From contig CAXXVS010000002.1 of NCBI GenBank assembly GCA_963674755.2, positions 2,399,570-2,463,569 of the forward strand: DNA of 64,000 bases. Reading direction: 5' to 3'. Every line of letters starts with the position of its first letter. The stretch's first letter is position 1. Source of the DNA: Desulfobacterales bacterium (lineage in GTDB: Bacteria; Desulfobacterota; Desulfobacteria; Desulfobacterales; UBA5852). The translations under genes and the position numbers were made by a program. Shown here piece after piece: positions 1 through 64,000 of the stretch. The notes beneath the pieces were generated by a model. The model was not told where the DNA came from. It did no database searches and saw only the letters and a program-made list of their open reading frames with translations.

Positions 1-504
1 GACGTAGGGCCGCCGTTGAAAATCGTAAAGACGCCTTTTGAGCGGCATCAGGATCGGCTGTATGGTCCGGTTGTCGGAAAGGTTCAGAAAAACGTCGTGA
101 AAGCGGATGTTCATCTTGTAGTAGAGGTCGAATTCTTCACGCTGGATCGCCCCCCGCATTTCGGAATTGAGCTGGCGCAGGACGGCGATGTGGCTGCCGT
201 TGAACTGGTCGAAAATCGCCTTGACGACATCCCCCTCCAGGGCACCGCAAATCTGGTAAAAGTCTTTTACATCCTGAAGTGTGAGGGCGTTCACGACGAC
301 CCCCCGGCGTGGCATGATCGTCACAAAGCCTTCCACCTCCAGGCGGATGAGAGCGTCTCTCAGGGGGGTTTTGCTGATCCCCAGATGATCGCTGATCTGA
401 TTGAGATTGAGAGTCGTGTTGGGCAGGATGTGGCCGGTCATCATCTGGTCGCGGATATACTCGTAAACCTGCTCCCGCAACGATTTCACGTTCAAAATGG
501 CCAC
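1..504 (-). CDS. GntR/FadR-family transcriptional regulator (3' end cut by window edge)
   Basis: Minus-strand frame is open from GTG 504-502 (purine-rich GAGAGGAGAAG just upstream) to the window edge. Translation VAILNVKSLREQVYEYIRDQMMTGHILPNTTLNLNQISDHLGISKTPLRDALIRLEVEGFVTIMPRRG... is a GntR winged-helix HTH followed by FCD-type helices. Track ORF 16..558(+) is its antisense shadow. Confidence 0.8.
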   Translation of the reverse strand, partial: MAILNVKSLREQVYEYIRDQMMTGHILPNTTLNLNQISDHLGISKTPLRDALIRLEVEGFVTIMPRRGVVVNALTLQDVKDFYQICGALEGDVVKAIFDQFNGSHIAVLRQLNSEMRGAIQREEFDLYYKMNIRFHDVFLNLSDNRTIQPILMPLKRRLYDFQRRPYV

Positions 505-736
505 ATCTTCTCCTCTCTTGCCGCCCGAGGCCGTGTTATCCCCGGACGCTTCACCTAAACGTCACATTCGTCCCTAAGAAATCAGATATATTAGACACCA
601 GACCTTGTCAACGCTCTTCCCCCACCTTGGACGGCGGCCGGCGCCACCAACCACGACGGGGGGCCGGGTGAGGATCCAAATCGCCGGCACGCCCACGGCT
701 CGGCGCAATTGCCGCAACATTGCCGGTTTGATGTTT

Positions 737-1948
737 TCAGTCCCACAGCGGTGATAGACGGTCCTCCGGCCCCAGGACCGGTGGCCGGGCAACCACCGTT
801 TCGGGGTATTTCAAGCCGGATCCCGTATTGAGCAACACGACCTTCTCTTCGGGTTTGATCCAGCCGCTCCCGGCCAGCTGGATGGCGGCACTCAGGGTGG
901 CCGCGCCTTCCGGGCACACGAAAGTTCCCTCCCGGGACGCCAGCATGGCCTCGGCCCTCAGGATATCGTCGTCTTCCACGGCAACGGCGCAACCTTCGGT
1001 TTTATAAATGGCATCCAGAACCAGAAAATCGCCCAGCGCCTTGGGCACCGTGATGCCGAAGGCCAGGGTGGCGGCATTCTCCCAGAACACCGACTCACGC
1101 TTATTTTCCTTCCAGGCCTCGACGATGGGGGCACAGCCTGTCGACTGAACGGCCACCAACCGCGGGAAGTTCCCGCGGATCCACCCCATGGCCTCAAGCT
1201 CGCGAAGCGCCTTGTAGATCCCGATGATGCCGACCCCGCCGCCGGTGGGATAGAGAATGACGTCCGGCAGCTGCCAGCCGAACTGCTCGGCAATCTCGAG
1301 CCCCATGGTCTTCTTCCCCTCGATGCGATAGGGCTCTTTCAGGGTGGAGGCATCAAACCACCCATACTCGGCCACCGCCCGGGCGACGATCTTGCCGGCG
1401 TCACTGATCAGGCCGTCCACCAGGTACAACGCCGCGCCGGCAATGGCACATTCGCCCCGCGGGATGGGGGGCGCGTCTTCGGGCATCACGATGACCGTCT
1501 GGATGCCGGCGGCCGCGCCGTAAACCGCCCAGGCCGCACCGGCATTGCCGTTGGTGGGCATGGCCAGGGTTGCGATTCCCAGCTCCTTGGCGCGCGACAC
1601 GCCGACCGCGGCGCCGCGGGCCTTGAAGGTGCCAGTGGGAATGATCCCCTCGTCCTTCATGAATAGCTGGGGCAGCCCCACTTCCCGCCCCAGTTTTCGG
1701 AGGGGCAGGAGAGGGGTCATGCCCTCCCCCAGACAAACCCGGTTGCGTTCCTGCCTGACCGGCAGCAATTCCCTGTAGCGCCAGAGGTCCGCCGGCCTTG
1801 GCAGCAAGTCCTCCTTGTGCAGCACCGCCTTCACCCGGTCGAGATCGTAGCGTACCAGCAGCGGCGCCCCGCAGCGGCACAGCTGGATGACCTGTTCACT
1901 ATCATAGGTGGCGCGGCACTTGGGGCATTCGAGGTGGGACACATACAT
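737..1948 (-). CDS. thrC: threonine synthase
   Basis: Track ORF 737..2122(-) trimmed to MYVSHLECPKCRATYDSEQV (ATG 1948). It has a zinc-ribbon N-terminus plus PLP-fold motifs (TGTFKARGA, NGNAGAA, GGGVGIIG) and the length of archaeal/delta-type ThrC. Confidence 0.9.
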   Translation of the reverse strand: MYVSHLECPKCRATYDSEQVIQLCRCGAPLLVRYDLDRVKAVLHKEDLLPRPADLWRYRELLPVRQERNRVCLGEGMTPLLPLRKLGREVGLPQLFMKDEGIIPTGTFKARGAAVGVSRAKELGIATLAMPTNGNAGAAWAVYGAAAGIQTVIVMPEDAPPIPRGECAIAGAALYLVDGLISDAGKIVARAVAEYGWFDASTLKEPYRIEGKKTMGLEIAEQFGWQLPDVILYPTGGGVGIIGIYKALRELEAMGWIRGNFPRLVAVQSTGCAPIVEAWKENKRESVFWENAATLAFGITVPKALGDFLVLDAIYKTEGCAVAVEDDDILRAEAMLASREGTFVCPEGAATLSAAIQLAGSGWIKPEEKVVLLNTGSGLKYPETVVARPPVLGPEDRLSPLWD

Positions 1949-1973
1949 AAATGGTACTCTCCCGGGAAAAGGG

Positions 1974-2360
1974 TTAGGGCTGCCGCAGGGCGATCGCCTC
2001 GATTTCGACATTGGCATCCTTGGGCAACCGGGCCACTTCGACACAGGCCCGCGCCGGGGGATCCGTCTTGAAGAATTCGGCATAGGCCGCGTTGATATCC
2101 CCGAACTGATCCATGTCGGCAATGTAGACGGTGGTCTTGACGACCTGCGCCAGACTGCTGCCGGCCGCCTCCAGGATGGCCTGGAGATTGGTGAGGGCCT
2201 GGCGTGTCTCCTGTTGGATATCGCCCGTTATCAATTCCCCCGAGGCCGGATCGATGGCCAGCTGGCCGGAAACGAACACCATGGTGTCGGTCTTGATGGC
2301 CTGGGAGTACGGCCCGATGGCGCCAGGCGCTTTTTGGGTAGCTACGGTCGTGCGTTGCAT
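1974..2360 (-). CDS. ridA: RidA/YjgF-family enamine/imine deaminase
   Basis: 128-aa ORF with the YjgF/UK114 pattern (APGAIGPYSQAI, VFVSGQL, ARACVEVARLP). It ends 25 nt upstream of thrC on the same strand. Confidence 0.9.
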   Translation of the reverse strand: MQRTTVATQKAPGAIGPYSQAIKTDTMVFVSGQLAIDPASGELITGDIQQETRQALTNLQAILEAAGSSLAQVVKTTVYIADMDQFGDINAAYAEFFKTDPPARACVEVARLPKDANVEIEAIALRQP

Positions 2361-2400
2361 TTGATGTTTCCTCCTTTAGGGGTACGAGGTTGTTGGTTAG

Positions 2401-2612
2401 TGCCCATCCATGAGCGGCATCTTTCGGCTCCAGCCGGCGTTCTCGCGCTTTGGAAATCCGCGCCGTAGCCCAGCACCGCAACGCTATCACTCATACGGCG
2501 ACGCCGTCGGTTTCCACCCCCAGCGGGGTTGGATCAGACGGGAAGTCCTGCAGTGCGGGACAAATCACTGCGCCCCTGGCGGAAACCAAAAGTGACGATC
2601 TCCGGATGGGCA
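2401..2612. repeat. family-1 structured intergenic repeat, diverged/rearranged copy
   Basis: Terminal inverted repeat TGCCCATCC...GGATGGGCA. The interior shares blocks (GGCATCTTTCGG, CCGGCGTTCTCGCGCTTTGGAAATCC, CCGTAGCCC, GGAAACCAAAAG) with the copies at 8053-8233 and 17346-17528. Confidence 0.5.
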
Positions 2613-2814
2613 ATAGTGTATATGCGATCGGGAAATTCCGTTTTTATGAACGACACCACGTTGCAAGCGTCTTCTCCGGGGTGGCGGTTTTCCGGCCGCC
2701 ATCTTCGGCGGGTTGATGCATACACCACATCAGCGGCCCGCGGCAAGCCGCATGTCGTCGATTCCGCAACAAGGCGGCGAACTGTGCAGGGCCAAAGAAA
2801 GCTTGGTCATCCGG

Positions 2815-2829
2815 CCCCCCCCCCCCCCC
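2815..2829. repeat. homopolymeric C15 tract (G15 on minus strand)
   Basis: Counted directly: ccgg + 15 C + tgcag. It lies in the ridA/degV divergent intergenic region, ~220 nt upstream of the degV start. Confidence 0.9.
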
Positions 2830-3046
2830 TGCAGCGACATTCGCCGGCGGGGTTCTCCCTTTGGTGAATATGATATAGCCAGATGGCTCCGGGAGCGCCA
2901 GACAGTTGCCAGCTCGGCGGAAACATGGCATAAAAGTTCAACAGGGATGCGGCTGCAAGCGCCCCCTCGCTTCTCAATCGCAACGCGACATCGCCCGCGA
3001 CATGCTGCGCCTGCCCAAGAACCACGAACATGGAAAGAGGGTCGAC

Positions 3047-3916
3047 ATGGGAGAAAAAATCGGCATTGTGACAGACACCATCTCGGACGTCCCGGAAGCC
3101 CTTGCCAAGGATCTGGGGATCAATATCATTCCGACCAATGTGATTTTGGACGGAAAAGTCTACCGGGATGGCATCGATCTCAAAGCGGAAGCTTTCTACC
3201 GGAATTTTCACCAGTACAAGAACATGGCCTCGCAGCCCGTTTCTTACGAAGACTATGCCCTGGCCTATAAGAAGCTGGTGGAGGAATACGACGGGCTCGT
3301 CTTCATCCATGTGTCCCACAAATTGAGCGCCACTTTCGAAATCGCCCAACAGGTGCATCAGGATTTCCAAAACAGCCATAACTGCCGGGTGGTCCTCATC
3401 GACTCGCTCCAGTGCGGCATGGGATACGGTATCGCCGTCATTGCGGCCGCCCGCATGGCGCAGCAGGGCCGCAATGAAGAGGAGATCGCCGCCCATGTAA
3501 CCCATGTGCTCCGGCACACCTCCGCTTTCTTTGCGCTTCCGGAGTTAAAATACCTCCGTCGTGGAAAAAAAATCAGCGGGCTGAAATCGCTGGTGGGCAT
3601 GGCCATGAAGGTCAAGCCGGTCATGTCCGTCGAGCAGGGGGAAATCGTGGTCAAAACCAAACTATTTGGCGAGCAGAAGAATATGATCCTCTCGATGCTC
3701 GATATGATACGCGACGATATCGCCGGCCGGCCCATCACCCTGGCCATCTTCCAAACCGCCGCCGAGGTGTCGGTGATTGAAAGCCTGCGCAGCGTCTTCC
3801 AATCCGAATTCAACTGCGATGACATTTTCGACGCCTTTTTCAGCCCGGCGATCGGCATCAACATGGGTCCGGGCTGCACCGGCATCGCCTACTACAAACA
3901 TTCGCCCCGAAGCTGA
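3047..3916 (+). CDS. DegV-family fatty-acid-binding protein
   Basis: Track ORF 2906..3916 trimmed to MGEKIGIVTDTISDVP (ATG 3047, AAGAGGG upstream). The DegV pattern is present (IVTDT N-terminus, HVSHKLSATFEIAQQ, PAIGINMGPG). Confidence 0.85.
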   Translation: MGEKIGIVTDTISDVPEALAKDLGINIIPTNVILDGKVYRDGIDLKAEAFYRNFHQYKNMASQPVSYEDYALAYKKLVEEYDGLVFIHVSHKLSATFEIAQQVHQDFQNSHNCRVVLIDSLQCGMGYGIAVIAAARMAQQGRNEEEIAAHVTHVLRHTSAFFALPELKYLRRGKKISGLKSLVGMAMKVKPVMSVEQGEIVVKTKLFGEQKNMILSMLDMIRDDIAGRPITLAIFQTAAEVSVIESLRSVFQSEFNCDDIFDAFFSPAIGINMGPGCTGIAYYKHSPRS

Positions 3917-3981
3917 CGACGACGCGCGACCCGGGCGATGTTTCATCGCAGCCCGGTGCCGTCATGGCGCCCCATCGCCTG

Positions 3982-4764
3982 TTAAGCCGCGTCTTCAAGA
4001 ACGGCCCGCCCCAGGGTCTTGAACACGGCCTCCCCCTCCTCATCCGCTGGGGCCGTGTTGGACGCCACCGCTTCGTAGCGCGCCATCTCCTGGGGGTCGT
4101 TGAGGTCGATCGGCTCCCGGATGCCTTTCAGGCGGTTGTGCATGGGATCGTAAAGTACCACAGGACCGAATACCCGCTTGCCGCCGCCCGCCCAGCGCCC
4201 CAGGATGGTGTGGTGGGGAACCGCCAGCGCTTTGGGGGCCGGCCCATAGGCCAACAGATCCGCAAAGAACCGCAGCGTCTCCTGGACGCCCTCCGCATAG
4301 CGGGTTTCCAACGCGCTACGGCCGTCATAGACCAGATCGTCGATATCGGTCCGGGTGAAATGCAGGTCCAGGCCGTCAATCAATTCTGCCCGCAGGGTTT
4401 CGAGGGAGTCCTCCTTCTTGCTGATAATGACATTGGCATCGTTTAAGATCTTGATTACATTTCGGATATTGAGCATTTCCTTCACCAGCGGACTTTTCCG
4501 CAGGACAACGTCCTCGATGCTGGTTTTATAGATGGGCAGATCGTTGTCGAGCACCAGCAGGCGTTGCTGGTCGCCCAACGGGGAAAGCCGGTAGAGCTCC
4601 ACATCCCTATCGACGATTTTTTCATAACCGCCCCTCGCCAGAAGATCGCGGACCAGATCCTTATCGATGCGGCGGCCGCTGTCCGGCGGCCCCATGGACG
4701 ATCGGATGCGGCCAACCAGATCATTGATCTCGATTTTCTTGCGTAAATTGTCCTTGAATGCCAT
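3982..4764 (-). CDS. conserved hypothetical protein (260 aa)
   Basis: Long ORF with AAGGAGG 8 nt upstream of ATG 4764. I recognise no domain. Confidence 0.65.
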   Translation of the reverse strand: MAFKDNLRKKIEINDLVGRIRSSMGPPDSGRRIDKDLVRDLLARGGYEKIVDRDVELYRLSPLGDQQRLLVLDNDLPIYKTSIEDVVLRKSPLVKEMLNIRNVIKILNDANVIISKKEDSLETLRAELIDGLDLHFTRTDIDDLVYDGRSALETRYAEGVQETLRFFADLLAYGPAPKALAVPHHTILGRWAGGGKRVFGPVVLYDPMHNRLKGIREPIDLNDPQEMARYEAVASNTAPADEEGEAVFKTLGRAVLEDAA

Positions 4765-5268
4765 CGTTAGAGCCTCCTTTATCCAAAAAATGATCGGAAT
4801 GCGCTGGACGGCACGAAAACGAATACCAGATGGTCTCGAGAGAGGAGTAGAATTGCTGAATGCTGAAAACCGTGCCTATCACAGCGCGCCCCCTGTAAAC
4901 AAGCGCTATCATGCTTCGGGCGGTTTGGACGGACAATCTTCTTGACCATCTCCGACGATTTCGGCTAAATAAATACATCTTGCAAGCCGTCACGCAATGA
5001 CCGACCGCACCCATCAGCCGAAACCGATTGTCCCCCCCCGCTCGGGGCAGAGAGGCTGCCTAAGACACCGACCATGCTTTGATGAACGAGGCCGGCACCC
5101 GTTTATCCAGACGCGTAGAGACGCACCCGTCTGCGAAAGCAATGGGCCAGCCATACGATCGCGGGACATTTGGAACCGGCCGTGGTGATTTCGTTCGGCT
5201 AGTGGAAAAAATAAGACGATTTTCGGTGCGCACCCGCATCGGCCAACGACAGCAGGAGGCAAGCCACA

Positions 5269-6549
5269 ATGACTGAAACAGCCAAGCTAAGCTACATGGG
5301 TAAAACCTATGAACTGCCCGTCATCACGGGAACCGAGGGTGAAAAAGGGATCGATATCTCCCGGCTTCGACAGGATACGGGATTGATCACCCTCGATACG
5401 GGGTATGCCAACACGGGCAGCTGCACCAGCGACATTACCTACATGGACGGTGAAAAGGGGATCCTGCGCTATCGGGGCATCCCGGTGGAGCAGCTGGCCA
5501 AATACTCTTCTTTCCGGGAGACCGCCTATCTTCTGGTCCATGGCAAACTGCCGAGCCATAAAGAGCTGAACCGTTTTTCCGTTCTGCTGAACGATGCTTC
5601 CCTGGTCCATGAAGATATGAAGATCTTTTATCAGAATTTCCCCAAGCGGTCCCATCCCATGGGCATTTTGTCCAGCATGGTCAACGCCCTGCGCAGCTTC
5701 TACCCCGAGCTGCTATCCCTGCAGGAAGAAATTGACATCACCGTGACCCGCCTGCTGTCCAAGGTCCGCACCCTGGCGGCCATGTCCTATAAGATGTCCC
5801 GCGGGCATACGGTCGTCTACCCGCGGCCCGACCTCTCCTACTGCGCCAATTTTCTCAACATGATGTTCGATTCGCCTGTAAAACCTTATGAAATCGATGA
5901 AGATATCGTGGAAGCCCTCAATGTCTTCTGGATTTTGCACGCCGACCACGAGCAAAACTGTTCCACCTCGGCCGTACGCATGGTGGGTTCGGGACGGGTC
6001 AATCTCTATGCCGCCATATCCGCCGGAATCGCCGCCCTCTGGGGGCCGCTGCACGGCGGGGCCAACCAGGCCGTGGTGGAAATGTTAGAGAATATTGCCA
6101 CCAGCGGTCGCGGCCTGCGACATTACGTGGAAAGGGCCAAAGATCGCCAGGATCCCTTCCGCTTAATGGGCTTCGGCCATCGCGTCTACAAAACCTACGA
6201 CCCCCGGGCCAAGATCATCAAGACCATGTGTGACAGGGTCTTGGACAATCTCAAAATCGACGATCCGCTCCTGGTATTGGCCAAAGAACTGGAAGAAATC
6301 GCCCTCCAAGACGACTACTTCATCTCGCATAACCTCTATCCCAACGTGGATTTCTACAGCGGCATCATTCTGCGGGTCATGGGCATCCCCACGAACATGT
6401 TCACCGTGATGTTTGCCATCGGGCGGCTGCCCGGATGGATTGCCCAATGGAAGGAAAGCATGGACGATCCCAACTGGAAGCTCTGTCGCCCGCGCCAGAT
6501 TTACACCGGGCCGGCCCTGCGGGACTACGTTCCGGTGGAAGCGCGCTGA
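5269..6549 (+). CDS. gltA: citrate synthase
   Basis: 426 aa with AGGAGG RBS. Citrate synthase signatures are present: GPLHGGANQAV, MGFGHRVYKTYDPRA, NVDFYSG. Confidence 0.95.
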   Translation: MTETAKLSYMGKTYELPVITGTEGEKGIDISRLRQDTGLITLDTGYANTGSCTSDITYMDGEKGILRYRGIPVEQLAKYSSFRETAYLLVHGKLPSHKELNRFSVLLNDASLVHEDMKIFYQNFPKRSHPMGILSSMVNALRSFYPELLSLQEEIDITVTRLLSKVRTLAAMSYKMSRGHTVVYPRPDLSYCANFLNMMFDSPVKPYEIDEDIVEALNVFWILHADHEQNCSTSAVRMVGSGRVNLYAAISAGIAALWGPLHGGANQAVVEMLENIATSGRGLRHYVERAKDRQDPFRLMGFGHRVYKTYDPRAKIIKTMCDRVLDNLKIDDPLLVLAKELEEIALQDDYFISHNLYPNVDFYSGIILRVMGIPTNMFTVMFAIGRLPGWIAQWKESMDDPNWKLCRPRQIYTGPALRDYVPVEAR

Positions 6550-6636
6550 AAGCACAAAAAAGCCGGCGGTGCCGTCGGGAGACGAAACCGCCGGCCATAA
6601 CCATTGAGGCGGGTCTGATCAGCGCTGTGGGACTGC

Positions 6637-7953
6637 TCAGGCTTTGGGCTTCGGCAGCACCAGGTTAAGGACAACGCCCAGAATGCCGGCCATACCGATC
6701 CCCTCCAGCGTAAACTTCCCGAAGGACAGCACCATCCCGCCGATGCCGCTCACCAGGATCAGGGCCACGATGGACATGTTGCGCGGCTCGGTGAGGTCGT
6801 CTCCGGCGCGCACCAGGGTATTGAGCCCCACCACGGTGATGGCGCCGAAGAGCAGGAGCATGATGCCGCCCATGACCGGCACCGGAATCGTTTGCAGGAG
6901 AGCGCCGACCTTGCCGATAAAGGCCAGCAGAATCGCAAAAATGGCGGCCCAGGTCATGATGGCCGGATTGAAGGCCTTGGTCAGGGTCACCGCCCCGGTC
7001 ACCTCGGAATAGGTCGTATTGGGCGGGCCGCCGATAAAAGATGCCAGAGAAGTCGCAACCCCGTCCCCCATCATGGTGCGGTGGATGCCGGGCGTCTGGA
7101 CGAAGTCCTTGCCGGTCACGTTGCCGATGGCCAGGATATCGCCGAAATGTTCGATGGCCGGGGCGATCGCCACCGGCACGATGAAAAAGATCGCTTCCAG
7201 GTTCCATTCCGGGAATACGAAATTGGGCACCGCAAACCAGGGTGCCTCCACCAGGGGCTTGAAGCTGACCAGGGCCGGGCCGGTGAAATTCTTCAGGGTC
7301 CCGGGATCGAAGGAGGCCTGGATGGTACTTGAAACGCCGACCGCATCCAGGATCAGGGCCGTAAGATAACCGGCGCCCACGCCGAGGAGGATCGGGATCA
7401 GCTTGAGCCATCCTTTGCCCAACAGCGATACGATAATGGTGGTCAGCAGGGAAACACCGGCCACGATCATGGCCGTCTTATCCGGCACCAGCCAGGCCGC
7501 CCCGTCACCGGTGCGCCCCATGGCCATGTGAACCGCCACCGGCGCCAGCACGAGGCCGATCACCATGATGACAGGCCCCACCACCACCGGCGGCAGGATG
7601 CGATGCAGAAAATTGGGTCCGAAGGCCTTGATGCAAAGACTCAGGACAATATAGAGCACCCCCGCGGCCACCAGACCGCAGAGGGTGGAAGGAATACCCC
7701 AGGTCTGAACCCCGTATATGATCGGGGCGATGAAGGCGAAGGAGGAGGCCAGGAAAATCGGCACCATGCCCTTGGTGAGCAGCTGGAACACCAGGGTGCC
7801 CATGCCGGCGGTGAAAAGGGCCACATTCGAATCGAGCCCCGTCAGAAGCGGAACCAGAACCAGCGCACCGAAGGCCACAAACATCATTTGGGCACCGATG
7901 ACACTGTCTTTCAGTCTGAAGTGATAAGCGGTGGGCGAAGTCTTCGGGGCCAT
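6637..7953 (-). CDS. uraA: uracil/xanthine permease (NCS2 family)
   Basis: Track ORF trimmed to MAPKTSPTAY (ATG 7953, GAGGAGG RBS). It is a polytopic membrane protein with an NCS2 pattern (GAQMMFVAFGALVLVPLLTG...). It lies downstream of upp on the same strand, as in the E. coli upp-uraA operon. Confidence 0.85.
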   Translation of the reverse strand: MAPKTSPTAYHFRLKDSVIGAQMMFVAFGALVLVPLLTGLDSNVALFTAGMGTLVFQLLTKGMVPIFLASSFAFIAPIIYGVQTWGIPSTLCGLVAAGVLYIVLSLCIKAFGPNFLHRILPPVVVGPVIMVIGLVLAPVAVHMAMGRTGDGAAWLVPDKTAMIVAGVSLLTTIIVSLLGKGWLKLIPILLGVGAGYLTALILDAVGVSSTIQASFDPGTLKNFTGPALVSFKPLVEAPWFAVPNFVFPEWNLEAIFFIVPVAIAPAIEHFGDILAIGNVTGKDFVQTPGIHRTMMGDGVATSLASFIGGPPNTTYSEVTGAVTLTKAFNPAIMTWAAIFAILLAFIGKVGALLQTIPVPVMGGIMLLLFGAITVVGLNTLVRAGDDLTEPRNMSIVALILVSGIGGMVLSFGKFTLEGIGMAGILGVVLNLVLPKPKA

Positions 7954-8052
7954 AAAACCTCCTCTTGCAGCGGGTTGAAAGCTAATCGTCACTCAATACA
8001 ACCGGTCTAACAACCGATGCGGATGGTTGCGAAAAAAAATGATCATTACTCA

Positions 8053-8233
8053 GTGTCCGTCCAGAGATGGTAGATTTTGGTTCCGGCCAAGGCCGCAGCG
8101 ATTTGGAAACCGGAGGCGTAGCTGGGCTACGGCGAGGATTTCCAAAGAGCGAGAACGCCAGCCTGTCCGCCAAAGGTGGTTTTGTTCACCGGCGGCGGGC
8201 CGGGGCCAAAAGATGCCATCTCTGGGCGGACAC
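8053..8233. repeat. family-1 structured intergenic repeat, full copy (inverted relative to 17346-17528)
   Basis: 18-nt terminal inverted repeat GTGTCCGTCCAGAGATGG / CCATCTCTGGGCGGACAC. The interior is near-identical to the reverse complement of 17346-17528. Its last base abuts the upp stop codon. Confidence 0.8.
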
Positions 8234-8859
8234 TACTTCGTGCCGAAGATCTTGTCTCCCGCATCCCCCAAGCCGGGCAGGATATAGCCGATATCGTTCA
8301 GGCGCTCATCGATGGCGGCCACATAGATGTCCACATCCGGATGAAGCTCCTGGACCTTTTTGATGCCTTCCGGGGCGGCCACGAGGAAGATACCGCGAAT
8401 GCTGCGGCAGCCGCTTTCCTTGAGCATCTCGATGGTGGCGATCAGGGTGCCGCCGGTGGCCAGCATAGGGTCGAGGATGAGAGCGATGCGCTCCTCGATC
8501 CGGCCGGTCATTTTGACATAGTACTTGACCGGCTTCAGGGTTTCCTCGTTGCGGTAGAGCCCCACCACACTGACCTTGGCCGACGGGATCAGGTTGAGGA
8601 CGCCGTGCATCATCCCCAGCCCGGCCCGCAGGATGGGAACCACCGTGATTTTTTTCCCTTTGATCCCCTCGACCACCACATCGCCGGCCCAGCCCTTGAT
8701 CGTTCGCTTTTCGGTCTCCAGATCCTTGGTGGCCTCAAAGGTCAGCAGGCTGGCCAACTCCGAGGCGATATCCCGGAAATCTTTGACGGAAATGTTGTGT
8801 TCACGCATCAGTCCCAGTTTGTGCTTGATCAGCGGGTGTTCCACGATGCATACGGACAC
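8233..8859 (-). CDS. upp: uracil phosphoribosyltransferase
   Basis: 208 aa with GTG start after AAGGAGG. Upp motifs are present: [36 protein letters not shown]. Confidence 0.95.
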
Positions 8860-9035
8860 GGTGCCCTCCTTTTTTGGGATCCTGTTACAAGAAAATCATA
8901 AATGGGCTAATTGTCGTCGGAAAGCGGCTCTATAGCGAGCCCAAAGTCAAAGCATGTCAATCTCCCGGACGGCATCAGGTATGCCGCCCGGAGTCGATAG
9001 CGGGCATTATAGGGAGCCGTCTGCCATCAGGGCAT

Positions 9036-9066
9036 AAAAAAACCGGCTCTTGCTCAAGAGCCGGTT
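9036..9066 (-). terminator. Rho-independent terminator of the 9182..9490 gene
   Basis: On the minus strand: AACCGGCTCTT-GAGC-AAGAGCCGGTT followed by T7. Confidence 0.7.
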
Positions 9067-9181
9067 AGCAGTACCATAAAAGAGGGGCTTTGTCAGTGGG
9101 AAACTGCCCCTGTCGATCCCCGCAGCGGGGCGTACCGGTATGCGCTGTAATCTCCCTGACGGTAAGAGGTTAGGCGGATGG

Positions 9182-9490
9182 TCAGAAATCCCCCAGGGGC
9201 CGCTTGAACGTATAATCGACAGGATCCTTCAGAAGCTTTTGTTTGGCTTCCGCCTGGTTTCCGCCCGCAGCGGCGAACGGCCAGCCGATCAGAAATACAA
9301 GGCTGGTAACGCCCAGGCAGACCAGGGATACCGGCCGCACGATCAACGCATCACCGATCATGGCTTCTCCGGTAGGACCGCTGCCGTAAATATCGACCGC
9401 GGTATTTTCCTGGGCCATGGCGGCGACGGGCGTCAGCGAAAGGCTCAGGCTGATCATCATGACAACCATATACGTGATTAACTTGCGCAT
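9182..9490 (-). CDS. small secreted/membrane protein, unknown function
   Basis: Track ORF trimmed to MRKLITYMVVMMISLSLSLTPVAAMAQE (signal peptide), with AGGAGG RBS upstream of ATG 9490. Confidence 0.6.
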   Translation of the reverse strand: MRKLITYMVVMMISLSLSLTPVAAMAQENTAVDIYGSGPTGEAMIGDALIVRPVSLVCLGVTSLVFLIGWPFAAAGGNQAEAKQKLLKDPVDYTFKRPLGDF

Positions 9491-9721
9491 GGTAAGCCTC
9501 CTAAAAAAGGTAAGGGAACCCGGCGGTTCCAACAACCGTCACTAACAGCCGGTCAGGATGGAAACGGACGGGGCTTGAATCCGGTCCGCGTCCTTCATAT
9601 AGTGGCGTCCTGTTCGCGTGTTCTCATCAGGCCGCCGTCCTTTGTAATCATTATAAGCGTAGGAAATAGATGCCCCTCTGTCAAGGAAATAACAATAATA
9701 TTCCCAATGGGTTGTTGCCAT

Positions 9722-12196
9722 ATGTCGTCCGCCTCGATCCACGATGAAATCCACGGCGGGAATGCCGCCGCCTGCCTTGAAGTTGCCGTGGCGCTGCCGG
9801 TGTGGGGCACGTTCACCTACCGGACCCACACCGGCCTTTTATCGTCGGCCGTCCCCGGCCGGCGGGTTCTGGTGCCTTTCGGGACGCGGCGTGTTACGGG
9901 CTATGTGCTAGGTCCGGCAGAGGCCGTCCCGGCCAACGAATTGAAGGCTATTCTGGATGTCCTGGATGACGAGCCTCTTTTCACGGCCGACCTGATTCCC
10001 TTTTTCCGCTGGATCGCCGACTACTACATCTACCCCATCGGCGAAGTCATCAGGGGCGCCCTGCCCGGCGGTCTCAACCTATATGAATTCAACCAGTACG
10101 CCATCACGGAAAAGGCTTGCCAGCTGCCGGATACAAGCGATCTTTCCGAACTGGAGAAAGCGGTCCTGGCCTGCCTCAGGGAGGGCGCCTGCCGCCTGAA
10201 GGATCTCAGCACCCACCTCGAGCGCCCGGTGCCGGGCCGTCTGCTGCAGGCCATGGAGCGCTGCGGATGGGTGCAGCGTAAAAAAACCCTGTTGGGGGGG
10301 CGGACACGGCCCAAACAGGAGAAACTGGTTCATCTCCTGCATCGTTCGATCCCCGGGGAGCGGATGACGCCCCAACGGCAGCAGATTCTGTCATATCTGG
10401 AACATCACGGCGATACGCCCCTTCATACATTGCGCCGGGTGGTGCCCCGGGCAACGGCCATCGTCGGTGGAATGGCCTCCCGCGGATTCGTGGACGTACG
10501 TGAGAGCGTTGCCTACCGGGATCCCTTCGGGGACCCGATCCTGCCGGAACAGGCCCCCGAACTGACCCGCGAGCAACGCCAGGCCCTGGATGGCATCCAT
10601 CAGGCCGGTGCCCGGGGCTTTGCCCCCATCCTTCTGGAAGGCGTCACCGGCAGCGGCAAGACCGAGATTTACCTCCATCTGGTGGCCGATGCCATCGCCC
10701 GCCAGAAAACCGCCCTTGTGCTGGTGCCTGAAATCGCCCTCATCTCCCAGATGGAGCGGCGCTTCCGGGCCCGTTTCGGGGAAAAGGTGGCCGTTCTGCA
10801 CAGCGGTCTCTCGGCCGGCGAACGCCTCGACCAGTGGATGCGCATCCTGCACCGGGAGGCGCCCATCGTCATCGGCGCCCGCTCGGCGATCTTCGCGCCC
10901 CAGCGCAATATGGGCCTGATCGTGGTCGACGAGGAGCACGATCCTTCCTATAAACAGGACACCCACCTGCGCTACAATGCCCGCGACCTGGCGGTGGTGC
11001 GCGCCAAGCACCGCCGCTGCGCGGTTATTCTGGGATCGGCCACCCCTTCGGTCCAGACCTACCACAATGCCCAGACCGGCCGCTTCGTGCACATCGAAAT
11101 GACCCGGCGCGTAACCCCCCAGCCGCTGCCGGAAGTGGACATCGTCGATCTGTCACCGGTGCGCAGCGAGCGGGGCCTGCGCAAACACCTCACGCCCGAA
11201 TTGATCACCGCCCTTGGCCAGACCCTCGAGCGGGGCGAGCAGGCCCTCCTGTTCCTGAACCGTCGGGGCTATGCCAATTACCCCCACTGCACTTCCTGCG
11301 GCGAACCGGTCCGCTGCCGGAATTGCAGCATCACCCTCACCTACCACCGCAGCGCCAATGCCTACCGCTGTCATTACTGCGGCCATTCCCGGGCCGCCAA
11401 TCAGCCCTGTGAAAACTGCGGGGCCGCCACCCTGTGGCATTTTGGGTTCGGCACCGAAAAGCTCGAGGAAGCCGTGGGACACCTCTTCCCCGCCGCCCGG
11501 ATTGCCCGCATGGATCGGGATACCACGCGCCGCAAGGGCAGCCTGCTGCGTATCCTGAAAAACCTTCAACAAGGCGCCATCGATATCCTCATCGGTACCC
11601 AGATGGTGGCCAAGGGCCACGATTTCCCCAACATCACCCTGGTGGGCATCGTCTGCGCCGACACGGCCCTGAATCTTCCGGACTTCCGTTCAAGTGAGCG
11701 CACTTTCCAACTTCTGGCCCAGGTGGCCGGACGCGCCGGACGCGGGGAACGGCCCGGACGGGTCATTTTACAAACCTATACTCCGGGCCATTTCACCATC
11801 ACGGCCGCCCGCAAGCAGGCCTTTCACGCCTTTTATGAAAAGGAAATCCAGCATCGCCGCAGCCTGGGCTACCCCCCTTACAGCCGCATGGTGCAACTCC
11901 TGGTCAGCGGCAAAAACCGCGGCGCGACCCGCCATTTTGCGGAAACCCTCGGGGTCGCCGGCCGCGACCGGCTGCAAAACGATCGGGCCTGGAAAAATCA
12001 GATAACGCTGCTGGGCCCGGTGGAAGCCGCCTTGCACCAGGTGGCCGGCCGGTTCCGCTGGCAACTGCTGCTGAAGGGCACCCAGCCGTCCACCTTGAAC
12101 CGCTTTACGCGGGAACTCCTGCAGGCCGTAGGACCGCCGCGGGGCCCGGAGGCCGTCAAGGTAATCATTGACGTGGATCCCCAGGCTATGATGTAA
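9722..12196 (+). CDS. priA: primosomal replication-restart helicase PriA
   Basis: Walker A GVTGSGKT and DEEHD are present, as is the Cys-rich zinc insertion (CTSCGEPVRCRNCSITLTYH..CHYCGH..CENCG). The start is set to ATG 9722; the first 49 codons of the track ORF look non-coding. Confidence 0.9.
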   Translation: MSSASIHDEIHGGNAAACLEVAVALPVWGTFTYRTHTGLLSSAVPGRRVLVPFGTRRVTGYVLGPAEAVPANELKAILDVLDDEPLFTADLIPFFRWIADYYIYPIGEVIRGALPGGLNLYEFNQYAITEKACQLPDTSDLSELEKAVLACLREGACRLKDLSTHLERPVPGRLLQAMERCGWVQRKKTLLGGRTRPKQEKLVHLLHRSIPGERMTPQRQQILSYLEHHGDTPLHTLRRVVPRATAIVGGMASRGFVDVRESVAYRDPFGDPILPEQAPELTREQRQALDGIHQAGARGFAPILLEGVTGSGKTEIYLHLVADAIARQKTALVLVPEIALISQMERRFRARFGEKVAVLHSGLSAGERLDQWMRILHREAPIVIGARSAIFAPQRNMGLIVVDEEHDPSYKQDTHLRYNARDLAVVRAKHRRCAVILGSATPSVQTYHNAQTGRFVHIEMTRRVTPQPLPEVDIVDLSPVRSERGLRKHLTPELITALGQTLERGEQALLFLNRRGYANYPHCTSCGEPVRCRNCSITLTYHRSANAYRCHYCGHSRAANQPCENCGAATLWHFGFGTEKLEEAVGHLFPAARIARMDRDTTRRKGSLLRILKNLQQGAIDILIGTQMVAKGHDFPNITLVGIVCADTALNLPDFRSSERTFQLLAQVAGRAGRGERPGRVILQTYTPGHFTITAARKQAFHAFYEKEIQHRRSLGYPPYSRMVQLLVSGKNRGATRHFAETLGVAGRDRLQNDRAWKNQITLLGPVEAALHQVAGRFRWQLLLKGTQPSTLNRFTRELLQAVGPPRGPEAVKVIIDVDPQAMM

Positions 12197-12221
12197 TTTT
12201 AATCTGTTGAGGCTTCCGCCA

Positions 12222-12282
12222 AAGGTGGATTGGTTTACCGCCGGCGGGCCAAGGACCCAAAGATGCTGTTTGTGGATGGACA
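12222..12282. repeat. family-1 repeat, half copy
   Basis: CTTCCGCCAAAGGTGGATTGGTTTACCGCCGGCGGGCCAAGGACCCAAAGATGCTG... matches the 8161-8233 arm of the full copy. It starts ~25 nt after the priA stop. Confidence 0.5.
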
Positions 12283-12383
12283 ATAGATGATATTGCCGTG
12301 CCAGCCGGGACAAATTGCAGCCGGCACGATCGATGGCCTGACCGATAAGCGCTGTTAGAATGATTTATAAGGAGAAAAGCCCC

Positions 12384-13169
12384 ATGCAACGCACGATCAT
12401 GACGATCTTGGTGACAACGTCGATTATCCTGACCTGGTTCAGCCCCCCCCTCGTCAATGCCGCCGGCACCGCCCAAGCGACCGACAAGGCCGGTCAGGAA
12501 GGGATCTCGACCGATCAGAAGCTGCAACCCGAGATTGCGATACCGGACCCGCTGTTCACTTTCCCGAATGTGGTGGACGGTACCGAAGTGGTCCATGATT
12601 TCCCGGTCTACAACCGAGGGACAGGCGCCCTGGCCATTTCCAAAGTCCAAACCGGCTGAGGGTGCACGGCGGTCTCGTATCCGAGACAGATCCCCGCCGG
12701 CGGCGAGGGAACCATTCGCATCAAAGTCCATACCAGCGGTTATGGCGGCCACAACATCAAGAAGTCGGCCACGGTCTTTACCAACGATACCCGGCACCCG
12801 CAGCTGCGGCTGACCGTGGCGGGAAGCGTGGAGCGGTTCGCCGATATCCATCCCGAACGCGTTATTCTGCGGGGCTACGGGGGCCAGACCATACGCCAGG
12901 AAGTCGTGGTAACGCCCCGGGCAAGCTACCCCTTCAAGGTGACCGACGTCAAAGCCAAGACCGGCACCAACATCCGCATCGAGATGCACGAGCAGGACAG
13001 CCCGGAGGGCAAATCCTACGTCATTTCCGTTGAAAATACCAAAACCACGCCGGGCAAATACTACGATACCCTGCTGATTTCGACGGACAGCAAGCTCAAA
13101 CCGACCCTCCCCATCCATGTATACGGCACCATTGCCGCGGCCCAAAAGAAGGAAGCTGCCAAACCTTGA
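12384..13169 (+). CDS. secreted DUF1573-type protein with in-frame TGA at 12657-12659 (candidate selenocysteine codon, or nonsense mutation)
   Basis: Track ORFs 12360..12659 and 12816..13169 share one frame, and no other stop lies between them. AAGGAG RBS precedes ATG 12384 and a signal peptide follows. The TGA sits where DUF1573 proteins have the first Cys of S-C-G-C-T (here QTG-TGA-GCT). Confidence 0.6.
12667..12699 (+). other. SECIS-like interrupted hairpin downstream of the in-frame TGA
   Basis: CGGCGG-TCTCG-TATC-CGAGA-CAGATCC-CCGCCG. The base of the stem lies 8 nt after the TGA, and the apical loop lies 22-25 nt after the U of UGA. Confidence 0.4.
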
Positions 13170-13801
13170 ACATCAATCAGACGAAAGCGGTCATCTTCGA
13201 CTGCGATGGCGTCATGTTCGACACCACGGGGGCCAATTCCGCCTATTACAACCGCATTTTAAACCACCTCGGCCGACCGGAATTGACCCCCGAGCAGTTT
13301 GCCTATTGCCATATGCATACCGTGGACAATGCCCTCAAGTTTCTCTTCGAGGACGCCGGCCAGCTGGAGGCGGCCCTGGCCTTTCGCCGCACGATGGGTT
13401 ATCGGGACTTTATCCCCATGATGGAAATCGAACCCCACCTGAAACCGCTGCTGCGGCGATTGCGCCCCGGGATCCAAACCGCGGTGGGAACGAACCGCAC
13501 GGACACCATGGACGATGTCCTGGACGTCCACGGTCTGACCGACGACTTCGATCTGGTGGTCACCGCCTGCGATGTTCCCGCGCCCAAGCCGGCTCCGGAT
13601 ATCCTCAATCGCGCTCTGGAATATTTCCGGATCGACGCGGGGGAAGCCATCTACATCGGTGATTCAAGCCTGGACGAGCAGGCGGCCCGCGCCGCCGGCA
13701 TCCCCCTGATCGCCTACCGCAACCCCGAGCTGAAGGCCTGGCGCCACGTGGACCGCCTGGACGCGGTCCTCGACCTGCTGAACAGCACCTCCCCGGCCTA
13801 A
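13166..13801 (+). CDS. HAD-superfamily hydrolase (phosphatase-like)
   Basis: HAD motifs are present: VIFDCDGVMFDT (motif I), VGTNR (II), YIGDSSLD (IV). The only start upstream of motif I is TTG 13166, which overlaps the preceding stop. Confidence 0.75.
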   Translation: MNINQTKAVIFDCDGVMFDTTGANSAYYNRILNHLGRPELTPEQFAYCHMHTVDNALKFLFEDAGQLEAALAFRRTMGYRDFIPMMEIEPHLKPLLRRLRPGIQTAVGTNRTDTMDDVLDVHGLTDDFDLVVTACDVPAPKPAPDILNRALEYFRIDAGEAIYIGDSSLDEQAARAAGIPLIAYRNPELKAWRHVDRLDAVLDLLNSTSPA

Positions 13802-13919
13802 AGGCCGACCCTATTTGCCCTCGTTACCTGACGGTTTAGAACGACGTAGCTGTAAGACATGCGGCCCATTTCAATTGGGCAGCCTCGAAAAGAAAAAGGG
13901 GTTTGTCGCCAGAGGATTG

Positions 13920-14260
13920 CGATCGGGGGGCGCAAAATCCGAGGCGCAAGGCCTCCATCAAGATACGGCCCTGACGAGGAATGAAGCAAACGCGCCAACG
14001 GGTGCACGGATAAGTCGGATTCGTCAAACGTCCAAGATCAAGGCGTGCGAATTGCGAGGAAGGAGGCGTACATCAGTACGCCGCAACGACGAGAGGTGAA
14101 GCACAACGCCAATATCGGGTGCTCAACTACGGATAAGTCGGATTCGTCAAACGCCCAAGATCAAGGCGTGCGAATTGCGAGGAAGGAGGCGTACATCAGT
14201 ACGCCGCACTGACGAGGAATGAAGCACAACGCCGATATTGGGCGTTTGACGAATCCGACT
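13920..14260. repeat. family-2 structured repeat, tandem array (one diverged unit plus two 123-bp units)
   Basis: Units start at 14006 and 14129 (period 123 bp). The core is CAAGGCGTGCGAATTGCGAGGAAGGAGGCGTAC-ATCA-GTACGCCGCA..GACGAG..TGAAGCACAACGCC. The last unit is closed by a perfect 21-bp inverted repeat (14136-14156 / 14240-14260). Confidence 0.8.
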
Positions 14261-14483
14261 ACTGGTTGCCGTAGCCGTTGGATGCCCCACAATCCGGACA
14301 AACCCACGTAATGCCGTTGCAGGAAAGTCCCCAGAAATTCTCGTCCATACAGGCCTGGCACATGGCGAAACCGCATTGACGGCAGGTCCAGCAGAAAGGC
14401 ACCGACGCGCGGCAGCAGTGGCAGGCGGTGAGGGCCGCCCGCTTTCGGCGGCGGCGTGTGCTGCGGGGGGGTGATGCTGTCAT
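14259..14483 (-). CDS. small Cys-rich protein (74 aa, 12 Cys), unknown function
   Basis: ORF MTASPPRSTRRRRKRAALTACHCCRASVPFCWTCRQCGFAMCQACMDENFWGLSCNGITWVCPDCGASNGYGNQ has several CxxC pairs (zinc-ribbon-like). Its stop codon overlaps the end of the family-2 repeat. No clear RBS. Confidence 0.45.
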   Translation of the reverse strand: MTASPPRSTRRRRKRAALTACHCCRASVPFCWTCRQCGFAMCQACMDENFWGLSCNGITWVCPDCGASNGYGNQ

Positions 14484-14653
14484 GGTTCCTTTTCTATAGG
14501 GGCCGACTGTTTAGGAGCAGGTCCGGCCGGCGGCCGGGCACGGCGCCATGCTTGTCGTTTGGGGGAGAAAATGATATGCCCTCTCCCCATCAATCGGACG
14601 CGCGAGTTTAGGGCCTTTGCCGCGTCAAGTCAATATCACCCCTTAAAACAACG

Positions 14654-17347
14654 ATGGGAACCCGCTTCATGGAAACCGGCCAAAAGCTTTACCTGATTGA
14701 CGGCAGCGCCTATATCTATCGCGCCTATCACGCCATCCAAAGCCTTTCCAATGCCCAGGGATTCCCCACCAACGCCATTTTTGGTTTCACGCGCATGCTG
14801 CTCAAACTGGTCGAAGAGCGCTCCCCGGCCTACATCGGCATGTTCTTCGACGCCAAGGGGCCCACCTTCCGACACGACATGTATGCCGACTACAAGGCCA
14901 ACCGCCCGCCCATGCCCGAAGACATGGCCATGCAGATCGCGCCCATCAAAGCGGTCACGGAGGCCTTCCGGATACCGGTCTTCGAGATGGCGGGTTATGA
15001 AGCCGATGACTTGATCGGCACCGTGGCCCGCCACGCCGAGGCGGCCGGCTTCGAGGTCGTCATGGTGACGGGGGACAAGGACTTCGTTCAGCTGCTGACG
15101 GACCGGGTCAGCATCTGGGATCCCATGAAGGACAAAACCATCGCCGCCCAGGACGTGACCGCGGCCAATGGGGTCCGCCCCCGTCAGATGATCGATGTCA
15201 TGGGATTGTCCGGCGACACGGCCGACAACATCCCCGGCGTGCCGGGGATCGGCCCCAAAACCGCCCTGAAACTGATCCAGTCCTACGCCACCATCGAGGG
15301 CGTCTATGGCCATATCGAGGATATCAAGGGCACCAAGCAACGCAGCAATCTGGTCGAATACAAAGACCAGGCCTTTTTGAGCCGGGATCTGGTCACGATC
15401 CACACGGATGCCCCCCTGTCTTTCGATCCCGAGGCGTTGCGCGCCACCGAGCCGGACGACGACAAGCTGGCCGAACTCTTCCAGACCTATGAATTCCGCC
15501 AACTCCAGCAACGCTACACCAAAGGGGCCGATAGCCCCGCCAAGACCTATCACGGCATCCTGGACCGGAAAGCCCTCGCGGACCTGGTCGCACGCCTGGC
15601 CCAAGCCGACCTCATCGCCGTGGACACCGAGACCACCTCCCAGGACCCCATGCGGGCGGATCTCGTGGGCCTCTCGTTTGCGCTGACCGCCAACGAGGCC
15701 TGGTACATTCCCTGCGGCCACCACTATCTGGGCGCTCCGGACCAGATCCCCTGCGCGGAGGTTCTCGAAACCCTGAAGCCGATCCTGGAAAATCCCGCCA
15801 TCGGGAAAATCGGCCAGAACATCAAATACGACTGGATTGTTCTGGACCGGCACGGCATCGACCTCCAGGGGGTGCGTTTCGACACCATGGTGGCGTCCTA
15901 TCTGCTCAACCCTTCCAAGCGCTCCCACAGCCTGGACCAGATCGCCATGGATTTTTTGGGGCACAAGACCATCACCTATGCCGAAGTGGTGGGCAAGGGC
16001 AGCAAGAAAGCCGGCTTCGAAGCCGTCCCGGTGGAGCAGGCCGTTCCCTATGCCGCCGAAGACGCCGACATCACCCTGATGGCCTGGGATGCGCTGCGCC
16101 CCCGGCTGGAAACCCTGGACCTGATGGCGCTCTTCGACACCATCGAAATGCCGTTGATCCCGGTGCTGATGCGCATGGAAATGACCGGCATCGCGGTGGA
16201 TACCCCGCGTCTGCGGGATCTTTCGAAGCTCTTCCAGGACCAGCTGGAAGACCTCGAAGACCGTATCCAGGCAATGGCCGGCGAGCCCTTCAACATCAAA
16301 TCCTCCCAGCAATTGGGCCACATCCTGTTCGAGAAGCTGGGTCTGCCGGTGCAGAAAAAAACCAAGAAAAAGACCGGCTATTCCACGGACGTGGACGTGC
16401 TGACCACCCTGGCCGAACAGCACGAACTGCCGGCCCTGGTCCTGCGCCACCGGGCCCTGGCCAAACTCAAGTCCACCTACGTGGATGCCCTCATGGACAT
16501 GGTGCACCCCGCCACCCATCGCATCCACACGTCCTATAACCAGACCGTCACGGCCACCGGCCGCCTGAGCAGCTCGGATCCCAACCTGCAGAACATTCCC
16601 ATCCGCACGGCCGAGGGCCGGGAAATCCGCAAGGCCTTCATTCCCCGTAAGGGGTGGAAGCTGCTGGCGGCGGACTACTCCCAGGTGGAGCTGCGCATCC
16701 TGGCCCACTATGCCCAGGACCCCATCCTGATCGAGGCCTTTGCCCGGGATGAGGATATCCATACTCGCACGGCCTGCGAAGTGTTCGAAACCTCTGAAGA
16801 ATTGGTGGACAACGAGCTGCGGCGCCATGCCAAGGTGATCAATTTCGGCATTATCTACGGCATGGGTCCCTACAGCCTCTCCCGGGACCTGGGCATCAGC
16901 CAGGCCATGGCCAAGACCTATATCGATAATTATTTCAATCACTACACCGGCGTTAAGACCTTTATCGACCAGACCATCGAGACCGCCCGCCGCACCAAAC
17001 AGACCAGCACCCTGATGGGGCGCATCCGCCTGCTGCCCGACATCGACAGCCGCAATGTCAACGTTCGCCAGTTTGCCGAACGAACGGCGGTCAACACCCC
17101 GATCCAGGGGACGGCGGCGGATCTCATCAAACTGGCCATGATCGCGGTGGACCGGAAGTTACGCGAGACGCCTTTCCAATCGGCCATGCTTCTCTCCGTG
17201 CACGACGAAATCGTCCTCGAAGTGCCGCCTGAGGAGATCAAGGCGGTCAGCGCCATGGTCAAGGACACCATGGAAGGCATCTGGGAGCTGGCCGTGCCGC
17301 TCAAGGTCAATCTGGCGGTAGGAGACAATTGGAACGAGGCCCATTAG
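14654..17347 (+). CDS. polA: DNA polymerase I
   Basis: 897 aa. It has a 5'-3' exonuclease domain (LIDGSAYIYRAYHA), a 3'-5' exonuclease domain (IAVDTETTS) and polymerase motifs (DYSQVELRILAH, QGTAADLIK, SVHDEIVLE). An alternative start is ATG 14669. Confidence 0.97.
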   Translation: MGTRFMETGQKLYLIDGSAYIYRAYHAIQSLSNAQGFPTNAIFGFTRMLLKLVEERSPAYIGMFFDAKGPTFRHDMYADYKANRPPMPEDMAMQIAPIKAVTEAFRIPVFEMAGYEADDLIGTVARHAEAAGFEVVMVTGDKDFVQLLTDRVSIWDPMKDKTIAAQDVTAANGVRPRQMIDVMGLSGDTADNIPGVPGIGPKTALKLIQSYATIEGVYGHIEDIKGTKQRSNLVEYKDQAFLSRDLVTIHTDAPLSFDPEALRATEPDDDKLAELFQTYEFRQLQQRYTKGADSPAKTYHGILDRKALADLVARLAQADLIAVDTETTSQDPMRADLVGLSFALTANEAWYIPCGHHYLGAPDQIPCAEVLETLKPILENPAIGKIGQNIKYDWIVLDRHGIDLQGVRFDTMVASYLLNPSKRSHSLDQIAMDFLGHKTITYAEVVGKGSKKAGFEAVPVEQAVPYAAEDADITLMAWDALRPRLETLDLMALFDTIEMPLIPVLMRMEMTGIAVDTPRLRDLSKLFQDQLEDLEDRIQAMAGEPFNIKSSQQLGHILFEKLGLPVQKKTKKKTGYSTDVDVLTTLAEQHELPALVLRHRALAKLKSTYVDALMDMVHPATHRIHTSYNQTVTATGRLSSSDPNLQNIPIRTAEGREIRKAFIPRKGWKLLAADYSQVELRILAHYAQDPILIEAFARDEDIHTRTACEVFETSEELVDNELRRHAKVINFGIIYGMGPYSLSRDLGISQAMAKTYIDNYFNHYTGVKTFIDQTIETARRTKQTSTLMGRIRLLPDIDSRNVNVRQFAERTAVNTPIQGTAADLIKLAMIAVDRKLRETPFQSAMLLSVHDEIVLEVPPEEIKAVSAMVKDTMEGIWELAVPLKVNLAVGDNWNEAH

Positions 17348-17528
17348 TGTCAGATCCGGAGATGGCATCTTTCGGCCCCGGCCCGCCGCCGGTGAACAAA
17401 ACCACCTTTGGCGGACAGGCCGGCGTTCTCGCTCTTTGAAAATCCTCGACGTAGCCCGGCTACGCCTGCGGTTTCCAAAGAACTACGGCCTTGGCCGGAA
17501 CCAAAATCTACCACCTCCGGATCTGACA
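17346..17528. repeat. family-1 structured intergenic repeat, full copy
   Basis: 19-nt terminal inverted repeat GTGTCAGATCCGGAGATGG / CCACCTCCGGATCTGACAC. Internal hairpins are CCGCCGGTG..CACC..GGCGG and CGTAGC-CCG-GCTACG. It begins inside the polA TAG stop codon. Confidence 0.8.
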
Positions 17529-17713
17529 CTTATTACGTCCGGCAAAGGTTTAGCCATCGGTTGAAGCGGATTCTCATACGTCAGCATGCAATCCGACTTT
17601 GGACAACCGGGATAGAAAAAACCTTTCCATTCGACACCGTTGTCAGCGCAAAAAGTTCCGCATAGACACGACCTGCATTTACAAATCGATAATTGGAGAT
17701 TACCGTTACGCCC

Positions 17714-18583
17714 ATGAATGATTCCCGCAACAACGCCCTGCTGTGCCCGGGATGCCGCAAACTGATCAGCCGGGATGTACCGGCCTGTCCCTATTGCGGC
17801 ATGGCCCATCCCGGGTCGGCCTGGAAAGCCAACTGGTGGACCCTGAAGCTGCATTCCCCCGAGGGGCTGATCAAGGCCATCATCTATGCCAACGTGGCCT
17901 TCTACGTCCTGTCCCTGCTGCTCAACCCCCGGGGCTTCAGCTTTTCGATGAACCCCTTCAATTTCCTCTCCCCGGCCAGCAACACCCTCTTCCTTCTGGG
18001 CGCCACGGGCCGCTACCCCATTGACCAAATCTGGCCCAGCCTCACCGGTCTTCCGGGCATCGGCTGGCTGACCCTGCTGACCGCCAATTTCCTGCACGGC
18101 AGTCTGCTGCACATCCTCTTCAACATGATCGTGCTGTATCAGCTCGGTCCGCTGACCATCCGTGAATTCGGGACCTACCGGATGCTGATCATCTACCTGC
18201 TAAGCGGCGTCGGGGGCTTTTTCCTGTCCTATCTGGCCGGGGTGCCCTTCACCATCGGGGCCTCGGCGGCCATATGCGGGCTGATCGGCGCCTTGATCTA
18301 TTTCGGCAAGTCGCGGGGCGGGGTGTATGGTAATATGGTCTATCGCCAGATCGGGGGGTGGGCCATCGGACTGATTTTCATCGGCTTCCTGCCCGGCATC
18401 AACAACTGGGGGCATGCAGGAGGATTCCTGACGGGTTTAGGGCTGGCCTTTCTGCTGGGCTACCAGGATCGCCGCCCGGAAACCTTCGCCCACAAGGCGA
18501 TTGCGGGCATCGGCACCCTGGCCACCACGGCGGTGCTGGTTACAACGGCGGGATTTGCGGTTTACTATACGATTGCCGGATAG
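17714..18583 (+). CDS. rhomboid-family intramembrane serine protease with N-terminal zinc ribbon
   Basis: CPGC..CPYC at the N-terminus, and rhomboid motifs LHILFNM, GASAAICG (catalytic Ser) and NWGHAGG. The start is set to ATG 17714. Confidence 0.85.
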   Translation: MNDSRNNALLCPGCRKLISRDVPACPYCGMAHPGSAWKANWWTLKLHSPEGLIKAIIYANVAFYVLSLLLNPRGFSFSMNPFNFLSPASNTLFLLGATGRYPIDQIWPSLTGLPGIGWLTLLTANFLHGSLLHILFNMIVLYQLGPLTIREFGTYRMLIIYLLSGVGGFFLSYLAGVPFTIGASAAICGLIGALIYFGKSRGGVYGNMVYRQIGGWAIGLIFIGFLPGINNWGHAGGFLTGLGLAFLLGYQDRRPETFAHKAIAGIGTLATTAVLVTTAGFAVYYTIAG

Positions 18584-18676
18584 AGATCCGTTAAGCTTTT
18601 CTGAACTTGATGGCGCAATTTGCGATTTCAAGCGCTCAAACGCCTGCTTTTAATTGAAGGGGTGAAAGCGGGCTGT

Positions 18677-19057
18677 TCATTTTTTCGATTGTTCTTGCTT
18701 TAGTCTTTCACTCATTCCCGGACGTTCATAGCCATATACTTCTTTAGACCAAGTTGCTGACCAATTTGCGAGTGGAACAATAAAAGAACGCAACTCTTTC
18801 CCTCTTTCCGTTAAAACGTAACCATCAAGACTCCTTGCAACAATTTCTGCATTACGTAAGTCCTTTAGTCGGCTATTAAGGACAGAGGGAGATACCCCCC
18901 CACAGCGATTCTGGAGTTCTCTAAATGTGCTTGAGCTATCCCCGAGGTACCAGAGAATGCCCAACGCCCAACGCTGTCCTAAGAGGTCAAAGAGAGCGTT
19001 GAGCGGTGAGCCGGAACTTGAGCCTCTAACCTTTTTACCTGGCTGTGATAAAGACAT
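18677..19057 (-). CDS. HxlR-family (MarR-like) transcriptional regulator
   Basis: LLGQRWALGILWYL..TFRELQNRCGGVSPSVLNSRLKDL is the HxlR winged-helix pattern. ATG 19057 lies 1 nt after the tautomerase stop. Confidence 0.8.
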   Translation of the reverse strand: MSLSQPGKKVRGSSSGSPLNALFDLLGQRWALGILWYLGDSSSTFRELQNRCGGVSPSVLNSRLKDLRNAEIVARSLDGYVLTERGKELRSFIVPLANWSATWSKEVYGYERPGMSERLKQEQSKK

Positions 19058-19058
19058 T

Positions 19059-19259
19059 TTAAAGAGATGCCCCGGCAATAATTTCAGCGCGTGTTTTGCC
19101 TGCAAGGCCGATAGACTCATTTTGGTATTCGTCAATAAAAACGACATATTTGTCTGCAGGAACTTTCGTTATTTTCACTGCAGTTTCAGTTAGCTCTCTG
19201 ACTAAACGAGTTTTTTGCTCTTGGTCAATTGGATGAATAGCGACAGTAATAACCGGCAT
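19059..19259 (-). CDS. 4-oxalocrotonate tautomerase family protein
   Basis: 66 aa beginning MPVITV (catalytic Pro-1 after Met removal), with a beta-alpha-beta length typical of 4-OT. Confidence 0.8.
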   Translation of the reverse strand: MPVITVAIHPIDQEQKTRLVRELTETAVKITKVPADKYVVFIDEYQNESIGLAGKTRAEIIAGASL

Positions 19260-19570
19260 GATGGTCTCCTTTGATTAATTTAAACGCTACTGTTTTGATA
19301 GCATGATACGAAAACAATAGCAAGGAGATTTTGGGTTCCCATTTTCTCATGTAAAAATCACGACCTACTTCTTCTCCAATTGTCGCAGTGTTTCTTCAAG
19401 GACAGGAAGTCGCTGTTTATCCTTAGGATCTTTGGATTTTCTTTTAAGCGAAATCAAAATTCTGAATTATTCTTGGCTTTAAGGTTCTTGTCCATTATTG
19501 ATGCACTCCAACGCCAAGCTCAGTCGACGGGGCCCAATTGCCCAGTAGGTTGAAAAAGATAAATCTACCC

Positions 19571-19891
19571 TTAGTAATGATAGCGCGCTTGGACAAAATC
19601 GACTTTTTCATGTCTGACAACATAAATTAGTCGATGTTCCTGGGTAATCCGACGAGACCATACACCTGAACCAAGAAATTTTAAGGGTTCAGGTTTACCG
19701 ATCCCCTGGAAGGGATCTCGGATGATTGCCTCTATTAACTGAAATATGCGAAGCGCTGTTTTACGATCTGTTTCCACCCAGTATTTAAGGTCTTCCCTAA
19801 ATTCAGGCTGGAATACAGATTCCCGTTGTATTTTCGTTTTCGTCTTTTTCGTTGAGCGCTTACTCAAAACCGACCTCGTTGCGAAGTTCAT
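19571..19891 (-). CDS. yoeB: YoeB/Txe-family type II toxin (start uncertain: ATG 19891 or TTG 19867)
   Basis: The C-terminal part DLKYWVETDRKTALRIFQLIEAIIRDPFQGIGKPEPLKFLGSGVWSRRITQEHRLIYVV...ARYHY matches YoeB. It overlaps the end of the upstream antitoxin. Confidence 0.8.
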   Translation of the reverse strand: MNFATRSVLSKRSTKKTKTKIQRESVFQPEFREDLKYWVETDRKTALRIFQLIEAIIRDPFQGIGKPEPLKFLGSGVWSRRITQEHRLIYVVRHEKVDFVQARYHY

Positions 19892-20138
19892 CGATCGTTT
19901 GAGGAGCACCCGATGACGTCTTTACCCGATCCAGAGCAGCAAGAAGCCGCTTGGCATTATTAGGCGAGCGCAGCAGATGGGCGGTTTCGAGAATACCGGC
20001 CAACTCATCGGCGGCGATCATGGCGACGTCCTCACTCCCACGCCGCTGGATGATAACAACTTCACGATTCTTCGTTACCTCATCCAACAACGAAGCCAGC
20101 TTTGCCCGTGCATCGGTATATGATGTTTGAATTGCCAT
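19860..20138 (-). CDS. yefM: Phd/YefM-family antitoxin
   Basis: MAIQTSYTDARAKLASLLDEVTKNREVVIIQRRGSEDVAMIAADELAGILETAHLLRSPNNAKRL is the YefM pattern. Confidence 0.85.
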   Translation of the reverse strand: MAIQTSYTDARAKLASLLDEVTKNREVVIIQRRGSEDVAMIAADELAGILETAHLLRSPNNAKRLLAALDRVKTSSGAPQTIDELRNEVGFE

Positions 20139-20317
20139 ATTCGCCTCCCCATTATATGTACAGTTATGCTGTACATACTATCGCACAATTTGTCAATCTT
20201 ATGGATTGTTTTAGAGACGGCCTGCCAAAGTGAAGATGTGAAGTGGAGTGGTGTTTGCCGCCCCACACCAGCTAGGACAACCGGGTGCGACCCGTTGTGA
20301 CTTATTATGGAAGGGCC

Positions 20318-20403
20318 CTATTCGATATGGGCTTTAGCGGTCTGCAGCGCAAGGTCCTTATCCCTTGTAAACAGCCGCCACTTCATTTGCGATGAATGGA
20401 TTA
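20318..20403 (-). pseudogene. 3'-terminal fragment duplicating the end of the 101-aa gene at 25179..25484
   Basis: ~86 nt match 25179-25263 with only a few mismatches by eye (CTATTCGATATGGGCTTTAGCGGTCTG...CAGCCGCCACTTCATTTGCGATGAATGGATT). No upstream reading frame remains. Confidence 0.6.
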
Positions 20404-20473
20404 CCACTCAATTGCCGGATGGAGATCCATTAAAGCTTTTTTCGTTTCGGATCTCCTCTTGGTGAAGGAGCGG

Positions 20474-21677
20474 TTACAGCTCAGCGTGTTGGTTGCTTTG
20501 GATCTCGTCAATGCGTCGATCCGGGACTCCAGCCTCGCCAGCAAAATAGGGCCAACGGCGCACAGTTTCGATGATACGGTCCAGCATCTGACTTGCGCGT
20601 GCCTTTTTGATGCCAGCCGTACTGGCTAGCGCAAGCAGGTCCGCACGCTCGAACCCTTCTCTTTTTCCGTTGATACTCATTTGGTGTCTGCTCGTCCATT
20701 CGCCCGTGGGATTCCATGCGTACAAAACGTCGAAGGCCGGTGAGAGGGACCATTCTCCCCGCCGGTCCATGAGGAATGCGATGTTCTTGACGTGATCATC
20801 ACAGTTGCGACCCACTACATTGAAGAATGCCCGCAGCACTTGCTGCTGCATGTCCTTCCGGGATAGGCCCAAGCGCTGAATGACTTGGATGGCTTGTTCG
20901 TAGGAATAACTTGCGGGCTGCCTGTAATCGAAATGGGCCATAGCCCCGAGGGATTGCATATGAAGCTTTCCGCCCTGCTCTGTTCGATCGAACCGCTTTG
21001 TCATGAAATGGCTTCGGCCACCTTCTTGATGAAGGCGACAGGGCGTCATTTCTATGCCGGCTTCGCGGGCCATCAAGTGGTAGGCGTATTCGATCCTGCC
21101 GTAGCCCATCGGGCTTGTTATCTCGGCATCTCTGGTGCTGGAAACGCCGTCGAATTTCATAATCCAATGTTCGAAACCTTGCTCCGCACCAACTTGGCCC
21201 GAACGGAATTCGTTCGTTTCCGGATTCCAGGCCAAAATAGCCTTCGCCCTTGCACCGCCGGCGGAGGTCCCGACGCGCAAAATGTCGTTGATTGCTTCAC
21301 GATCGTCATCGCCGGAGAACACACCCCCCAGGCTGGCACGGTCGTTGAGAATCCGGTTGGCGAGGTCGACCAGGTTTGCAACCTCGACTGCGCGTTTGCT
21401 GCCCGGTGGGCCGAAAATAGCGGGCTCGAACTCGAGCGCCCCCATCCCCCTGCTTCCGATATAACAAAGCCGTTCCACGGGGTGAAAGCTTGTGGCGGTG
21501 CGCCCCTGAGATGCAAGCCAGGCGTCGATAATAGCATTACCGTATTTGTCTGGCAGGGCGTCGGCGAGCAGACCGGGCAGTCCCTTGAATGTGTTCCGCG
21601 CAAGCGCCGGGAATTCATAGGGGAACTCGGCAAGCGGCATCGCGATGGGGGCCAATTCAATACCGCTTCGCAGGAAA
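20474..21677 (-). pseudogene. hipA: hipA (Ser/Thr kinase toxin), 3' portion separated from its 5' end by an IS21-family insertion
   Basis: HipA motifs VGTSAGGARAKAIL and CDDHVKNIAFLM are present. The frame continues upstream of the track ORF to the IS junction (..FLRSGIELAPIAMPL..). Confidence 0.85.
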
Positions 21678-21933
21678 TGTTAATGGTCACTGCTATAGAG
21701 CCATTCCATGAGCACCCTAATGGGGCCACCCTGTGATCACCCTAATGAGGCCACTTTGTGAGCACCCTAATGGAGCCACTTGATGATCACCCTAATGAGG
21801 CCAGTTGGTGATCACCGTAATGAGGCCACCTGCCGCAGGGAAAAACGCGTATAAAACCAAAAAGCATCTCGGACCTTACATCCACAATCTGGTAAGTCTT
21901 TCCGGCAAACCACCAGCCGCCGGGAGGAATGCC

Positions 21934-23484
21934 ATGGCCAACAGGAGAATCGAGATGCATCAGTACCGACAAGTCATCCACCGTATGCGCCTTGGACAAA
22001 GCGACCGCGCCATCGCGAAAAGCCAACTGATCGGACGGACCAAATGCGCCGCCGTGCGGGAGGTCGCTGGGCAAAAGGGCTGGCTCAATAGCGGCCCGCT
22101 GCCCGACGACGAACAACTCGCCAAGATCTTCGAGGTTAAAAGATCCCCCGGCCAAAACCAAGCCCCGTTGACCCAGCCGCATGCGGATCAGATCAAGCAA
22201 TGGGTCGCAGAGGGCATTCAAGCCACGACGATCTATGAGGCCTTGGTCGGGCAGTTCGGATTTTCCGGCAGTTATTCCTCTGTCCGGCGCCAGGTAAGAA
22301 AGCTGCGCCACGCGAGCCCCAAAGCCTCTTGCGTTCTGGACTTTGCCCCAGGCGAAGCAGCCCAGGTTGACTTCGGCAAAGGGCCCACGATCAAGGACGT
22401 GTTTACCGGCGCGGTGATCAAGACCTGGATCTTTGTGATGACGCTGTGCTTCAGCCGCCACATGTATGCCGAGATCGTCACCGACCAGAAAGTTGCAACC
22501 TGGCTGGCCTGCCATCGGCGCGCATTCGCGTTTTTCAATGGCGTGGCGGCCAAAATGATCATCGACAATCCCAAGTGCGCCATCACCCGGGCCTGCTACA
22601 CCGATCCGGACGTTCAGCGCTCCTACGGCGAGCTGGCCGAAGGATACGGCTTTCTCATTTCGCCGTGTCCCGTCCGGGACCCGCAGAAAAAGGGCCGGGT
22701 CGAGTCCGGTGTCAAATATGTCAAAAACAACTTCGTGCCGCTTCGTACCTTCCGAACCCTGGCCGACGCCAACGAGCAGCTTGTCCGCTGGCTGCTGGAA
22801 AGGGCCGGCAACCGCATCCACGGCACAACCCACCGAAGGCCGCTGGAGATGTTTGCGGAGACCGAAAAACACTTTTTAAAGCCGCTGCCAGATGTTCCCG
22901 TGGAACTCGCCGTCTGGACCCGGGTCAAGGTGCACGGCAATTGCCATGTGCAGTTTGAAAAGGCCTACTACTCGGCGCCCTTCCGCTTGGTGCACCAGGA
23001 GCTGATGCTAAAAGCCACCGACACGACCGTAAAACTCTACCAGGACGTGAAGCTCGTGGCCACCCACCCGCGGCTCAAGCGCGCCGGCCAGCGCTCGACG
23101 GTCGACGGCCACATGCCGCCGGAAGCCCTGGCCTACAAGATGCAGGACCCACAGTGGTGTCTGAAGCAGGCCGAAGCCGTCGGCCCGGATTGTCATCGGC
23201 TCGTCCGCCGGCTGTTTGCCCACAAAGTGCTCGACAATCTGCGCGCGGCCCAGGGCGTAATCGGCTTGAGCAAAAAGTACGGCACGGCCCGCCTGGAAGC
23301 CGCCTGCCGCCGGGCGCTTCACTTCGACAACGTCAAATACCGTACGGTAAAAAGCATCCTGCATCAGGGCCTTGACCAGGCGCCGCTCTACGAGCAGCCC
23401 AACGTGATCCCGCTAGCTGCGGCGTACACCGGCAACGGCCGTTTTCTTCGCCACCAGGTGTACCGGGAAAGGAGGCCGTCATGA
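21934..23484 (+). CDS. istA: IS21-family transposase IstA
   Basis: GGGAGG RBS precedes ATG 21934. It has an N-terminal HTH and a DDE integrase-core region (..FAPGEAAQVDFG.., ..IIDNPKCAI.., ..PQKKGRVESGV..). Confidence 0.9.
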   Translation: MANRRIEMHQYRQVIHRMRLGQSDRAIAKSQLIGRTKCAAVREVAGQKGWLNSGPLPDDEQLAKIFEVKRSPGQNQAPLTQPHADQIKQWVAEGIQATTIYEALVGQFGFSGSYSSVRRQVRKLRHASPKASCVLDFAPGEAAQVDFGKGPTIKDVFTGAVIKTWIFVMTLCFSRHMYAEIVTDQKVATWLACHRRAFAFFNGVAAKMIIDNPKCAITRACYTDPDVQRSYGELAEGYGFLISPCPVRDPQKKGRVESGVKYVKNNFVPLRTFRTLADANEQLVRWLLERAGNRIHGTTHRRPLEMFAETEKHFLKPLPDVPVELAVWTRVKVHGNCHVQFEKAYYSAPFRLVHQELMLKATDTTVKLYQDVKLVATHPRLKRAGQRSTVDGHMPPEALAYKMQDPQWCLKQAEAVGPDCHRLVRRLFAHKVLDNLRAAQGVIGLSKKYGTARLEAACRRALHFDNVKYRTVKSILHQGLDQAPLYEQPNVIPLAAAYTGNGRFLRHQVYRERRPS

Positions 23485-24284
23485 ATCCGATACCCGATCT
23501 GACGCCCATGCTAAAGCAGCTTCGCCTGTCGGGAATCCTGGACTCCATCGAGTCGCGCAACCGGCAGGCCATCGAAAACAAGATGTCCTACATGGACTTT
23601 CTGGCCACCATCATCACCGACGAAATCGCCCGTCGCAACCAGAAGAAATTAGCCTCCGCCCTGCGGCGGGCCAACTTCCGTAACCAGAAAACCCTGGAAG
23701 AGTTTGACTTCGCCTACAATCCCAACATCAATCGCGCCCTGGTCATGGAGCTGGCCTCGTGCCGGTTCATGGCCGAGCGGGTCTGTGTGTTCATCATCGG
23801 CCCGTGCGGAACGGGAAAAAGCCATCTGGCGCAGGCCCTCGGCCACAGCGCCATTCGAAACGGGCACAGCGTGCTCTTTACTTCCGCATCCAAGATGCTC
23901 TCCCAGCTAAACGCCGCCCGGGCAACCAACGGCTACGATCGGCATTTTGCAAAGATCGCCGGCGTCGATCTCCTGATCATTGACGACTTCGGCCTTAAAC
24001 CCCTCAAACCCGCTCAGGACGAGGACTTCCACGATGTCATCTCAGAGCGCTACGAGCGCAAAAGCACCATCGTGACCTCGAACCTGGACATCCCGGAATG
24101 GACCGACGCCTTTCCAAACCGGATTTTGGGGGAAGCCACCGTCGACCGGCTGCGCCACGGTGCCTACACCGTCGTGCTGGAGGGCAAGAGCTATCGCTCC
24201 CCGCGACCGGTCTCCAAATCAGCTAAAAACACATGTCAAAAAACGCCCAAAAACGGCGGTTCGAAAGGGGGTGAAAAACAATAG
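23481..24284 (+). CDS. istB: IS21-family helper ATPase IstB
   Basis: ATGA overlap with istA. Walker A is GPCGTGKSH and Walker B is LLIIDDFG. Confidence 0.9.
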   Translation: MNPIPDLTPMLKQLRLSGILDSIESRNRQAIENKMSYMDFLATIITDEIARRNQKKLASALRRANFRNQKTLEEFDFAYNPNINRALVMELASCRFMAERVCVFIIGPCGTGKSHLAQALGHSAIRNGHSVLFTSASKMLSQLNAARATNGYDRHFAKIAGVDLLIIDDFGLKPLKPAQDEDFHDVISERYERKSTIVTSNLDIPEWTDAFPNRILGEATVDRLRHGAYTVVLEGKSYRSPRPVSKSAKNTCQKTPKNGGSKGGEKQ

Positions 24285-24375
24285 TTTGAAGCCGGTCCGA
24301 AAACCGCTTTTTGGTCGGTTTGAAATGGCCCCATTAAGGCGATCATAGGTGGCCTCATTAGGGTGATCATTGACA

Positions 24376-24478
24376 GGAAATCGGGTGAGTACTGGAAGAC
24401 CCCGATCTCCCGATCCTCAAGCCAAGTGACGGCGCCAATCAGACTCCCCCAGAGCATGACGCGGGCGTCATTGTTCAT
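24376..24478 (-). pseudogene. hipA: hipA 5' portion (N-terminal ~34 codons)
   Basis: MNNDARVMLWGSLIGAVTWLEDREIGVFQYSPDFL then runs into the IS end. Removing the IS and one GGAAA copy restores the frame ..SPDFLRSGIEL.. Confidence 0.8.
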
Positions 24479-24839
24479 GGTCGTCCTCTCCATCGCCCCA
24501 CGACCACACAGGAGGCTCTTTACTTACAGAGACAGGGCGTGCGCGCCTGCGCTCTCCCGTGCCAAGTCCGACCCGTTCGATCGGCCTCACGGCGGGGTCG
24601 GGCAACAAACTTTCGAGACCGTGCTGAATTTTCAGTGCAGTGAGGACACGAATGAATGTGTCCAGCGAAACCCCTTGTCCTTTCTCCAGCCTTCTTATGG
24701 TTCTATTCGAGACGCCGGCTTCCTCGGCGAGTTGCTGCTGCGTCATATTTCGGGAAAGCCTTATGCTCTGCAATCGCTTGCACAGGGCGGTCTCTATCTG
24801 ATCACTTGTTGCTATCGCGAAATCGATGATATAGGCCAT
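24468..24839 (-). CDS. hipB: XRE-family HTH antitoxin (HipB-like)
   Basis: LSRNMTQQQLAEEAGVSNRTIRRLEKGQGVSLDTFIRVLTAL is an XRE-type HTH. It lies immediately upstream of, and overlaps, the hipA start. Confidence 0.8.
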   Translation of the reverse strand: MAYIIDFAIATSDQIETALCKRLQSIRLSRNMTQQQLAEEAGVSNRTIRRLEKGQGVSLDTFIRVLTALKIQHGLESLLPDPAVRPIERVGLGTGERRRARPVSVSKEPPVWSWGDGEDDHEQ

Positions 24840-25090
24840 TTTTTGCCGCTTAAACTCCTTTTTTGGATTTTACCGACAATATTTTACCGATTGATCGGAA
24901 AAGCGCATCGAATCCATTAAGCGGCAATATATTAGCTATTAATCGCTAAAATGTCAATTAACCGGTAACATTTTACCCTTTTCCCCAATATGATCCAATC
25001 CCCTGGATGGCACACCGCTTGCGAGTTTAGTCGAGATAAAGAGGGAAATCAGGATCTCCCCCTACACCACCGGGCATAATAATCCTGTAA

Positions 25091-25175
25091 CGTGAATTTG
25101 GGATCTACCGGATGCTGGTCATCTACCTGGCAAACGGCGTCGGGGGCTTTTTCCTGCCCTATCTGGCCGGGATGG
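25091..25175 (+). pseudogene. ~85-nt fragment homologous to an internal part of the rhomboid gene (18161-18245)
   Basis: CGTGAATTTGGGATCTACCGGATGCTGGTCATCTACCTGGCAAACGGCGTCGGGGGCTTTTTCCTGCCCTATCTGGCCGGG versus CGTGAATTCGGGACCTACCGGATGCTGATCATCTACCTGCTAAGCGGCGTCGGGGGCTTTTTCCTGTCCTATCTGGCCGGG. Confidence 0.7.
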
Positions 25176-25178
25176 GCA

Positions 25179-25484
25179 CTATTCGATATGGGCTTTAGCG
25201 GTCTGGAGTGCCAAGTCCTTGTCCTTTGTGAACAGCCGCCACTTCATTTGCGATGAATGGATTCCGGCTTTCTTGTCCTGGCCTTTGCAGGAATACCAGT
25301 GCCCGAACCTTTCGACCTTGGAAAAGGGATGGTTGCCGGTGCACAAAGATCCGCAAGGATTATCCTCTTTGAAAAAAACGATTTCATCGGGGTCCGAATC
25401 AAAAGCGATGTCGGCCGGCAAATCGATTTGAGAGACATCCACCTTCTCGGCTACTTTTTCATCCAGCCAATCTGAAATTTTCAT
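25179..25484 (-). CDS. hypothetical protein (101 aa), fragments of which recur at 20318-20403 and 26183-26240
   Basis: Intact ORF MKISDWLDEKVAEKVDVSQIDLPADIAFDSDPDEIVFFKEDNPCGSLCTGNHPF... I recognise no domain. Confidence 0.5.
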   Translation of the reverse strand: MKISDWLDEKVAEKVDVSQIDLPADIAFDSDPDEIVFFKEDNPCGSLCTGNHPFSKVERFGHWYSCKGQDKKAGIHSSQMKWRLFTKDKDLALQTAKAHIE

Positions 25485-25633
25485 TGGGTTTATTTCTCTT
25501 TAAGGAATTCTACCGTGCTGCCTTTGGGGCGGCATGGTTCTCGCCGTCCCCAACAGCAGATGGTTGGGACCAAACACTGAAATATTGACAATTCGACCCA
25601 GTATGTACAATTAGTTGTACAGGAGATGCCGGA

Positions 25634-25885
25634 ATGGAAGCCATAACCTATACAGCAGCAAGGCAAAACCTTGCGAAAATAATGGAAAAAGTTTGCCGAG
25701 ACCGGACTCCGATGATTGTAACGCGAAAATCCTCGGAATCTGTAGTTATCATGTCTCTTGAGGACTATGAAGCCCTTGAAGAGACGGCCTATCTATTACG
25801 GTCTCCAAAAAACACCAGGCGGCTGATTGAATCCATCGCTCAACTCGAAAACGGCAAAGGAAACGAAAAGGGGCTTATTGAGTGA
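25634..25885 (+). CDS. yefM: Phd/YefM-family antitoxin
   Basis: MEAITYTAARQNLAKIMEKVCRDRTPMIVTRKSSESVVIMSLEDYEALEETAYLLRSPKN is the YefM pattern. Confidence 0.9.
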   Translation: MEAITYTAARQNLAKIMEKVCRDRTPMIVTRKSSESVVIMSLEDYEALEETAYLLRSPKNTRRLIESIAQLENGKGNEKGLIE

Positions 25886-26136
25886 AGCTCATTTTTTCAG
25901 ATCATGCCTGGAACGATTACCTCCATGGGCAAAAAACTGACCAAAAAATTCTTCGCCGTATCAACACCCTTATAATTGAAACAAAACGCAATCCTTTTGA
26001 GGGTATTGGTAAACCTGAACCTTTGAAACATGCACTTTCCGGGTATTGGTCCAGGCGAATAAATGGCGAACATAGATTCGTTTATAAAGTTTCAGAAGAT
26101 GCCATTCATATTGCTCAACTGAGATATCACTATTGA
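25882..26136 (+). CDS. yoeB: YoeB-family toxin
   Basis: GTGA overlap with yefM. MKLIFSDHAWNDYLHGQKTDQKILRRINTLIIETKRNPFEGIGKPEPLKHALSGYWSRRINGEHRFVYKV...LRYHY is the YoeB pattern. Confidence 0.9.
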   Translation: MKLIFSDHAWNDYLHGQKTDQKILRRINTLIIETKRNPFEGIGKPEPLKHALSGYWSRRINGEHRFVYKVSEDAIHIAQLRYHY

Positions 26137-26182
26137 TGAATCACCCGGCGTTGAGGCTATAACCTCTGGAGGGACAATGCCT

Positions 26183-26240
26183 GTGCAGAAAGATCCGCAA
26201 GGATTATCCTCTTTGAAAAAGACGATTTCATCGGGGTCCG
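26183..26240 (-). pseudogene. internal fragment duplicating 25339-25396 of the 101-aa gene
   Basis: GTGCAGAAAGATCCGCAAGGATTATCCTCTTTGAAAAAGACGATTTCATCGGGGTCCG differs from 25339-25396 at about 2 positions. Confidence 0.6.
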
Positions 26241-26557
26241 GAGCATGGGGGACCAGATAGGGTACGCCCATGACTTCATGCGTTACCGTTTATCGATCTG
26301 ACGCTCAATGGTGCAGCGCGCCACGGGCGTCGATTCGTGACTCTCTTGGCATAGCCTTTAACGTAGCAATAGGTATATACCCTATCAAAGCATAATCTCA
26401 TGGGCGTCATCCCCCAATGATAAAAATGCGCCCTTTTAGTACCCCTTCACCCACCGGGCGGGGTAACTCCATGGGCGCATAACATTTGTCGGGCTTATGA
26501 ATATATGAATGGACGTCCCGCAAAAGCTCCTATATTGTTTTCTAAACAGAAGAAGTT

Positions 26558-28699
26558 TTAGAATTTAGAAAGATCCTTAATCTTACCATCTCGTGTATCC
26601 AAAAAAATATTTATTGCCAGTTTTTCTTTATCATCTAAATCGCTAAAATGCGATTCCGTTCGAATTTTTCTAAGTCGTTTATCAACATCATTTAAATCTA
26701 GAAATGTTTCCACACTATCGAGACTAATCCTCCAACTAACACTTTCAACATAATCTGACATCCCATGGCTCCGGACATCAGAAAGAAAATGCTTTATGAA
26801 TCGTATAAGCCCCTCGTCGGTTTTAACTAAGGATTGAACATATTTTTGCGACTGCTCTGGAGCATCCCAGCGACGCCACAAAAATAATATAGAGAGGAGG
26901 TGGTTATGTTCTGTCAATTTCCCGCTCTCTGCCCACTCTTCAATTTTTGCAAGTGCTAATTTGACTAATTCATCAAGTTGATCAGAATTCACTGTCGTAT
27001 TTTCAGGCGGTTCTGGTTTTTCTTTAAAACCATATTTCCCGTGTTGCTGACACTGCACCCCAATTTCATTAACTACTGTATAAATGCTCATTTTTGCAAA
27101 ATTTATCGCACCAGCAAATATTTCGTAGCGTTTATTATGTTCTTTAAAACGATGACTCAATTGATAAAAAAGTCTTAGAATGCGCATCGGAGTACCTGTC
27201 GTGAAAAATCCACGTTCTACATCTGGAAATATGTCTCCAACGTCCATTAGCGCATTAATTATTGGAATTATATTATTCTCAGGTATATCCTCACGTGTGT
27301 AATCTTCCATTCTCTCTAAAAACCGAATAATTTTTTTATCTTGATTAAGTTTGATCAATTCACTGGAAAAAACTTCGGCATTATTTCCAGTTGATAGAAT
27401 TCTTTCAATCTCCCTTAAGGATATTTCATCTTTAGGAATAAATAATTTAAAATATGTGTCAAAAAGATCAGGGCTGCATATCCTCCCTTGCTTTCTCCAA
27501 GACTCAAGAAAACTGTGGCTGTAGCCAACATTTTCCATTTTAGGAAAAAGCCGCTGAAGGAAATCTCTTAAAATATCTTGTTTTAGCTCATTTATTTGCT
27601 CAAGAATCGCCTCAATTCGAGATTCTTCTTTTTGTGCTTTGTCTGAATTCCGGTAGGAATCTCTTACTCCGGAAAAAAGATCTCTATTTTCTCTGATGCT
27701 TCTATATAAATCAGGAATGAAAACCTGAACAGCTGTTATAGCAATGAAATCAATTGGATTAACTTCATCTTTAACTAAACTAAACCCGAAGCTTAATGAA
27801 TTTAGATATCGATTAACATCTCTTATATTGTGGAATAAATACCTAAGACCACTGTGATAGATATTACCCCAATATGTTTTATCCCATCGCCCCTCCGGGA
27901 TGTCTTTAATAAGTTCATCCAATTTTTTAAAAAGAAAATGCTCTACTTCCTTTTTGGATATTTGTGGGATTTCAAAAGGAACTTGAATAACTTTTTCCAA
28001 GTAATCATTTCCAGAGCCTTCTTGAACTTTTTTTAAAGCATTTATGACTACATCCTTATCAAAGGATAGTAGATAAATTGTATTCGGAAAATCAGCTAGC
28101 GATTTTACGAGCTGAAATATTTGCCTAATTTCAGTATTATTTAGTCTATCTATATCGTCTATGACTATAATAATTTTTGTATCAAAATCGCTGAGTAAGA
28201 CATTAAGGTCGCTTTTTATGGCACTCAGGTTTTTCAATGATTCTTCCCCGGCTTTTTCTGACGCCTTTCCAACCCCTTTTAGAGCCTTCGCGATTTTTCC
28301 GATAAATGAAATTGTAGGTACATACTCAAATGGTTCAAAAAACCTTGAATATTTTTGAATAGTTTGTCCTATTTTTATGTGTTTTTCAGCTGAATCATCT
28401 CTACATAGAACCAAGGAAAGTTCGTTAAAGAATTGTTGGATAAGTTGGTTTTGGTCCGAAAAATTCCACGGATTGAATTTTATTATCAAGGGTTTTTTTT
28501 GTGACGAAAAAGATCGTATTTCCTCCAAAGTCAAATTAATGAGTGATGTTTTTCCGGAACCCCATTTGCCAAACAATCCTACAGAAATACTATCTTCTAA
28601 TTCGTAACTCAAAACTGCTTTTGCAAGTGCTCTCGCAAATGAGTGCCGACCAAGTAGATCTTCACTATGGCTATTTATTGGCTGATCTGCGCTAAACAT
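26558..28699 (-). CDS. KAP-family P-loop NTPase (713 aa)
   Basis: The N-terminal DLLGRHSFARALAKAVL...VGLFGKWGSGKTSLINL (Walker A) and IIVIDDIDRL (Walker B) are spaced as in KAP NTPases. The C-terminal half is long, helical and unassigned. The gene is strikingly AT-rich compared with the flanks. Confidence 0.85.
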   Translation of the reverse strand: MFSADQPINSHSEDLLGRHSFARALAKAVLSYELEDSISVGLFGKWGSGKTSLINLTLEEIRSFSSQKKPLIIKFNPWNFSDQNQLIQQFFNELSLVLCRDDSAEKHIKIGQTIQKYSRFFEPFEYVPTISFIGKIAKALKGVGKASEKAGEESLKNLSAIKSDLNVLLSDFDTKIIIVIDDIDRLNNTEIRQIFQLVKSLADFPNTIYLLSFDKDVVINALKKVQEGSGNDYLEKVIQVPFEIPQISKKEVEHFLFKKLDELIKDIPEGRWDKTYWGNIYHSGLRYLFHNIRDVNRYLNSLSFGFSLVKDEVNPIDFIAITAVQVFIPDLYRSIRENRDLFSGVRDSYRNSDKAQKEESRIEAILEQINELKQDILRDFLQRLFPKMENVGYSHSFLESWRKQGRICSPDLFDTYFKLFIPKDEISLREIERILSTGNNAEVFSSELIKLNQDKKIIRFLERMEDYTREDIPENNIIPIINALMDVGDIFPDVERGFFTTGTPMRILRLFYQLSHRFKEHNKRYEIFAGAINFAKMSIYTVVNEIGVQCQQHGKYGFKEKPEPPENTTVNSDQLDELVKLALAKIEEWAESGKLTEHNHLLSILFLWRRWDAPEQSQKYVQSLVKTDEGLIRFIKHFLSDVRSHGMSDYVESVSWRISLDSVETFLDLNDVDKRLRKIRTESHFSDLDDKEKLAINIFLDTRDGKIKDLSKF

Positions 28700-28734
28700 A
28701 TTTAATTAACTCGTGATTTATTTTAGACATTTAA

Positions 28735-28784
28735 CGGCTTGGCTGTGGGGCGCGCGGATTTTTGCGCGTTCCACAGCCAAGCCG
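28735..28784. repeat. GC-rich nested hairpin between the 178-aa gene and the KAP NTPase gene
   Basis: CGGCTTGGCTGTGG-(GGCGCGCGGATTTTTGCGCGTT)-CCACAGCCAAGCCG. The outer stem is a perfect 14 bp, and the loop itself contains CGCGC..GCGCG. Confidence 0.7.
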
Positions 28785-28794
28785 ATTGTTAGCT

Positions 28795-29331
28795 TCAATC
28801 TTTAATGAGTTTATTGTGTGGAATATCAACTGCGTACCAAGCAGAGCATTCAACAGGTTCAGGATTGCTATTTTCAGCAATTATATAGTGTAAATCAATT
28901 GTTTCGCCTGCAGGAATTTTCTTCAGTGGAACATTTAGCCCGTCTTTTTGATATTCTACGAGTGCCAATGGGTCTTCCAGAAATTCAATCCAAGGCATTC
29001 GTCTCGATAGGGCTTCACCATCCTCAGTTCCAACGACAACAATTCCTTGCTTCCCTTCCCAAGATTGAGCATCCAGACACTCACCTGATTCCGGTCCTCC
29101 CTTTATTTCTGTGTCGAATCGGCAGCTAAAATCGAGGTGTTCGAAGCCTGTCAATGAAAATGCCCGCAAGAAAACAGCCCTAACTCGTTGCACTGACATG
29201 CCTGGTGGTAGGATCGGTTCAGGTTTCAGAACCTGAAGCTCGATTGTATATTCGCCGTCAAGACTGGGCACGGCTCGTACAATAAAATGTATCTGCCCCA
29301 GAGCTGTAGATAGTGTTTTTGAGTTTTCCAT
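28795..29331 (-). CDS. hypothetical protein (178 aa) upstream of the KAP NTPase
   Basis: Clean ORF with intermediate GC. I recognise no domain. Confidence 0.55.
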   Translation of the reverse strand: MENSKTLSTALGQIHFIVRAVPSLDGEYTIELQVLKPEPILPPGMSVQRVRAVFLRAFSLTGFEHLDFSCRFDTEIKGGPESGECLDAQSWEGKQGIVVVGTEDGEALSRRMPWIEFLEDPLALVEYQKDGLNVPLKKIPAGETIDLHYIIAENSNPEPVECSAWYAVDIPHNKLIKD

Positions 29332-29619
29332 AGGGGAGCAAACTAGTGATTAACAGGAATTTTTTCCGAATATTGGATATTGACGGAATTTTGGTTTGTA
29401 TTTTAGCGCCATATTTCCCATTTGCGTCGGCAGGAAATTGTCAATTGGTGTGTCCTAGTCGGCATTGACCGAAGGCACTTGCGGCGCCATTGCGGCGTTC
29501 TGGGGGAGGAACCGGCTTCAGAGGTGCAAATGAATCGTTGTTTTCCGTGGCCTGTATCTTGGCAGACCAGTGGAAATTTCTATAAAAGCGTGACTTTTTA
29601 TAAGCCGACCCGCGTCCAG

Positions 29620-30090
29620 CTAAACCGGGCAACGATCCTTCAAATCGACGGCTGTCGGCGCCATTGGGGGCAGGACGCGCACGATCTTGGGGCGGTAGGC
29701 CCGGTCCTGGCCCATGCGGTTGCCCTTGACGCGCACGATGGCCACGGTCAGGAAAAAGGCGGCAAAGCCCAAAATGGCCGAGCAGGCCGAGCTGTCGTAG
29801 CCATAGTACGTGGCGGCTTGGTCGCCCAGGAGGGCCCCGGCCAGCAATCCGACGACAGGGAAGACGTAGAGCAGGAAAGTGGCCTTGAGAAAGGCCGAGG
29901 TCTTGATATCAATGAGGATCCGGTCGCCGAGCTTGGCGCCCACTTCGTTGATGACTTCCACTTCCGTATCCTCCCGCTGGCCATTGCAGCTCCCGCAGGA
30001 GGGGCAGCTGGCGCAGGCCTCGGAAGGCAGGGTGCGAACCCAGGCCGTGCCGGGTCCTATTTTGGTAACGATGCCTTTTTCAGTAGCCAT
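29620..30090 (-). CDS. RseC/MucC-family (SoxR-reducing system-like) membrane protein
   Basis: The N-terminal beta-domain carries a Cys cluster (EACASCPSCGSC) and is followed by two TM helices, as in RseC-family proteins. Confidence 0.7.
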   Translation of the reverse strand: MATEKGIVTKIGPGTAWVRTLPSEACASCPSCGSCNGQREDTEVEVINEVGAKLGDRILIDIKTSAFLKATFLLYVFPVVGLLAGALLGDQAATYYGYDSSACSAILGFAAFFLTVAIVRVKGNRMGQDRAYRPKIVRVLPPMAPTAVDLKDRCPV

Positions 30091-30238
30091 ATTTAAAAAT
30101 CAACCCTTATTTAAAAATGAAGCCTTCGGCTTAATTTTTAAATCATTTTAAAGCATTAGTAGATTACCTCTATCCAGCAACAGACCGTGTCATATCCCAA
30201 ACAACTTATGTCCGCCCCAGAAATGAGGATTTTTTGTG

Positions 30239-30320
30239 CTGGTCAAGGCCGCACGAGGGTTTGCGGTGAGGCGTACGACGGTACGCCGCAGCCGCAAACC
30301 TCGCGGAGAACGACGACCAG
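30239..30320. repeat. family-2-like element, diverged
   Basis: Closing stem CTGGTC/GACCAG, CAAGGC after the 5' arm, central hairpin GGTTTGCGG-TGAG-GCGTAC-GAC-GGTACGCC-GCAG-CCGCAAACC, then AACGACGA. Confidence 0.4.
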
Positions 30321-30349
30321 GGCAAAAAAGACCGTTTCTGGATCGAATA

Positions 30350-32443
30350 TCAAGCGGTTTTCCGCAAGTCCTGTATCTCCGTCGTCTCCGTATGGGCGTA
30401 ACAGATCAGGCCGCATTGGAGGCAGCGCGACGCTTCGGCGCGGGTCTCTTCTTCGCTGAAACCCAGCTCCAGCTGGCCTTCACGATCGAGATCGCGTGAA
30501 GGGGCCACCGGCATGATATGACGAACCGTCGGAGCCACTTCGTAAACCGCATCCACGTTCTGGATCAGCTCGTCCGGGGTGCAGATCTTCTCCGGTACGT
30601 CGGGCGTCATGCCGTACAACATCTGGTGCAGGGAGGCGGCCGCCCGGCGCCCGGCGCCGATGGCTTTGATGGCGCCACTGTAATCCGTAATGACGTCTCC
30701 CGGCGCAAACAGGCCGATTTCGTGACTGATGTCGGCCTTTTTGTAGGGGGGTATGGCGTTCCAGCGCAGCGGCCCTTCGGCGGCGGCCGTGTTCTCGCCT
30801 TCTTCCACCTCCGGCTGGTGGCGGGTGAAAATCAGCTCGGGGAAACGACCGGAGGCCAATACGAGGGTCTCCGCCGGCAGGGCGGTGGTTTCGCGGGTAT
30901 CCACATCGGCCCAGGTCACACTGTCTAACCGATCCTCCTCCCCGCTCAGCATCACTACGGCCGCCTTGAACACGACCTTGGCGCCGAGTTTTTCGAGAGC
31001 TTCCAGATCATCGCTTTGCAGGGGGGTCTCCTCCCGGCTTTCGCGCAGCAGCACGGTAATGCCGGAGGCGCCGCGGCGCTTGGCGATTTGGGCGGCCTCC
31101 ACGGCCAGCTTGCCACCGCCCACGATCACGGCCTGCGGGTGAACCACGATACCCGGATCGTCCTTGCGGCCGAAGCGGATGAAGTCGATCAGCAGATAAG
31201 CCCCCGGAAACGGCGTTTGCAGGACACCGGCTTCGTTGCGTGCCAGACGGCTGTCCCAACCCCCGGAAGCCAGAAAGACCGTTTCGAAACCCTCTTTGAG
31301 CAGATCGGTCACGGTGAAGTCACGGCCCATGGCCTGGTTCAGCCGGGCCTCGACGCCCATCTCCAGGATGCCCTCGATATCCCAGTCCAGGATCTCATGG
31401 GACAACCGGTAGCGGGAAATGGCACTGCGCAGCAGGCCGCCCATCTGGGCCGTGGCCTCGTAGACCACCGGCGAATGCCCCAGGCGGGCGCTGAAAAAGG
31501 CGGTGGAAAGCCCTTCCACGCCGCCGCCCACCACTGCGATGCGGCGGCCGGTTTCCGGCGCCTTGAAGGGTTGGATGCGCTCGCCGCTTTGGCGTTCGGC
31601 GTCGGCCACAAAGCGTTTGACGTAGTTGATGGCCACGGGTTCGTCCACATACTGCCGCCGACACTGGTCTTCACAGGGCCGCGGACAGATGCGCCCGATG
31701 ACTGTCGGGAAGGGGTTGCGCTCCTTGATGACCTGCACGGAGCCCTTGTAATCCCCTTCGGCCGCCAAACGGAGATATTCCCGGATATTGATGCCGGCCG
31801 GACAGGCCCGCTGGCAGGGGGTGGTGCATTCGTCGCTCAGGTATTCCTTGAGGATCCGGCGGGTGACCGACGAGAGGTTGATGATGGTCTTGGGGCAGAC
31901 CCGCTCGCAGGTGCCGCAGCCGGTGCATTTCAGCTCGTCCACCACCGGCAGGCCTTCGGGACCCATGGTGATGGCGTTGAAGGGGCAGGCCCGGGCGCAG
32001 GTGCCCAGCCCGAGGCAGCCGATATTGCAGACCTTCATGCCGCCCGCCAGCAAAGCCACGGCCCGGCAGTCGTTCAGGCCGTCGTAGCGATATTTGGTGT
32101 CGGCATCCTTGACGCCGTAAGTGCACCCCGGCGCGGCGATATCCGGCTCCTTGGCCTCGACACTGACGCCCAGTACGCCAGCAATGGCTTCGGCGGTCTC
32201 GGGAGGAGCGGCGACACAGGAGTTCGGCGCGGCGCGACCCGCCACGATGGCCTCCGCATTGGCGCTGCACCCCGGCAGTCCGCAGCCGCCGCAATTGGCA
32301 CCGGGCAGCAAGTCTTCCACGGCCAGAATTTTGGGATCGACATAGACATAGAAAATTTTCGATGCCGCCGCCAGCAGGATGCCGACGGTCACACCCAGAC
32401 CGCCCAGTAGTATCAGTGCTTGAAGTATTGAATCCCCCATCAT
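30350..32443 (-). CDS. RnfB-like membrane-anchored Fe-S domain fused to GltD-like NAD(P)H flavin oxidoreductase
   Basis: N-terminal TM helix plus CGGCGLPGC, and two 4Fe-4S motifs (CLGLGTCARACP, CTGCGTCERVCP) as in RnfB. Then CQRACPAGINI, ICPRPCEDQC and the GGGVEGLS dinucleotide fold as in the glutamate synthase small subunit. Confidence 0.8.
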   Translation of the reverse strand: MMGDSILQALILLGGLGVTVGILLAAASKIFYVYVDPKILAVEDLLPGANCGGCGLPGCSANAEAIVAGRAAPNSCVAAPPETAEAIAGVLGVSVEAKEPDIAAPGCTYGVKDADTKYRYDGLNDCRAVALLAGGMKVCNIGCLGLGTCARACPFNAITMGPEGLPVVDELKCTGCGTCERVCPKTIINLSSVTRRILKEYLSDECTTPCQRACPAGINIREYLRLAAEGDYKGSVQVIKERNPFPTVIGRICPRPCEDQCRRQYVDEPVAINYVKRFVADAERQSGERIQPFKAPETGRRIAVVGGGVEGLSTAFFSARLGHSPVVYEATAQMGGLLRSAISRYRLSHEILDWDIEGILEMGVEARLNQAMGRDFTVTDLLKEGFETVFLASGGWDSRLARNEAGVLQTPFPGAYLLIDFIRFGRKDDPGIVVHPQAVIVGGGKLAVEAAQIAKRRGASGITVLLRESREETPLQSDDLEALEKLGAKVVFKAAVVMLSGEEDRLDSVTWADVDTRETTALPAETLVLASGRFPELIFTRHQPEVEEGENTAAAEGPLRWNAIPPYKKADISHEIGLFAPGDVITDYSGAIKAIGAGRRAAASLHQMLYGMTPDVPEKICTPDELIQNVDAVYEVAPTVRHIMPVAPSRDLDREGQLELGFSEEETRAEASRCLQCGLICYAHTETTEIQDLRKTA

Positions 32444-32494
32444 GTCATTCCTCCGGACGGACGAAAAAAACAGCCGTCATCCGTCCTTTGCCGA

Positions 32495-34342
32495 TTAAGA
32501 GATGGCGTCGAATTTACATTTATCGTAGCAGGTCAGGCATTGAATACAAGCGTCCTTGTCGATACGGGCGACCTGCTTCTTTTCCCAGGCGATGGCCTCC
32601 ACCGGGCAGGCCCGGGCGCACATGCCGCACATGGTGCAGGCCTCCGGGTCCACCTCGAATTTGAGCAGGGCCACGCAACGCTTGGCCGGACAGCGGTGCT
32701 CCAGGATGTGCGCTTCATACTCGTCCCGGAAATAGCGCAGGGTGGAGAGCACCGGGTTGGGGCCGGTCTGGCCCAGGCCGCACAGGGCGGTTTCCTTGAT
32801 CACGGCCGAGAGGGTTTCGAGCTCGTCCAGGTCCTGGGGTTCGCCCTCGCCGCCGCAGATTTTTTTCAGCAGTTCCAGCAAACGCCGGGTGCCCTCCCGG
32901 CAGGGGGTGCATTTGCCGCAGGATTCATCCTGGATGAAATCCATGAAAAAACGCGCCATGTCCACCATGCAGGTGTTGTCGTCCATGACAATGGCCCCGC
33001 CGGAGCCCATGATGGCGCCCACCTTGGCGATCTCCTCGTAGTCCACCGGGGTGTCCAGGTGGCTGTCGGGGATGCAGCCCCCGGAAGGACCGCCCAGCTG
33101 CACCGCCTTGAACTTGCGTTTTTTGGGAATCCCGCCGCCGATGTCATAGATCATGGTCCGCAGGGAGGTTCCCATGGGGACCTCCACCAGGCCGATGTTG
33201 TTGATGTCGCCCGACATGGCGAACACCTTGGTGCCCTTGCTGGTCTCGGTGCCGACACTGGCATACCAGGCGCCGCCCTTGAGGATGATCTGGGGCACGT
33301 TGGCCAGGGTTTCCACATTGTTCAGGATGGTGGGTTTCTCCCACAAGCCCTGGTGGGCCGGGAAAGGCGGGCGCGGACGCGGCATGCCGCGCTTGCCCTC
33401 GATGGATCGCATGAGGGCCGTCTCTTCGCCACACACGAAGGCGCCGGCCCCCTGGTAGATCTCCACGTGGAAATCGAAGCCCGAATCCAGGATGTTGTCC
33501 CCGATCAAGCCGCGTTCCCGGGCCTGTTCGATGGCGATCCCCAGCCGCCGGATGGCCAGCGGATATTCGGTGCGGGCGTAGATATACCCCTGATGGGCAT
33601 TGATGGCCTTGGCGGCGATGATCATGCCTTCCAGCACGGCGTGGGGATCGGCTTCCAGGATGCTGCGGTCCATAAAGGCGCCGGGATCGCCCTCATCGGC
33701 GTTGCAAAGCACATATTTGACCTCGCCGGGGCTGGCTTTGGCAAACTGCCACTTCATGCCGGCCGGAAATCCGGCCCCGCCCCGGCCGCGCAGGCCGGAC
33801 GTTTTCATTTCTTCGATGATCTCATCAGCGGAAAGTTGGTGGAGGGCCTTGGCCACCGCCTGATAGCCGTCCCGGGCAATGTAGTCTTCGATGACCTCCG
33901 GGTCGATGAGCCCCTTGTTGCGCAAGGCCCGGGGCATCTGGTGGGCAAAAAAGGGAATATCGTCCTGGCAGGGAATCTTTTTCTTGGTGACCGGGTCCTT
34001 GTAGCAAAGCTTTTCCACCGGCTTGCCGCCGACGATATGTTCGTCCAGGATAAGCGCCACATCGTCCACGGTCAGCTTCTGATAGAAAATATCGCCCGGA
34101 TGCACCACCATGATGGGCCCCATGGCGCAAAACCCGTTGCAGCCCGTCTCGATCACCCGCACCTTGTCCTGGAGTCCCTTGGCAACGACGTCTTCCCGCA
34201 GCCGCTTGATAACGGCGATGCTGCCGGTGGCGTGGCAGCCGGTGCCGCCGCACACCATCAGACGGAATACGCCCGGCTCGTCGAGCCGTGCGGCGGCCTT
34301 CTCCTGCACCGCCTGAAGTTCTGCAATGGTAAACGCACCCAT
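32495..34342 (-). CDS. NuoF/HndC-type NAD(P)H-binding flavoprotein with ferredoxin domains
   Basis: Thioredoxin-like 2Fe-2S N-terminus (VCGGTGCHATGS), FMN/NADH region (GRGGAGFPAGMKW), ESCGKCTPCREG, and a C-terminal 2x[4Fe-4S] (CTMCGMCARACP, CIQCLTCYDKC). Confidence 0.9.
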   Translation of the reverse strand: MGAFTIAELQAVQEKAAARLDEPGVFRLMVCGGTGCHATGSIAVIKRLREDVVAKGLQDKVRVIETGCNGFCAMGPIMVVHPGDIFYQKLTVDDVALILDEHIVGGKPVEKLCYKDPVTKKKIPCQDDIPFFAHQMPRALRNKGLIDPEVIEDYIARDGYQAVAKALHQLSADEIIEEMKTSGLRGRGGAGFPAGMKWQFAKASPGEVKYVLCNADEGDPGAFMDRSILEADPHAVLEGMIIAAKAINAHQGYIYARTEYPLAIRRLGIAIEQARERGLIGDNILDSGFDFHVEIYQGAGAFVCGEETALMRSIEGKRGMPRPRPPFPAHQGLWEKPTILNNVETLANVPQIILKGGAWYASVGTETSKGTKVFAMSGDINNIGLVEVPMGTSLRTMIYDIGGGIPKKRKFKAVQLGGPSGGCIPDSHLDTPVDYEEIAKVGAIMGSGGAIVMDDNTCMVDMARFFMDFIQDESCGKCTPCREGTRRLLELLKKICGGEGEPQDLDELETLSAVIKETALCGLGQTGPNPVLSTLRYFRDEYEAHILEHRCPAKRCVALLKFEVDPEACTMCGMCARACPVEAIAWEKKQVARIDKDACIQCLTCYDKCKFDAIS

Positions 34343-34361
34343 AAGATTCCCTTTCCGGCTG

Positions 34362-34715
34362 TTACCAGGATCCGTCCAGCCCCCGCAATCCGTTCATATA
34401 GAGCTTGCCGATGGAGATAAACATGGAGTAGTCCGTGACGAGCAACGGCAGTTTGAAGCTTTCGGCCTGGGCGATGACCCGCGGCGAAGGCTCCTTGCCA
34501 CGCACGAAAACCACGGCGCCGATCTGTGAAATGGTGGCCGATCGAACCACTTCCTCGGTGGTCAGGCCGGTCAGCAGAAGACCGTCCTTGGCCACGGCGG
34601 ACAGGATGGCCTCCATGATATCCGCCCCGCCCCCGGCCACGATGTTGCGGTCCATGTCATCGTTTCCCGTCAAAACCCTGGCTTTGAGAATGTCCTTGAT
34701 TTCCGATAGTTTCAT
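34362..34715 (-). CDS. DRTGG-domain protein
   Basis: The sequence LLLTGLTTEEVVRSA...GAVVFVRG..P contains an LLLTG stretch that resembles, but does not match, the DRTGG signature. It sits between the NuoE- and NuoF-like genes. The start is taken at ATG 34715 (GTG 34730 is possible). Confidence 0.7.
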   Translation of the reverse strand: MKLSEIKDILKARVLTGNDDMDRNIVAGGGADIMEAILSAVAKDGLLLTGLTTEEVVRSATISQIGAVVFVRGKEPSPRVIAQAESFKLPLLVTDYSMFISIGKLYMNGLRGLDGSW

Positions 34716-34738
34716 ACCGCTCACCGTCACTAGGCTGG

Positions 34739-35233
34739 TTATTCGTATTGGTTGAGAATCTGGATTACCTTATCGGAACTGATCGCCCCATGGGTGTCGC
34801 TGCCCACGACCATGACCGGCGCCAGGCCGCAAGCTCCCAGACAGCGGACCGCTTCCAGTGAAAAACGACGATCCGGGGAAGTTCCCCCTTCCTCCAGATC
34901 GAACTCATTGCGGATCCGGGCCACGACCTCTTTGATCCCTTTGACATAGCAGGCGGTTCCGGTGCAAACCTTTATCGTATGGCGACCCTTGGGTTCGAAG
35001 GAAAACAGGGCGTAAAATGAGGCCACGCCGAAAACATCGCTGCGGGACAGGTTCATACCCCGGGCGATGTATTCCATCAATTCCACAGGCAGATAGCCGA
35101 CCACGGCCTGGCAGCGGCGCAGGACCGCAATGACGGAACCCGCGATGGTGCGATTTTCCGCGATAATGGTATCGATCTGATCCCACATGTCAGGGGTGAT
35201 ATCCGGATGCTCGGGGCGAAAGGCAGGCGTCAT
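34739..35233 (-). CDS. NuoE/HndA-type [2Fe-2S] thioredoxin-like subunit
   Basis: The cysteine motifs CTGTACYVKG and CLGACGLAP are present, and the ~160-aa length fits. Confidence 0.9.
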   Translation of the reverse strand: MTPAFRPEHPDITPDMWDQIDTIIAENRTIAGSVIAVLRRCQAVVGYLPVELMEYIARGMNLSRSDVFGVASFYALFSFEPKGRHTIKVCTGTACYVKGIKEVVARIRNEFDLEEGGTSPDRRFSLEAVRCLGACGLAPVMVVGSDTHGAISSDKVIQILNQYE

Positions 35234-35637
35234 GGTCCGTCTCCAATTACTAAGTTGGCAATATCAGCGCGTCATCGGGTGTCGCTCAAACGAAGACGGA
35301 AGCGGAGATTTGTCCGCGCCGGATACTGTCGTAAGCCGACCATGGTCGACACGGCCGCGCCTGAAGCGGTACGGGCGCCTTCATGGAAGCCTTGCCACCA
35401 TCCGCCATACGGCCGATTGTTGCAAACGCTTCGGTGAACGGGGAATCCGCTGCCGACAAATCACTTCTTCCGATTGGCCATCAAACCCAAAAACTATGTT
35501 AGAAGTATGCAAAAAACTCGCTTATCACAATCACTTGAACTGGGCAACATGTAATAGGCGGCCCGCTTCCCGGCAGGAACGGGTTGGCCGGCGGCTGAAG
35601 GTCCTCGTATGGGTGCATAGGGCCACGTTGCCCTGCC

Positions 35638-35666
35638 TTGACGCCGTCCGGCCCCTGGTCTATAAG
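35638..35666 (+). promoter_or_regulatory. candidate sigma70-type promoter of the salvage cluster
   Basis: TTGACG - 17 nt - TATAAG, ~65 nt upstream of ATG 35732. Confidence 0.35.
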
Positions 35667-35731
35667 CCAGGCGTGCGCCGGCGCGCCGTAAGCCTGATTT
35701 GATAAACCTGACACCCGGGAGCCCGGTTCCA

Positions 35732-36556
35732 ATGACCGAACACAAGCGATGCGTGGATGAAGCGGCCGCCTTTCTCCGCCGACAATGCGACCTCCAGCCG
35801 ACGGTCGGCCTGCTGACCGGCACAGGCCTGGGGGATTGCGTCGCAGACATGAGCGTGGCCTGCGACATCGCCTACGGGGACATCCCCCACTTCCCGGTTT
35901 CGACCGTCTCCGGCCACAAGGGGCGTCTGCTGATGGGACGCCTGCAGGGTCGGGCCGTGGTGGTTTTCCAGGGGCGGTTTCACCTTTATGAAGGCTACCC
36001 CCCCCGGGAAGTGGTGTACCCGATCCGGCTGATGCAGGCCATGGGCGCCGGCACATTGATCGTCACCAACGCCGCCGGGGGGCTCAATCCCGACTTCCGC
36101 CCCGGGGATATCATGGGCATCACGGATCACATCAACCTGACGGGCGAGAATCCGCTGGTGGGCCCCAATGACCCCGCCTGGGGGATCCGGTTCCCGGACA
36201 TGAGCCGGGTCTACGATCCCCGATTGGGTGAGCAGGCCCGGGCGGCCGCCCAATCCCTGGGATGGCCCCTGCAGAAAGGGGTCTATGCCGGTCTTAAAGG
36301 GCCTTCCCTGGAAACGCCCGCTGAAATCCGCTTTCTCACCACCATCGGGGCGGACGCCGTGGGGCTGTCCACGGTGCAGGAAGTGATCGCCGCGGTTCAC
36401 GCGGGGATGCGCATCCTGGGACTGTCCGTCATCACCAATGTAAACCATCCCGACCGCCCGGTTCCCGCGTCCCTCGAAGACATCATCGAAGTGGCGGACC
36501 AGGCCGCCCCCCGGCTGGCCCGTCTGATCGAAACCGTATTGGAGCATCTGGAATAA
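35732..36556 (+). CDS. purine nucleoside / methylthio(adeno/ino)sine phosphorylase (PNP/MTAP family)
   Basis: The trimeric PNP pattern is present: STVSGHKGRL, FQGRFHLYEGY, VTNAAGG, GPSLETPAE, STVQEV. Confidence 0.85.
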   Translation: MTEHKRCVDEAAAFLRRQCDLQPTVGLLTGTGLGDCVADMSVACDIAYGDIPHFPVSTVSGHKGRLLMGRLQGRAVVVFQGRFHLYEGYPPREVVYPIRLMQAMGAGTLIVTNAAGGLNPDFRPGDIMGITDHINLTGENPLVGPNDPAWGIRFPDMSRVYDPRLGEQARAAAQSLGWPLQKGVYAGLKGPSLETPAEIRFLTTIGADAVGLSTVQEVIAAVHAGMRILGLSVITNVNHPDRPVPASLEDIIEVADQAAPRLARLIETVLEHLE

Positions 36557-36557
36557 G

Positions 36558-37889
36558 ATGAAAAACGCCGACCTCCTGCTGACCAACGGCTGGGTGCTGA
36601 CCATGGATGACCGGCGCCGGGAATTCAACCCCGGTTTCGTGGCGCTGCAGGGCCCCCATATCGCGGCCGTGGGTCCCATGACCGAGGCCGCCCAATGGAC
36701 GGCCGCCCGGACCCTGGACGCGGCCGGCGGGATCATCCTGCCGGGGCTGGTCAATGCCCACACCCACGCGGCCATGACCTGCTTCCGGGGCATGGCCGAC
36801 GACCTGCCCCTGATGGAATGGCTGCAGGAGCATATCTTCCCGGCCGAGGCACAACTCGACCACGACAAGGTCAAGACCGGCACCCTGCTGGCCTGCGCCG
36901 AAATGATCCTCTCCGGCACCACCTGTTTCTGCGACATGTACCTCTTCGAAGATGCCGTGGCCGAAGCGGCGCATCAGGCCGGCCTGCGGGCCGTGGTGGG
37001 CGAGGTCCTCTACGATTTCCCCTCCCCCAACTACGGCCCCCCCGAGGCCGGTCTGGTCTACACCGAACGGCTGATCGACAAATGGCGTGGGGAGCCTCTC
37101 ATCACCATCGCCGTGGAACCCCACTCCCCTTATCTCTGCGCCCCCGATCTTCTGAAAAAGGCCGACGCCATCGCCCGGCGGCATGGGGTGCCGTTGGTGA
37201 TTCACCTGGCGGAAACCCGCGCCGAAGTGGCAACCATGCAGGAGCGCTACGGCCTCACCCCGGTGGGTCACCTGGCCGATCTGGATCTGCTCCACCCCGG
37301 GCTGCTGGCCTGCCACGGGGTGATGCTGACCGATGACGACATGGACCTGCTCAAAACCCACGACGTCAAAATCGCCCACAACGCCGAAAGCAATATGAAG
37401 CTGGCCTCGGGCATCGCCCCGGTGCCCCGGCTGCTGGAGCGGGGCATCTGCGTGGCCCTGGGCACCGACGGCTGCGCCAGCAACAACAACTTGGACCTGA
37501 TGAGCGAGATGGACACGGTGGCCAAGCTGCACAAGGTCAACACCCTGGACCCCACCGTGCTGGATGCCGAAACCGTCCTGGCCATGGCCACCATCGAGGG
37601 CGCCCGCGCCCTGGGCCTGGCCGACCGCATCGGCTCCCTGGAAGCCGGCAAGGAGGCCGACCTGATCGTGATCGACACCCGCCAGCCCCACCTGACCCCC
37701 CTCTATCACCCCGCTTCGCATCTGGTCTATGCGGCCCGGGGCGGTGACGTCGCCACCAGCATCATCCGGGGCCAAGTGGTCATGGAAAACCGGACCCTGC
37801 GCACTTTGGACCGCGAGCAGGTCATGCAGGATGTCAACCGCCTGGCGGCTGAAATTCGCGAAGCATTGCCCGATGCCGTGGCGCGCTGA
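36558..37889 (+). CDS. mtaD: 5'-methylthioadenosine/S-adenosylhomocysteine deaminase-type amidohydrolase
   Basis: Amidohydrolase motifs PGLVNAHTHAAM, HLAET and GTDGCASNN match the MtaD/SsnA subgroup, and the context supports the call. Confidence 0.75.
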   Translation: MKNADLLLTNGWVLTMDDRRREFNPGFVALQGPHIAAVGPMTEAAQWTAARTLDAAGGIILPGLVNAHTHAAMTCFRGMADDLPLMEWLQEHIFPAEAQLDHDKVKTGTLLACAEMILSGTTCFCDMYLFEDAVAEAAHQAGLRAVVGEVLYDFPSPNYGPPEAGLVYTERLIDKWRGEPLITIAVEPHSPYLCAPDLLKKADAIARRHGVPLVIHLAETRAEVATMQERYGLTPVGHLADLDLLHPGLLACHGVMLTDDDMDLLKTHDVKIAHNAESNMKLASGIAPVPRLLERGICVALGTDGCASNNNLDLMSEMDTVAKLHKVNTLDPTVLDAETVLAMATIEGARALGLADRIGSLEAGKEADLIVIDTRQPHLTPLYHPASHLVYAARGGDVATSIIRGQVVMENRTLRTLDREQVMQDVNRLAAEIREALPDAVAR

Positions 37890-37943
37890 TGGCCTTGCCT
37901 GGGCCTGTTTGAAGTGGTTGAAAACCCAAGATCAGGTTCGAGA

Positions 37944-39299
37944 ATGTACGATCTTCTGATTTGCAATGCCTGGGTGGTCACGGTCAATGACCGCTGGGAG
38001 GTGATCCCCAACGGCCTGATCGGCATTGAAGGCGATCGAATCGTCTATGTTGGTCCGGAGAAGCATCCGCGGCCGGCCGCCCGGGAAACCATCGATGCCG
38101 ATCAGGGCATCGTGCTGCCCGGCCTGGTCAATGCCCACACCCACCTGCCCATGACCGTCTTCCGGGGGCTGGCCGACGACCTCCCCCTGCACACCTGGCT
38201 GGAGGAATACATCTTCCCGGCCGAGGCGGCCCATATCACACCGGATACGGTCCACTGGGGCACCCGGCTGGCCTGCGCCGAACTGCTCCTGACCGGTGTC
38301 ACCACCTGCTGCGACGGCTATTTCCTGGAAGACGTCGTGGCCCGGGCGGTGGCCGCCACCGGCCTGCGGGCCGTCCTGGGCCAGGGGGTGATCGATTTTC
38401 CGGCCCCGGGCGTGCCGGATCCGTCCCGCAACGTGGCCGCCGCCATGGATTTTGTTGACGCCTGGCAAAACCGCACGCCCCTGATCACCCCTTCCATCTT
38501 CTGCCATTCCCCTTACACCTGCAGCGACGCAACCCTGGCCCGGGCCAAGGCGGCCGCAACGGCCAAAGGGGTTCTCTTCCAGATCCATGTGGCCGAAACC
38601 CGGGCGGAATACGCCCCGGCCGAAGGGGGCGGCCAACCGGAGCCTCCCGTCGAACGGCTGGCGCGCCTGAACCTGCTGGATGCGGCCACCCTTCTGGTGC
38701 ACGGGGTCTGGCTCACCCCCCAAGAGATCGACATCGTCGCCCAGAAGGGATGCGGCATCGTCCACTGCCCGGAGAGCAACATGAAGCTGGCCGCGGGCAT
38801 CGCCCCGCTGCCGGCCTTTTTGCAGGCCGGCATCCCGGTGGGTCTGGGTACGGACGGCTGCGCCAGCAACAACGACCTGGACCTGCTGCGGGAAATGGAC
38901 ACGGCCGCCAAACTGCACAAGGCCGCCGGGGGAGACCCCACGGCCCTGCCGGCCGCCCGGGTACTGGCCCTGGCCACCCGGGAGGGCGCCCGGGCCATCG
39001 GCCTGAGCGACCGCATCGGGTCCCTGGAGGCAGGCAAACAGGCCGATCTCGTCATTCTGGACAGCGCCCACCCGGCCCTGTGCCCGGTCTACAATCCTGT
39101 CTCCCAGGCCGTCTACGCGGCCGGCGGGGACGCGGTGCGGGACACCATCGTGGCCGGACAGGTACGCGTGCGTCATCATCATATGACGGACGGCCATCTC
39201 GATGACGTCATGGATCAGGTGCGGGCCATCGGCCGCCGCATCCAAAACGCCCGGCGCCAACTACCCCGGCAGACTGACGGAAAGGGAGACCCGACATGA
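37944..39299 (+). CDS. second MtaD-like amidohydrolase paralogue
   Basis: Same motif set (PGLVNAHTHLPM, HVAET, GTDGCASNN), in tandem with the first copy. The start is set to MYDLLICNAWVV. Confidence 0.75.
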   Translation: MYDLLICNAWVVTVNDRWEVIPNGLIGIEGDRIVYVGPEKHPRPAARETIDADQGIVLPGLVNAHTHLPMTVFRGLADDLPLHTWLEEYIFPAEAAHITPDTVHWGTRLACAELLLTGVTTCCDGYFLEDVVARAVAATGLRAVLGQGVIDFPAPGVPDPSRNVAAAMDFVDAWQNRTPLITPSIFCHSPYTCSDATLARAKAAATAKGVLFQIHVAETRAEYAPAEGGGQPEPPVERLARLNLLDAATLLVHGVWLTPQEIDIVAQKGCGIVHCPESNMKLAAGIAPLPAFLQAGIPVGLGTDGCASNNDLDLLREMDTAAKLHKAAGGDPTALPAARVLALATREGARAIGLSDRIGSLEAGKQADLVILDSAHPALCPVYNPVSQAVYAAGGDAVRDTIVAGQVRVRHHHMTDGHLDDVMDQVRAIGRRIQNARRQLPRQTDGKGDPT

Positions 39300-41008
39300 C
39301 CATGGAACACCTCATCGCCGTGGCCCGCGGAGACCAGCCGGCCGATCTGCTCCTGCGCAACGCCAAGCTCGTCAACGTCTTTTCCGGGGAGATCCTGGAC
39401 ACGGACATCGCTGTGGCGCAAGGCCACATTGCGGGTTTCGGCCCCCGGGAAGCCCGGGCCGAGATCGACCTGGGCGGACGCTTCCTGGCCCCCGGCTTCA
39501 TCGACGCCCATGTCCACATCGAAAGCGCCATGGCCTCCCCCACCGAATTCGCCCGGGCCGTGCTGCCCCACGGCACCACCACGGTGGTGGCCGACCCCCA
39601 CGAGATTGCCAACGTTCTGGGGCGGGCGGGCATCGATTACATGCTGCAGGCCACCGAGGGGCAGCCCCTGCAATTTTTCTTCAGCCTGTCCTCCTGTGTG
39701 CCGGCGACGACCATGGAAACCGCCGGTGCCACGTTGACCGCCGCCGATCTGGCCCCCCTGATGCCCCATCCCCGGGTGGTGGCCCTGGCGGAAGTCATGA
39801 ATTTCCCCGGCGTCATCCAGGGGGATCCCGACATCCTGGCCAAAATCCGGGCGGCCCACACCGCCCGCAAACGGGTGGACGGCCATGCCCCGGGGGTGGC
39901 CGGGAGGGCCCTGGACGCCTATATTGCCGCCGGCATCGCCAGCGATCACGAATGCATCGACCCGGAAGAAGCCCTTGAGAAGTTGCGGCGCGGGATGCAC
40001 ATCATGATCCGGGAGGGCACCGGCGCCAAAAATCTGGCCGCCCTGGTGGACATCATCCGGCCGGAGACCGTCCACCAGCTCATGTGGTGCACCGACGACC
40101 GCCACCCCCATGACATTTTGGCCGAAGGCCATGTGGACGCCATCGTGCGGCAGGCGGTCCGGCGGGGTGTGCCCCTGCCCCTGGCCATCCGCATGGCCAC
40201 CTTGAACCCGGCCGTCTATTTCGGCCTGCCCCGCACCGGTGCCCTGGCGCCCGGTCAGCGGGCCGACATGGTGGTCTTCAGCGATCCCACGAATCCCGTG
40301 GTGGAAATGGTCTATGCCGGCGGGCAACGCGTGGCCGAAGACGGGGTGCTACTGGAAACGACCGTCTTCCCCGATGCGGTTCCGGTGGCGCCCGCTATGC
40401 AGGTCGACCCGGCGCAGCTCGACTTTCGCCTGGTCGCCCGGGGCGAACGGATGCGGGTCATCGACATCGTCCCCGGGCAGATCGTCACGCGCCAAATCAT
40501 CGCCGAAACGCCGGTAGCCGACGACCACGCGGTGGCGGATCCCCAAAAGGACCTTTTAAAGATCGCCGTAATCGAGCGCCATCAGGGGACCGGGCGCATC
40601 GGGATCGGGTTTGTGCGGGGCATGGGGCTGCGCAAAGGCGCCCTGGCCTCCAGCGTGGCCCATGACAGCCACAACATCATCGTGGTGGGTGCCAGCGATA
40701 AAGACATGGCCGCCGCCGCCCGCCGGGTGATTGCCATGCAGGGGGGGCTGTCCGCAGCCGCCGATGGCCACATCCTGGCGGAACTGGCCCTGCCCATTGC
40801 CGGCCTCATGTCGCCGGACCCGGTCCGGACGATCCAGGACCGGATGACCGGCCTGATTGCCGCCGCCCAGTCTCTGGGCACACCCCTGGAGGACCCGTTC
40901 ATGATCTTGTCATTTCTGGCCCTGCCCGTGATTCCGGAACTCAAGATCACCGACCGGGGCCTGGTGGACGTAAACCGCTTCGAACCCGTTGATCTTTTCC
41001 TTCAATAG
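39296..41008 (+). CDS. ade: adenine deaminase
   Basis: 570 aa with PGFIDAHVHIESAM and a long C-terminal domain typical of Ade. ATGA overlap with the preceding gene. Confidence 0.85.
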   Translation: MTMEHLIAVARGDQPADLLLRNAKLVNVFSGEILDTDIAVAQGHIAGFGPREARAEIDLGGRFLAPGFIDAHVHIESAMASPTEFARAVLPHGTTTVVADPHEIANVLGRAGIDYMLQATEGQPLQFFFSLSSCVPATTMETAGATLTAADLAPLMPHPRVVALAEVMNFPGVIQGDPDILAKIRAAHTARKRVDGHAPGVAGRALDAYIAAGIASDHECIDPEEALEKLRRGMHIMIREGTGAKNLAALVDIIRPETVHQLMWCTDDRHPHDILAEGHVDAIVRQAVRRGVPLPLAIRMATLNPAVYFGLPRTGALAPGQRADMVVFSDPTNPVVEMVYAGGQRVAEDGVLLETTVFPDAVPVAPAMQVDPAQLDFRLVARGERMRVIDIVPGQIVTRQIIAETPVADDHAVADPQKDLLKIAVIERHQGTGRIGIGFVRGMGLRKGALASSVAHDSHNIIVVGASDKDMAAAARRVIAMQGGLSAAADGHILAELALPIAGLMSPDPVRTIQDRMTGLIAAAQSLGTPLEDPFMILSFLALPVIPELKITDRGLVDVNRFEPVDLFLQ

Positions 41009-41074
41009 GAATAGCAAAAACGGTAGCGGCCGAGGCCACTACCGTTGATTGGAACGATCGATATAAGAGAGGAA

Positions 41075-42184
41075 ATGCGTTTCATGCAAGATACCCCACA
41101 ACCCTTGCGCCCCATTTGGATAGACGACGCCAGCGGGGACGTCAACGTGATCGACCAGCGCAGCCTGCCCCACGAACAGGTGGTATTGGAGCTGCAGACC
41201 GTGGACGACATCATCTATGCCATCCAGGAAATGGTGGTCCGGGGGGCGCCTTTGATCGGCATCACCGCGGCCTATGGCGTCTATCTGGCCGTTAAAAACG
41301 CCGCCGCCGGTTCCGGCCCGGCGGATTGGACGGCCGAATGCGAACGCGTCAAGGCCGCCCGCCCTACGGCCGTCAACTTGCAGTGGGCCGTGGAGCGGGT
41401 CATGGCGGACATCAGGAACCGGCCGGCCGGCCAGCGAACCGAAGCGGCCCGGAAAATCGCCGGCGTGATCGCCGAAGAAGAAGCCGACAACTGCCGCCGG
41501 ATCGGCCGCCACGGGGTGCGCCTGATCGAGGCCCTCAGCCAGGAGAAAAGCGGTGCCGCCGTCAACATCCTGACCCACTGCAACGCCGGCTGGCTGGCCA
41601 CCATCGAATACGGCACCGCCACGGCCCCCATCTACACCGCTTACGACCAGGGCATCGACGTGCATGTCTGGGTAGACGAAACCCGCCCCCTCAACCAGGG
41701 CGCCCGCCTGACGGCCTGGGAGCTGGGCCGCCACGGGGTTTCCCATGCCGTCATCACGGACAATGCCGGCGGTCACCTCATGCAGCACGGCCTGGTGGAT
41801 ATGGTCATCGTGGGAACGGACCGCACCACTTGCACCGGCGATGTGGCCAACAAAATCGGCACTTATCTCAAGGCCTTGGCCGCCCGGGACAACGAAGTGC
41901 CCTTCTATGTGGCCCTGCCGTCCAGCACCTTCGACTGGCGCCTGCGCGACGGGGTGCGGGAGATCCCCATCGAAGAGCGGGACCCGGATGAGGTCCGCTA
42001 TATTCAGGGATATTCCGAGGATGGCCTGCGCAGCGTGCTCGTGCCGCCCGCCAGCAGTCCGGCGGCCAATTATGCGTTTGACGTGACCCCGGCCCGGCTG
42101 GTGACCGGTTTCATTACCGAACGGGGCGTCTGCGCGGCCACCGAAGCCGCGATTCGCGCCCTGTTCCCCGAGAAAGCGACGTAG
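41075..42184 (+). CDS. mtnA: S-methyl-5-thioribose-1-phosphate isomerase (eIF-2B-like family)
   Basis: VIDQRSLPHE, VVRGAPLIGITAAYG and VGTDRTTCTGDVANKIGTY are present. The start is ATG 41075 or 41084. Confidence 0.85.
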   Translation: MRFMQDTPQPLRPIWIDDASGDVNVIDQRSLPHEQVVLELQTVDDIIYAIQEMVVRGAPLIGITAAYGVYLAVKNAAAGSGPADWTAECERVKAARPTAVNLQWAVERVMADIRNRPAGQRTEAARKIAGVIAEEEADNCRRIGRHGVRLIEALSQEKSGAAVNILTHCNAGWLATIEYGTATAPIYTAYDQGIDVHVWVDETRPLNQGARLTAWELGRHGVSHAVITDNAGGHLMQHGLVDMVIVGTDRTTCTGDVANKIGTYLKALAARDNEVPFYVALPSSTFDWRLRDGVREIPIEERDPDEVRYIQGYSEDGLRSVLVPPASSPAANYAFDVTPARLVTGFITERGVCAATEAAIRALFPEKAT

Positions 42185-42396
42185 CGCGACAGGCTCCAGA
42201 GGACCAGCGCTTCTATCCTAAACCGAAGCGGTAGGGCTGACACTTGGCCGCCGGACCTGCCGGCCGGGGCCCCATCCTTGACATCTGCCGCGGTTTGCCC
42301 TAATGAACTGCGCATTTCCGCGCCACCTGATCACCGGGACGGCGGGCCTCCGCCCGGACGCCCCCTGGCGCGCAACCCGCTATTGCGAACGAAACC

Positions 42397-44430
42397 ATGA
42401 AACGCACCCCCAATATCAGCCATATCCGCAACATCGGCATTATCGCCCATATCGATGCCGGCAAGACCACGGTCACCGAGCGCATCCTCTATTATACGGG
42501 CAAATCCCATAAGATCGGCGAGGTCCACGACGGCGAGGCCGTCATGGACTGGATGGTGGACGAGCAGGAACGCGGCATCACCATCACCTCGGCCGTGACC
42601 ACCTGCAACTGGCAGGGGACCGACGTGCAGATCATCGACACCCCCGGCCATGTGGATTTCACCATCGAGGTGGAGCGCTCCCTGCGGGTCCTGGACGGTG
42701 CCGTGGGCGTATTCTGCGCCGTGGGCGGCGTGGAGCCCCAGTCCGAGACCGTCTGGCGCCAGGCCGACAAATACAAGGTTCCCAAGATCGCTTTCGTCAA
42801 CAAGCTCGACCGGGTGGGCGCCGATTTTTTCAATGCCGTAAACGAAATGAAAGAGCGCCTCAAAGCATCCCCCCTCCTGCTGCAGATTCCCTGCGGGGTG
42901 GAAGACCGCTTCGAGGGAGTCTACGATCTTGTCCGCATGCAAAAGATCGTGTGGGACGACGACACCCTGGGGGCCTCATTTGCCACCCACGACCTGACCC
43001 CCGAAGAGACGGCCGAGCTGGCCCCCCACCGGGAACAGATGCTGGAAAGCCTGGCCGAGGTGGACGATCAGATCATGGAAGCCTACCTCGATGAAACGCC
43101 CATCGAACCGGATCTGCTGGAAAGTGCCGTGCGCAAGGCCACCATCACGCTAAAACGCGTGCCGGTGCTGTGCGGCAGCGCGCTTAAAAACAAAGGCATC
43201 CAGCCCCTGCTGGATGCCATCGTACGCTATCTGCCCAGCCCCCTCGACGTGCCGCCCATCAAGGGGGTTCACCCGGACAGCGGGGAGGCCGTGGCCTGCC
43301 CTCCCAAGGATAACGCCCCGCTGGCGGCCCTCATTTTCAAGGTCGCCATGATCGAGGGCCGCAAGATGGCCTATGCCCGGGTCTACAGCGGCAAGCTCAA
43401 AGCCGGCGAGGAAGTCTACAACGCCACCCGCAAGAAAAAGGAACGCATCTCCCGCATCCTCATGATGCACGCCAACAAGCGCGACCGGCTGGACCTGGCC
43501 GGGGCCGGCGGCATCGTGGGCATCGTGGGGCCCAAGGAGTCCTCTACCGGCGAGACCCTCTGCCAGCCGGACCATCCTGTTCTACTTGAAGACATCGAGG
43601 TTTACCAGCCGGTGATTTCGGTGGCCGTGGAACCCAAGACCCATTCCGACCAGGAAAAACTCGACGAGGTGCTCAATAAGTTTCTGGCGGAGGACCCCAC
43701 CTTGAAGGTCAAGGTCGACGAGGACACCGGCCAGACCATTCTCTCCGGCATGGGGGAGCTGCACCTGGAAGTCATCATCAGCCGCATGCTCCGGGAATTC
43801 AATACCAGCGTCAATGTGGGCAAGCCCCAGGTGGTCTACCGCGAAACCATCGCTTCCGCTGGCGAGGGCCATGGCGTCTTCGACAAGGAAGTGGCCGGAC
43901 AGCGCCATTTCGGCGAAGTTACCCTTCGCCTGTCGCCGCGGCCGCGCGGGCAGGGCAATGCCTGCGGGGGCATCGTACCGGAGGATCAGATCCCTCCGGC
44001 CTTCATGCCGGCCGTCGAAAAGGGGATCATGGAGTCCCTGGAGAGCGGCACGCTGATGGGCTATCCGGTGGTGGACGTGGAGGCCGAAATCCTCGGGGGC
44101 AGTTTCAAGGAATCCCAGGGCAGCGAGCTGGCCTACCGGGTGGCGGCCTCCATGGCCTGCAAGACCGCCCTGGTCCAGGGCGAGCCCTTTCTGCTGGATC
44201 CCATCATGAAGGTGGAGGTTTTCGTACCGGAAGCCTTTATGGGGGAGGTCATCGGGGATATCAATGCCCGGGGCGGCAAGATCGACGCCATCGAGCACCG
44301 CACCGGTCTGCAGGCCATCACGGCCAAGGTTCCCCTGGCCCGCATGTTCGGCTATTCCACGGCCCTGCGCTCGGCCAGCCAGGGACGGGGAACCTTTTCC
44401 ATGCACTTCTCCCACTTCGACCGCAGCTGA
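42397..44430 (+). CDS. fusA: elongation factor G family GTPase (stand-alone paralogue)
   Basis: [17 protein letters not shown] and NKLDR are present, and the 677-aa five-domain length fits. It is not in an rpsL-rpsG-fusA-tuf context. Confidence 0.9.
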
Positions 44431-44573
44431 CGGCATCGTGAAAGGGCCAAGTTCAAGGCGCACAAATTCCGAGGAGGGAGGCGTACACCGGTACGCCGCA
44501 CTGACGAGGAATACCGCTAACGCGGGGGCCGGAGGCCGTGCAACGCGGAAATTGGCCCTTTCACGATGCCGTC
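44429..44573. repeat. family-2 structured repeat, single copy
   Basis: Perfect 22-bp arms GACGGCATCGTGAAAGGGCCAA / TTGGCCCTTTCACGATGCCGTC enclose the core CAAGGCGCACAAATTCCGAGGAGGGAGGCGTAC-ACCG-GTACGCCGCACTGACGAGGAAT. The left arm overlaps the EF-G stop codon. Confidence 0.8.
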
Positions 44574-44615
44574 TAACGGGTGATGTTCTATGCTGCCCGG
44601 TTCCCCTAGGACCGT

Positions 44616-46073
44616 CTACTCCCTCTTCTTTTTCTTAGGATCCTTTTTGTCTTTTTCGGCCGATTCGATCTCGGCCAGCAGGGCTTTCGTATCCTCGCGC
44701 TGTTTGGGGGGCTGCTCGAACGCCAGGGCCTTTTTGAGCTGGAAGACGGCCTTTTGCATGTCGCCCTTGTCGTAGTAGAACCGGCCCAGATGATAAAAGG
44801 CCTCCCCCTGCCGCCCCATCTGGTTGTAAACCTTGCCGAGATCGAATTGCGCCTGGTAGTAGCCGGGATGGTCGCGCAGCAGCTTTTCATACTGGCTCAC
44901 AGCGGTATCCAGCCGGTCTTCCTCCTGATAGGCCCGGGCCAGGTAATAGCGGCCCGCGGGCCGGTCCGGAGCTGCCTGGACGGCGCCCTCCAGCACCGGG
45001 ATGGCCTCGTCGTAGCGCCCCTCGAGCACATAGATCCTCCCCAGATCGGTCAGGATGTCCCCGTCCAGGGGGCGTGCCGCCAGCGCTTTCTGAAGATGTT
45101 GGATGGCTTCCGCCCGCTGTCCGGTACGGGCCAGAATGAGGCCGTACTCATAGTTGGTCAGCGGATTGCCGGGATCCTTTTCATAGGCTTGCCGGAATTC
45201 ATGCAGGACGACGCTTTCGTTGCCGTATTCCACTAAAAGCTGGGTATGCATGCGGAAAAACGGGATGGGGTCCACCGGTTTGGGTCGTCCGTATTTCTGG
45301 TCGTGCTGCTGCACCCGGCGGTTGATGTCGGCGATGCGCGTTTCCACAGCCGGGTGGGTCATCATGTAGGTGGGAATTTCGTCGGGCCCGAACCATTGTT
45401 TGCTGCGGATCTTCTCGAACATGGTGACCATGCCCTCGCCGGCGTACCCGGCCCGGTAGAGGGTCGTCAGACCGAGCTGGTCGGCCTCTTCCTCATCGGC
45501 CCGGCTGTATGCCAGCATCATGCTCTGGGTGCCGGCCGCGGAGCCCATCAAAACGGCCTGGCCGGCCTCGCCGGCCCCGGTGGCCCCCAGCAGAATACCG
45601 GCGATCATACCGGCCATGGACAACATGTTGAGCGTCTTGGACCGTTCGATCTTCTCGGAGATATGGCGGCTGACCACATGGCTGATTTCGTGGGCCAGAA
45701 TGCCGGCCAGTTCGTCTTCGTTTTCCATGGCCGCCAGCAGGCCGCTGTAAATAAAGATGTGGCCGGCCGGCGTCGCGAAGGCATTGTAGACGTCCTGTTT
45801 GACGACATAAAAATGGTACTCGAAGGGCTGCTCGGGCAATGTGGCCACGAGTTTCTGTCCCACTTTATTGACGTAGTCCACGATCACCGGGTCCTCGATG
45901 AGGATAAACTGCTTCTTCAGCAGCTCGAGAAATTCCTTGGAAAGCTCTTTTTCCTCTTTGATCGTAATGGCCAGGGCCGGTACCGCTCCCGACCAGTTCA
46001 AAACCAGCAGGACGACCAGGGCCTTCAGGGCCATTCGCAGCCGGGCTAATCGCTGCATGCGATTTCCTTTCAT
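44616..46073 (-). CDS. M48-family zinc metalloprotease with C-terminal TPR repeats (BepA-like)
   Basis: It has a signal peptide, the HEISHV motif and a TPR-like C-terminal half. Confidence 0.85.
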   Translation of the reverse strand: MKGNRMQRLARLRMALKALVVLLVLNWSGAVPALAITIKEEKELSKEFLELLKKQFILIEDPVIVDYVNKVGQKLVATLPEQPFEYHFYVVKQDVYNAFATPAGHIFIYSGLLAAMENEDELAGILAHEISHVVSRHISEKIERSKTLNMLSMAGMIAGILLGATGAGEAGQAVLMGSAAGTQSMMLAYSRADEEEADQLGLTTLYRAGYAGEGMVTMFEKIRSKQWFGPDEIPTYMMTHPAVETRIADINRRVQQHDQKYGRPKPVDPIPFFRMHTQLLVEYGNESVVLHEFRQAYEKDPGNPLTNYEYGLILARTGQRAEAIQHLQKALAARPLDGDILTDLGRIYVLEGRYDEAIPVLEGAVQAAPDRPAGRYYLARAYQEEDRLDTAVSQYEKLLRDHPGYYQAQFDLGKVYNQMGRQGEAFYHLGRFYYDKGDMQKAVFQLKKALAFEQPPKQREDTKALLAEIESAEKDKKDPKKKKRE

Positions 46074-46340
46074 CGATGAATGCGGGGCTGTTTACGAACA
46101 GACGCGCCCCTCAAGTTTGGCGGGGCTATCATATGGGATTTCAACGCCTTGATCAAGCACCGTCCGCATATTCCGAAGTCGTTAAAGGCCAATCGGATCG
46201 ACCCGACGGTGACGTCCGTTCCAAGCGCCCGTCCGGCCCCGTCAGCCTCCGGCCGCCAAGAAACCTGTTGCACTTTTGCATGCCCTTCGATAGGGTAGAC
46301 GATCTTTTTAATCACCAAGTTACAGGATGATAGCGCATCT

Positions 46341-47099
46341 ATGGCTCATGTGATCTGCATCGCCAACCAAAAGGGCGGCGTGGGCAAAACCACCACGGCG
46401 GTCAATCTTTCCGCCTGCCTGGCCGCAGCGGAAAAACGCACCCTCCTGGTGGATTGCGACCCCCAGGCCAATGCCACCACCGGTCTGGGTATCGACAAGA
46501 AAACCCTGGCCCGGACCCTCTACCACGGTCTGATCGGTCAGGTGAACACGGCGGAGCTCCTGCGGGACACCGCCATCCCGTCCCTGAAGGTGTTGCCTTC
46601 CAATGTGGAATTGATCGGCTTCGAAGTGGAAATGATGGATACGGAGGGCCGTGAGACCATCCTGAAGCGCTGCCTCAACGGTCTGCGGGAATCCTACGAC
46701 TACATACTAATGGACTGCCCGCCCTCCCTGAACCTGCTGACGGTCAATGCCATGACGGCCGCGGATGCCATGCTGATCCCGCTGCAATGCGAATTTTACG
46801 CCCTGGAGGGCTTGAGCCAGCTCCTGCAGACCGTCAAGCGCATCAAACAAAGCTTGAATCCGGGGCTCCGCATCGGCGGCATCCTGCTGACCATGTTCGA
46901 CAAGCGCACCAACCTGTCCTACCAGGTGGCGGAGGACGCCGAACGCTATTTCAAGGACCTGGTTTACAAAACCACCATCCCGCGCAACATCCGCCTGGGG
47001 GAAGCCCCCAGCTTCGGCAAACCGATTCTCATGTACGACGCCGCTTCCGTGGGCTCCCAAAGCTATATTCAACTGGCCAACGAAATCATCAATTGTTAA
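46341..47099 (+). CDS. parA: chromosome partitioning ATPase ParA/Soj
   Basis: The deviant Walker A NQKGGVGKTT is present, and length and context with parB fit. Confidence 0.92.
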   Translation: MAHVICIANQKGGVGKTTTAVNLSACLAAAEKRTLLVDCDPQANATTGLGIDKKTLARTLYHGLIGQVNTAELLRDTAIPSLKVLPSNVELIGFEVEMMDTEGRETILKRCLNGLRESYDYILMDCPPSLNLLTVNAMTAADAMLIPLQCEFYALEGLSQLLQTVKRIKQSLNPGLRIGGILLTMFDKRTNLSYQVAEDAERYFKDLVYKTTIPRNIRLGEAPSFGKPILMYDAASVGSQSYIQLANEIINC

Positions 47100-47135
47100 T
47101 CCCGTAGCGGCAAATACCGGAGCGAGCACATCGCT

Positions 47136-48038
47136 ATGGCACGCAAACCCACCGCATCAAATGACACAACAAGCCGCAAACGCAAGAAGATGGCCCTGGG
47201 CAAGGGGCTCGAAGCGCTGATCCCCGGGATAGACGAGACGTCCGAGGAGGCCCGCGACTACCTTCTTTGCGATGTGGCCCTGATCAAACCCAACCGCTAC
47301 CAGCCGCGGCGCCATTTTGCCGAAAAGGATATGGAAGACCTGGCCGCCTCCATTCGCGCCCAGGGGGTCATTCAGCCGCTGCTGGTGCGCAGGGATGGCA
47401 GCGGCTACGAGCTGGTGGCCGGCGAACGCCGCCTGCGGGCCGCCAAAATGGCCGGCCTGCCCCAGGTTCCGGTGGTCGTAAAAGACGTCAGCCAGGCCGA
47501 AATGCTGGAAATGTCCATTGTGGAAAACATCCAGCGGGCGGATTTCAACCCCATCGAGGAGGCCAACGCCTATCACCGACTGATGACCGAATTCGGTCTG
47601 ACCCAGGACCAGGCTGCCGAGCGGGTGGGTAAAAGCCGTTCGGCCGTGGCCAATTTCCTTCGTCTGCGGCAATTGGACGATGCCATCAAGACCAGCATCA
47701 TCGAAGGCGGGATCAGCATGGGGCATGCCCGGGCCCTGCTCGGCCTGGAGGACCCTGCCATGCGTCTGGCGGCCTGGCGCACCATCATAGACCAAAACCT
47801 TTCGGTGCGCGAAACCGAAATGCTGATCCGCAAACGCAAGGCCGCCCCCGCCAAGCCGGACAGGCGGCCGACGACGGAGATGGATCGCCATCTGACCTCC
47901 CTTGCCGATGACCTGTCGCGGTATTACGGTACCAAGGTAACGATCCAGCGGCAGAAAAAGAGCGGCACGGTGGCCATCGAATTTTACAGCGACGAGGATC
48001 TGGACCGGCTGCTGCAACTTCTGAAACAAGCCGATTGA
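47136..48038 (+). CDS. parB: chromosome partitioning protein ParB/Spo0J
   Basis: PRRHF, LVAGERRLRAAK and an HTH region (GLTQDQAAERVGKSRSAVANFLRL) are present. Confidence 0.92.
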   Translation: MARKPTASNDTTSRKRKKMALGKGLEALIPGIDETSEEARDYLLCDVALIKPNRYQPRRHFAEKDMEDLAASIRAQGVIQPLLVRRDGSGYELVAGERRLRAAKMAGLPQVPVVVKDVSQAEMLEMSIVENIQRADFNPIEEANAYHRLMTEFGLTQDQAAERVGKSRSAVANFLRLRQLDDAIKTSIIEGGISMGHARALLGLEDPAMRLAAWRTIIDQNLSVRETEMLIRKRKAAPAKPDRRPTTEMDRHLTSLADDLSRYYGTKVTIQRQKKSGTVAIEFYSDEDLDRLLQLLKQAD

Positions 48039-48058
48039 CCCCTCTCGGGAGGACCCCT

Positions 48059-48250
48059 ATGTGTGAAGCCAATGCCTATCTCGTACAAGGCGACGACAGC
48101 CGCCTCGTCATGGAGGCCGTCGACGTGGTGGAACCGGGCGAAGACGGAGTGCGTCTGATCAACATCTTCGGCGAACAGAAATTCCTCAATGCGACCATCC
48201 ATTCCCTCTCATTGGTGGACCACAAGATCTATTTGAAAACCAACGGCTGA
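48059..48250 (+). CDS. CooT-family small (putative nickel-binding) protein
   Basis: 63 aa starting MCEANAYL (conserved Cys2). The beta-rich sequence resembles CooT homologues as I recall them. Confidence 0.5.
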   Translation: MCEANAYLVQGDDSRLVMEAVDVVEPGEDGVRLINIFGEQKFLNATIHSLSLVDHKIYLKTNG

Positions 48251-48357
48251 ATTCGCCGGGACTCGGACCCCGCGAAGGATTCCTCGGGAAGCACCCGGAA
48301 AGATGATGTATTCCGGGCCGCTGGACAAGATGGAGCGCCCTGCCTGCCCGCATCAAA

Positions 48358-50100
48358 ATGAAAATCCTGATCGCCAAAACCGCCGGTTTCTGCATGGGGG
48401 TGCGTCGTGCCGTGGAGATGGTGCTCGAAGCCCCGGACAAGCATGAAGGCCCGATCTGCACTTACGGCCCTTTGATTCATAATCCCCAGGTGCTCGGCCT
48501 GCTGGAGGAAAAGGGCATCACGGTGTGCGACCGGGTGCCCGCCACGGGTCACGGCACCATCCTGATCCGTGCCCACGGCGTCCCGCCCCAGGCCAAAGCC
48601 GGCCTTGGCGCCGCCGGCTTCAATGTCATCGACGCCACCTGCCCGCGGGTCATCAGTGTCCAGACGATTATCCGCAAGCATACGGCCAAGGGCTTCGCTT
48701 CCATCATTATCGGCGACCGGGACCACCCGGAAGTGATCGGTCTCAAGGGCTATGCCGGCGACCAGGGGTATGTGGCCGCCTCCCTGGAGGAGCTCCAGCA
48801 GCTGCCGGTCTTCGAGCAGGCCATCATCGTGGCCCAGACCACCCAGAATACACGCCTCTATGAATCGATCAAAGCCTGGGCGGCCGCCGAAGTGCCTCAC
48901 TACAAGATCTTCGATACGATCTGCGACTCCACCGAAAAACGCCAGGCCGAAGTCCAATGCCTGTCGGCCCAGGTGGATGCCGTGGTGGTGGTGGGGGGCC
49001 GGGAGAGCGGCAACACCCAGCGGCTCTACGAGGTGGCCCGCAATTCCGGCAAACCGGCCTTTCATGTGGAAACCGAAGCGGAGCTGGACCTGGACAGCCT
49101 GGCCCGATACCGCCGAATCGGCGTGACCGCCGGCGCGTCGACGCCCAACTGGCAGATCAAGAAAGTCTGCCGGACCTTGGAGGCCATTCCGTATCGGGGT
49201 ATTACCGGGTGGCGCCGGTCCTTCTACCGCCTGCAGCGGGCCCTGCTGCTGACGAATATCTATGTAGCCCTGGGGGCCGGCGGTCTGAGCTATGCATCGA
49301 TGCAGCTTCAGGGCCTGCACCATTTTCTGCCCCATGGTCTGGTGGCCATGCTCTACGTGCTCTCCATGCATGTCCTGAACCACCTGACGGGAGGCGAGGC
49401 CGACCGCTACAACGATCCCGGACGGGCCAACTTTTACCAGCGCTACAAGTGGCTCCTGGTCATCATGGCCGTTGCCGGGGGCGCCGGCGGGCTGGGCATT
49501 GCCATGGGCGCCGGTCCGTTGCCCTTCGGCCTCCTCCTGGTCATGAGTCTTCTCGGCCTGTCCTACAATCTGAACATCCTGCCGGCCGCCTTGAGCGGCG
49601 GGCGCTACCGCCGGATCAAGGACATCCCCGGTTCTAAAACCTTCCTGATCGCCGCCGCCTGGGGGCTGGTCACCACGGTGATGCCGGCCCTTTCCGAAAG
49701 CGGCCGCATCGGGACCGCCACCCTGGCCGCCCTGGTCTGGGTGGCCGGGCTGGTATTCGGCCGCACGGCCTTCTTCGATCTCCTGGATGTCCAGGGCGAC
49801 CGCCTTGTGGGCCGCGAAACCCTGCCCATCGTACTGGGTGAAAAGCGGGCCATGGATTTGCTAAAGGTGAGCCTGGTCATGCTGATCGCCCTGCCGGCGC
49901 TTTCCAGCGCCCTCGGCCTGACCACCGTTTTGGGCTATTTCCTGACCGTGATCCCCATGGGTATGATGGCCGTCATCACCTTTCACGAAAAGGGCAAACT
50001 GCTGGCCGGCGCACGGATCGAATTTCTGACCGAATCGCACTTTCTCCTGGCAGGCGTGATCGGAGTTGTCTGGTCCATGGCAACGAGGGGCCTTATCTGA
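48358..50100 (+). CDS. ispH: IspH (HMBPP reductase) fused to a UbiA-superfamily membrane prenyltransferase domain
   Basis: Residues 1-~285 are IspH/LytB (Cys ligands in FCMGV, ATCPRV, TICDST; GGRESGNTQRL). Residues ~290-580 have multiple predicted TM helices with Asp-rich UbiA-type motifs (NHLTGGEADRYND and FFDLLDVQGDRLVGRETLP). Confidence 0.8.
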   Translation: MKILIAKTAGFCMGVRRAVEMVLEAPDKHEGPICTYGPLIHNPQVLGLLEEKGITVCDRVPATGHGTILIRAHGVPPQAKAGLGAAGFNVIDATCPRVISVQTIIRKHTAKGFASIIIGDRDHPEVIGLKGYAGDQGYVAASLEELQQLPVFEQAIIVAQTTQNTRLYESIKAWAAAEVPHYKIFDTICDSTEKRQAEVQCLSAQVDAVVVVGGRESGNTQRLYEVARNSGKPAFHVETEAELDLDSLARYRRIGVTAGASTPNWQIKKVCRTLEAIPYRGITGWRRSFYRLQRALLLTNIYVALGAGGLSYASMQLQGLHHFLPHGLVAMLYVLSMHVLNHLTGGEADRYNDPGRANFYQRYKWLLVIMAVAGGAGGLGIAMGAGPLPFGLLLVMSLLGLSYNLNILPAALSGGRYRRIKDIPGSKTFLIAAAWGLVTTVMPALSESGRIGTATLAALVWVAGLVFGRTAFFDLLDVQGDRLVGRETLPIVLGEKRAMDLLKVSLVMLIALPALSSALGLTTVLGYFLTVIPMGMMAVITFHEKGKLLAGARIEFLTESHFLLAGVIGVVWSMATRGLI

Positions 50101-50161
50101 GGGTGCACTCCCTTTTGCGACCAGTGCAAAATCCCTCTTGACAATTTTTAGCAATCTATAT

Positions 50162-50177
50162 ATTAGACATTCCTAAT
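50162..50177. promoter_or_regulatory. operator-like box ATTAGACATTCCTAAT upstream of the DtxR-family gene
   Basis: Imperfect palindrome ATTAG-N6-CTAAT 30 nt before ATG 50207. A near-identical box lies at 50873-50888. Confidence 0.45.
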
Positions 50178-50206
50178 TAGATTAAGGACTCCTAAAAAAC
50201 ATCGCC

Positions 50207-50758
50207 ATGGTTCCGCAACCTAAAACAAAAAGCAGCAGCAAACCCTTGACCTCAGTCATGGAAGACTATCTCGAGGCGATTTTCGACCTGGATCAGGAAA
50301 AAAAGGTCGTACGGGTCAAGGACATCGCCAAGCGGATGGATGTCAAGATGCCCTCTGTTTCAAGCATGTTGAAAACCCTGAACGATAGGGGGCTGGTGCG
50401 CTACGAAAAATATGAATATGTCGAGCTGACCAGGGACGGGGCCGACGTCGGTGAAGAAATGCGCCGTCGCCATGGTGTTCTGCATAAATTTTTAACGGAA
50501 ATTTTAAAAATCGACGATGCGGTTGCCGACGAAGAGGCCTGCAAGATGGAGCACACCCTCAGTTCCGCCACCTTGGACAGCTTGATCGACTTTATGGAGT
50601 TTATCCAGACCTGTCCACGGGCGGGACAGAGCTGGCTGCAGTATTTTGAAGATTACCGGCAACACGGCCGCCGGCCGGAGGCCTGCCGCGCCCGTAGCGA
50701 AGCCTTTTCGGACGAGTTCGAAAAACAGGTGACGCCTGCAAAGAAAAAGCCGGCATAG
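50207..50758 (+). CDS. DtxR/MntR-family metal-dependent transcriptional regulator
   Basis: MEDYLEAIFDL..VRVKDIAKRMDVKMPSVSSMLKTLNDRGLV..RRHGVLHKFL..ACKMEH is the DtxR-family HTH plus metal-site pattern. Confidence 0.85.
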   Translation: MVPQPKTKSSSKPLTSVMEDYLEAIFDLDQEKKVVRVKDIAKRMDVKMPSVSSMLKTLNDRGLVRYEKYEYVELTRDGADVGEEMRRRHGVLHKFLTEILKIDDAVADEEACKMEHTLSSATLDSLIDFMEFIQTCPRAGQSWLQYFEDYRQHGRRPEACRARSEAFSDEFEKQVTPAKKKPA

Positions 50759-50825
50759 CCGGTTACAATAAAAAAGATCGGATCCCCCTTCGGCGGGGCA
50801 GCGCCGGAAACAGGGTGACCAGGAT

Positions 50826-50861
50826 CCGCCCTGCCACTATCAAGTACAGGGCGGTTTTTTT
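50826..50861 (+). terminator. Rho-independent terminator after the DtxR-family gene
   Basis: CCGCCCTG-13 nt-CAGGGCGG followed by T7. Confidence 0.65.
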
Positions 50862-50872
50862 AGCACTTTCTT

Positions 50873-50888
50873 GTTAGACATGCCTAAT
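50873..50888. promoter_or_regulatory. second operator-like box GTTAGACATGCCTAAT
   Basis: 14/16 identical to 50162-50177. It overlaps the possible start codons of the next gene. Confidence 0.45.
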
Positions 50889-51203
50889 ATGCAAAGGGAT
50901 TCAAAACTCATGGGGAAAGACAAGGAGGCAATGATCAGCGCTTTGAGCAACAGTGTCAAGGAATTGCAGAAGGGAATTGAAACGCACTGCTGTCTGTTGG
51001 CTGCGTTGATGGAGGAGCCGCTTGATCTCAGGCGCCTGCAAACCCAGATGGAACAATGCCCCGAGCGCCAGCGGGAACGTCAATTGCGCGAGGCTCTCCA
51101 GGAGGCCATCGAGGTCATCGAGGAAACCCGGCGGTCCTTCAAATCCAAACGGCTCGAAGCCTTGCGCAAAAAACTGACTCAGGTGCTTATTGATCTGGCC
51201 TGA
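50880..51203 (+). CDS. small helical/coiled-coil protein, unknown function (start uncertain: 50871 TTG, 50880 or 50889 ATG)
   Basis: ORF with a charged helical sequence (..RERQLREALQEAIEVIEETRRSFKSKRLEALRKKLTQVL). I recognise no domain. Confidence 0.5.
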   Translation: MPNMQRDSKLMGKDKEAMISALSNSVKELQKGIETHCCLLAALMEEPLDLRRLQTQMEQCPERQRERQLREALQEAIEVIEETRRSFKSKRLEALRKKLTQVLIDLA

Positions 51204-51370
51204 CGCTTAAAACGATTTTCGGCATGTCTTGCGGGTCCCATACCGCTGGCGGTGATGGGAAAAGTGAAGGCGTAACGCGAACGCAACCGCGCTCGGGATA
51301 CGCCTTTTTTGTTGGGAAGGGCCGACCAGGCATGCCTGTCGAGACGCCCGAAGCAAAGGAGATAGAGACC

Positions 51371-52609
51371 ATGAATGAAAAGCAGTCCCTCAAAACCGCC
51401 TCGGATATCCCCCCGACGCCGGAGGTCGCAGCCCGAACCGTCGTCAGGCGCCTGCCCTTCTGGGAAGCGGACGAGTGCTTCAAATGCCCCGTCGTGGGCC
51501 TCTGCCTGAATCTTGCCGAACAAAAAAGGTTGCTGAGGAAAACGGGGGTGGCCGTTACGAAGCGCACCCCTTTCGAGGTCCACGAGATCCTGGTAGCCGG
51601 CGGGCATCAGGAAAACCGCCTGTCCCGGAAAGTCGATCGGATGCTCGAGCGAAAATTCGGTCCCGCAACCGCAGCCCTCTTTGCCCTCGATTCGCAAGCG
51701 TTTCTGGCGCATTTCAAGAGCGCCTTTGAAACCGGCGATTATGCCGGCCCGGTATGGGCGGCGGCCGTCAATCCCCAGTTACCCATGGACACCAAGCGCG
51801 AAATCTTCGGTGTGATCCATATGACCATGCACCAGCATGGGGCCGAGCATCTGCGGTTCAGGCAGAAAATTGCCCGGCAGCAGACCGAAATCGATAAGCT
51901 GCGCCAGCACCTCACGGAAACAGCCCGCGGGCACCGCGACCTGCAAAAACGGTATGAATGCCTGCACCACGCCCAGGCCGGTTTGAAGGCCGGACTGGCC
52001 ATAGCCAAGCGCGAAAGCCAGCAGCTCAGGGAAGCCCTGGTCGGGCGCGACAAGGGGACTACTCTCGACCAGGAGAACCGCTGGCTCAAAGCAGAGCTGG
52101 AGGCGCTGCGCAGCCGGCTCGCGGACAAACAATGCCTGGTAGTGGCCCTGAAGGAAAAACAGCGCCGGCTCGCGGCCGAACTCGATCGCCAGCAGGAGCT
52201 GAACGCGCATTTCAGAAAAGAGATTCAGGAGGCAATGTCCGGAGCCCTGACCTGCAAGACCTGCGATGCCCAATGCCCGGCCTACGATCTATGCCAGCGG
52301 CGTATCCTCATCGTAGGCGGCATGACGCGCATGGAGTCTCTTTATCGCGGGCTCATCGAGGGCAGCGGCGGGATTTTCGACTATCACGACGGCTATCTGC
52401 ACAAAGGCGCCCGCCACCTCGAATCACGCCTGCGGCGGGCGGACGTGGTCCTGTGCCCTGTAAGCTGCAACAGCCACAACGCCTGCTCCGTGGTCAAGAG
52501 CCTGGCCAAGAAACACAACAAGACCGTTCACATGCTTGCCAACTCAAGCTTGAACACCGTTTCCCGGGCCATCTGGGGCGAACAAAGCGATCAACATTCC
52601 CTGAATTGA
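51371..52609 (+). CDS. DUF2325-domain protein with central coiled coil
   Basis: AAGGAG RBS precedes ATG 51371. The C-terminal RILIVGGMTRMESLYRGLIEGSGGIFDYHDG...ADVVLCPVSCNSHNACSVVK matches my memory of DUF2325. The middle ~150 aa is heptad-rich. Confidence 0.7.
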   Translation: MNEKQSLKTASDIPPTPEVAARTVVRRLPFWEADECFKCPVVGLCLNLAEQKRLLRKTGVAVTKRTPFEVHEILVAGGHQENRLSRKVDRMLERKFGPATAALFALDSQAFLAHFKSAFETGDYAGPVWAAAVNPQLPMDTKREIFGVIHMTMHQHGAEHLRFRQKIARQQTEIDKLRQHLTETARGHRDLQKRYECLHHAQAGLKAGLAIAKRESQQLREALVGRDKGTTLDQENRWLKAELEALRSRLADKQCLVVALKEKQRRLAAELDRQQELNAHFRKEIQEAMSGALTCKTCDAQCPAYDLCQRRILIVGGMTRMESLYRGLIEGSGGIFDYHDGYLHKGARHLESRLRRADVVLCPVSCNSHNACSVVKSLAKKHNKTVHMLANSSLNTVSRAIWGEQSDQHSLN

Positions 52610-52621
52610 GAGGAAAACCTG

Positions 52622-52990
52622 ATGAACAGCAAATTCCAAATCGGCATCCACAAAAACAACGATCATTTGCATGTCCTTCCCCGTGGCGACTTCGACGGCA
52701 ATTCTGCCTGGGAATTGGTCCACAAATTGAATGAAACTTACCGCGGGGAAAAAGAGATCATCATCGATACCAGCCGCCTGCGAAAGGTTTGTCCCTTCGG
52801 CCGAACCACCTTCGAATGCCAGATCGACCAAAGCCGCATCCCGCGGAACCGCTTCCTGTTCACCGGCGAAAAGGGCCCGATCCTCGCGCCGGAGGGCTGT
52901 CGGATTTTATCCGCCGGCCGGCCGAAGAGCTGTGGCTGCGATGGCAATTGTGCGGACTGCCATTGCCGCCAACGACGGAAACCCAACTAA
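52622..52990 (+). CDS. STAS-like domain protein with Cys-rich tail
   Basis: HVLPRGDFDGNSAWELVHKL..EIIIDTSRLRKVCPFGRTTFE resembles anti-sigma-antagonist/STAS folds. The tail CGCDGNCADCHC looks metal-binding. Confidence 0.45.
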   Translation: MNSKFQIGIHKNNDHLHVLPRGDFDGNSAWELVHKLNETYRGEKEIIIDTSRLRKVCPFGRTTFECQIDQSRIPRNRFLFTGEKGPILAPEGCRILSAGRPKSCGCDGNCADCHCRQRRKPN

Positions 52991-53006
52991 GAGAGGGGGG
53001 GGTAGC

Positions 53007-53204
53007 ATGGCGACCACTCGAAACAACTATGTCCGTGTCGAATTGTCCGAGGCCACCATCGCCCGACTCCTGGCCCGGGGCGAACTGTGCGCGGCCGATT
53101 TCCGCTGCCCTGACGGCCGGGCCAAGCACTGCCTCTGGCGCCTGGTTCTGGAGAGCTGCCGGGTTGAATCCCATTGCCGAAGCCGCGCTTCCCGGCGGGT
53201 ATAG
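53007..53204 (+). CDS. small hypothetical protein (65 aa, 5 Cys)
   Basis: ATG 53007 is preceded by a G-rich RBS-like stretch. It fills the gap between neighbouring genes. There is no similarity evidence. Confidence 0.3.
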   Translation: MATTRNNYVRVELSEATIARLLARGELCAADFRCPDGRAKHCLWRLVLESCRVESHCRSRASRRV

Positions 53205-53244
53205 TGCGCCCTGCGACATGTGATGAAACGAGGAGAAAAGCACG

Positions 53245-54174
53245 ATGCCAAAACTGACACTTCCCCCTGCTGCGCCTGAAGTTTCTCCGAAACCGCCCTT
53301 GCCGCCGTATCACAGTCCCCAAAACTCCTGGTCGCTATGCCTGGAGGAGCTCTGGCTGGTGTGGAACCGCCTGAAGCTGCAAGGAACGGCCACCACCCTG
53401 CTGGGCGACCGGGACGGCGGCGATACCTGCCACCTGCTGTTTTGCTTCGAAGGCCGTGTCCTGCTGCTGGGGTTCAAGTCCGGCACCGGCAACCCCATGG
53501 ACATCGAGACCGGCCACTGCGCCCTGGTCTACCACCCCCAGGGCTGCCGCTGCATGGCCTGTGCCGGTGAAAACGGGGCCCGGGCGGTCGAAATCCAGTT
53601 CTCGCGGCGTACCCTGCTGCGCCTGATCGGTCCCCACGGCCTGCGCAACCCCCTGATCCGTTCCAAGCATGCCAAGCGTCCCCTCGAAGCCCTGCTCAAA
53701 ATCACCCCGCACATGGACCGCATTCTGCACCAGACCGAGGATCTGTTAACCGGTCACGACGCGGATACCCTCTTTCTGACTTCCAAGGCCATGGAACTCA
53801 TCTGGCTGTTCGACCGCCATTTTCAGCAGCCCCGCAAGCATGGCGTCAGTCGCCGGGATCAGGAAGCCGTCCATGCCGCCCAATCCATTCTGGAGGATCG
53901 CATGACAGCCCCGCCACCCCTTGAAGAGCTGGCCGGCCAGGTCGGCATGAGCCTCTCCAAACTCAAGCAGGTCTTCCCACGGGTGTGCGGCCGGCCCCCT
54001 TATACCTATCTGCGGCAGGCCCGCATGGAGCGCGCCCTCTACCTGATCCGCAGCACCGATATGAGTGTGATCGATGTGGCCTACGAGGTGGGCTACGCCA
54101 GTCCCAGCCAATTTGCACGCGCTTTTGCCGATCAGTTCGGTTTCACACCCTCCCAGGCACGTCACACGGCTTAG
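53245..54174 (+). CDS. AraC-family transcriptional regulator
   Basis: The C-terminal double HTH is present (LEELAGQVGMSLSKLKQVFPRVCGRPPYTYLRQARMERALYLIRSTDMSVIDVAYEVGYASPSQFARAFADQFGFTPSQAR). Confidence 0.85.
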   Translation: MPKLTLPPAAPEVSPKPPLPPYHSPQNSWSLCLEELWLVWNRLKLQGTATTLLGDRDGGDTCHLLFCFEGRVLLLGFKSGTGNPMDIETGHCALVYHPQGCRCMACAGENGARAVEIQFSRRTLLRLIGPHGLRNPLIRSKHAKRPLEALLKITPHMDRILHQTEDLLTGHDADTLFLTSKAMELIWLFDRHFQQPRKHGVSRRDQEAVHAAQSILEDRMTAPPPLEELAGQVGMSLSKLKQVFPRVCGRPPYTYLRQARMERALYLIRSTDMSVIDVAYEVGYASPSQFARAFADQFGFTPSQARHTA

Positions 54175-54206
54175 CAGCTTGCTGAGCATGCGCTGCGGTT
54201 CCGCAG

Positions 54207-54245
54207 GCCCCGGAAACCTCCTCTGGCTTCCGGGGCTTTTTATTT
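54207..54245 (+). terminator. Rho-independent terminator after the AraC gene
   Basis: GCCCCGGAA-12 nt-TTCCGGGGC followed by TTTTTATTT. Confidence 0.6.
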
Positions 54246-54381
54246 GGCTTTTGGGATTAGACAACTCGAACATAGATAGAATAAACAACCATCTCGCCGG
54301 TCGGAAGCGAGTACAACCGCTTCCTCCCCCGGCAGGATTCGCCGCTCAACCGGTCACCATCGAACCCTAAAGGAGCAACAC

Positions 54382-54606
54382 TTGCCGTCCCCGCAACCCC
54401 GAAGCACAATCGCCATCCCGGACGACCATGAACCGATTCTGCGCAAGATTTCCGAACTCTACGAAGACCTGTTCCGCCACGACGGATTCGGCGAACTGCG
54501 GGTGACCATGCGGTTTCTAAAAAAGGGACAAAAAGAGGTGGTCGTGATCTGCGGCAAGGAATTTCGCTTCGTGGTGGACTATCCAGCGAGCATCCGCCGG
54601 GGATAG
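54382..54606 (+). CDS. small hypothetical protein (74 aa)
   Basis: TTG start with AAGGAG 7 nt upstream. I recognise no domain. Confidence 0.4.
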   Translation: MPSPQPRSTIAIPDDHEPILRKISELYEDLFRHDGFGELRVTMRFLKKGQKEVVVICGKEFRFVVDYPASIRRG

Positions 54607-54638
54607 GCACCGTTACCCGACAACAAGGAATAAATCCC

Positions 54639-55646
54639 ATGCTGAAACAATATCGTTTTCCGGGTCGCCGGCCGCAATTCCCCTCGCCGGTCAGGATCGC
54701 AGCCCTGCTCAGCCTCCTGGCAATACTGCTCCTGCCGGCACCCGACCCCGCCCCGGCGGCTTGCCGGTCCAAGGCGCTGGTAAAGCGCCCCATCGTCGTG
54801 ATCGGCGAGCCGCTGGCCGCGGTCTGCCTGCGGTTGAACATCGCTCCCCTGGCCTGGGTGGGTCGCAAGTCCCTCTGGGAGGACGGCGCACGCCTGTCCG
54901 CGGCTTCCGAGGCCCTGGGTTGCCCGGGGCGTCTTTCCGGACCCAAGGGACTGGCCATGATCAAACGCATTCGCGCGTTAGACCCCAAGGCCGTCTATAT
55001 GACGCATCTCAAGTGCCGCTACCGGCCGGATATCGACTATCGCAAGATTCGCAAAGCCCTGCGCGCCGAGGGGATCGAACCGCGCATCATCGCTTTCGAT
55101 AACGATCCCATGGCAGCGGTGCAAGAGTTCAGCGTAGCCCTTGACCGCGCGGCCGACGGCGAGAAGCTTGCCGCGAATTATGAAAAGGCCTTCCAGCGGG
55201 CCCGCACACGGTTGGCTGCCGTTCCCAAAGGCCTGCGCGTGGCCGTGGTGTCCGGCACCTTTCAGACGGCCACGGGCAAATGCTTCACCCGGCTGGAGGC
55301 GGCCGGCGGCTACAGCGACGCCTTTGTGCTGAAAGCCGCCGGGGCCGTCAACGTGGCGGCCGACATCGTGCAGAACAGCGACAAGATCGACAAGGGGCAT
55401 CTCGTCCTGCGGCGGCTGGACCGGGTCCTGGCGGCCCGGCCGGATGTGATCGCCGCCACCGGGGATGCCCTCCCCGTTGCGGTGAAGGTCGCCGGCGCCC
55501 TCAGGCGTTCCGCCTCCCAGGAAGCGGCCCCGGCGGTTTTTGCCCTGCCCCTCTATGTGGGGGCCGATCCCCTGGCCTATCCCGATGTGCTCACCCGCTG
55601 GGCGGTAGCCCTCGAAGCCGCCGCCGCGGTCGGAGATCAGAAATAA
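54639..55646 (+). CDS. exported periplasmic-binding-protein-like protein (possibly BtuF/FecB-type, cluster A)
   Basis: An N-terminal hydrophobic signal is followed by alternating beta-alpha blocks (PIVVIGEP.., ALDPKAVYM.., RVAVVSG.., ARPDVIAATGD) reminiscent of the Peripla_BP_2 fold. The assignment is weak. Confidence 0.4.
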   Translation: MLKQYRFPGRRPQFPSPVRIAALLSLLAILLLPAPDPAPAACRSKALVKRPIVVIGEPLAAVCLRLNIAPLAWVGRKSLWEDGARLSAASEALGCPGRLSGPKGLAMIKRIRALDPKAVYMTHLKCRYRPDIDYRKIRKALRAEGIEPRIIAFDNDPMAAVQEFSVALDRAADGEKLAANYEKAFQRARTRLAAVPKGLRVAVVSGTFQTATGKCFTRLEAAGGYSDAFVLKAAGAVNVAADIVQNSDKIDKGHLVLRRLDRVLAARPDVIAATGDALPVAVKVAGALRRSASQEAAPAVFALPLYVGADPLAYPDVLTRWAVALEAAAAVGDQK

Positions 55647-55683
55647 GCATAAGGCATTGATGCCCTGGCGCTGAACAAGTGCC

Positions 55684-55707
55684 GCGCAGACCCTGGGGGT
55701 GGGTTGC
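55684..55707 (+). promoter_or_regulatory. conserved 24-nt box upstream of pilin paralogue 1
   Basis: GCGCAGACCCTGGGGGTGGGTTGC lies 44 nt before ATG 55752. It is 21/24 identical to the box at 57119-57142. Confidence 0.4.
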
Positions 55708-55751
55708 AGACACAAATAAACACCAACCCTTTCTATCCGGGAGGCATTGTC

Positions 55752-56885
55752 ATGAAACACCGAAAATGTATCTTTACGACGAACGGCTTCACCCTGCTCG
55801 AAATCCTGGTGGTGTTGACGGTCATGGGCTTTCTCATCGCCATGGTGGCCCCCCGCCTGGCCGGCCTTACCAATGATGCCAGCGGCACGGTCTGCGACAC
55901 CAACAAGGGCCGAGCCCGCACCTATGTGGCGGCCTTCTACGAGAAATATGACCGTTATCCCAACGGACTCACCAATCTGGTCATGACCGACGGCACGGAC
56001 CTGGCCGCCGCCAACGCCTCGGATGACGGCTACCAGATCCCCTACTGCTCGGACGACGATCCGGAAAACGGCCCTGAAGTACTCGCCAAGGGTCACAACA
56101 AGCTCTACAAGTTCGTAATCCATCGTCTCAGTCAGGAGGAAGCCGACGAACTCAAAAGCCTGGGCCTCACCCAAGTTTACAACCTCAATGACTACGCTGC
56201 CGATGCTCCCGACCTGAACGGCGCCGCGGCCAACGGCCGTCACAACGCGGCCACAGCCTCGGACGGCGCCCGGGTCAGCAATTGGGGCAACGTCAACGCG
56301 GTCAGCGACCAGCGGCCCTCCATGGAATCCTGCACGCTTGAACAGGGTGTCGGGGTGGCCATGTGCGGCTGTGGCATCGGAGCGGTGGGCGGCACTGCCT
56401 TCACCTACGTGCAGGCGGAACGCGGGTGGGCCGAAGAAGATATCTTCGGCCGCATGGTTTTCGGTCTGGGGCCGGAATCGGAGCTGGTCACCTCGGGCAT
56501 CGTCACCAACGCGGCCCACTGCCCGGGCTCCATCCAGAACGCTGATAACTTCACCTGGGGCGGTTACTACCTGATCCTGCCGCGGCTGGAAGCCACGGTG
56601 GACCGCCTGGAAACGGCCACCTATGCCGGCTTGTGGGGCAGCGGCAGCCTCAACTACACGGCCCTGTCGTCAGACGATCTGGAGGCGGTCTCCTGGCCCA
56701 AGGGCGGAACCACGCCTTCCACCAATTATGGCATCACGGCCAACGCCGACCATTTCAAGGTGCGCAACGGCCTAGGGCTGGGGGATGCCATGGCCGTCTG
56801 GGATTTCGATACCAACCGCCAGCGCTATGACGAGATCTGGGGTATCGACATCATGAACGCCAACCACGTGCTCAACGGCGGCTGA
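55752..56885 (+). CDS. large type IV pilin / GspG-like pseudopilin paralogue 1 (377 aa)
   Basis: GGAGG RBS. The prepilin leader MKHRKCIFTTNG|FTLLEILVVLTVMGFLIAMVAP has the conserved Glu at position 5 of the mature protein. The GspG-like segment AAFYEKYDRYPNGLTNL is followed by a ~300-aa extension. Confidence 0.8.
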   Translation: MKHRKCIFTTNGFTLLEILVVLTVMGFLIAMVAPRLAGLTNDASGTVCDTNKGRARTYVAAFYEKYDRYPNGLTNLVMTDGTDLAAANASDDGYQIPYCSDDDPENGPEVLAKGHNKLYKFVIHRLSQEEADELKSLGLTQVYNLNDYAADAPDLNGAAANGRHNAATASDGARVSNWGNVNAVSDQRPSMESCTLEQGVGVAMCGCGIGAVGGTAFTYVQAERGWAEEDIFGRMVFGLGPESELVTSGIVTNAAHCPGSIQNADNFTWGGYYLILPRLEATVDRLETATYAGLWGSGSLNYTALSSDDLEAVSWPKGGTTPSTNYGITANADHFKVRNGLGLGDAMAVWDFDTNRQRYDEIWGIDIMNANHVLNGG

Positions 56886-57118
56886 CGGAAGGCCGCCCGT
56901 TTATAAAAAACAGTCGGCCCACGGAAAGGAGGTGATGGCCGGAAACCGAACCCAACGGGCCGCCCGGGGCGGTCCGCCTGTCACGGCAGGGCGCCGGAAG
57001 GAAACCTTGCATTTCGCCAAAGCCAAACCCCGGGCAACCGGGGGACGGAAAGCCGCGGGTCCCGCGGGGACGGCCGGGCTGCCGGAATCTCTGACAATCT
57101 GTATTTCAACCGCCTGCG

Positions 57119-57142
57119 GCGCAGACCCTGTGGCGGGGTTGC
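57119..57142 (+). promoter_or_regulatory. conserved 24-nt box upstream of pilin paralogue 2
   Basis: GCGCAGACCCTGTGGCGGGGTTGC lies 43 nt before ATG 57186. It can fold as GCAGACCC-loop-GGGGTTGC. Confidence 0.4.
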
Positions 57143-57185
57143 CGCTGCGCAAGACCATTTTTTCTACTTTAAAGGAGAGACTGCA

Positions 57186-58292
57186 ATGCAACGCCACACC
57201 AACCGTATGACCCGCAACCAAGGTTTTACCCTGCTCGAAATCCTGGTGGTCCTCACCATCATGGGTTTCCTCATCGCCATGGTGGCCCCGCGTCTGGCCG
57301 GCATCTCCAGTGAAGCCGTGGACACGGTATGCGACACCAACCAGAACCGCACCATCACGATGGTGGCCGCTTATTTTGAAAGAACCGGCAAGTTCCCCAA
57401 CAAGCTGACCAACCTTGTTGCGGTGGAGGGTACCGATTGGGATGACGCAACTTACTATACCCCGAGCGTCAGCGATGGCGACCCGGATAATGGCCAGGAA
57501 ACCCTGGCCGCGGAATTCGGCGAGCGCGTCCATCCGATGATCCACTACCTGAGCGCGGACGAAGCCCAGGAACTGGCCGACATGGGCATCAAAAAACTGT
57601 TCAACCTCAACGCCTATGACAACTTCACCACCGACGGAACCGACCACGGCCCGGATGGAACAACGCCTATTGCCGATGCCAACCAAGGCAACCCCATGGA
57701 AGAAGTCACCCCGGATGATGTGGATTATACGACGGGACAATTTGCCGTCATGATGTCCGGCATGGGCGTCGATTCCGCTGGCGCTTGGCAGACGGAAACC
57801 CTTACCGGCTTTGGCGAAGCCCAATTCCTAGGCCGTATCGTCCTTGGTTTCGGTCCGGAAAACGGTCTGGTCACGTCCGGTATCGTCACCAACGCGGCCC
57901 ATTGCCCCGGTGGTCTGCAGAATTCCGACAACATCACCTACAACGACTACAACCTGATCGTGCCCCGGCTGCAATCCACGGTAGATCGTTTGGACGAAAC
58001 CACTCCTGAGATCACGGACCTGGCGACCTCAATCACCGGCATCCAGTACGCGGCCTATGGGTACACCGAAAATTTTGACACGAGTAGCGGTATTACGGCG
58101 GCCACGTTTGATACCGACGGTACCGTTCTCACCTCACCGACCGGCATAAAAACCAGGTTGATGACCTTTGGTGCCCAGGAAAACTACGAGTACTCCACCA
58201 TGTGCCCCGAGGGTCATATGTATCCGGCTGACGATTCCGATTTCTGGGCAGTCAATCCGGACAACGCTAGTTTTGTCGCTACGGACTTCTGA
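57186..58292 (+). CDS. large type IV pilin / GspG-like pseudopilin paralogue 2 (368 aa)
   Basis: AAAGGAGAG RBS. The leader is MQRHTNRMTRNQG|FTLLEILVVLTIMGFLIAMVAP. It shares VCDTN, FGxGPExxLVTSGIVTNAAHCPG and PRLxxTVDRL blocks with paralogue 1. Confidence 0.8.
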   Translation: MQRHTNRMTRNQGFTLLEILVVLTIMGFLIAMVAPRLAGISSEAVDTVCDTNQNRTITMVAAYFERTGKFPNKLTNLVAVEGTDWDDATYYTPSVSDGDPDNGQETLAAEFGERVHPMIHYLSADEAQELADMGIKKLFNLNAYDNFTTDGTDHGPDGTTPIADANQGNPMEEVTPDDVDYTTGQFAVMMSGMGVDSAGAWQTETLTGFGEAQFLGRIVLGFGPENGLVTSGIVTNAAHCPGGLQNSDNITYNDYNLIVPRLQSTVDRLDETTPEITDLATSITGIQYAAYGYTENFDTSSGITAATFDTDGTVLTSPTGIKTRLMTFGAQENYEYSTMCPEGHMYPADDSDFWAVNPDNASFVATDF

Positions 58293-58328
58293 TAAAGAAT
58301 CCTGAAAGACCTTAACAGGAGCGTATCA

Positions 58329-58360
58329 GCGGGGAGGGCAACCTCCCCGCTCTCAACTTT
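58329..58360 (+). terminator. hairpin terminator/attenuator after pilin paralogue 2
   Basis: GCGGGGAGG-GCAA-CCTCCCCGC is followed by TCTCAACTTTT. Confidence 0.5.
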
Positions 58361-58444
58361 TAGATAAAACAGATCCGATCCGCCGCTCAGCACTTTCACC
58401 GTTTCCTAGCAGAGCACGGGAACGAGAGGTAACCAACAAACCAA

Positions 58445-60514
58445 TTGAAACAATCCGCCAATAAAACGCACCCCCAATCCGCCTTCACCCTCCTCGAAGT
58501 GCTCATCGTGCTCTTTATCCTGGGGATGATCGCCGCCATGGCCGGGCCGGCCATGGGCATCCTGGACGATGCCCAGCGGGCACGCATCACCCGGGAGCGC
58601 ATGGCGGCCGTCCGGCGGGCCATCCTGGGACCGGACGACCGTTTTGATACCCACGGCCGGCCCCTCATCGGCGGTTATGCAGGCGACATGCAGGCCTGGC
58701 CCGATTTGTGGGAAGCGCGGGCCGAGATCAAACCCGATTTTACCGGCAGCGGCTGGGACACCCCCTCTTCCCTGACCGCCGGCCTGGGACAGGGGCCGGA
58801 CTACACAGTGGATCCCGGCCATGTCTTCTTTCGTCCGTCCGGGCATTTCACCAAGAGCCGCTGGCACTGGAACATTCCGTATCGCCGGCTCTACGACGAT
58901 ACGACGACTGACAGCGACCACATCGGCGGTCTGGCCACGGAGAACGAGGGCCAGCCCCGGGGGCTGTGGACCCGCTTTCCCGAGGAGCTGAACGTGGACC
59001 TCACCGATCATGCGGCCCCGGGCCTGGACCTGGGCGAGAACTGGAAAGGGCCCTATATCGCCCCGCCCCTGAGAGACAACCCCTCGGACAGCGACCACTG
59101 GGCCGAAAACGATGGCATGTACGATAACCTGGCGCCGGCCTGGCAAACTTCGGGTGCCCATGCCGGCTACGAAACCTGGGAGGAGGGCGACTACGCTCCC
59201 GCCGGCGAACTGGGCGAGCTTTTCGACGACAAAGAGGCCTTCCGCCTGCTCCAGACCGAAGGCCGGCTGACCGACGGCTGGGGCCGGGCCCTGCGCTTTT
59301 TCATCACCGACGATGCGGACCACGCCGGGAGCACGGTCTTCTGGATTCTCTCCGAGGGGCCCGACGGCGATGGGCGCTACCCCACTAAAGGCTCGTGCAG
59401 CGGCCATGTCTGGACCGTGGACGCCGCCGACACCATGGCCACGGCCTATGATCCGGACGCCGACAAGAACCAGGACAACATCGTACTCAAGCTTTTCTCC
59501 CGCGACTGGGAAGCGATCTTCGAAGAGGAGACCCGCCGCCGGGAAGCGCTCACCGACGCCATTTTGGAGCACATCCGCCGGGCCCTGGCCGGAGAGAGCC
59601 CCGGCGGCCTCAACAGCGGCTACACCGGGGCTTTTTGCGCCTGGCCGGCCCTGTTCCGCTGGGAGGACAACGGCACGCCGGACGATGAGACGGACGACCA
59701 TTGGGACAATGCCGACGATGCCGACATAGCCTACACCAAGGGCCAGCCCCGGGGGTTGTGGACCGCCACCCCCAACACGGACGACACGGACGATGACCTG
59801 GCCGCCTCCCGGTGGGGCATCGGCTGGCGCCATGCCTGCCTTACCCGCCCGGGGGGCGTAGGTGAGGAAGAATCTGTACGGGATGCCTGGGGCCGGGAAA
59901 TCCTCTTTTTCCACGATGCGGCCAACGGCCTGCTGCTGGTGCTCTCCCGGGGCGCGGACGGCGGCTTTGATTTCGGCACCACCAATGCGGCCCGGACCGA
60001 ACCCGAGGATTTTGTCGAAGTGGTAGATGTGACCGGCTACGACCCCACCACGGTCGTCAATGCCGACAACCGCTATGCCGTGATCGCCGAAAACGACTGG
60101 CAGCCCGGGTTTTTCCGGCTGTCGGGCTTCACGGTCCTGAACGCCTACCTGGGCGATGTCGCCTACGGCACCACCAAGGCCTGCTTTTTCCGGTCCGACG
60201 GCACCCCTGTGGCCGACATCGACCTACTGGCGCCCACCGCTCTTACCGACGAGGACGGCGACCTGGTGGCGGACGACTGGTCCCGGGGGGACGGCACGGC
60301 TGCCGATCCGGCTTTCAATTATGACGACACGACACCCCAGACCGCTCTTTCCGGGGCCCGCTATCTGGTGTTCTGGAACGATGCGGACGGCAGCGACACC
60401 ATCGACAGCGGCGAAGACTTTACCGCGCTGATTTACACGGTAACGGCCTCGGCCGGCAGCGGCCAGTATGAACCGGTGCAGGTGGACACGGCCGATTTCC
60501 AGCCGCTGCCCTGA
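58445..60514 (+). CDS. giant pseudopilin-like protein (689 aa) with N-terminal pilin-type hydrophobic helix
   Basis: TTG 58445 is the only possible start, because TAA lies 5 codons upstream. The N-terminus is MKQSANKTHPQSA|FTLLEVLIVLFILGMIAAMAGP, with Ala instead of Gly before Phe. The remainder is very acidic, with many D-rich runs. Confidence 0.7.
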   Translation: MKQSANKTHPQSAFTLLEVLIVLFILGMIAAMAGPAMGILDDAQRARITRERMAAVRRAILGPDDRFDTHGRPLIGGYAGDMQAWPDLWEARAEIKPDFTGSGWDTPSSLTAGLGQGPDYTVDPGHVFFRPSGHFTKSRWHWNIPYRRLYDDTTTDSDHIGGLATENEGQPRGLWTRFPEELNVDLTDHAAPGLDLGENWKGPYIAPPLRDNPSDSDHWAENDGMYDNLAPAWQTSGAHAGYETWEEGDYAPAGELGELFDDKEAFRLLQTEGRLTDGWGRALRFFITDDADHAGSTVFWILSEGPDGDGRYPTKGSCSGHVWTVDAADTMATAYDPDADKNQDNIVLKLFSRDWEAIFEEETRRREALTDAILEHIRRALAGESPGGLNSGYTGAFCAWPALFRWEDNGTPDDETDDHWDNADDADIAYTKGQPRGLWTATPNTDDTDDDLAASRWGIGWRHACLTRPGGVGEEESVRDAWGREILFFHDAANGLLLVLSRGADGGFDFGTTNAARTEPEDFVEVVDVTGYDPTTVVNADNRYAVIAENDWQPGFFRLSGFTVLNAYLGDVAYGTTKACFFRSDGTPVADIDLLAPTALTDEDGDLVADDWSRGDGTAADPAFNYDDTTPQTALSGARYLVFWNDADGSDTIDSGEDFTALIYTVTASAGSGQYEPVQVDTADFQPLP

Positions 60515-60545
60515 ACCGCTGAGGGAGCAGGCGCATGTTGGACGA

Positions 60546-62096
60546 ATGGACGCGAATGGATTCTGTGCATTGAAAATCGAACGCATGCTGACACAATGGA
60601 TTCCCCGGCGGGTGCTGGCCGTGGAGCTGGCCGGGGACGACATCCGGGCCGCCCTGGTGCGCCGCAAGGGCGGCCGTTTCGAGGTGCTGGATTTCGCCGC
60701 CCTCAAGCGGCCCGATCCCCAGGACGATCTGCCCAATGTCGAGACCCTCAAGGCCCTGGGCGACCGCCTGGGTCAGACCACCGGACCGGCCGTGCTGGTG
60801 ACGCCCCTGGCGCGGGCCTTCGAGCTGCTCATGGACCGCAAGAAGATCAGCGGCCTGAAGCACTACCAGCTGCTTGAAACCGTCAAGTGGGAGGTGGAGC
60901 CTTACACGGGCATCACCGGAGCCAGCGCCCTGATCGGCGTGGAACCCGAACAGCGGCCCAAAGCGCGCCCCGGCGAAATCGTCTCCGAGGATGAGGACGA
61001 ACAGGCCACCGTCACCGTGGCGGCCATCGAGCGCAATGTCTACCGGGCGGCCCGGGAGCGTTTCAAGGCTGCGGGCTTCGAGCTGGTGCGCATCTATCCG
61101 CCGGAGGTGTCCTTTTACTACGCCTTGTACCTGGCGCCGCTGGAAACGCCCCGGGCCCTGCTGGAAGTGGGGCCGGACTATTCCAATTTTGCCATCCTGC
61201 GCGGCGGGGTGCCCGAGCAAATCAACACCCTCAGCCTGAGCCTGGATGCCATGACGGCCCACCTGAGCGGGGAGGCGGTGTCCCATGAGCTGGAAGACAG
61301 CCTGCGTTTCACCGTGCGCCAGACACCGGAGCCCGAACCCCTGGTGATTTCCGGACCGGGCGCCGGAAACGCCGCGGTGGTGGAATTCATTGGCGGGTTT
61401 AGCCCCAACGGGGCCCGCCCCCTAACCTTGTCCCGCACGGCCGGATTGGCCGACGCCCGGGACGAAAGCGCCCACGCCGTTTTCGGCACCACCGTGGGGG
61501 CCGCCGTACGCGAGTTGCAGGGGCGGCAGGCACGCCAGGCCGGCATCGACGACCGTATGCCCCTGGTGCCCCGTCTGAAGCAAAGCGTCTACCTGGCGCC
61601 CCTGGCCACGGCCTTGGTGCTGGGGGTGCTGCTGGCCGGCCATTACCAATTCATGAAACACCAGGACCGGGTCTACAAGGCCCGCATCACCACCCTGAAG
61701 GCGGACCTCAAGATCCGTCAGGCCGAAATCGCCAAATACGAGGATCTGATCAAAGAGCAGGACGCGCTGCGCAAGGAGATCGAGATGGCCAAGAAGCGTT
61801 TGGCCTACATCGAGGGTCAGGCCGACGAACAATTGGACCACCTCATCGCCTGCATTGCCGGCCTGGCGGATGCGCTCTCGGATCAGATCGTCCTGAAAGC
61901 CATCCTCCAGAACGGTTCGGACACCTATACCGTGACCGGCAGCGCCTTCGACCTTGATGCGCTGGGCGTCTACGCCACCCGGCTCCAGGAGACGGCCTGG
62001 TGCGAAGCGGCCGTACTGCAAAAGCTTGAGAAGGGGGACGACGGCCAGCGCCTGGATTTCGAAATGACCCTCAAAGCGCCCCGCGAGGCCACATGA
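60546..62096 (+). CDS. PilM-like / PilN-like fusion (GspL-like assembly protein); start uncertain (60546 or 60585)
   Basis: The N-terminal actin-like region (VLAVELAGDDIRAALV.., LLEVGPDYSNFAIL) is followed by a single TM helix (VYLAPLATALVLGVLLAG) and a coiled-coil periplasmic part. Confidence 0.7.
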   Translation: MDANGFCALKIERMLTQWIPRRVLAVELAGDDIRAALVRRKGGRFEVLDFAALKRPDPQDDLPNVETLKALGDRLGQTTGPAVLVTPLARAFELLMDRKKISGLKHYQLLETVKWEVEPYTGITGASALIGVEPEQRPKARPGEIVSEDEDEQATVTVAAIERNVYRAARERFKAAGFELVRIYPPEVSFYYALYLAPLETPRALLEVGPDYSNFAILRGGVPEQINTLSLSLDAMTAHLSGEAVSHELEDSLRFTVRQTPEPEPLVISGPGAGNAAVVEFIGGFSPNGARPLTLSRTAGLADARDESAHAVFGTTVGAAVRELQGRQARQAGIDDRMPLVPRLKQSVYLAPLATALVLGVLLAGHYQFMKHQDRVYKARITTLKADLKIRQAEIAKYEDLIKEQDALRKEIEMAKKRLAYIEGQADEQLDHLIACIAGLADALSDQIVLKAILQNGSDTYTVTGSAFDLDALGVYATRLQETAWCEAAVLQKLEKGDDGQRLDFEMTLKAPREAT

Positions 62097-62629
62097 GGAA
62101 ACTGTCCCGTTTTGAAAAATTCGGCCTCATGGCGGCCGTCATCGTGGCCTGCACCTTCTTTTACGTGAAGAAGGTCTACGAGCCCCAGGAGGCGCGTCTG
62201 AAGAAGACCATCGCCACCCTCAACAAGGTGGTGGGCCAGATCAACAACCTCGAGGAGGTGCCGCCGGCCGCCACGGTCAAGCGCTCCCTGAAGCGCTACC
62301 GCAAGGACCTGGAAGCGCTGTCGGATCAGTTGCAGGGCACCCAGATGCAAACCGGTGCGGAGCGGGAGGTGACCAAGCTGCTGAGCACCATCAACCGCAG
62401 AATGGCTTGCCACGGTCTGCGGGTCAATTCCCTGACGCCGGGGGGCGCCAGCACGGACGAACTGCTGGAGTGGAATCTCTTTCAGTTGAACCTGGAGGGC
62501 TCGTTCCAGGGCTTCCTGAATTTTGTGCGCGACCTGAAGGATCTGAAAGATGCGGTCAAAATCGAAAAGGTGCAAATGGAAAGGGGCGACGGCCGCCTCC
62601 TGCACATCCAACTCAATCTGATGATCTGA
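62093..62629 (+). CDS. PilO/GspM-like protein
   Basis: ATGA overlap with the upstream gene. It has an N-terminal TM helix (FGLMAAVIVACTFFYV), a coiled coil, and a ferredoxin-like C-terminal part. Confidence 0.6.
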   Translation: MRKLSRFEKFGLMAAVIVACTFFYVKKVYEPQEARLKKTIATLNKVVGQINNLEEVPPAATVKRSLKRYRKDLEALSDQLQGTQMQTGAEREVTKLLSTINRRMACHGLRVNSLTPGGASTDELLEWNLFQLNLEGSFQGFLNFVRDLKDLKDAVKIEKVQMERGDGRLLHIQLNLMI

Positions 62630-62644
62630 CAATAGAGGAGTACC

Positions 62645-63136
62645 ATGCTGAAGAAAATGCTTTACAAGGCCATCGGACCGCGGCCCCGGCCAAAGGCCGT
62701 CTCCCTGGCGAAACCCCGCAGACGGTTGGCTTGCGCAGTGCTCGTGTGGTCCATGGCCCTGGCCGGTCTGTCCCTGGTCTCGGCTTTGGCGGCGGCGGCC
62801 GCAGGGCCGGTCGCACCGGAACGCAATCCCTTTGAGACGGTGCCCTCCGCGGAAAACCCCTATCGCCATGAGGAGGCCATCCAGAAGCTGACCGTCCAGG
62901 GCATCGTGCGGGCCGAAAAGACCGAGCGGATCATCGTACGCATCGCGGACATCGACGGTCTGGCGGTCCTCAAAAAGGGCGACAAGATTGCCCTGCGGCT
63001 CGACGGCCTGGTCCACACCTTCACCGTGGGCCGCATCCAGGCCAAAAGCGTCTGGTTTCAGGCCCTGCCCGCACGGGATGCCGCGCCGGATGACGATCGG
63101 ATCCGTCGCCAGTCCTACGAGGTGTTTGTCCAATGA
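62645..63136 (+). CDS. PilP/GspC-like periplasmic protein
   Basis: It has a TM/signal segment, and the C-terminal beta-domain (LTVQGIVRAEKTERIIVRIADIDGLAVLKKGDKI) resembles PilP/HR domains. Its position before the secretin fits. Confidence 0.5.
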   Translation: MLKKMLYKAIGPRPRPKAVSLAKPRRRLACAVLVWSMALAGLSLVSALAAAAAGPVAPERNPFETVPSAENPYRHEEAIQKLTVQGIVRAEKTERIIVRIADIDGLAVLKKGDKIALRLDGLVHTFTVGRIQAKSVWFQALPARDAAPDDDRIRRQSYEVFVQ

Positions 63137-64000
63137 AGGACCTGATCCGGTGGTTGACGATTGTCGTTCTCCTGGCCGTGGTCGCCGGCTGCGCCGGCAC
63201 GGTGCGGAACATTAAGGAAAAGATGCAGTCCATGCAGGGCCCCACCTTCGCGACCCACGGCATCCAGGAAGAAATGATTGAGGGGGGAGGCGGGGAAGAG
63301 CCGCCGCCGCGCCACACATCACCCATCGTGCGGATCATCAAGGGCACCCCTGTAGAAAACATGGATGCGGCCCGCGCCAAAATGGTCCAGGAAGCCTCGG
63401 TGGCCCTTGTTGGCTTGCAGGCCAAGCTGGACTCCCTCATCCTGCGCGACGTGAACGTGCGGGTGATCGCCGAACTGCTTACCGAAATATGCGGTTACAA
63501 CGTGGTAGCCACCAACACGGTGGCCGGCCGGCCCATCGACATCTACCTCCAGAACATCAGCCTGCGGGAGGCCCTGGAGGCTGTCTGCCGGCTCAACAAC
63601 CTCTGGTATCGGGAAGGCCAGGGCATCATTACGCTCATGACCCGCGATGAATACGTACGCGACATCCAGGTGCGCCAAAGCGAACAGACCCGGGCTTTTT
63701 ATGCCCGCTATACCAATGCCGCCGACATGGCCAAAGTCATCCAGGCCGCCATGGGCGAGGAGGTCCATCTTGAGGTGATCGAGGACGAGGAGATCTACGG
63801 CCACATCGATCCCGAGGAGGAGGCAGAAGTGGGGGACGGGGAATATGACGCCCCGGTGCTGGGCGGCGGAACGGTAGAAAGTAGTGTGGCCGCCGGCAGG
63901 GCCGGTGCGGGGCCAACGGCGATCGGCAGGGCCGGATTCGATTCACCGGAAGCCGCCCGGACGGCCGAGGGCAAACGGCCCCTGCTGGCCATCCTTACCG
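63133..64000 (+). CDS. secretin (PilQ/GspD family) lipoprotein, N-terminal part; continues beyond the window
   Basis: This frame is not in the ORF track because it has no stop in the window. ATGA overlap at 63133, a lipobox LLAVVAGC, and an N0/secretin-N-like block LRDVNVRVIAELLTEICGYNVVATNTVAGRPIDIYLQNISLREALEAVCRLNNLWYREGQGIITL. Confidence 0.75.
   Translation, partial: MKDLIRWLTIVVLLAVVAGCAGTVRNIKEKMQSMQGPTFATHGIQEEMIEGGGGEEPPPRHTSPIVRIIKGTPVENMDAARAKMVQEASVALVGLQAKLDSLILRDVNVRVIAELLTEICGYNVVATNTVAGRPIDIYLQNISLREALEAVCRLNNLWYREGQGIITLMTRDEYVRDIQVRQSEQTRAFYARYTNAADMAKVIQAAMGEEVHLEVIEDEEIYGHIDPEEEAEVGDGEYDAPVLGGGTVESSVAAGRAGAGPTAIGRAGFDSPEAARTAEGKRPLLAILT

Follow-up and report, generated by a model that had tools for sequence, protein, structure and literature searches.

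An in-frame TGA within a DUF1573 reading frame

The DNA analysed here, called the window throughout, is a stretch of 64,000 nucleotides in which two ORFs, 12360..12659 and 12816..13169, occupy a common frame. They had been described as same-frame ORFs split only by the TGA at 12657-12659, and the translation agrees, with one internal stop in 12360-13169. Read as one gene (Table 1), the region comprises 261 codons and a stop, and the in-frame UGA is codon 92. ATG 12384 is favoured over ATG 12360 as the start codon, because AGGAG lies 9 nt upstream of the former and the orthologue at locus L001 starts at the equivalent Met. The L001 orthologue is 82% identical, and its start, TGA and stop are all as in the window gene. 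By inspection alone, the N-terminus combines a basic n-region with a hydrophobic core, followed by an A-x-A-like site, and we predict a Sec-type signal there, as had been suggested. A HAD-family hydrolase gene (13166-13801), with TTG 13166 as its start, directly follows.

When Cys is placed at the TGA, the translation matches Pfam PF07610 (DUF1573) over residues 58-149 with 71 bits against a gathering cutoff of 26.1, bearing out the earlier reading of a DUF1573 protein on read-through. Because this match runs from residue 58 to residue 149, one domain crosses the TGA at residue 92. The Pfam family PF22544 (HYDIN/VesB/CFA65-like Ig) also matches the first domain. With Cys for Sec in the query, the NCBIfam model NF041425, "OS_HP2 family (seleno)protein", matches residues 54-150 at profile positions 2-98 of 98, with 144.7 bits (E = 8.6e-43) against a cutoff of 100.

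Table 1. Features of the OS_HP2 locus, in window coordinates
Feature	Position	Strand	Details
Probable ribosome-binding site	12370..12374	+	AGGAG, 5′ of ATG 12384; suggested by sequence inspection
OS_HP2 / DUF1573 selenoprotein gene	12384..13169	+	Single frame with one internal TGA; PF07610 and NF041425 matches
Predicted Sec-type signal peptide	12384..12461	+	MQRTIMTILVTTSIILTWFSPPLVNA; from inspection of the translation; cleavage predicted after VNA (then AG)
DUF1573 / OS_HP2 Ig-like domain with U-G-C motif	12555..12830	+	Residues 58-149; PF07610, NF041425 and homologue model
UGA, probably read as Sec	12657..12659	+	First residue of the U-G-C motif (12657-12665); conserved TGA, Cys homologues
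Hairpin 1, SECIS-like	12672..12687	+	5-bp stem 12672-76 / 12683-87, 6-nt loop 12677-82; conserved, covarying
Hairpin 2	12691..12710	+	UCCCCGCC-GGC-GGCG(A)GGGA; 8 bp with bulged A; pairing 96.1% over 112 sequences
C-terminal second Ig-like beta-sandwich domain and short tail	12831..13166	+	From homologue model; lacks a Cys/Sec motif
True stop codon TGA	13167..13169	+	Overlaps the TTG start (13166) of the HAD-family hydrolase gene

The TGA codon is conserved and is replaced by Cys in two homologues

Related loci were collected in two collection scans with alignment of the fragments that follow the TGA, which yielded 61 loci in GTDB species-representative genomes or MAGs, plus 80 metagenome contigs (in the numbering L001-L142, L001 and L002 are one place). 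The homologous codon is TGA in 142 of 142 related loci, followed each time by G-C-[T/S/A], at identities down to ~40%. Three of the TGA-bearing loci lie in complete genomes of cultured strains, Desulfosarcina alkanivorans PL12 (L024), D. widdelii PP31 (L048) and D. variabilis (L036), and another lies in the draft genome of D. cetonica (L013). On either side of the TGA the frame stays open in 128 distinct orthologues, with a median identity to the window of 0.48 over the 50 residues upstream of the TGA and 0.48 downstream, and none of the 128 has a broken frame near the TGA site. The C-terminal domain is kept at 41-86% identity across the 128 orthologues. Short orthologues occur only at contig ends and in four Desulfobulbaceae loci (L059-L062), which have a single-domain version with the C-terminal domain missing.

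The preliminary description had left room for a recent nonsense mutation or a sequencing error, in which case the gene would be broken at 12657, perhaps as a pseudogene, and the two ORFs would be its remnants. A single window is unable by itself to exclude this, and the downstream hairpin taken alone is no better than shuffled sequence. Against it, the TGA recurs in every one of the sampled loci, which come from independent assemblies and include the complete cultured Desulfosarcina genomes; an artefactual TGA across more than 100 independent assemblies is implausible, and the comparative data described below point to RNA-level selection on the hairpin. Because the TGA is conserved and the frames on both sides of it are open and conserved, we consider mutation, pseudogene and sequencing error to be excluded, with a vanishingly small residual probability.

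Two homologues carry Cys at the TGA column, P0001 encoded by TGT and P0014 by TGC, and both read S-C-G-C-T. This column had been put forward as the place to check, and the uniform TGA of the orthologues together with the Cys of P0001 and P0014 favours the original proposal that Sec occupies the first Cys position of the DUF1573 C-G-C motif. As judged from the alignment, the alternation of Sec and Cys at one column is the pair expected of a selenoprotein, and the in-frame TGA is almost certainly a genuine selenocysteine codon. Cys-containing DUF1573 proteins (PF07610) are widespread and carry a C-G-C motif. They share the Ig-like domain and the position of the paired-thiol motif with the window protein, but have a TGC or TGT codon in place of the one for Sec. 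We know of no DUF1573 protein for which a function has been established.

The same data bear on whether the locus might instead make two products, a 91-residue exported peptide ending at 12659 and a protein starting from GTG 12816, with the hairpins serving as a regulatory or pausing element. Automatic ORF calling yields exactly these two ORFs, and many protein-database entries are C-terminal fragments of 147-174 aa that begin just after the TGA. The fragments, however, begin at differing V/M codons, and because their starts differ we regard them as artefacts of the gene callers. A single Pfam/NCBIfam domain (residues 54-150) also crosses the TGA, and the intervening 156 nt are in frame, free of stops and code for its best-conserved stretch (GCTAVSYPRQIPAGGEG in the protein). 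Furthermore, the Cys-form P0001 is a continuous protein of 240 aa, modelled as two complete domains. We consider it very improbable that the two ORFs give separate products.

A covarying hairpin follows the TGA

An interrupted hairpin had been proposed at 12667-12699, and its arms (CGGCGG/TCTCG-TATC-CGAGA/CCGCCG) are present there. Folding 12660-12712 alone reproduces this interrupted hairpin at -21.7 kcal/mol. In a 66-nt context, the lowest energy belongs to a pair of separate hairpins and not to the interrupted one. To the family as a whole we applied an ungapped RNA alignment of 75 nt around the TGA, comprising 112 distinct sequences. The inner stem, hairpin 1 in Table 1, is paired in 99.8% of the cells of this alignment. 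The outer stem (12667-72 / 12694-99) is 77% paired; among its six columns, two lack pairing in 85 and 47 of the 112 sequences, and its 3′ arm belongs to hairpin 2. Thus the inner part of the proposed structure stood and the outer part was rejected. A sixth inner pair, G12677-C12682, leaves a UAUC loop in the window; it is present in 50/112 sequences and was rejected as a feature of the family. Hairpin 1 begins 12 nt after the UGA and its loop 17 nt after, in keeping with the SECIS-like spacing first noted for this site.

Several observations suggest that hairpin 1 is maintained as RNA. Pair 26/39 of the alignment occurs as U-A (77 sequences), C-G (30) or U-G (5) and is paired in every sequence, and pair 28/37 has undergone one switch from U-A to G-C. 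This covariation was matched by no shuffle, and partner-slid controls pair in 30-54% of cases. When mapped on a neighbour-joining tree of the protein regions that lie outside the hairpin, pair 26/39 shows at least 10 state changes, and the covariation is therefore not one inherited event. The coupled changes combine a Val/Ala replacement (GUC/GCC) with a synonymous AGA/AGG change in an Arg codon, and in L124 and L125, where the Arg has become Gly (GGG), pairing is retained through a U-G wobble. Third-codon positions within the stem are frozen (C in 111/112 at column 27, G in 112/112 at column 36), and those just outside it vary freely, with an entropy of 0.8-1.9 bits. The Arg codon of the 3′ arm is AGA or AGG in 111/112 sequences, two codons that account for 7% of Arg in the window's genes. 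In energy, the local fold is unexceptional for a sequence this rich in G+C (z = -0.81; at least as stable in 45 of 200 shuffles), so it is the comparative data alone, and not the folding energy, that raise the inner stem above chance. On these comparative grounds, we conclude that the inner stem first noted in the preliminary description is a selected RNA structure. Rfam gave no match at the site, either at gathering thresholds across the whole window or at permissive E-values across 12560-12800.

The two Cys forms differ in this region. P0001, the nearest Cys form, retains hairpin 1 unchanged, apparently as a fossil SECIS that outlived a recent change from Sec to Cys. In the distant Cys form, P0014, both the hairpin and the SYPRQ peptide that corresponds to it are missing. 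The expectation that the hairpin would co-occur with TGA is thus borne out by the distant Cys form and not by the close one.

A second hairpin with frozen synonymous sites

Hairpin 2 places its apical loop, GGC at 12699-12701, 39 nt past the UGA, and when folded alone has an energy of -11.7 kcal/mol. It is almost without double-sided covariation and encodes an invariant peptide, I-P-A-G-G-E-G. Because double-sided covariation is nearly absent, the constraint on P-A-G-G-E-G is not fully separable from a constraint on the RNA. The Ile codon in hairpin 2 is ATC in 109/112 sequences, as compared with ATT in 52, ATC in 32 and ATA in 22 for the Ile eight codons later. Its Pro is CCC or CCT in 111/112 and never CCG, a codon that makes up 40% of Pro codons here and 79/79 of the Pro codons inside hairpin 1. 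Likewise, Glu is GAG in 108/110 (46% genome-wide) and Gly is GGA in 92/112 (9% genome-wide). These counts indicate that the synonymous sites of hairpin 2 are frozen beyond what codon usage explains, and hairpin 2 is possibly part of the recoding signal.

Genetic code and selenocysteine machinery in the window

The TGA could in principle be decoded as something other than Sec, either as Trp under genetic code 4 or 25 or by near-cognate read-through stimulated by the hairpin. Two database translations, P0006 and P0007, do have W at the Sec column, and the DNA behind P0006 reads TGA. The W of P0006 is an artefact of gene calling on a short contig, and the homologues have Cys at the column, not Trp, in a family curated as selenoproteins (NF041425). 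In addition, TGA ends 15 of the 30 Pfam-supported genes in the window, the OS_HP2 gene's own stop included, and an alternative code (4 or 25) is therefore excluded. Overall, we regard decoding as a residue other than Sec as highly unlikely.

The 64-kb window itself contains no selA, selB, selD or tRNA-Sec gene, and no tRNA gene at all; among the 40 window ORFs scanned, none has a SelA, SelB or SelD Pfam domain. The translational GTPase at 42397-44430 has EF-G architecture. When same-frame ORF pairs joined by TGA were scanned, no convincing second selenoprotein gene was found in the window, and inspection against the ORF list showed the joined pairs to be shadow frames and adjacent genes only. 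Desulfosarcina widdelii PP31, the host of L048, is reported to have 38-39 selenoprotein genes (PMC12013277, PMC13326102).

Structure, gene order and putative role

For structure, we modelled P0001, a naturally occurring Cys-form homologue with 48% identity to the window protein. The model (mean pLDDT 89.2, pTM 0.71) has two all-beta Ig-like domains, the second with pLDDT above 90. At the N-terminus, residues 1-10 have pLDDT below 50 and residues 11-30 average 51-62. C-G-C occupies residues 74-76, in a turn between strands 65-72 and 77-81. A sequence search of the PDB gave 0 matches. In the PDB fold search the only matches were generic tandem Ig/ASH-like folds at TM-scores of ~0.3-0.4, among them HYDIN-type ciliary central-apparatus proteins and the uncharacterised Porphyromonas gingivalis protein 2qsv, and provided no functional lead.

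The gene order priA - OS_HP2 gene - HAD-family hydrolase - polA is conserved across Desulfobacterales. priA precedes the gene in 97 of 141 loci and the HAD gene follows it directly in 123 of 141; of the remainder, many are short or cut by a contig end.

We infer that the product would be a precursor of ~27 kDa whose N-terminal Sec-type signal peptide directs its export to the cell envelope. There it would consist of two Ig-like beta-sandwich domains, the first of which presents Sec-Gly-Cys in a tight inter-strand turn. Our best guess, drawn from the motif and from general knowledge of CXC and Sec/Cys redox sites, is that Sec-Gly-Cys acts either as a redox centre, by forming a reversible selenenylsulfide, or in the binding of a soft metal.

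The gene belongs to the OS_HP2 family described in 2007

The preliminary description had presented the gene as a candidate undescribed selenoprotein. Its reading of the TGA as Sec is right, but the family itself is not new and has been catalogued since 2007. OS_HP2 appears in the available text of Zhang & Gladyshev 2007 (NAR 35:4952; PMC1976440) among six selenoprotein families newly reported from the metagenome of the Olavius algarvensis symbionts, with one gene apiece in the delta-1 and delta-4 symbionts. That text gives OS_HP2 no Cys homologue at the time and places SECIS-like stem-loops 3′ of the TGA. A table in a 2022 review (PMC9312934) has the entry "DUF1573 domain-containing protein, pfam07610, motif UGC", a table in a 2026 review (PMC13188914) also has an entry for DUF1573, pfam07610, with motif UGC, and in the portions available both credit it to PMC1976440. 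We equate OS_HP2 with this DUF1573 entry because of the NF041425 match and because the entry has the same position in both tables. In the available portions of PMC1976440, PMC9312934 and PMC13188914, no experimental detection of selenium in any OS_HP2 protein is reported, and the family rests on computation.

The window gene resembles the family in every respect considered, and shows no feature that sets it apart. Its domain scores above both curated cutoffs, it comes from a Deltaproteobacterium of the Desulfobacterales type, and its SECIS-like hairpin is within the coding region directly 3′ of the UGA, as in the available account of the family. The motif region reads TG-U-GCT, with Sec first and aligned with the Cys of the Cys-form homologues. 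Together this makes us highly confident that 12384-13169 encodes an OS_HP2-family DUF1573 selenoprotein with a U-G-C motif, in which the UGA is decoded as Sec.

A possible two-hairpin recoding signal

By the general bacterial mechanism, the UGA at 12657-12659 would be decoded as selenocysteine during translation. The downstream mRNA, within the coding sequence, would fold into a SECIS element, and this element would recruit SelB-GTP-Sec-tRNA(Sec) as the UGA enters the A site. The two conserved hairpins of this stretch are at 12672-12687 and 12691-12710. Sec insertion and SelB binding at this gene are thus inferred steps, as are export and the redox or metal role.

The minimal fdhF SECIS of E. 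coli has 11 nt between the UGA and the stem, and hairpin 1 has 12 nt in the window. Like the fdhF-type SECIS, hairpin 1 is a stem-loop within the ORF just 3′ of the UGA, with a small loop (4-6 nt). The bSECIS consensus given in the available part of PMC13188914, which summarises it from the bSECISearch model of Zhang & Gladyshev 2005, has a loop of 3-9 nt, a stem of 4-16 bp, a G in the first two loop positions, a UGA-loop spacing of 16-37 nt and an MFE of -7.5 kcal/mol or lower. Read with a 5-bp stem, hairpin 1 of the window falls within this consensus: its loop, GUAUCC, starts with GU, its spacing of 17 nt is inside the 16-37 nt range, and 12671-12688 folds at -8.3 kcal/mol. The family as a whole departs from it. 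The conserved stem of OS_HP2 is 5 bp only, and G is at loop position 1 in 50/112 members, so that more than half miss the consensus G rule. No conserved bulged U was seen in hairpin 1 across the 112-sequence family alignment. OS_HP2 also differs from fdhF and the consensus in having a second, more stable hairpin, with a GG[C/U] loop whose distance of 39 nt is just outside the consensus range.

Given these differences, we tentatively raise the possibility that OS_HP2 uses a non-canonical signal made of two hairpins, a reading we consider less probable than a conventional one. In one version, SelB may bind hairpin 2, with hairpin 1 acting as a spacer or a ribosome pause. In the other, the SelB of Desulfobacterales may accept an N-U-W-Y-N-C loop without the G, as found in more than half of the family. 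Frozen synonymous sites, seen in each of the hairpins, are compatible with a two-hairpin signal and are no proof of it, because hairpin 2 encodes an invariant peptide and nearly lacks double-sided covariation. If either version is true, the model of the bacterial SECIS would be extended.

For annotation, the two ORF fragments should be merged as one selenoprotein gene; most database entries of the OS_HP2 family are either truncated at the TGA or mistranslated with Trp. The biological gain is small, given that catalogues have included this family, with its U-G-C motif and Sec coding, since 2007. To the OS_HP2 literature in its available text, our analysis adds the near-universal TGA across 142 sampled loci, the conserved priA-gene-HAD-polA order, the two adjacent conserved hairpins, the single-domain Desulfobulbaceae version and a Cys form that keeps the hairpin. 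What interest is left concerns the recoding region with its two hairpins and the function of the family, for which the synteny with priA, HAD and polA and the exported architecture of two Ig domains offer starting points that are testable, if unsurprising to specialists.

A second conserved hairpin and variant orthologues

The SECIS-like hairpin of the selenoprotein gene is followed immediately on its 3′ side by a second conserved hairpin (hairpin 2; see table), whose loop lies 39 nt after the UGA. Synonymous sites within hairpin 2 are frozen, contrary to the codon usage of the genome. The preliminary description had enclosed the inner stem of the SECIS-like element in an outer stem (12667-72 / 12694-99), however, the 3′ arm of that pairing actually belongs to the 5′ arm of hairpin 2.

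Variants were found among the orthologues. In four loci from Desulfobulbaceae / Desulfoprunum MAGs (L059-L062) the selenoprotein occurs in a single-domain version, which lacks the second Ig-like domain because the reading frame closes 59 codons past the Sec codon; both the TGA and the hairpin are kept. Another is a divergent orthologue on metagenome contig JFJP01045653.1 (L126), where PPGEEG replaces PAGGEG and the TGA is kept. In this locus the register of the family gives no SECIS-like hairpin. Pairing could instead occur in a shifted stem of 4 bp, GCCG...CGGC, which may be an alternative SECIS solution.

Other features of the window

Features outside the selenoprotein gene are listed with hairpin 2 in the table. 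The first two amidohydrolase-family genes share a frame with a TGA between them. Each contains a complete Amidohydro_1 domain, therefore these are two separate genes rather than one selenoprotein. The third carries an adenine deaminase C-terminal domain, and the IF-2B-family gene is methylthioribose-1-phosphate isomerase-like. The 580-aa ORF is an apparent LytB/IspH-UbiA fusion. Separately, the region 20474-29331 is a patch of mobile or defence-like genes, and two large proteins with prepilin-type methylation motifs at the N-terminus (57186-58292 and 58445-60514) follow the riboswitch aptamer at a distance of ~100 nt.

Positions of hairpin 2 and of other features in the window
Feature	Position	Strand	Details
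Hairpin 2	12691-12710		8 bp, bulged A, GG[C/U] loop
HipA-family kinase toxin	20474-21655	-	
IS21-type pair	21805-24284	+	Mu-like/rve transposase and IstB ATPase
KAP-family P-loop NTPase	26558-28699	-	
Three successive amidohydrolase-family genes, then IF-2B-family gene	36558-42184	+	
LytB/IspH and UbiA prenyltransferase	48358-50100	+	One 580-aa ORF; residues 3-274 and 307-540
c-di-GMP-I-GGC riboswitch aptamer	57013-57087	+	Rfam RF03167, 66.1 bits vs gathering score 59

Gene order and the Cys-form homologue

The order priA, selenoprotein gene, HAD-family hydrolase gene, polA is conserved in most of 141 related loci. Since the TGA stop of the selenoprotein gene overlaps the TTG start of the HAD gene (TTGA, 13166-13169), the arrangement of the junction suggests that the two are translationally coupled. 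The surroundings of the Cys-form homologue P0001 (L143-L145; 48% identity) differ from this priA-HAD-polA context, with HGD-D / BcrAD_BadFG activase-type genes, FlpD and an HdrA-like oxidoreductase as neighbors. In P0001 the codon at the Sec column is TGT (Cys), and the same GUCUC...GAGAC hairpin as in the Sec forms is retained, apparently as a fossil SECIS.

Follow-up and report, generated by a model that had tools for sequence, protein, structure and literature searches.

The window, by which we mean the whole 64,000-nt stretch of Desulfobacterales DNA that was analysed, carries two genes whose products a sequence-only reading had described as paralogous prepilins of ~370 aa (Table 1). Both open reading frames were recovered on the + strand as described, and their products are 45% identical over 289 residues (BLASTP, E 4e-76), with final ~80 residues that cannot be aligned; the frame of paralogue 1 also admits an alternative start at TTG 55704. 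The canonical prepilin leader G|FTLLE is present in both translations (MKHRKCIFTTNG|FTLLE in paralogue 1 and MQRHTNRMTRNQG|FTLLE in paralogue 2), as are the shared motifs on which the reading was based: by translation and alignment, VCDTN, AAFYE/AAYFE, YPNGLTNLV/FPNKLTNLV, SDDDPENG/SDGDPDNG, YNLNDY/FNLNAY and PRLEATVDRL/PRLQSTVDRL (paralogue 1/paralogue 2) and the block FGLGPE..LVTSGIVTNAAHCPG..QNADNFT all occur in both proteins. The mature proteins are acidic, with a pI of 4.5 for paralogue 1 and 4.1 for paralogue 2.

Table 1. Genes and RNA elements of the large-pilin locus, in window coordinates.
Feature	Position	Strand	Description
p74, small conserved ORF	54382-54606	+	74 aa; normally directly 5' of large-pilin gene
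335-aa protein	54639-55646	+	Between p74 and pilin 1; 54% identical homologue at same place in L001
Leader RNA hairpin, copy 1	55681-55713	+	GCAGACCC-UGGGGGU-GGGUUGC; 5' UTR of paralogue 1
Paralogue 1, large prepilin	55752-56885	+	ATG start, 377 aa; mature 365 aa, 39.0 kDa
Cyclic-dinucleotide riboswitch aptamer	57013-57087	+	GEMM-I clan CL00126; 5' leader of paralogue 2
Leader RNA hairpin, copy 2	57116-57148	+	29 nt 3' of aptamer, 38 nt 5' of paralogue 2 ATG
Paralogue 2, large prepilin	57186-58292	+	368 aa; mature 355 aa, 38.3 kDa
GC-rich 10-bp stem-loop	58328-58351	+	AGCGGGGAGG-GCAA-CCUCCCCGCU; after paralogue 2
689-aa pilin-like protein	58445-60514	+	Leader ...QSA|FTLLE; mature 676 aa, 74 kDa; N_methyl above cut-off
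PilM-PilN fusion	60585-62096	+	GspL-like architecture; C-terminal PilN Pfam domain; weak GspL match
PilO/GspM-like alignment protein	62093-62629	+	PF04350 PilO, E 6.8e-11; weak T2SSM match
p163, membrane-anchored protein	62645-63136	+	163 aa; PilP/GspC position, between PilO and secretin in 8 loci
Secretin, 5' part	63133-64000	+	Gene runs past window end; lipoprotein-type signal (MKDLIRWLTIVVLLAVVAGC)

Only the first ~70 residues of the large pilins resemble anything known. In both proteins a short leader with positive charge ends in Gly(-1) and is followed by F+1, E+5, G14 and P22, and both exceed the cut-offs of Pfam N_methyl PF07963 (22.6 bits for paralogue 1 and 31.2 bits for paralogue 2; cut-off 21.2), the sole Pfam match in either protein, and of TIGR02532 (22.0 and 26.0 bits, respectively; cut-off 16.3). 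These features support placing both predicted products in the type IV pilin class. The best solved relative of the pilin helix in a PDB sequence search is Geobacter PilA-N (9egp, E 8e-11; 7tgg, E 5.5e-7), in a match that spans residues 11-77 (67 residues) and includes the C-terminal Y-x-x-x-x-x-YPN motif; MshA (9lab, E 1e-4) and GspG (5wda, E 7e-4) match more weakly. The earlier description of this segment as GspG-like holds for the N-terminal helix, whose top NCBIfam match is GspG, but the score is below the cut-off (TIGR01710, 34.2 and 36.5 bits against 88.85; E 2e-8 to 4e-9; residues 12-74 only) and Geobacter PilA-N is closer. We rejected a GspG identity on these 34-36 bits, on the lack of a PF08334 (GspG) match in a Pfam scan of the large pilins, and on the lack of type II secretion system (T2SS) gene context in the loci examined. 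GspG is moreover 134 aa long against ~370 aa here, and its likeness to the large-pilin system lies in the helix and in the GspL-like/GspM-like partner architecture. In Geobacter, which belongs to the same phylum, helix and head are split between PilA-N and PilA-C, whereas here they are fused; PilA-C is present in the PDB within filament entry 6vk9, which our search returned only as PilA-N.

Beyond the helix, both proteins continue into an acidic head of ~300 residues that is conserved family-wide. The head could not be assigned to a known domain in the sequence-only reading, and it likewise found no match in Pfam, NCBIfam, PDB sequence profiles or Foldseek searches of the PDB. Specifically, a head profile retrieved nothing from PDB sequences at E <= 10, Pfam at E <= 5 gave no consistent match to the head, and the AlphaFold2 model of paralogue 1 (pLDDT 86.1, pTM 0.82) had a best Foldseek match to the PDB at E 2.3, with TM <= 0.1. 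Residues 33-50 of this model have pLDDT < 50, where a continuous alpha-1 helix is expected. Among 1.84 billion proteins, a head-only profile identified 120 clusters (50% identity), of which the full-length ones are 276-410 aa long with the head nearly always starting at residue ~55-105, the remainder being fragments. None of the 120 clusters has the head outside pilins, whether stand-alone or in another architecture, and every named source is a member of the Desulfobacterota, in line with the phylum restriction that the sequence-only reading had raised as a question. A modular pilin bearing a grafted stand-alone domain was considered and rejected, the head having no homologue outside pilins among these clusters. 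The size of the subunits is also unusual: 1,955 type IVa (T4aP) major pilins range from 42 to 297 aa in mature form, with a mean of 141 (PMC11046646), against 355 and 365 aa here. Even the "large" PilA of M. xanthus has 208 aa. A type IVa major pilin is expected to measure about 100-300 aa when mature and to have an alpha-beta-roll head that can be recognised against solved pilins; the present proteins are longer, no solved pilin could be matched to their head, and membership of this class was rejected.

A conserved cysteine pair had also been noted, and a disulfide between the two residues suggested. C48 is present in 114 of 117 family members and C257 in 102; of the members that have C48, 12 lack C257, and in four of these C48 is the sole cysteine. 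The reported pair holds only in part, and co-variation among the 117 members gives no backing to a C48-C257 disulfide.

The leaders of the large-pilin genes contain two RNA elements. The aptamer, for which RF03167 (c-di-GMP-I-GGC) was the best model in a scan of positions 50000-64000 (66.1 bits, gathering score 59, E 4.6e-14), lies in sense orientation 99 nt upstream of the paralogue 2 ATG. It resembles c-di-GMP-I/GEMM-I riboswitches (RF01051) in its full-length match (model positions 1-80) and in its placement ahead of a surface-structure gene, within the 5' leader, the typical site of GEMM (PMC7266159). It departs from the RF03167 GGC variant at model position 37, which is A instead of the consensus G, and in being followed by a separate conserved hairpin; model position 10 is G. 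If position 10 is equated with G20, as we assume in view of the published Vc2 structure, positions 10 and 37 would form a canonical c-di-GMP site; a GGC variant could instead bind another ligand. Homologous aptamers lie upstream of large-pilin genes in related loci L002 (two), L008 and L009. No riboswitch was found at E <= 0.1 in L001, L003 or L005, nor any aptamer upstream of the paralogue 1 leader hairpin, so RNA-based control by c-di-GMP is not universal in this family.

The second element, the leader hairpin, precedes both paralogues and is also present where the aptamer is absent. Its exact motif (CAGACCC-N(5-9)-GGGTTGC) occurs twice in the window against 0.01 expected, and a relaxed form occurs exactly once, 60-100 nt 5' of the first large-pilin gene, in 12 of 15 related loci checked. 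The consensus has compensatory changes at 4 pairs (RNAalifold), and a U-run lies 8 nt downstream of copy 2. At the other end of the pilin genes, the hairpin previously reported after paralogue 2 proved to be real, with a 10-bp GC stem, z = -3.0 for the fold of 58293-58400, and conservation in eight related loci: a near-identical hairpin (GGCGGGGAGG..CCTCCCCGCC) lies 20-45 nt past the last large-pilin gene in L001, L002, L006, L007, L008, L009 and L013, and a different GC hairpin takes this position in L010. A simple intrinsic-terminator scan did not call the window hairpin because its U-run begins 7 nt past the stem. Its likely role is to uncouple expression of the pilins from that of the machinery genes, as an attenuator, terminator or 3' stabiliser. 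The riboswitch, the leader hairpin and the cross-locus conservation of the 3' hairpin are additions to the sequence-only reading.

The genes downstream of the pilins form a conserved cluster. The number of large pilins per locus ranges from one to three. In 11 related loci these are followed by the 689-aa pilin-like gene, PilM-PilN and PilO in the same order, with p163 detected in 8 of the 11; a secretin comes next in 9, the contigs of the remaining two ending before that position, and a secretin homologue was detected in 11 loci. The 689-aa pilin-like gene, always 3' of the large pilin(s), belongs to an orphan family of its own (157 homologues when clustered at 90%, almost all of them 650-760 aa long). 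Its AlphaFold2 model (pLDDT 86.0) matched nothing in the PDB better than E 0.3 by Foldseek, and its sequence has no profile similarity to the large-pilin head; we regard it as a candidate tip or initiator subunit. The PilM-PilN frame is open from 60468, and its homologues align from ~residue 40, corresponding to ATG 60585; syntenic homologues in 11 loci are 35-66% identical. p163 has no Pfam, NCBIfam or PDB match, and its putative PilP-like assignment comes from position and sequence pattern only. The secretin orthologue in L001 has 623 aa and matches PF00263 Secretin at E 4e-37.

Upstream of the pilins, p74 has homologues beside the pilin in L003, L005, L006, L007, L009, L010 and L012 (42-60% identity, tblastn) and no Pfam or NCBIfam match; its sole PDB match, a designed repeat protein, was judged spurious. 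The 335-aa protein, which has no Pfam match in the window copy and a weak, sub-threshold Peripla_BP_2 match in the L001 copy, is possibly a periplasmic binding protein. It is probably not a core component, since it was found only in the window and in L001. A DtxR-family iron-dependent repressor lies near the cluster, and FeoB is nearby in L001.

The motors are visible in related loci. The cluster of L008 encodes a PilT-family ATPase (TIGR01420, 439.7 bits; cut-off 319.1) together with a PilB/GspE-like ATPase in which a c-di-GMP motif of MshE type is recognised (NF053729, 45.5; cut-off 38); PilT-like ATPases take the same position in L010, L013 and L081, and the Desulfobacter hydrogenophilus cluster also encodes a T2SSF (PilC) platform and a parvulin. 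For the window system, genes for PilT, PilB and PilC would lie beyond the window end, as suggested by synteny only. No small pilin gene, no prepilin peptidase gene and no GspC, H, I, J or K homologue was seen in any cluster examined. Cultured carriers include Desulfobacter hydrogenophilus, Desulfuromonas thiophila, Desulfatiferula olefinivorans, Desulfobotulus alkaliphilus and Desulfobulbus alkaliphilus; on present evidence, the cluster appears confined to sulfate- and metal-reducing bacteria of the Desulfobacterota.

We propose, with a probability of about 55%, that the two genes encode the major filament subunits of a c-di-GMP-controlled, Desulfobacterota-specific type IV filament system. 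A major-pilin role, as implied by the sequence-only reading, is plausible because the large pilin is the first gene of the operon, is followed by a conserved hairpin, and is accompanied by no small pilin in the loci examined. As predicted from sequence, each subunit would consist of a class-III signal peptide and an alpha-1 polymerisation helix, followed by the family-specific acidic globular head. Paralogue 1 belongs to an accessory subtype ("TNKGR") found in only some loci and may be an accessory duplicate that serves as an alternative or co-polymerising subunit. The subtype of paralogue 2 ("TNQNR...CPEGH") is the one that single-pilin loci resemble, as the pilin of every such locus (L006-L010, L013) scores higher against paralogue 2 than against paralogue 1.

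In the mechanism that we envisage for these major subunits, a housekeeping prepilin peptidase would cut after Gly-1, and the PilB/MshE-like ATPase and PilC platform would extract the subunits from the inner membrane and polymerise them, assembly proceeding via the PilM-N/PilO/PilP-like alignment complex and the lipoprotein secretin. The 689-aa protein would probably prime or cap the fibre, like the single large minor pilin of type IVb pili, and the PilT-family ATPase would retract it. The riboswitch (in a subset of genomes), the leader hairpin and the post-gene hairpin would set pilin expression apart from that of the machinery. Given the c-di-GMP riboswitch and the MshE-type motif in a relative's ATPase, the fibre is most likely made at high c-di-GMP, and would then most likely serve surface attachment or biofilm formation. 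What the analysis shows directly is the sequence features, the distribution of the family, the synteny, the RNA elements and the lack of known homologues for the head; processing, polymerisation, surface exposure, ligand identity and adhesive role are all inferred here.

An unlikely alternative is that the large pilins serve an atypical type II secretion system as its major pseudopilins, forming a short periplasmic pseudopilus that pushes substrate through the secretin with no external fibre. Several sources annotate them as "type II secretion system protein", and the helix has the GspG match described above; the PilM-PilN fusion and PilO have their weak GspL and T2SSM matches, weak T2SSG matches occur in 10 of 38 members of the 689-aa family, and the assembly ATPase of a relative scores slightly higher against GspE (499 bits) than against PilB (487 bits). 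Geometry also leaves room for this explanation. With the usual rise of ~10 Å, we estimate that 39-kDa subunits would give a fibre ~10 nm wide, which exceeds the channels of known secretins, so its passage is questionable. However, all GspG/H/E/L matches fall far below curated cut-offs, the ATPase scoring below the PilB cut-off as well, and the cluster has no conserved candidate substrate gene. The lack of GspC/H/I/J/K genes in the clusters examined and the PilT-family ATPase of related loci, which is no T2SS feature, indicate that the machine around the pilins is of another kind than a type II secretion system, and the MshE-type motif is typical of pili.

Less probable still, the two proteins could be scarce pilins, modular or tip-located, that present a binding or enzymatic module on a fibre whose major subunit, such as a canonical PilA, is encoded elsewhere. 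Characterised pilins of this size are usually minor ones, for example GspK, TcpB/CofB and S. sanguinis PilB/PilC. None of the 1,955 surveyed T4aP major pilins exceeds 297 aa when mature (PMC11046646). Against this stand the first-gene position with its conserved hairpin, the retention of E5, G14 and P22, and a cluster that encodes its own complete machine with no other small pilin in the loci examined. The head, unlike grafted modules, never occurs stand-alone or in another context, and a tip or minor role would already be filled by the larger 689-aa pilin-like protein.

We consider it highly improbable that these are conductive e-pilins related to Geobacter PilA for extracellular electron transfer: the helix has Geobacter PilA-N as its nearest solved relative, the hosts include Desulfuromonadales among the Desulfobacterota, and the DtxR-family and FeoB genes lie nearby, but a head of 300 residues would bury the helical core or space it out, and the aromatic residues do not fit. 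The published definition of an e-pilin asks for at least 9.8% aromatics, stretches free of them no longer than 22 aa, and aromatic residues at positions 1, 24, 27, 50/51 and 32/57 (bioRxiv 10.1101/668343). The two pilins have 9.0% and 9.6% FWY and longest aromatic-free stretches of 38 and 34 residues, and positions 24, 27 and 32 are all non-aromatic; membership of the e-pilin class was rejected on these grounds.

As major filament subunits, the large pilins can be compared with several known systems. They share with type IVa pili the short Gly-ending leader, F1/E5/G14/P22, N_methyl, a hairpin after the pilin gene, PilM/N/O-type partners and a secretin in the window and, in related loci only, PilT, PilC and a PilB-like ATPase. 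They differ in lacking the FimU/PilVWX/PilY1 set, in the fusion of PilM and PilN, and in an assembly ATPase that in relatives scores below the PilB cut-off. The MSHA pilus of Vibrio is similar in its helix, in the MshE-type motif of the L008 ATPase and, likely, in c-di-GMP control, whereas its gene content and order are different, its pilin head is unrelated, the large-pilin cluster has no MshB/C/D/O/P/Q-like set, and a PilT gene lies inside that cluster. The composition may resemble that of type IVb systems (TcpA/TcpB, CofA/CofB), with one major pilin type, a very large pilin-like protein encoded directly downstream and no four-member minor-pilin set. Type IVb leaders are long, whereas large-pilin leaders are short with F+1, in the style of type IVa pilins and T2SS, and we found no sequence or fold similarity to type IVb pilins.

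Few prokaryotic nanomachines are as widespread as type IV filaments, whose versatility is usually credited to small major pilins combined with specialised minor ones. More tentatively, and at odds that we place somewhat short of even, the present proteins could exceed in size all major type IV pilins known so far, forming an unusually thick fibre with a new head fold in an unclassified, Desulfobacterota-confined filament lineage under riboswitch and leader-hairpin control. Such a lineage would mix type IVa signal peptides, a GspL-like PilM-N fusion, an MshE-like c-di-GMP-binding ATPase and PilT with a type IVb-like pairing of one major and one giant minor pilin. It may possibly be tied to metal or mineral-surface lifestyles, because DtxR-family and iron-transport genes are neighbours. 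If this holds, polymerising subunits of 39 kDa would extend the size and fold range of major pilins and pose the mechanical question of how a ~10 nm fibre passes a secretin. Sulfate-, sulfur- and metal-reducing bacteria, which are of environmental importance and have a part in biofilms, corrosion, syntrophy and mineral attachment, would also gain a new subtype of filament. The system is open to experiment through its RNA elements: the GEMM-I aptamer has an under-studied variant as its best model, and the covarying leader hairpin, present even without the aptamer, is undescribed.

Codon bias places no mark of high expression on the two pilin genes (Nc 40-43, against 34-40 for neighbouring genes). 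Both subtypes were, in addition, assembled as Trinity transcripts (P0010, P0087) in a eukaryote transcriptome data set, so large pilins are transcribed somewhere.

The sequence-only reading had described two paralogous large prepilins at 55752-58292, and this description holds: both open reading frames lie at these positions on the + strand, every motif quoted for them is found in both proteins, and paralogues 1 and 2 share 45% identity over their first ~290 residues (E 4e-76), diverging over the last ~80 in a pairwise alignment. Pfam recognizes N_methyl alone in the two proteins, above cut-off in both. The mature products are acidic (paralogue 1, 365 aa, 39.0 kDa, pI 4.5; paralogue 2, 355 aa, 38.3 kDa, pI 4.1), and the family alignment separates two subtypes, the ‘TNKGR’ type of paralogue 1 and the ‘TNQNR ... 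QCPEGH’ type of paralogue 2; in single-pilin loci, the large pilin is nearer to paralogue 2.

Coordinates of the features discussed, in window positions except for the related loci of other genomes (L numbers)
Feature	Position	Strand	Remarks
DtxR-family iron-dependent repressor	50207-50758	+	
461-aa DUF2325 protein	51224-52609	+	Cys-rich segment
AraC regulator	53245-54174	+	
p74, small protein upstream of paralogue 1	54382-54606	+	74 aa
Leader hairpins	55681-55713 and 57116-57148	+	conserved motif, compensatory changes
Large prepilin paralogue 1	55752-56885	+	377 aa, leader MKHRKCIFTTNG/FTLLE (translation)
c-di-GMP-I-GGC aptamer	57013-57087	+	RF03167
Large prepilin paralogue 2	57186-58292	+	368 aa, leader MQRHTNRMTRNQG/FTLLE (translation)
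Post-gene GC stem-loop	58328-58351		
689-aa pilin-like protein	58445-60514	+	starts with TTG; leader QSA/FTLLE
Secretin gene, 5' part	from 63133		cut by window end; lipoprotein signal
IS21-family insertion sequence	21805-24284	+	
IstA transposase	21805-23484	+	rve core and Mu-transposase C-terminal domain
IstB helper ATPase	23481-24284	+	
KAP-family P-loop NTPase	26558-28699	-	713 aa, in low-GC island
Leader hairpin in relatives	L002 367 and 1834; L003 9929; L006 9897; L007 8633; L008 9900; L009 9944; L010 9867; L011 9923; L012 1783; L013 9922; L081 7717; L082 991		

The label ‘GspG-like’ suits the N-terminal helix but not the whole protein, whose 34-36 bits against a GspG cut-off of 88.85 leave both pilins outside GspG. 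NCBIfam matches (GspG, GspH, ComGC and Myxococcus PilA) were limited to residues ~11-74 and fell far under their cut-offs. When the family profile was searched against all PDB sequences the helix alone matched, with Geobacter PilA-N first (9egp, E 8e-11, the alignment running through the C-terminal YPN motif common to both), followed by MshA (E 1e-4) and GspG (E 7e-4). A profile of the head, the ~300-aa part beyond this helix, returned zero PDB matches at E <= 10, and comparison of the head with Pfam gave no consistent match even at E <= 5. An AlphaFold2 model of the pilin, built from a 43-sequence alignment, is confident (pLDDT 86.1, pTM 0.82); its best Foldseek match among 350,542 PDB chains reached only E 2.3, with TM <= 0.1. 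The head had been called unassignable from the sequence, and NCBIfam, PDB sequence, Pfam and Foldseek-PDB comparisons likewise found no described domain in it; judged against PDB chains alone, the predicted structure is provisionally a new fold.

A word-indexed search yielded at least 330 family clusters at 90% identity, nearly all of 350-400 aa, and every organism-named source was a member of the Desulfobacterota (Desulfoluna, Desulfatiferula, Desulfuromonas thiophila, Desulfonatronovibrio, Desulfonatronum, Desulfobulbus and Thermodesulfobacteriota MAGs). Scanning of genomes added Desulfobacter, Desulfocapsa, Desulfosarcinaceae, Desulfobotulus alkaliphilus, Desulfobulbus alkaliphilus and one Geobacter-labelled MAG, as well as two MAG contigs labelled ‘archaeon’ and ‘Proteobacteria’ that are probably mis-binned or loosely named. 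An exhaustive HMMER search of 1.84 billion representatives with the head-only profile recovered just 120 clusters (50% identity). Full-length matches are 276-410 aa long, with the head starting at residue ~55-105 in nearly all, and the remainder are fragments; no head thus occurs without a pilin helix in front of it. More distant members match profile positions 1-222 and no further, which makes the C-terminal ~80 residues the variable portion of the head. Trinity transcripts of both subtypes occur in a eukaryote transcriptome set (family members P0010 and P0087), a faint hint that large pilins are transcribed. Full-text literature searches found no paper describing the pilin family or its cluster, and database labels of the large pilins are generic only.

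Gene order was compared by tblastn of the window proteins against 13 full-length loci, with genes past the window end taken from relatives. The order is rigid: one to three large pilins, the 689-aa pilin-like protein, a PilM-PilN fusion, PilO, a small PilP-position protein and a secretin. Downstream in relatives stand a PilT-family ATPase (TIGR01420, 439.7 bits vs. a cut-off of 319.1) and a PilB/GspE-like ATPase that scores under both equivalog cut-offs and carries an MshE-type c-di-GMP-binding motif (NF053729, 45.5 vs. a cut-off of 38); the Desulfobacter hydrogenophilus cluster (CP036313.1, 858929-881046), whose large pilin is 362 aa, also encodes a T2SSF platform protein and a parvulin-type isomerase. 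Genes for GspC/H/I/J/K, a FimU/PilVWX/PilY1 set and a small pilin were not seen in the clusters examined. Both assemblies of D. hydrogenophilus split the PilB-like assembly ATPase (positions 18022-19671 of L081, the locus of this species) into two gene calls, of 349 and 197 aa; the cultured strain may thus carry a frameshifted or inactivated gene, a point that bears on its use as a model organism.

The simplest account of the sequence, synteny and predicted structure, on which the proposed functions are likewise based, is that the large pilins polymerise into a dedicated type IV filament specific to their lineage. This filament would be produced at high c-di-GMP, most likely for attachment or biofilm formation, and is proposed to work like a type IVa/MSH pilus, with the 689-aa protein as putative initiator or tip subunit and paralogue 1 as a possible accessory alternative or co-subunit. 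In contrast to ordinary T4a major pilins, the large pilins stand out by size and head: a survey of 1,955 T4aP major pilins gives mature lengths of 42-297 aa with a mean of 141 (PMC11046646), and paralogues 1 and 2, if major pilins, would be the largest known by comparison with that survey. By our own estimate, a fibre built from 39-kDa subunits would be ~10 nm wide and strain known secretin channels, which keeps alive the unlikely alternative that the large pilins build a periplasmic, T2SS-like pseudopilus. A role as minor or tip pilins is more doubtful still, because none of the clusters examined contains another major pilin gene. Conductive e-pilins were also considered and rejected, as aromatics of 9.0-9.6%, aromatic-free gaps of 34-38 residues and no aromatic at 24, 27 or 32 place both proteins outside the published criteria.

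Located in the 300-nt gap between the pilin genes, and therefore in the leader of paralogue 2, is a GEMM-I-clan aptamer that matches RF03167 (c-di-GMP-I-GGC) at full length (66.1 bits vs. 59, E 4.6e-14) and is the sole Rfam match across the 64-kb window. This class was reportedly defined by Weinberg et al. in 2017. In the cmscan alignment, A occupies model position 37 (vs. G in the GGC consensus) and G occupies position 10; set beside the Vc2 structure, these bases presumably mark a canonical c-di-GMP site, not one of cGAMP or variant type. Large-pilin genes of the related loci L002 (both genes), L008 and L009 have equivalent aptamers in front of them, and none was detectable at E <= 0.1 in L001, L003 or L005. 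A cobalamin riboswitch (RF00174, 68.8 bits) at 2185-2388 (-) of L007, a few kb upstream of the pilus cluster, is probably unrelated to it.

Both pilin leaders also contain a hairpin with the motif GCAGAC(C/U)C-N7-G(G/A)GUUG, present in two exact copies in the window vs. 0.01 expected. Of 15 related loci checked, 12 have it exactly once, 60-100 nt before the first large-pilin gene, with or without an aptamer. The motif likely acts as RNA because it shows G-U pairs and compensatory changes, the latter in 4 of 11 pairs. The lower stem's 3' half (UUUGUACUU) shows complementarity, in several loci, to AAGUACAAA at the site of ribosome binding and translation start, a hint that this apparently undescribed hairpin may be a translational switch. 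A sigma-54 promoter was rejected for the shared upstream motif, its GG-to-GC spacing being, by eye, 1 base short in leader 1 and 3 short in leader 2. A metagenome scan with a degenerate hairpin pattern found no large pilin or FTL[LI]E ORF downstream in any of at least 120 loci, which are therefore taken as chance matches.

The hairpin noticed after paralogue 2 proved real: in seven loci this GC stem-loop follows the last large-pilin gene with hardly a base changed, and in L010 a different GC hairpin takes its place. It fits the usual major-pilin arrangement, with expression uncoupled from downstream genes. In the predicted folds a second conserved element is visible 3' of this hairpin, an inverted repeat round GGTGAAA-GC-TTTCACC (CCGGTGAAAACGCTTTCACCGG in L002, similar in L007 and L008), of which the window (58390-58420) keeps CTTTCACCG.

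A disulfide suggested for the conserved cysteine pair drew no support from co-variation across 117 family members. C48 is present in 114 and C257 in 102; 12 members keep C48 without C257 (as sole cysteine in four), and odd cysteine numbers are common. C48, which becomes Cys36 on maturation, may serve some other purpose. In family alignment A1 an acidic loop, S-D-x-D-P-(D/E)-N-G-x-E, is invariant or nearly so and the trio H124/E130/E133 is invariant; these residues may bind Ca2+ or another metal, as sites in GspG and PilY1 do. One family member gave a marginal EF-hand match.

The 689-aa protein, with 24 Trp and many invariant W/G/D positions, belongs to a separate orphan family of 157 clusters whose consensus is G/FTLLE, vs. 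Ala at -1 here. Its AlphaFold2 model (pLDDT 86) gave nothing better than E 0.3 in Foldseek, and 10 of 38 family members show weak T2SSG matches. Profile-profile comparison showed no kinship with the pilin head.

Upstream of the pilins, a variable set comprising the DtxR-family repressor, a 110-aa protein, the DUF2325 protein, a 122-aa protein, the AraC regulator and p74 is present in some loci only; its 50207-54174 (+) portion recurs with the pilus cluster in several. Together with FeoB near the cluster in L001, this set suggests a tie to metal or iron status. Small proteins related to p74 (42-60% identity) lie directly upstream of a large-pilin gene in seven related loci, with a pair of such genes, of 80 and 79 aa, in D. 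hydrogenophilus. Searches with p74 gave no family match, and its PDB match, a designed repeat protein, was dismissed as spurious; p74 may act as a dedicated regulator or chaperone.

Elsewhere in the window, a low-GC island (24000-30000, GC 0.38-0.50 vs. about 0.60 elsewhere), in which several ORFs have no family match, adjoins the IS21 element and was probably acquired horizontally.
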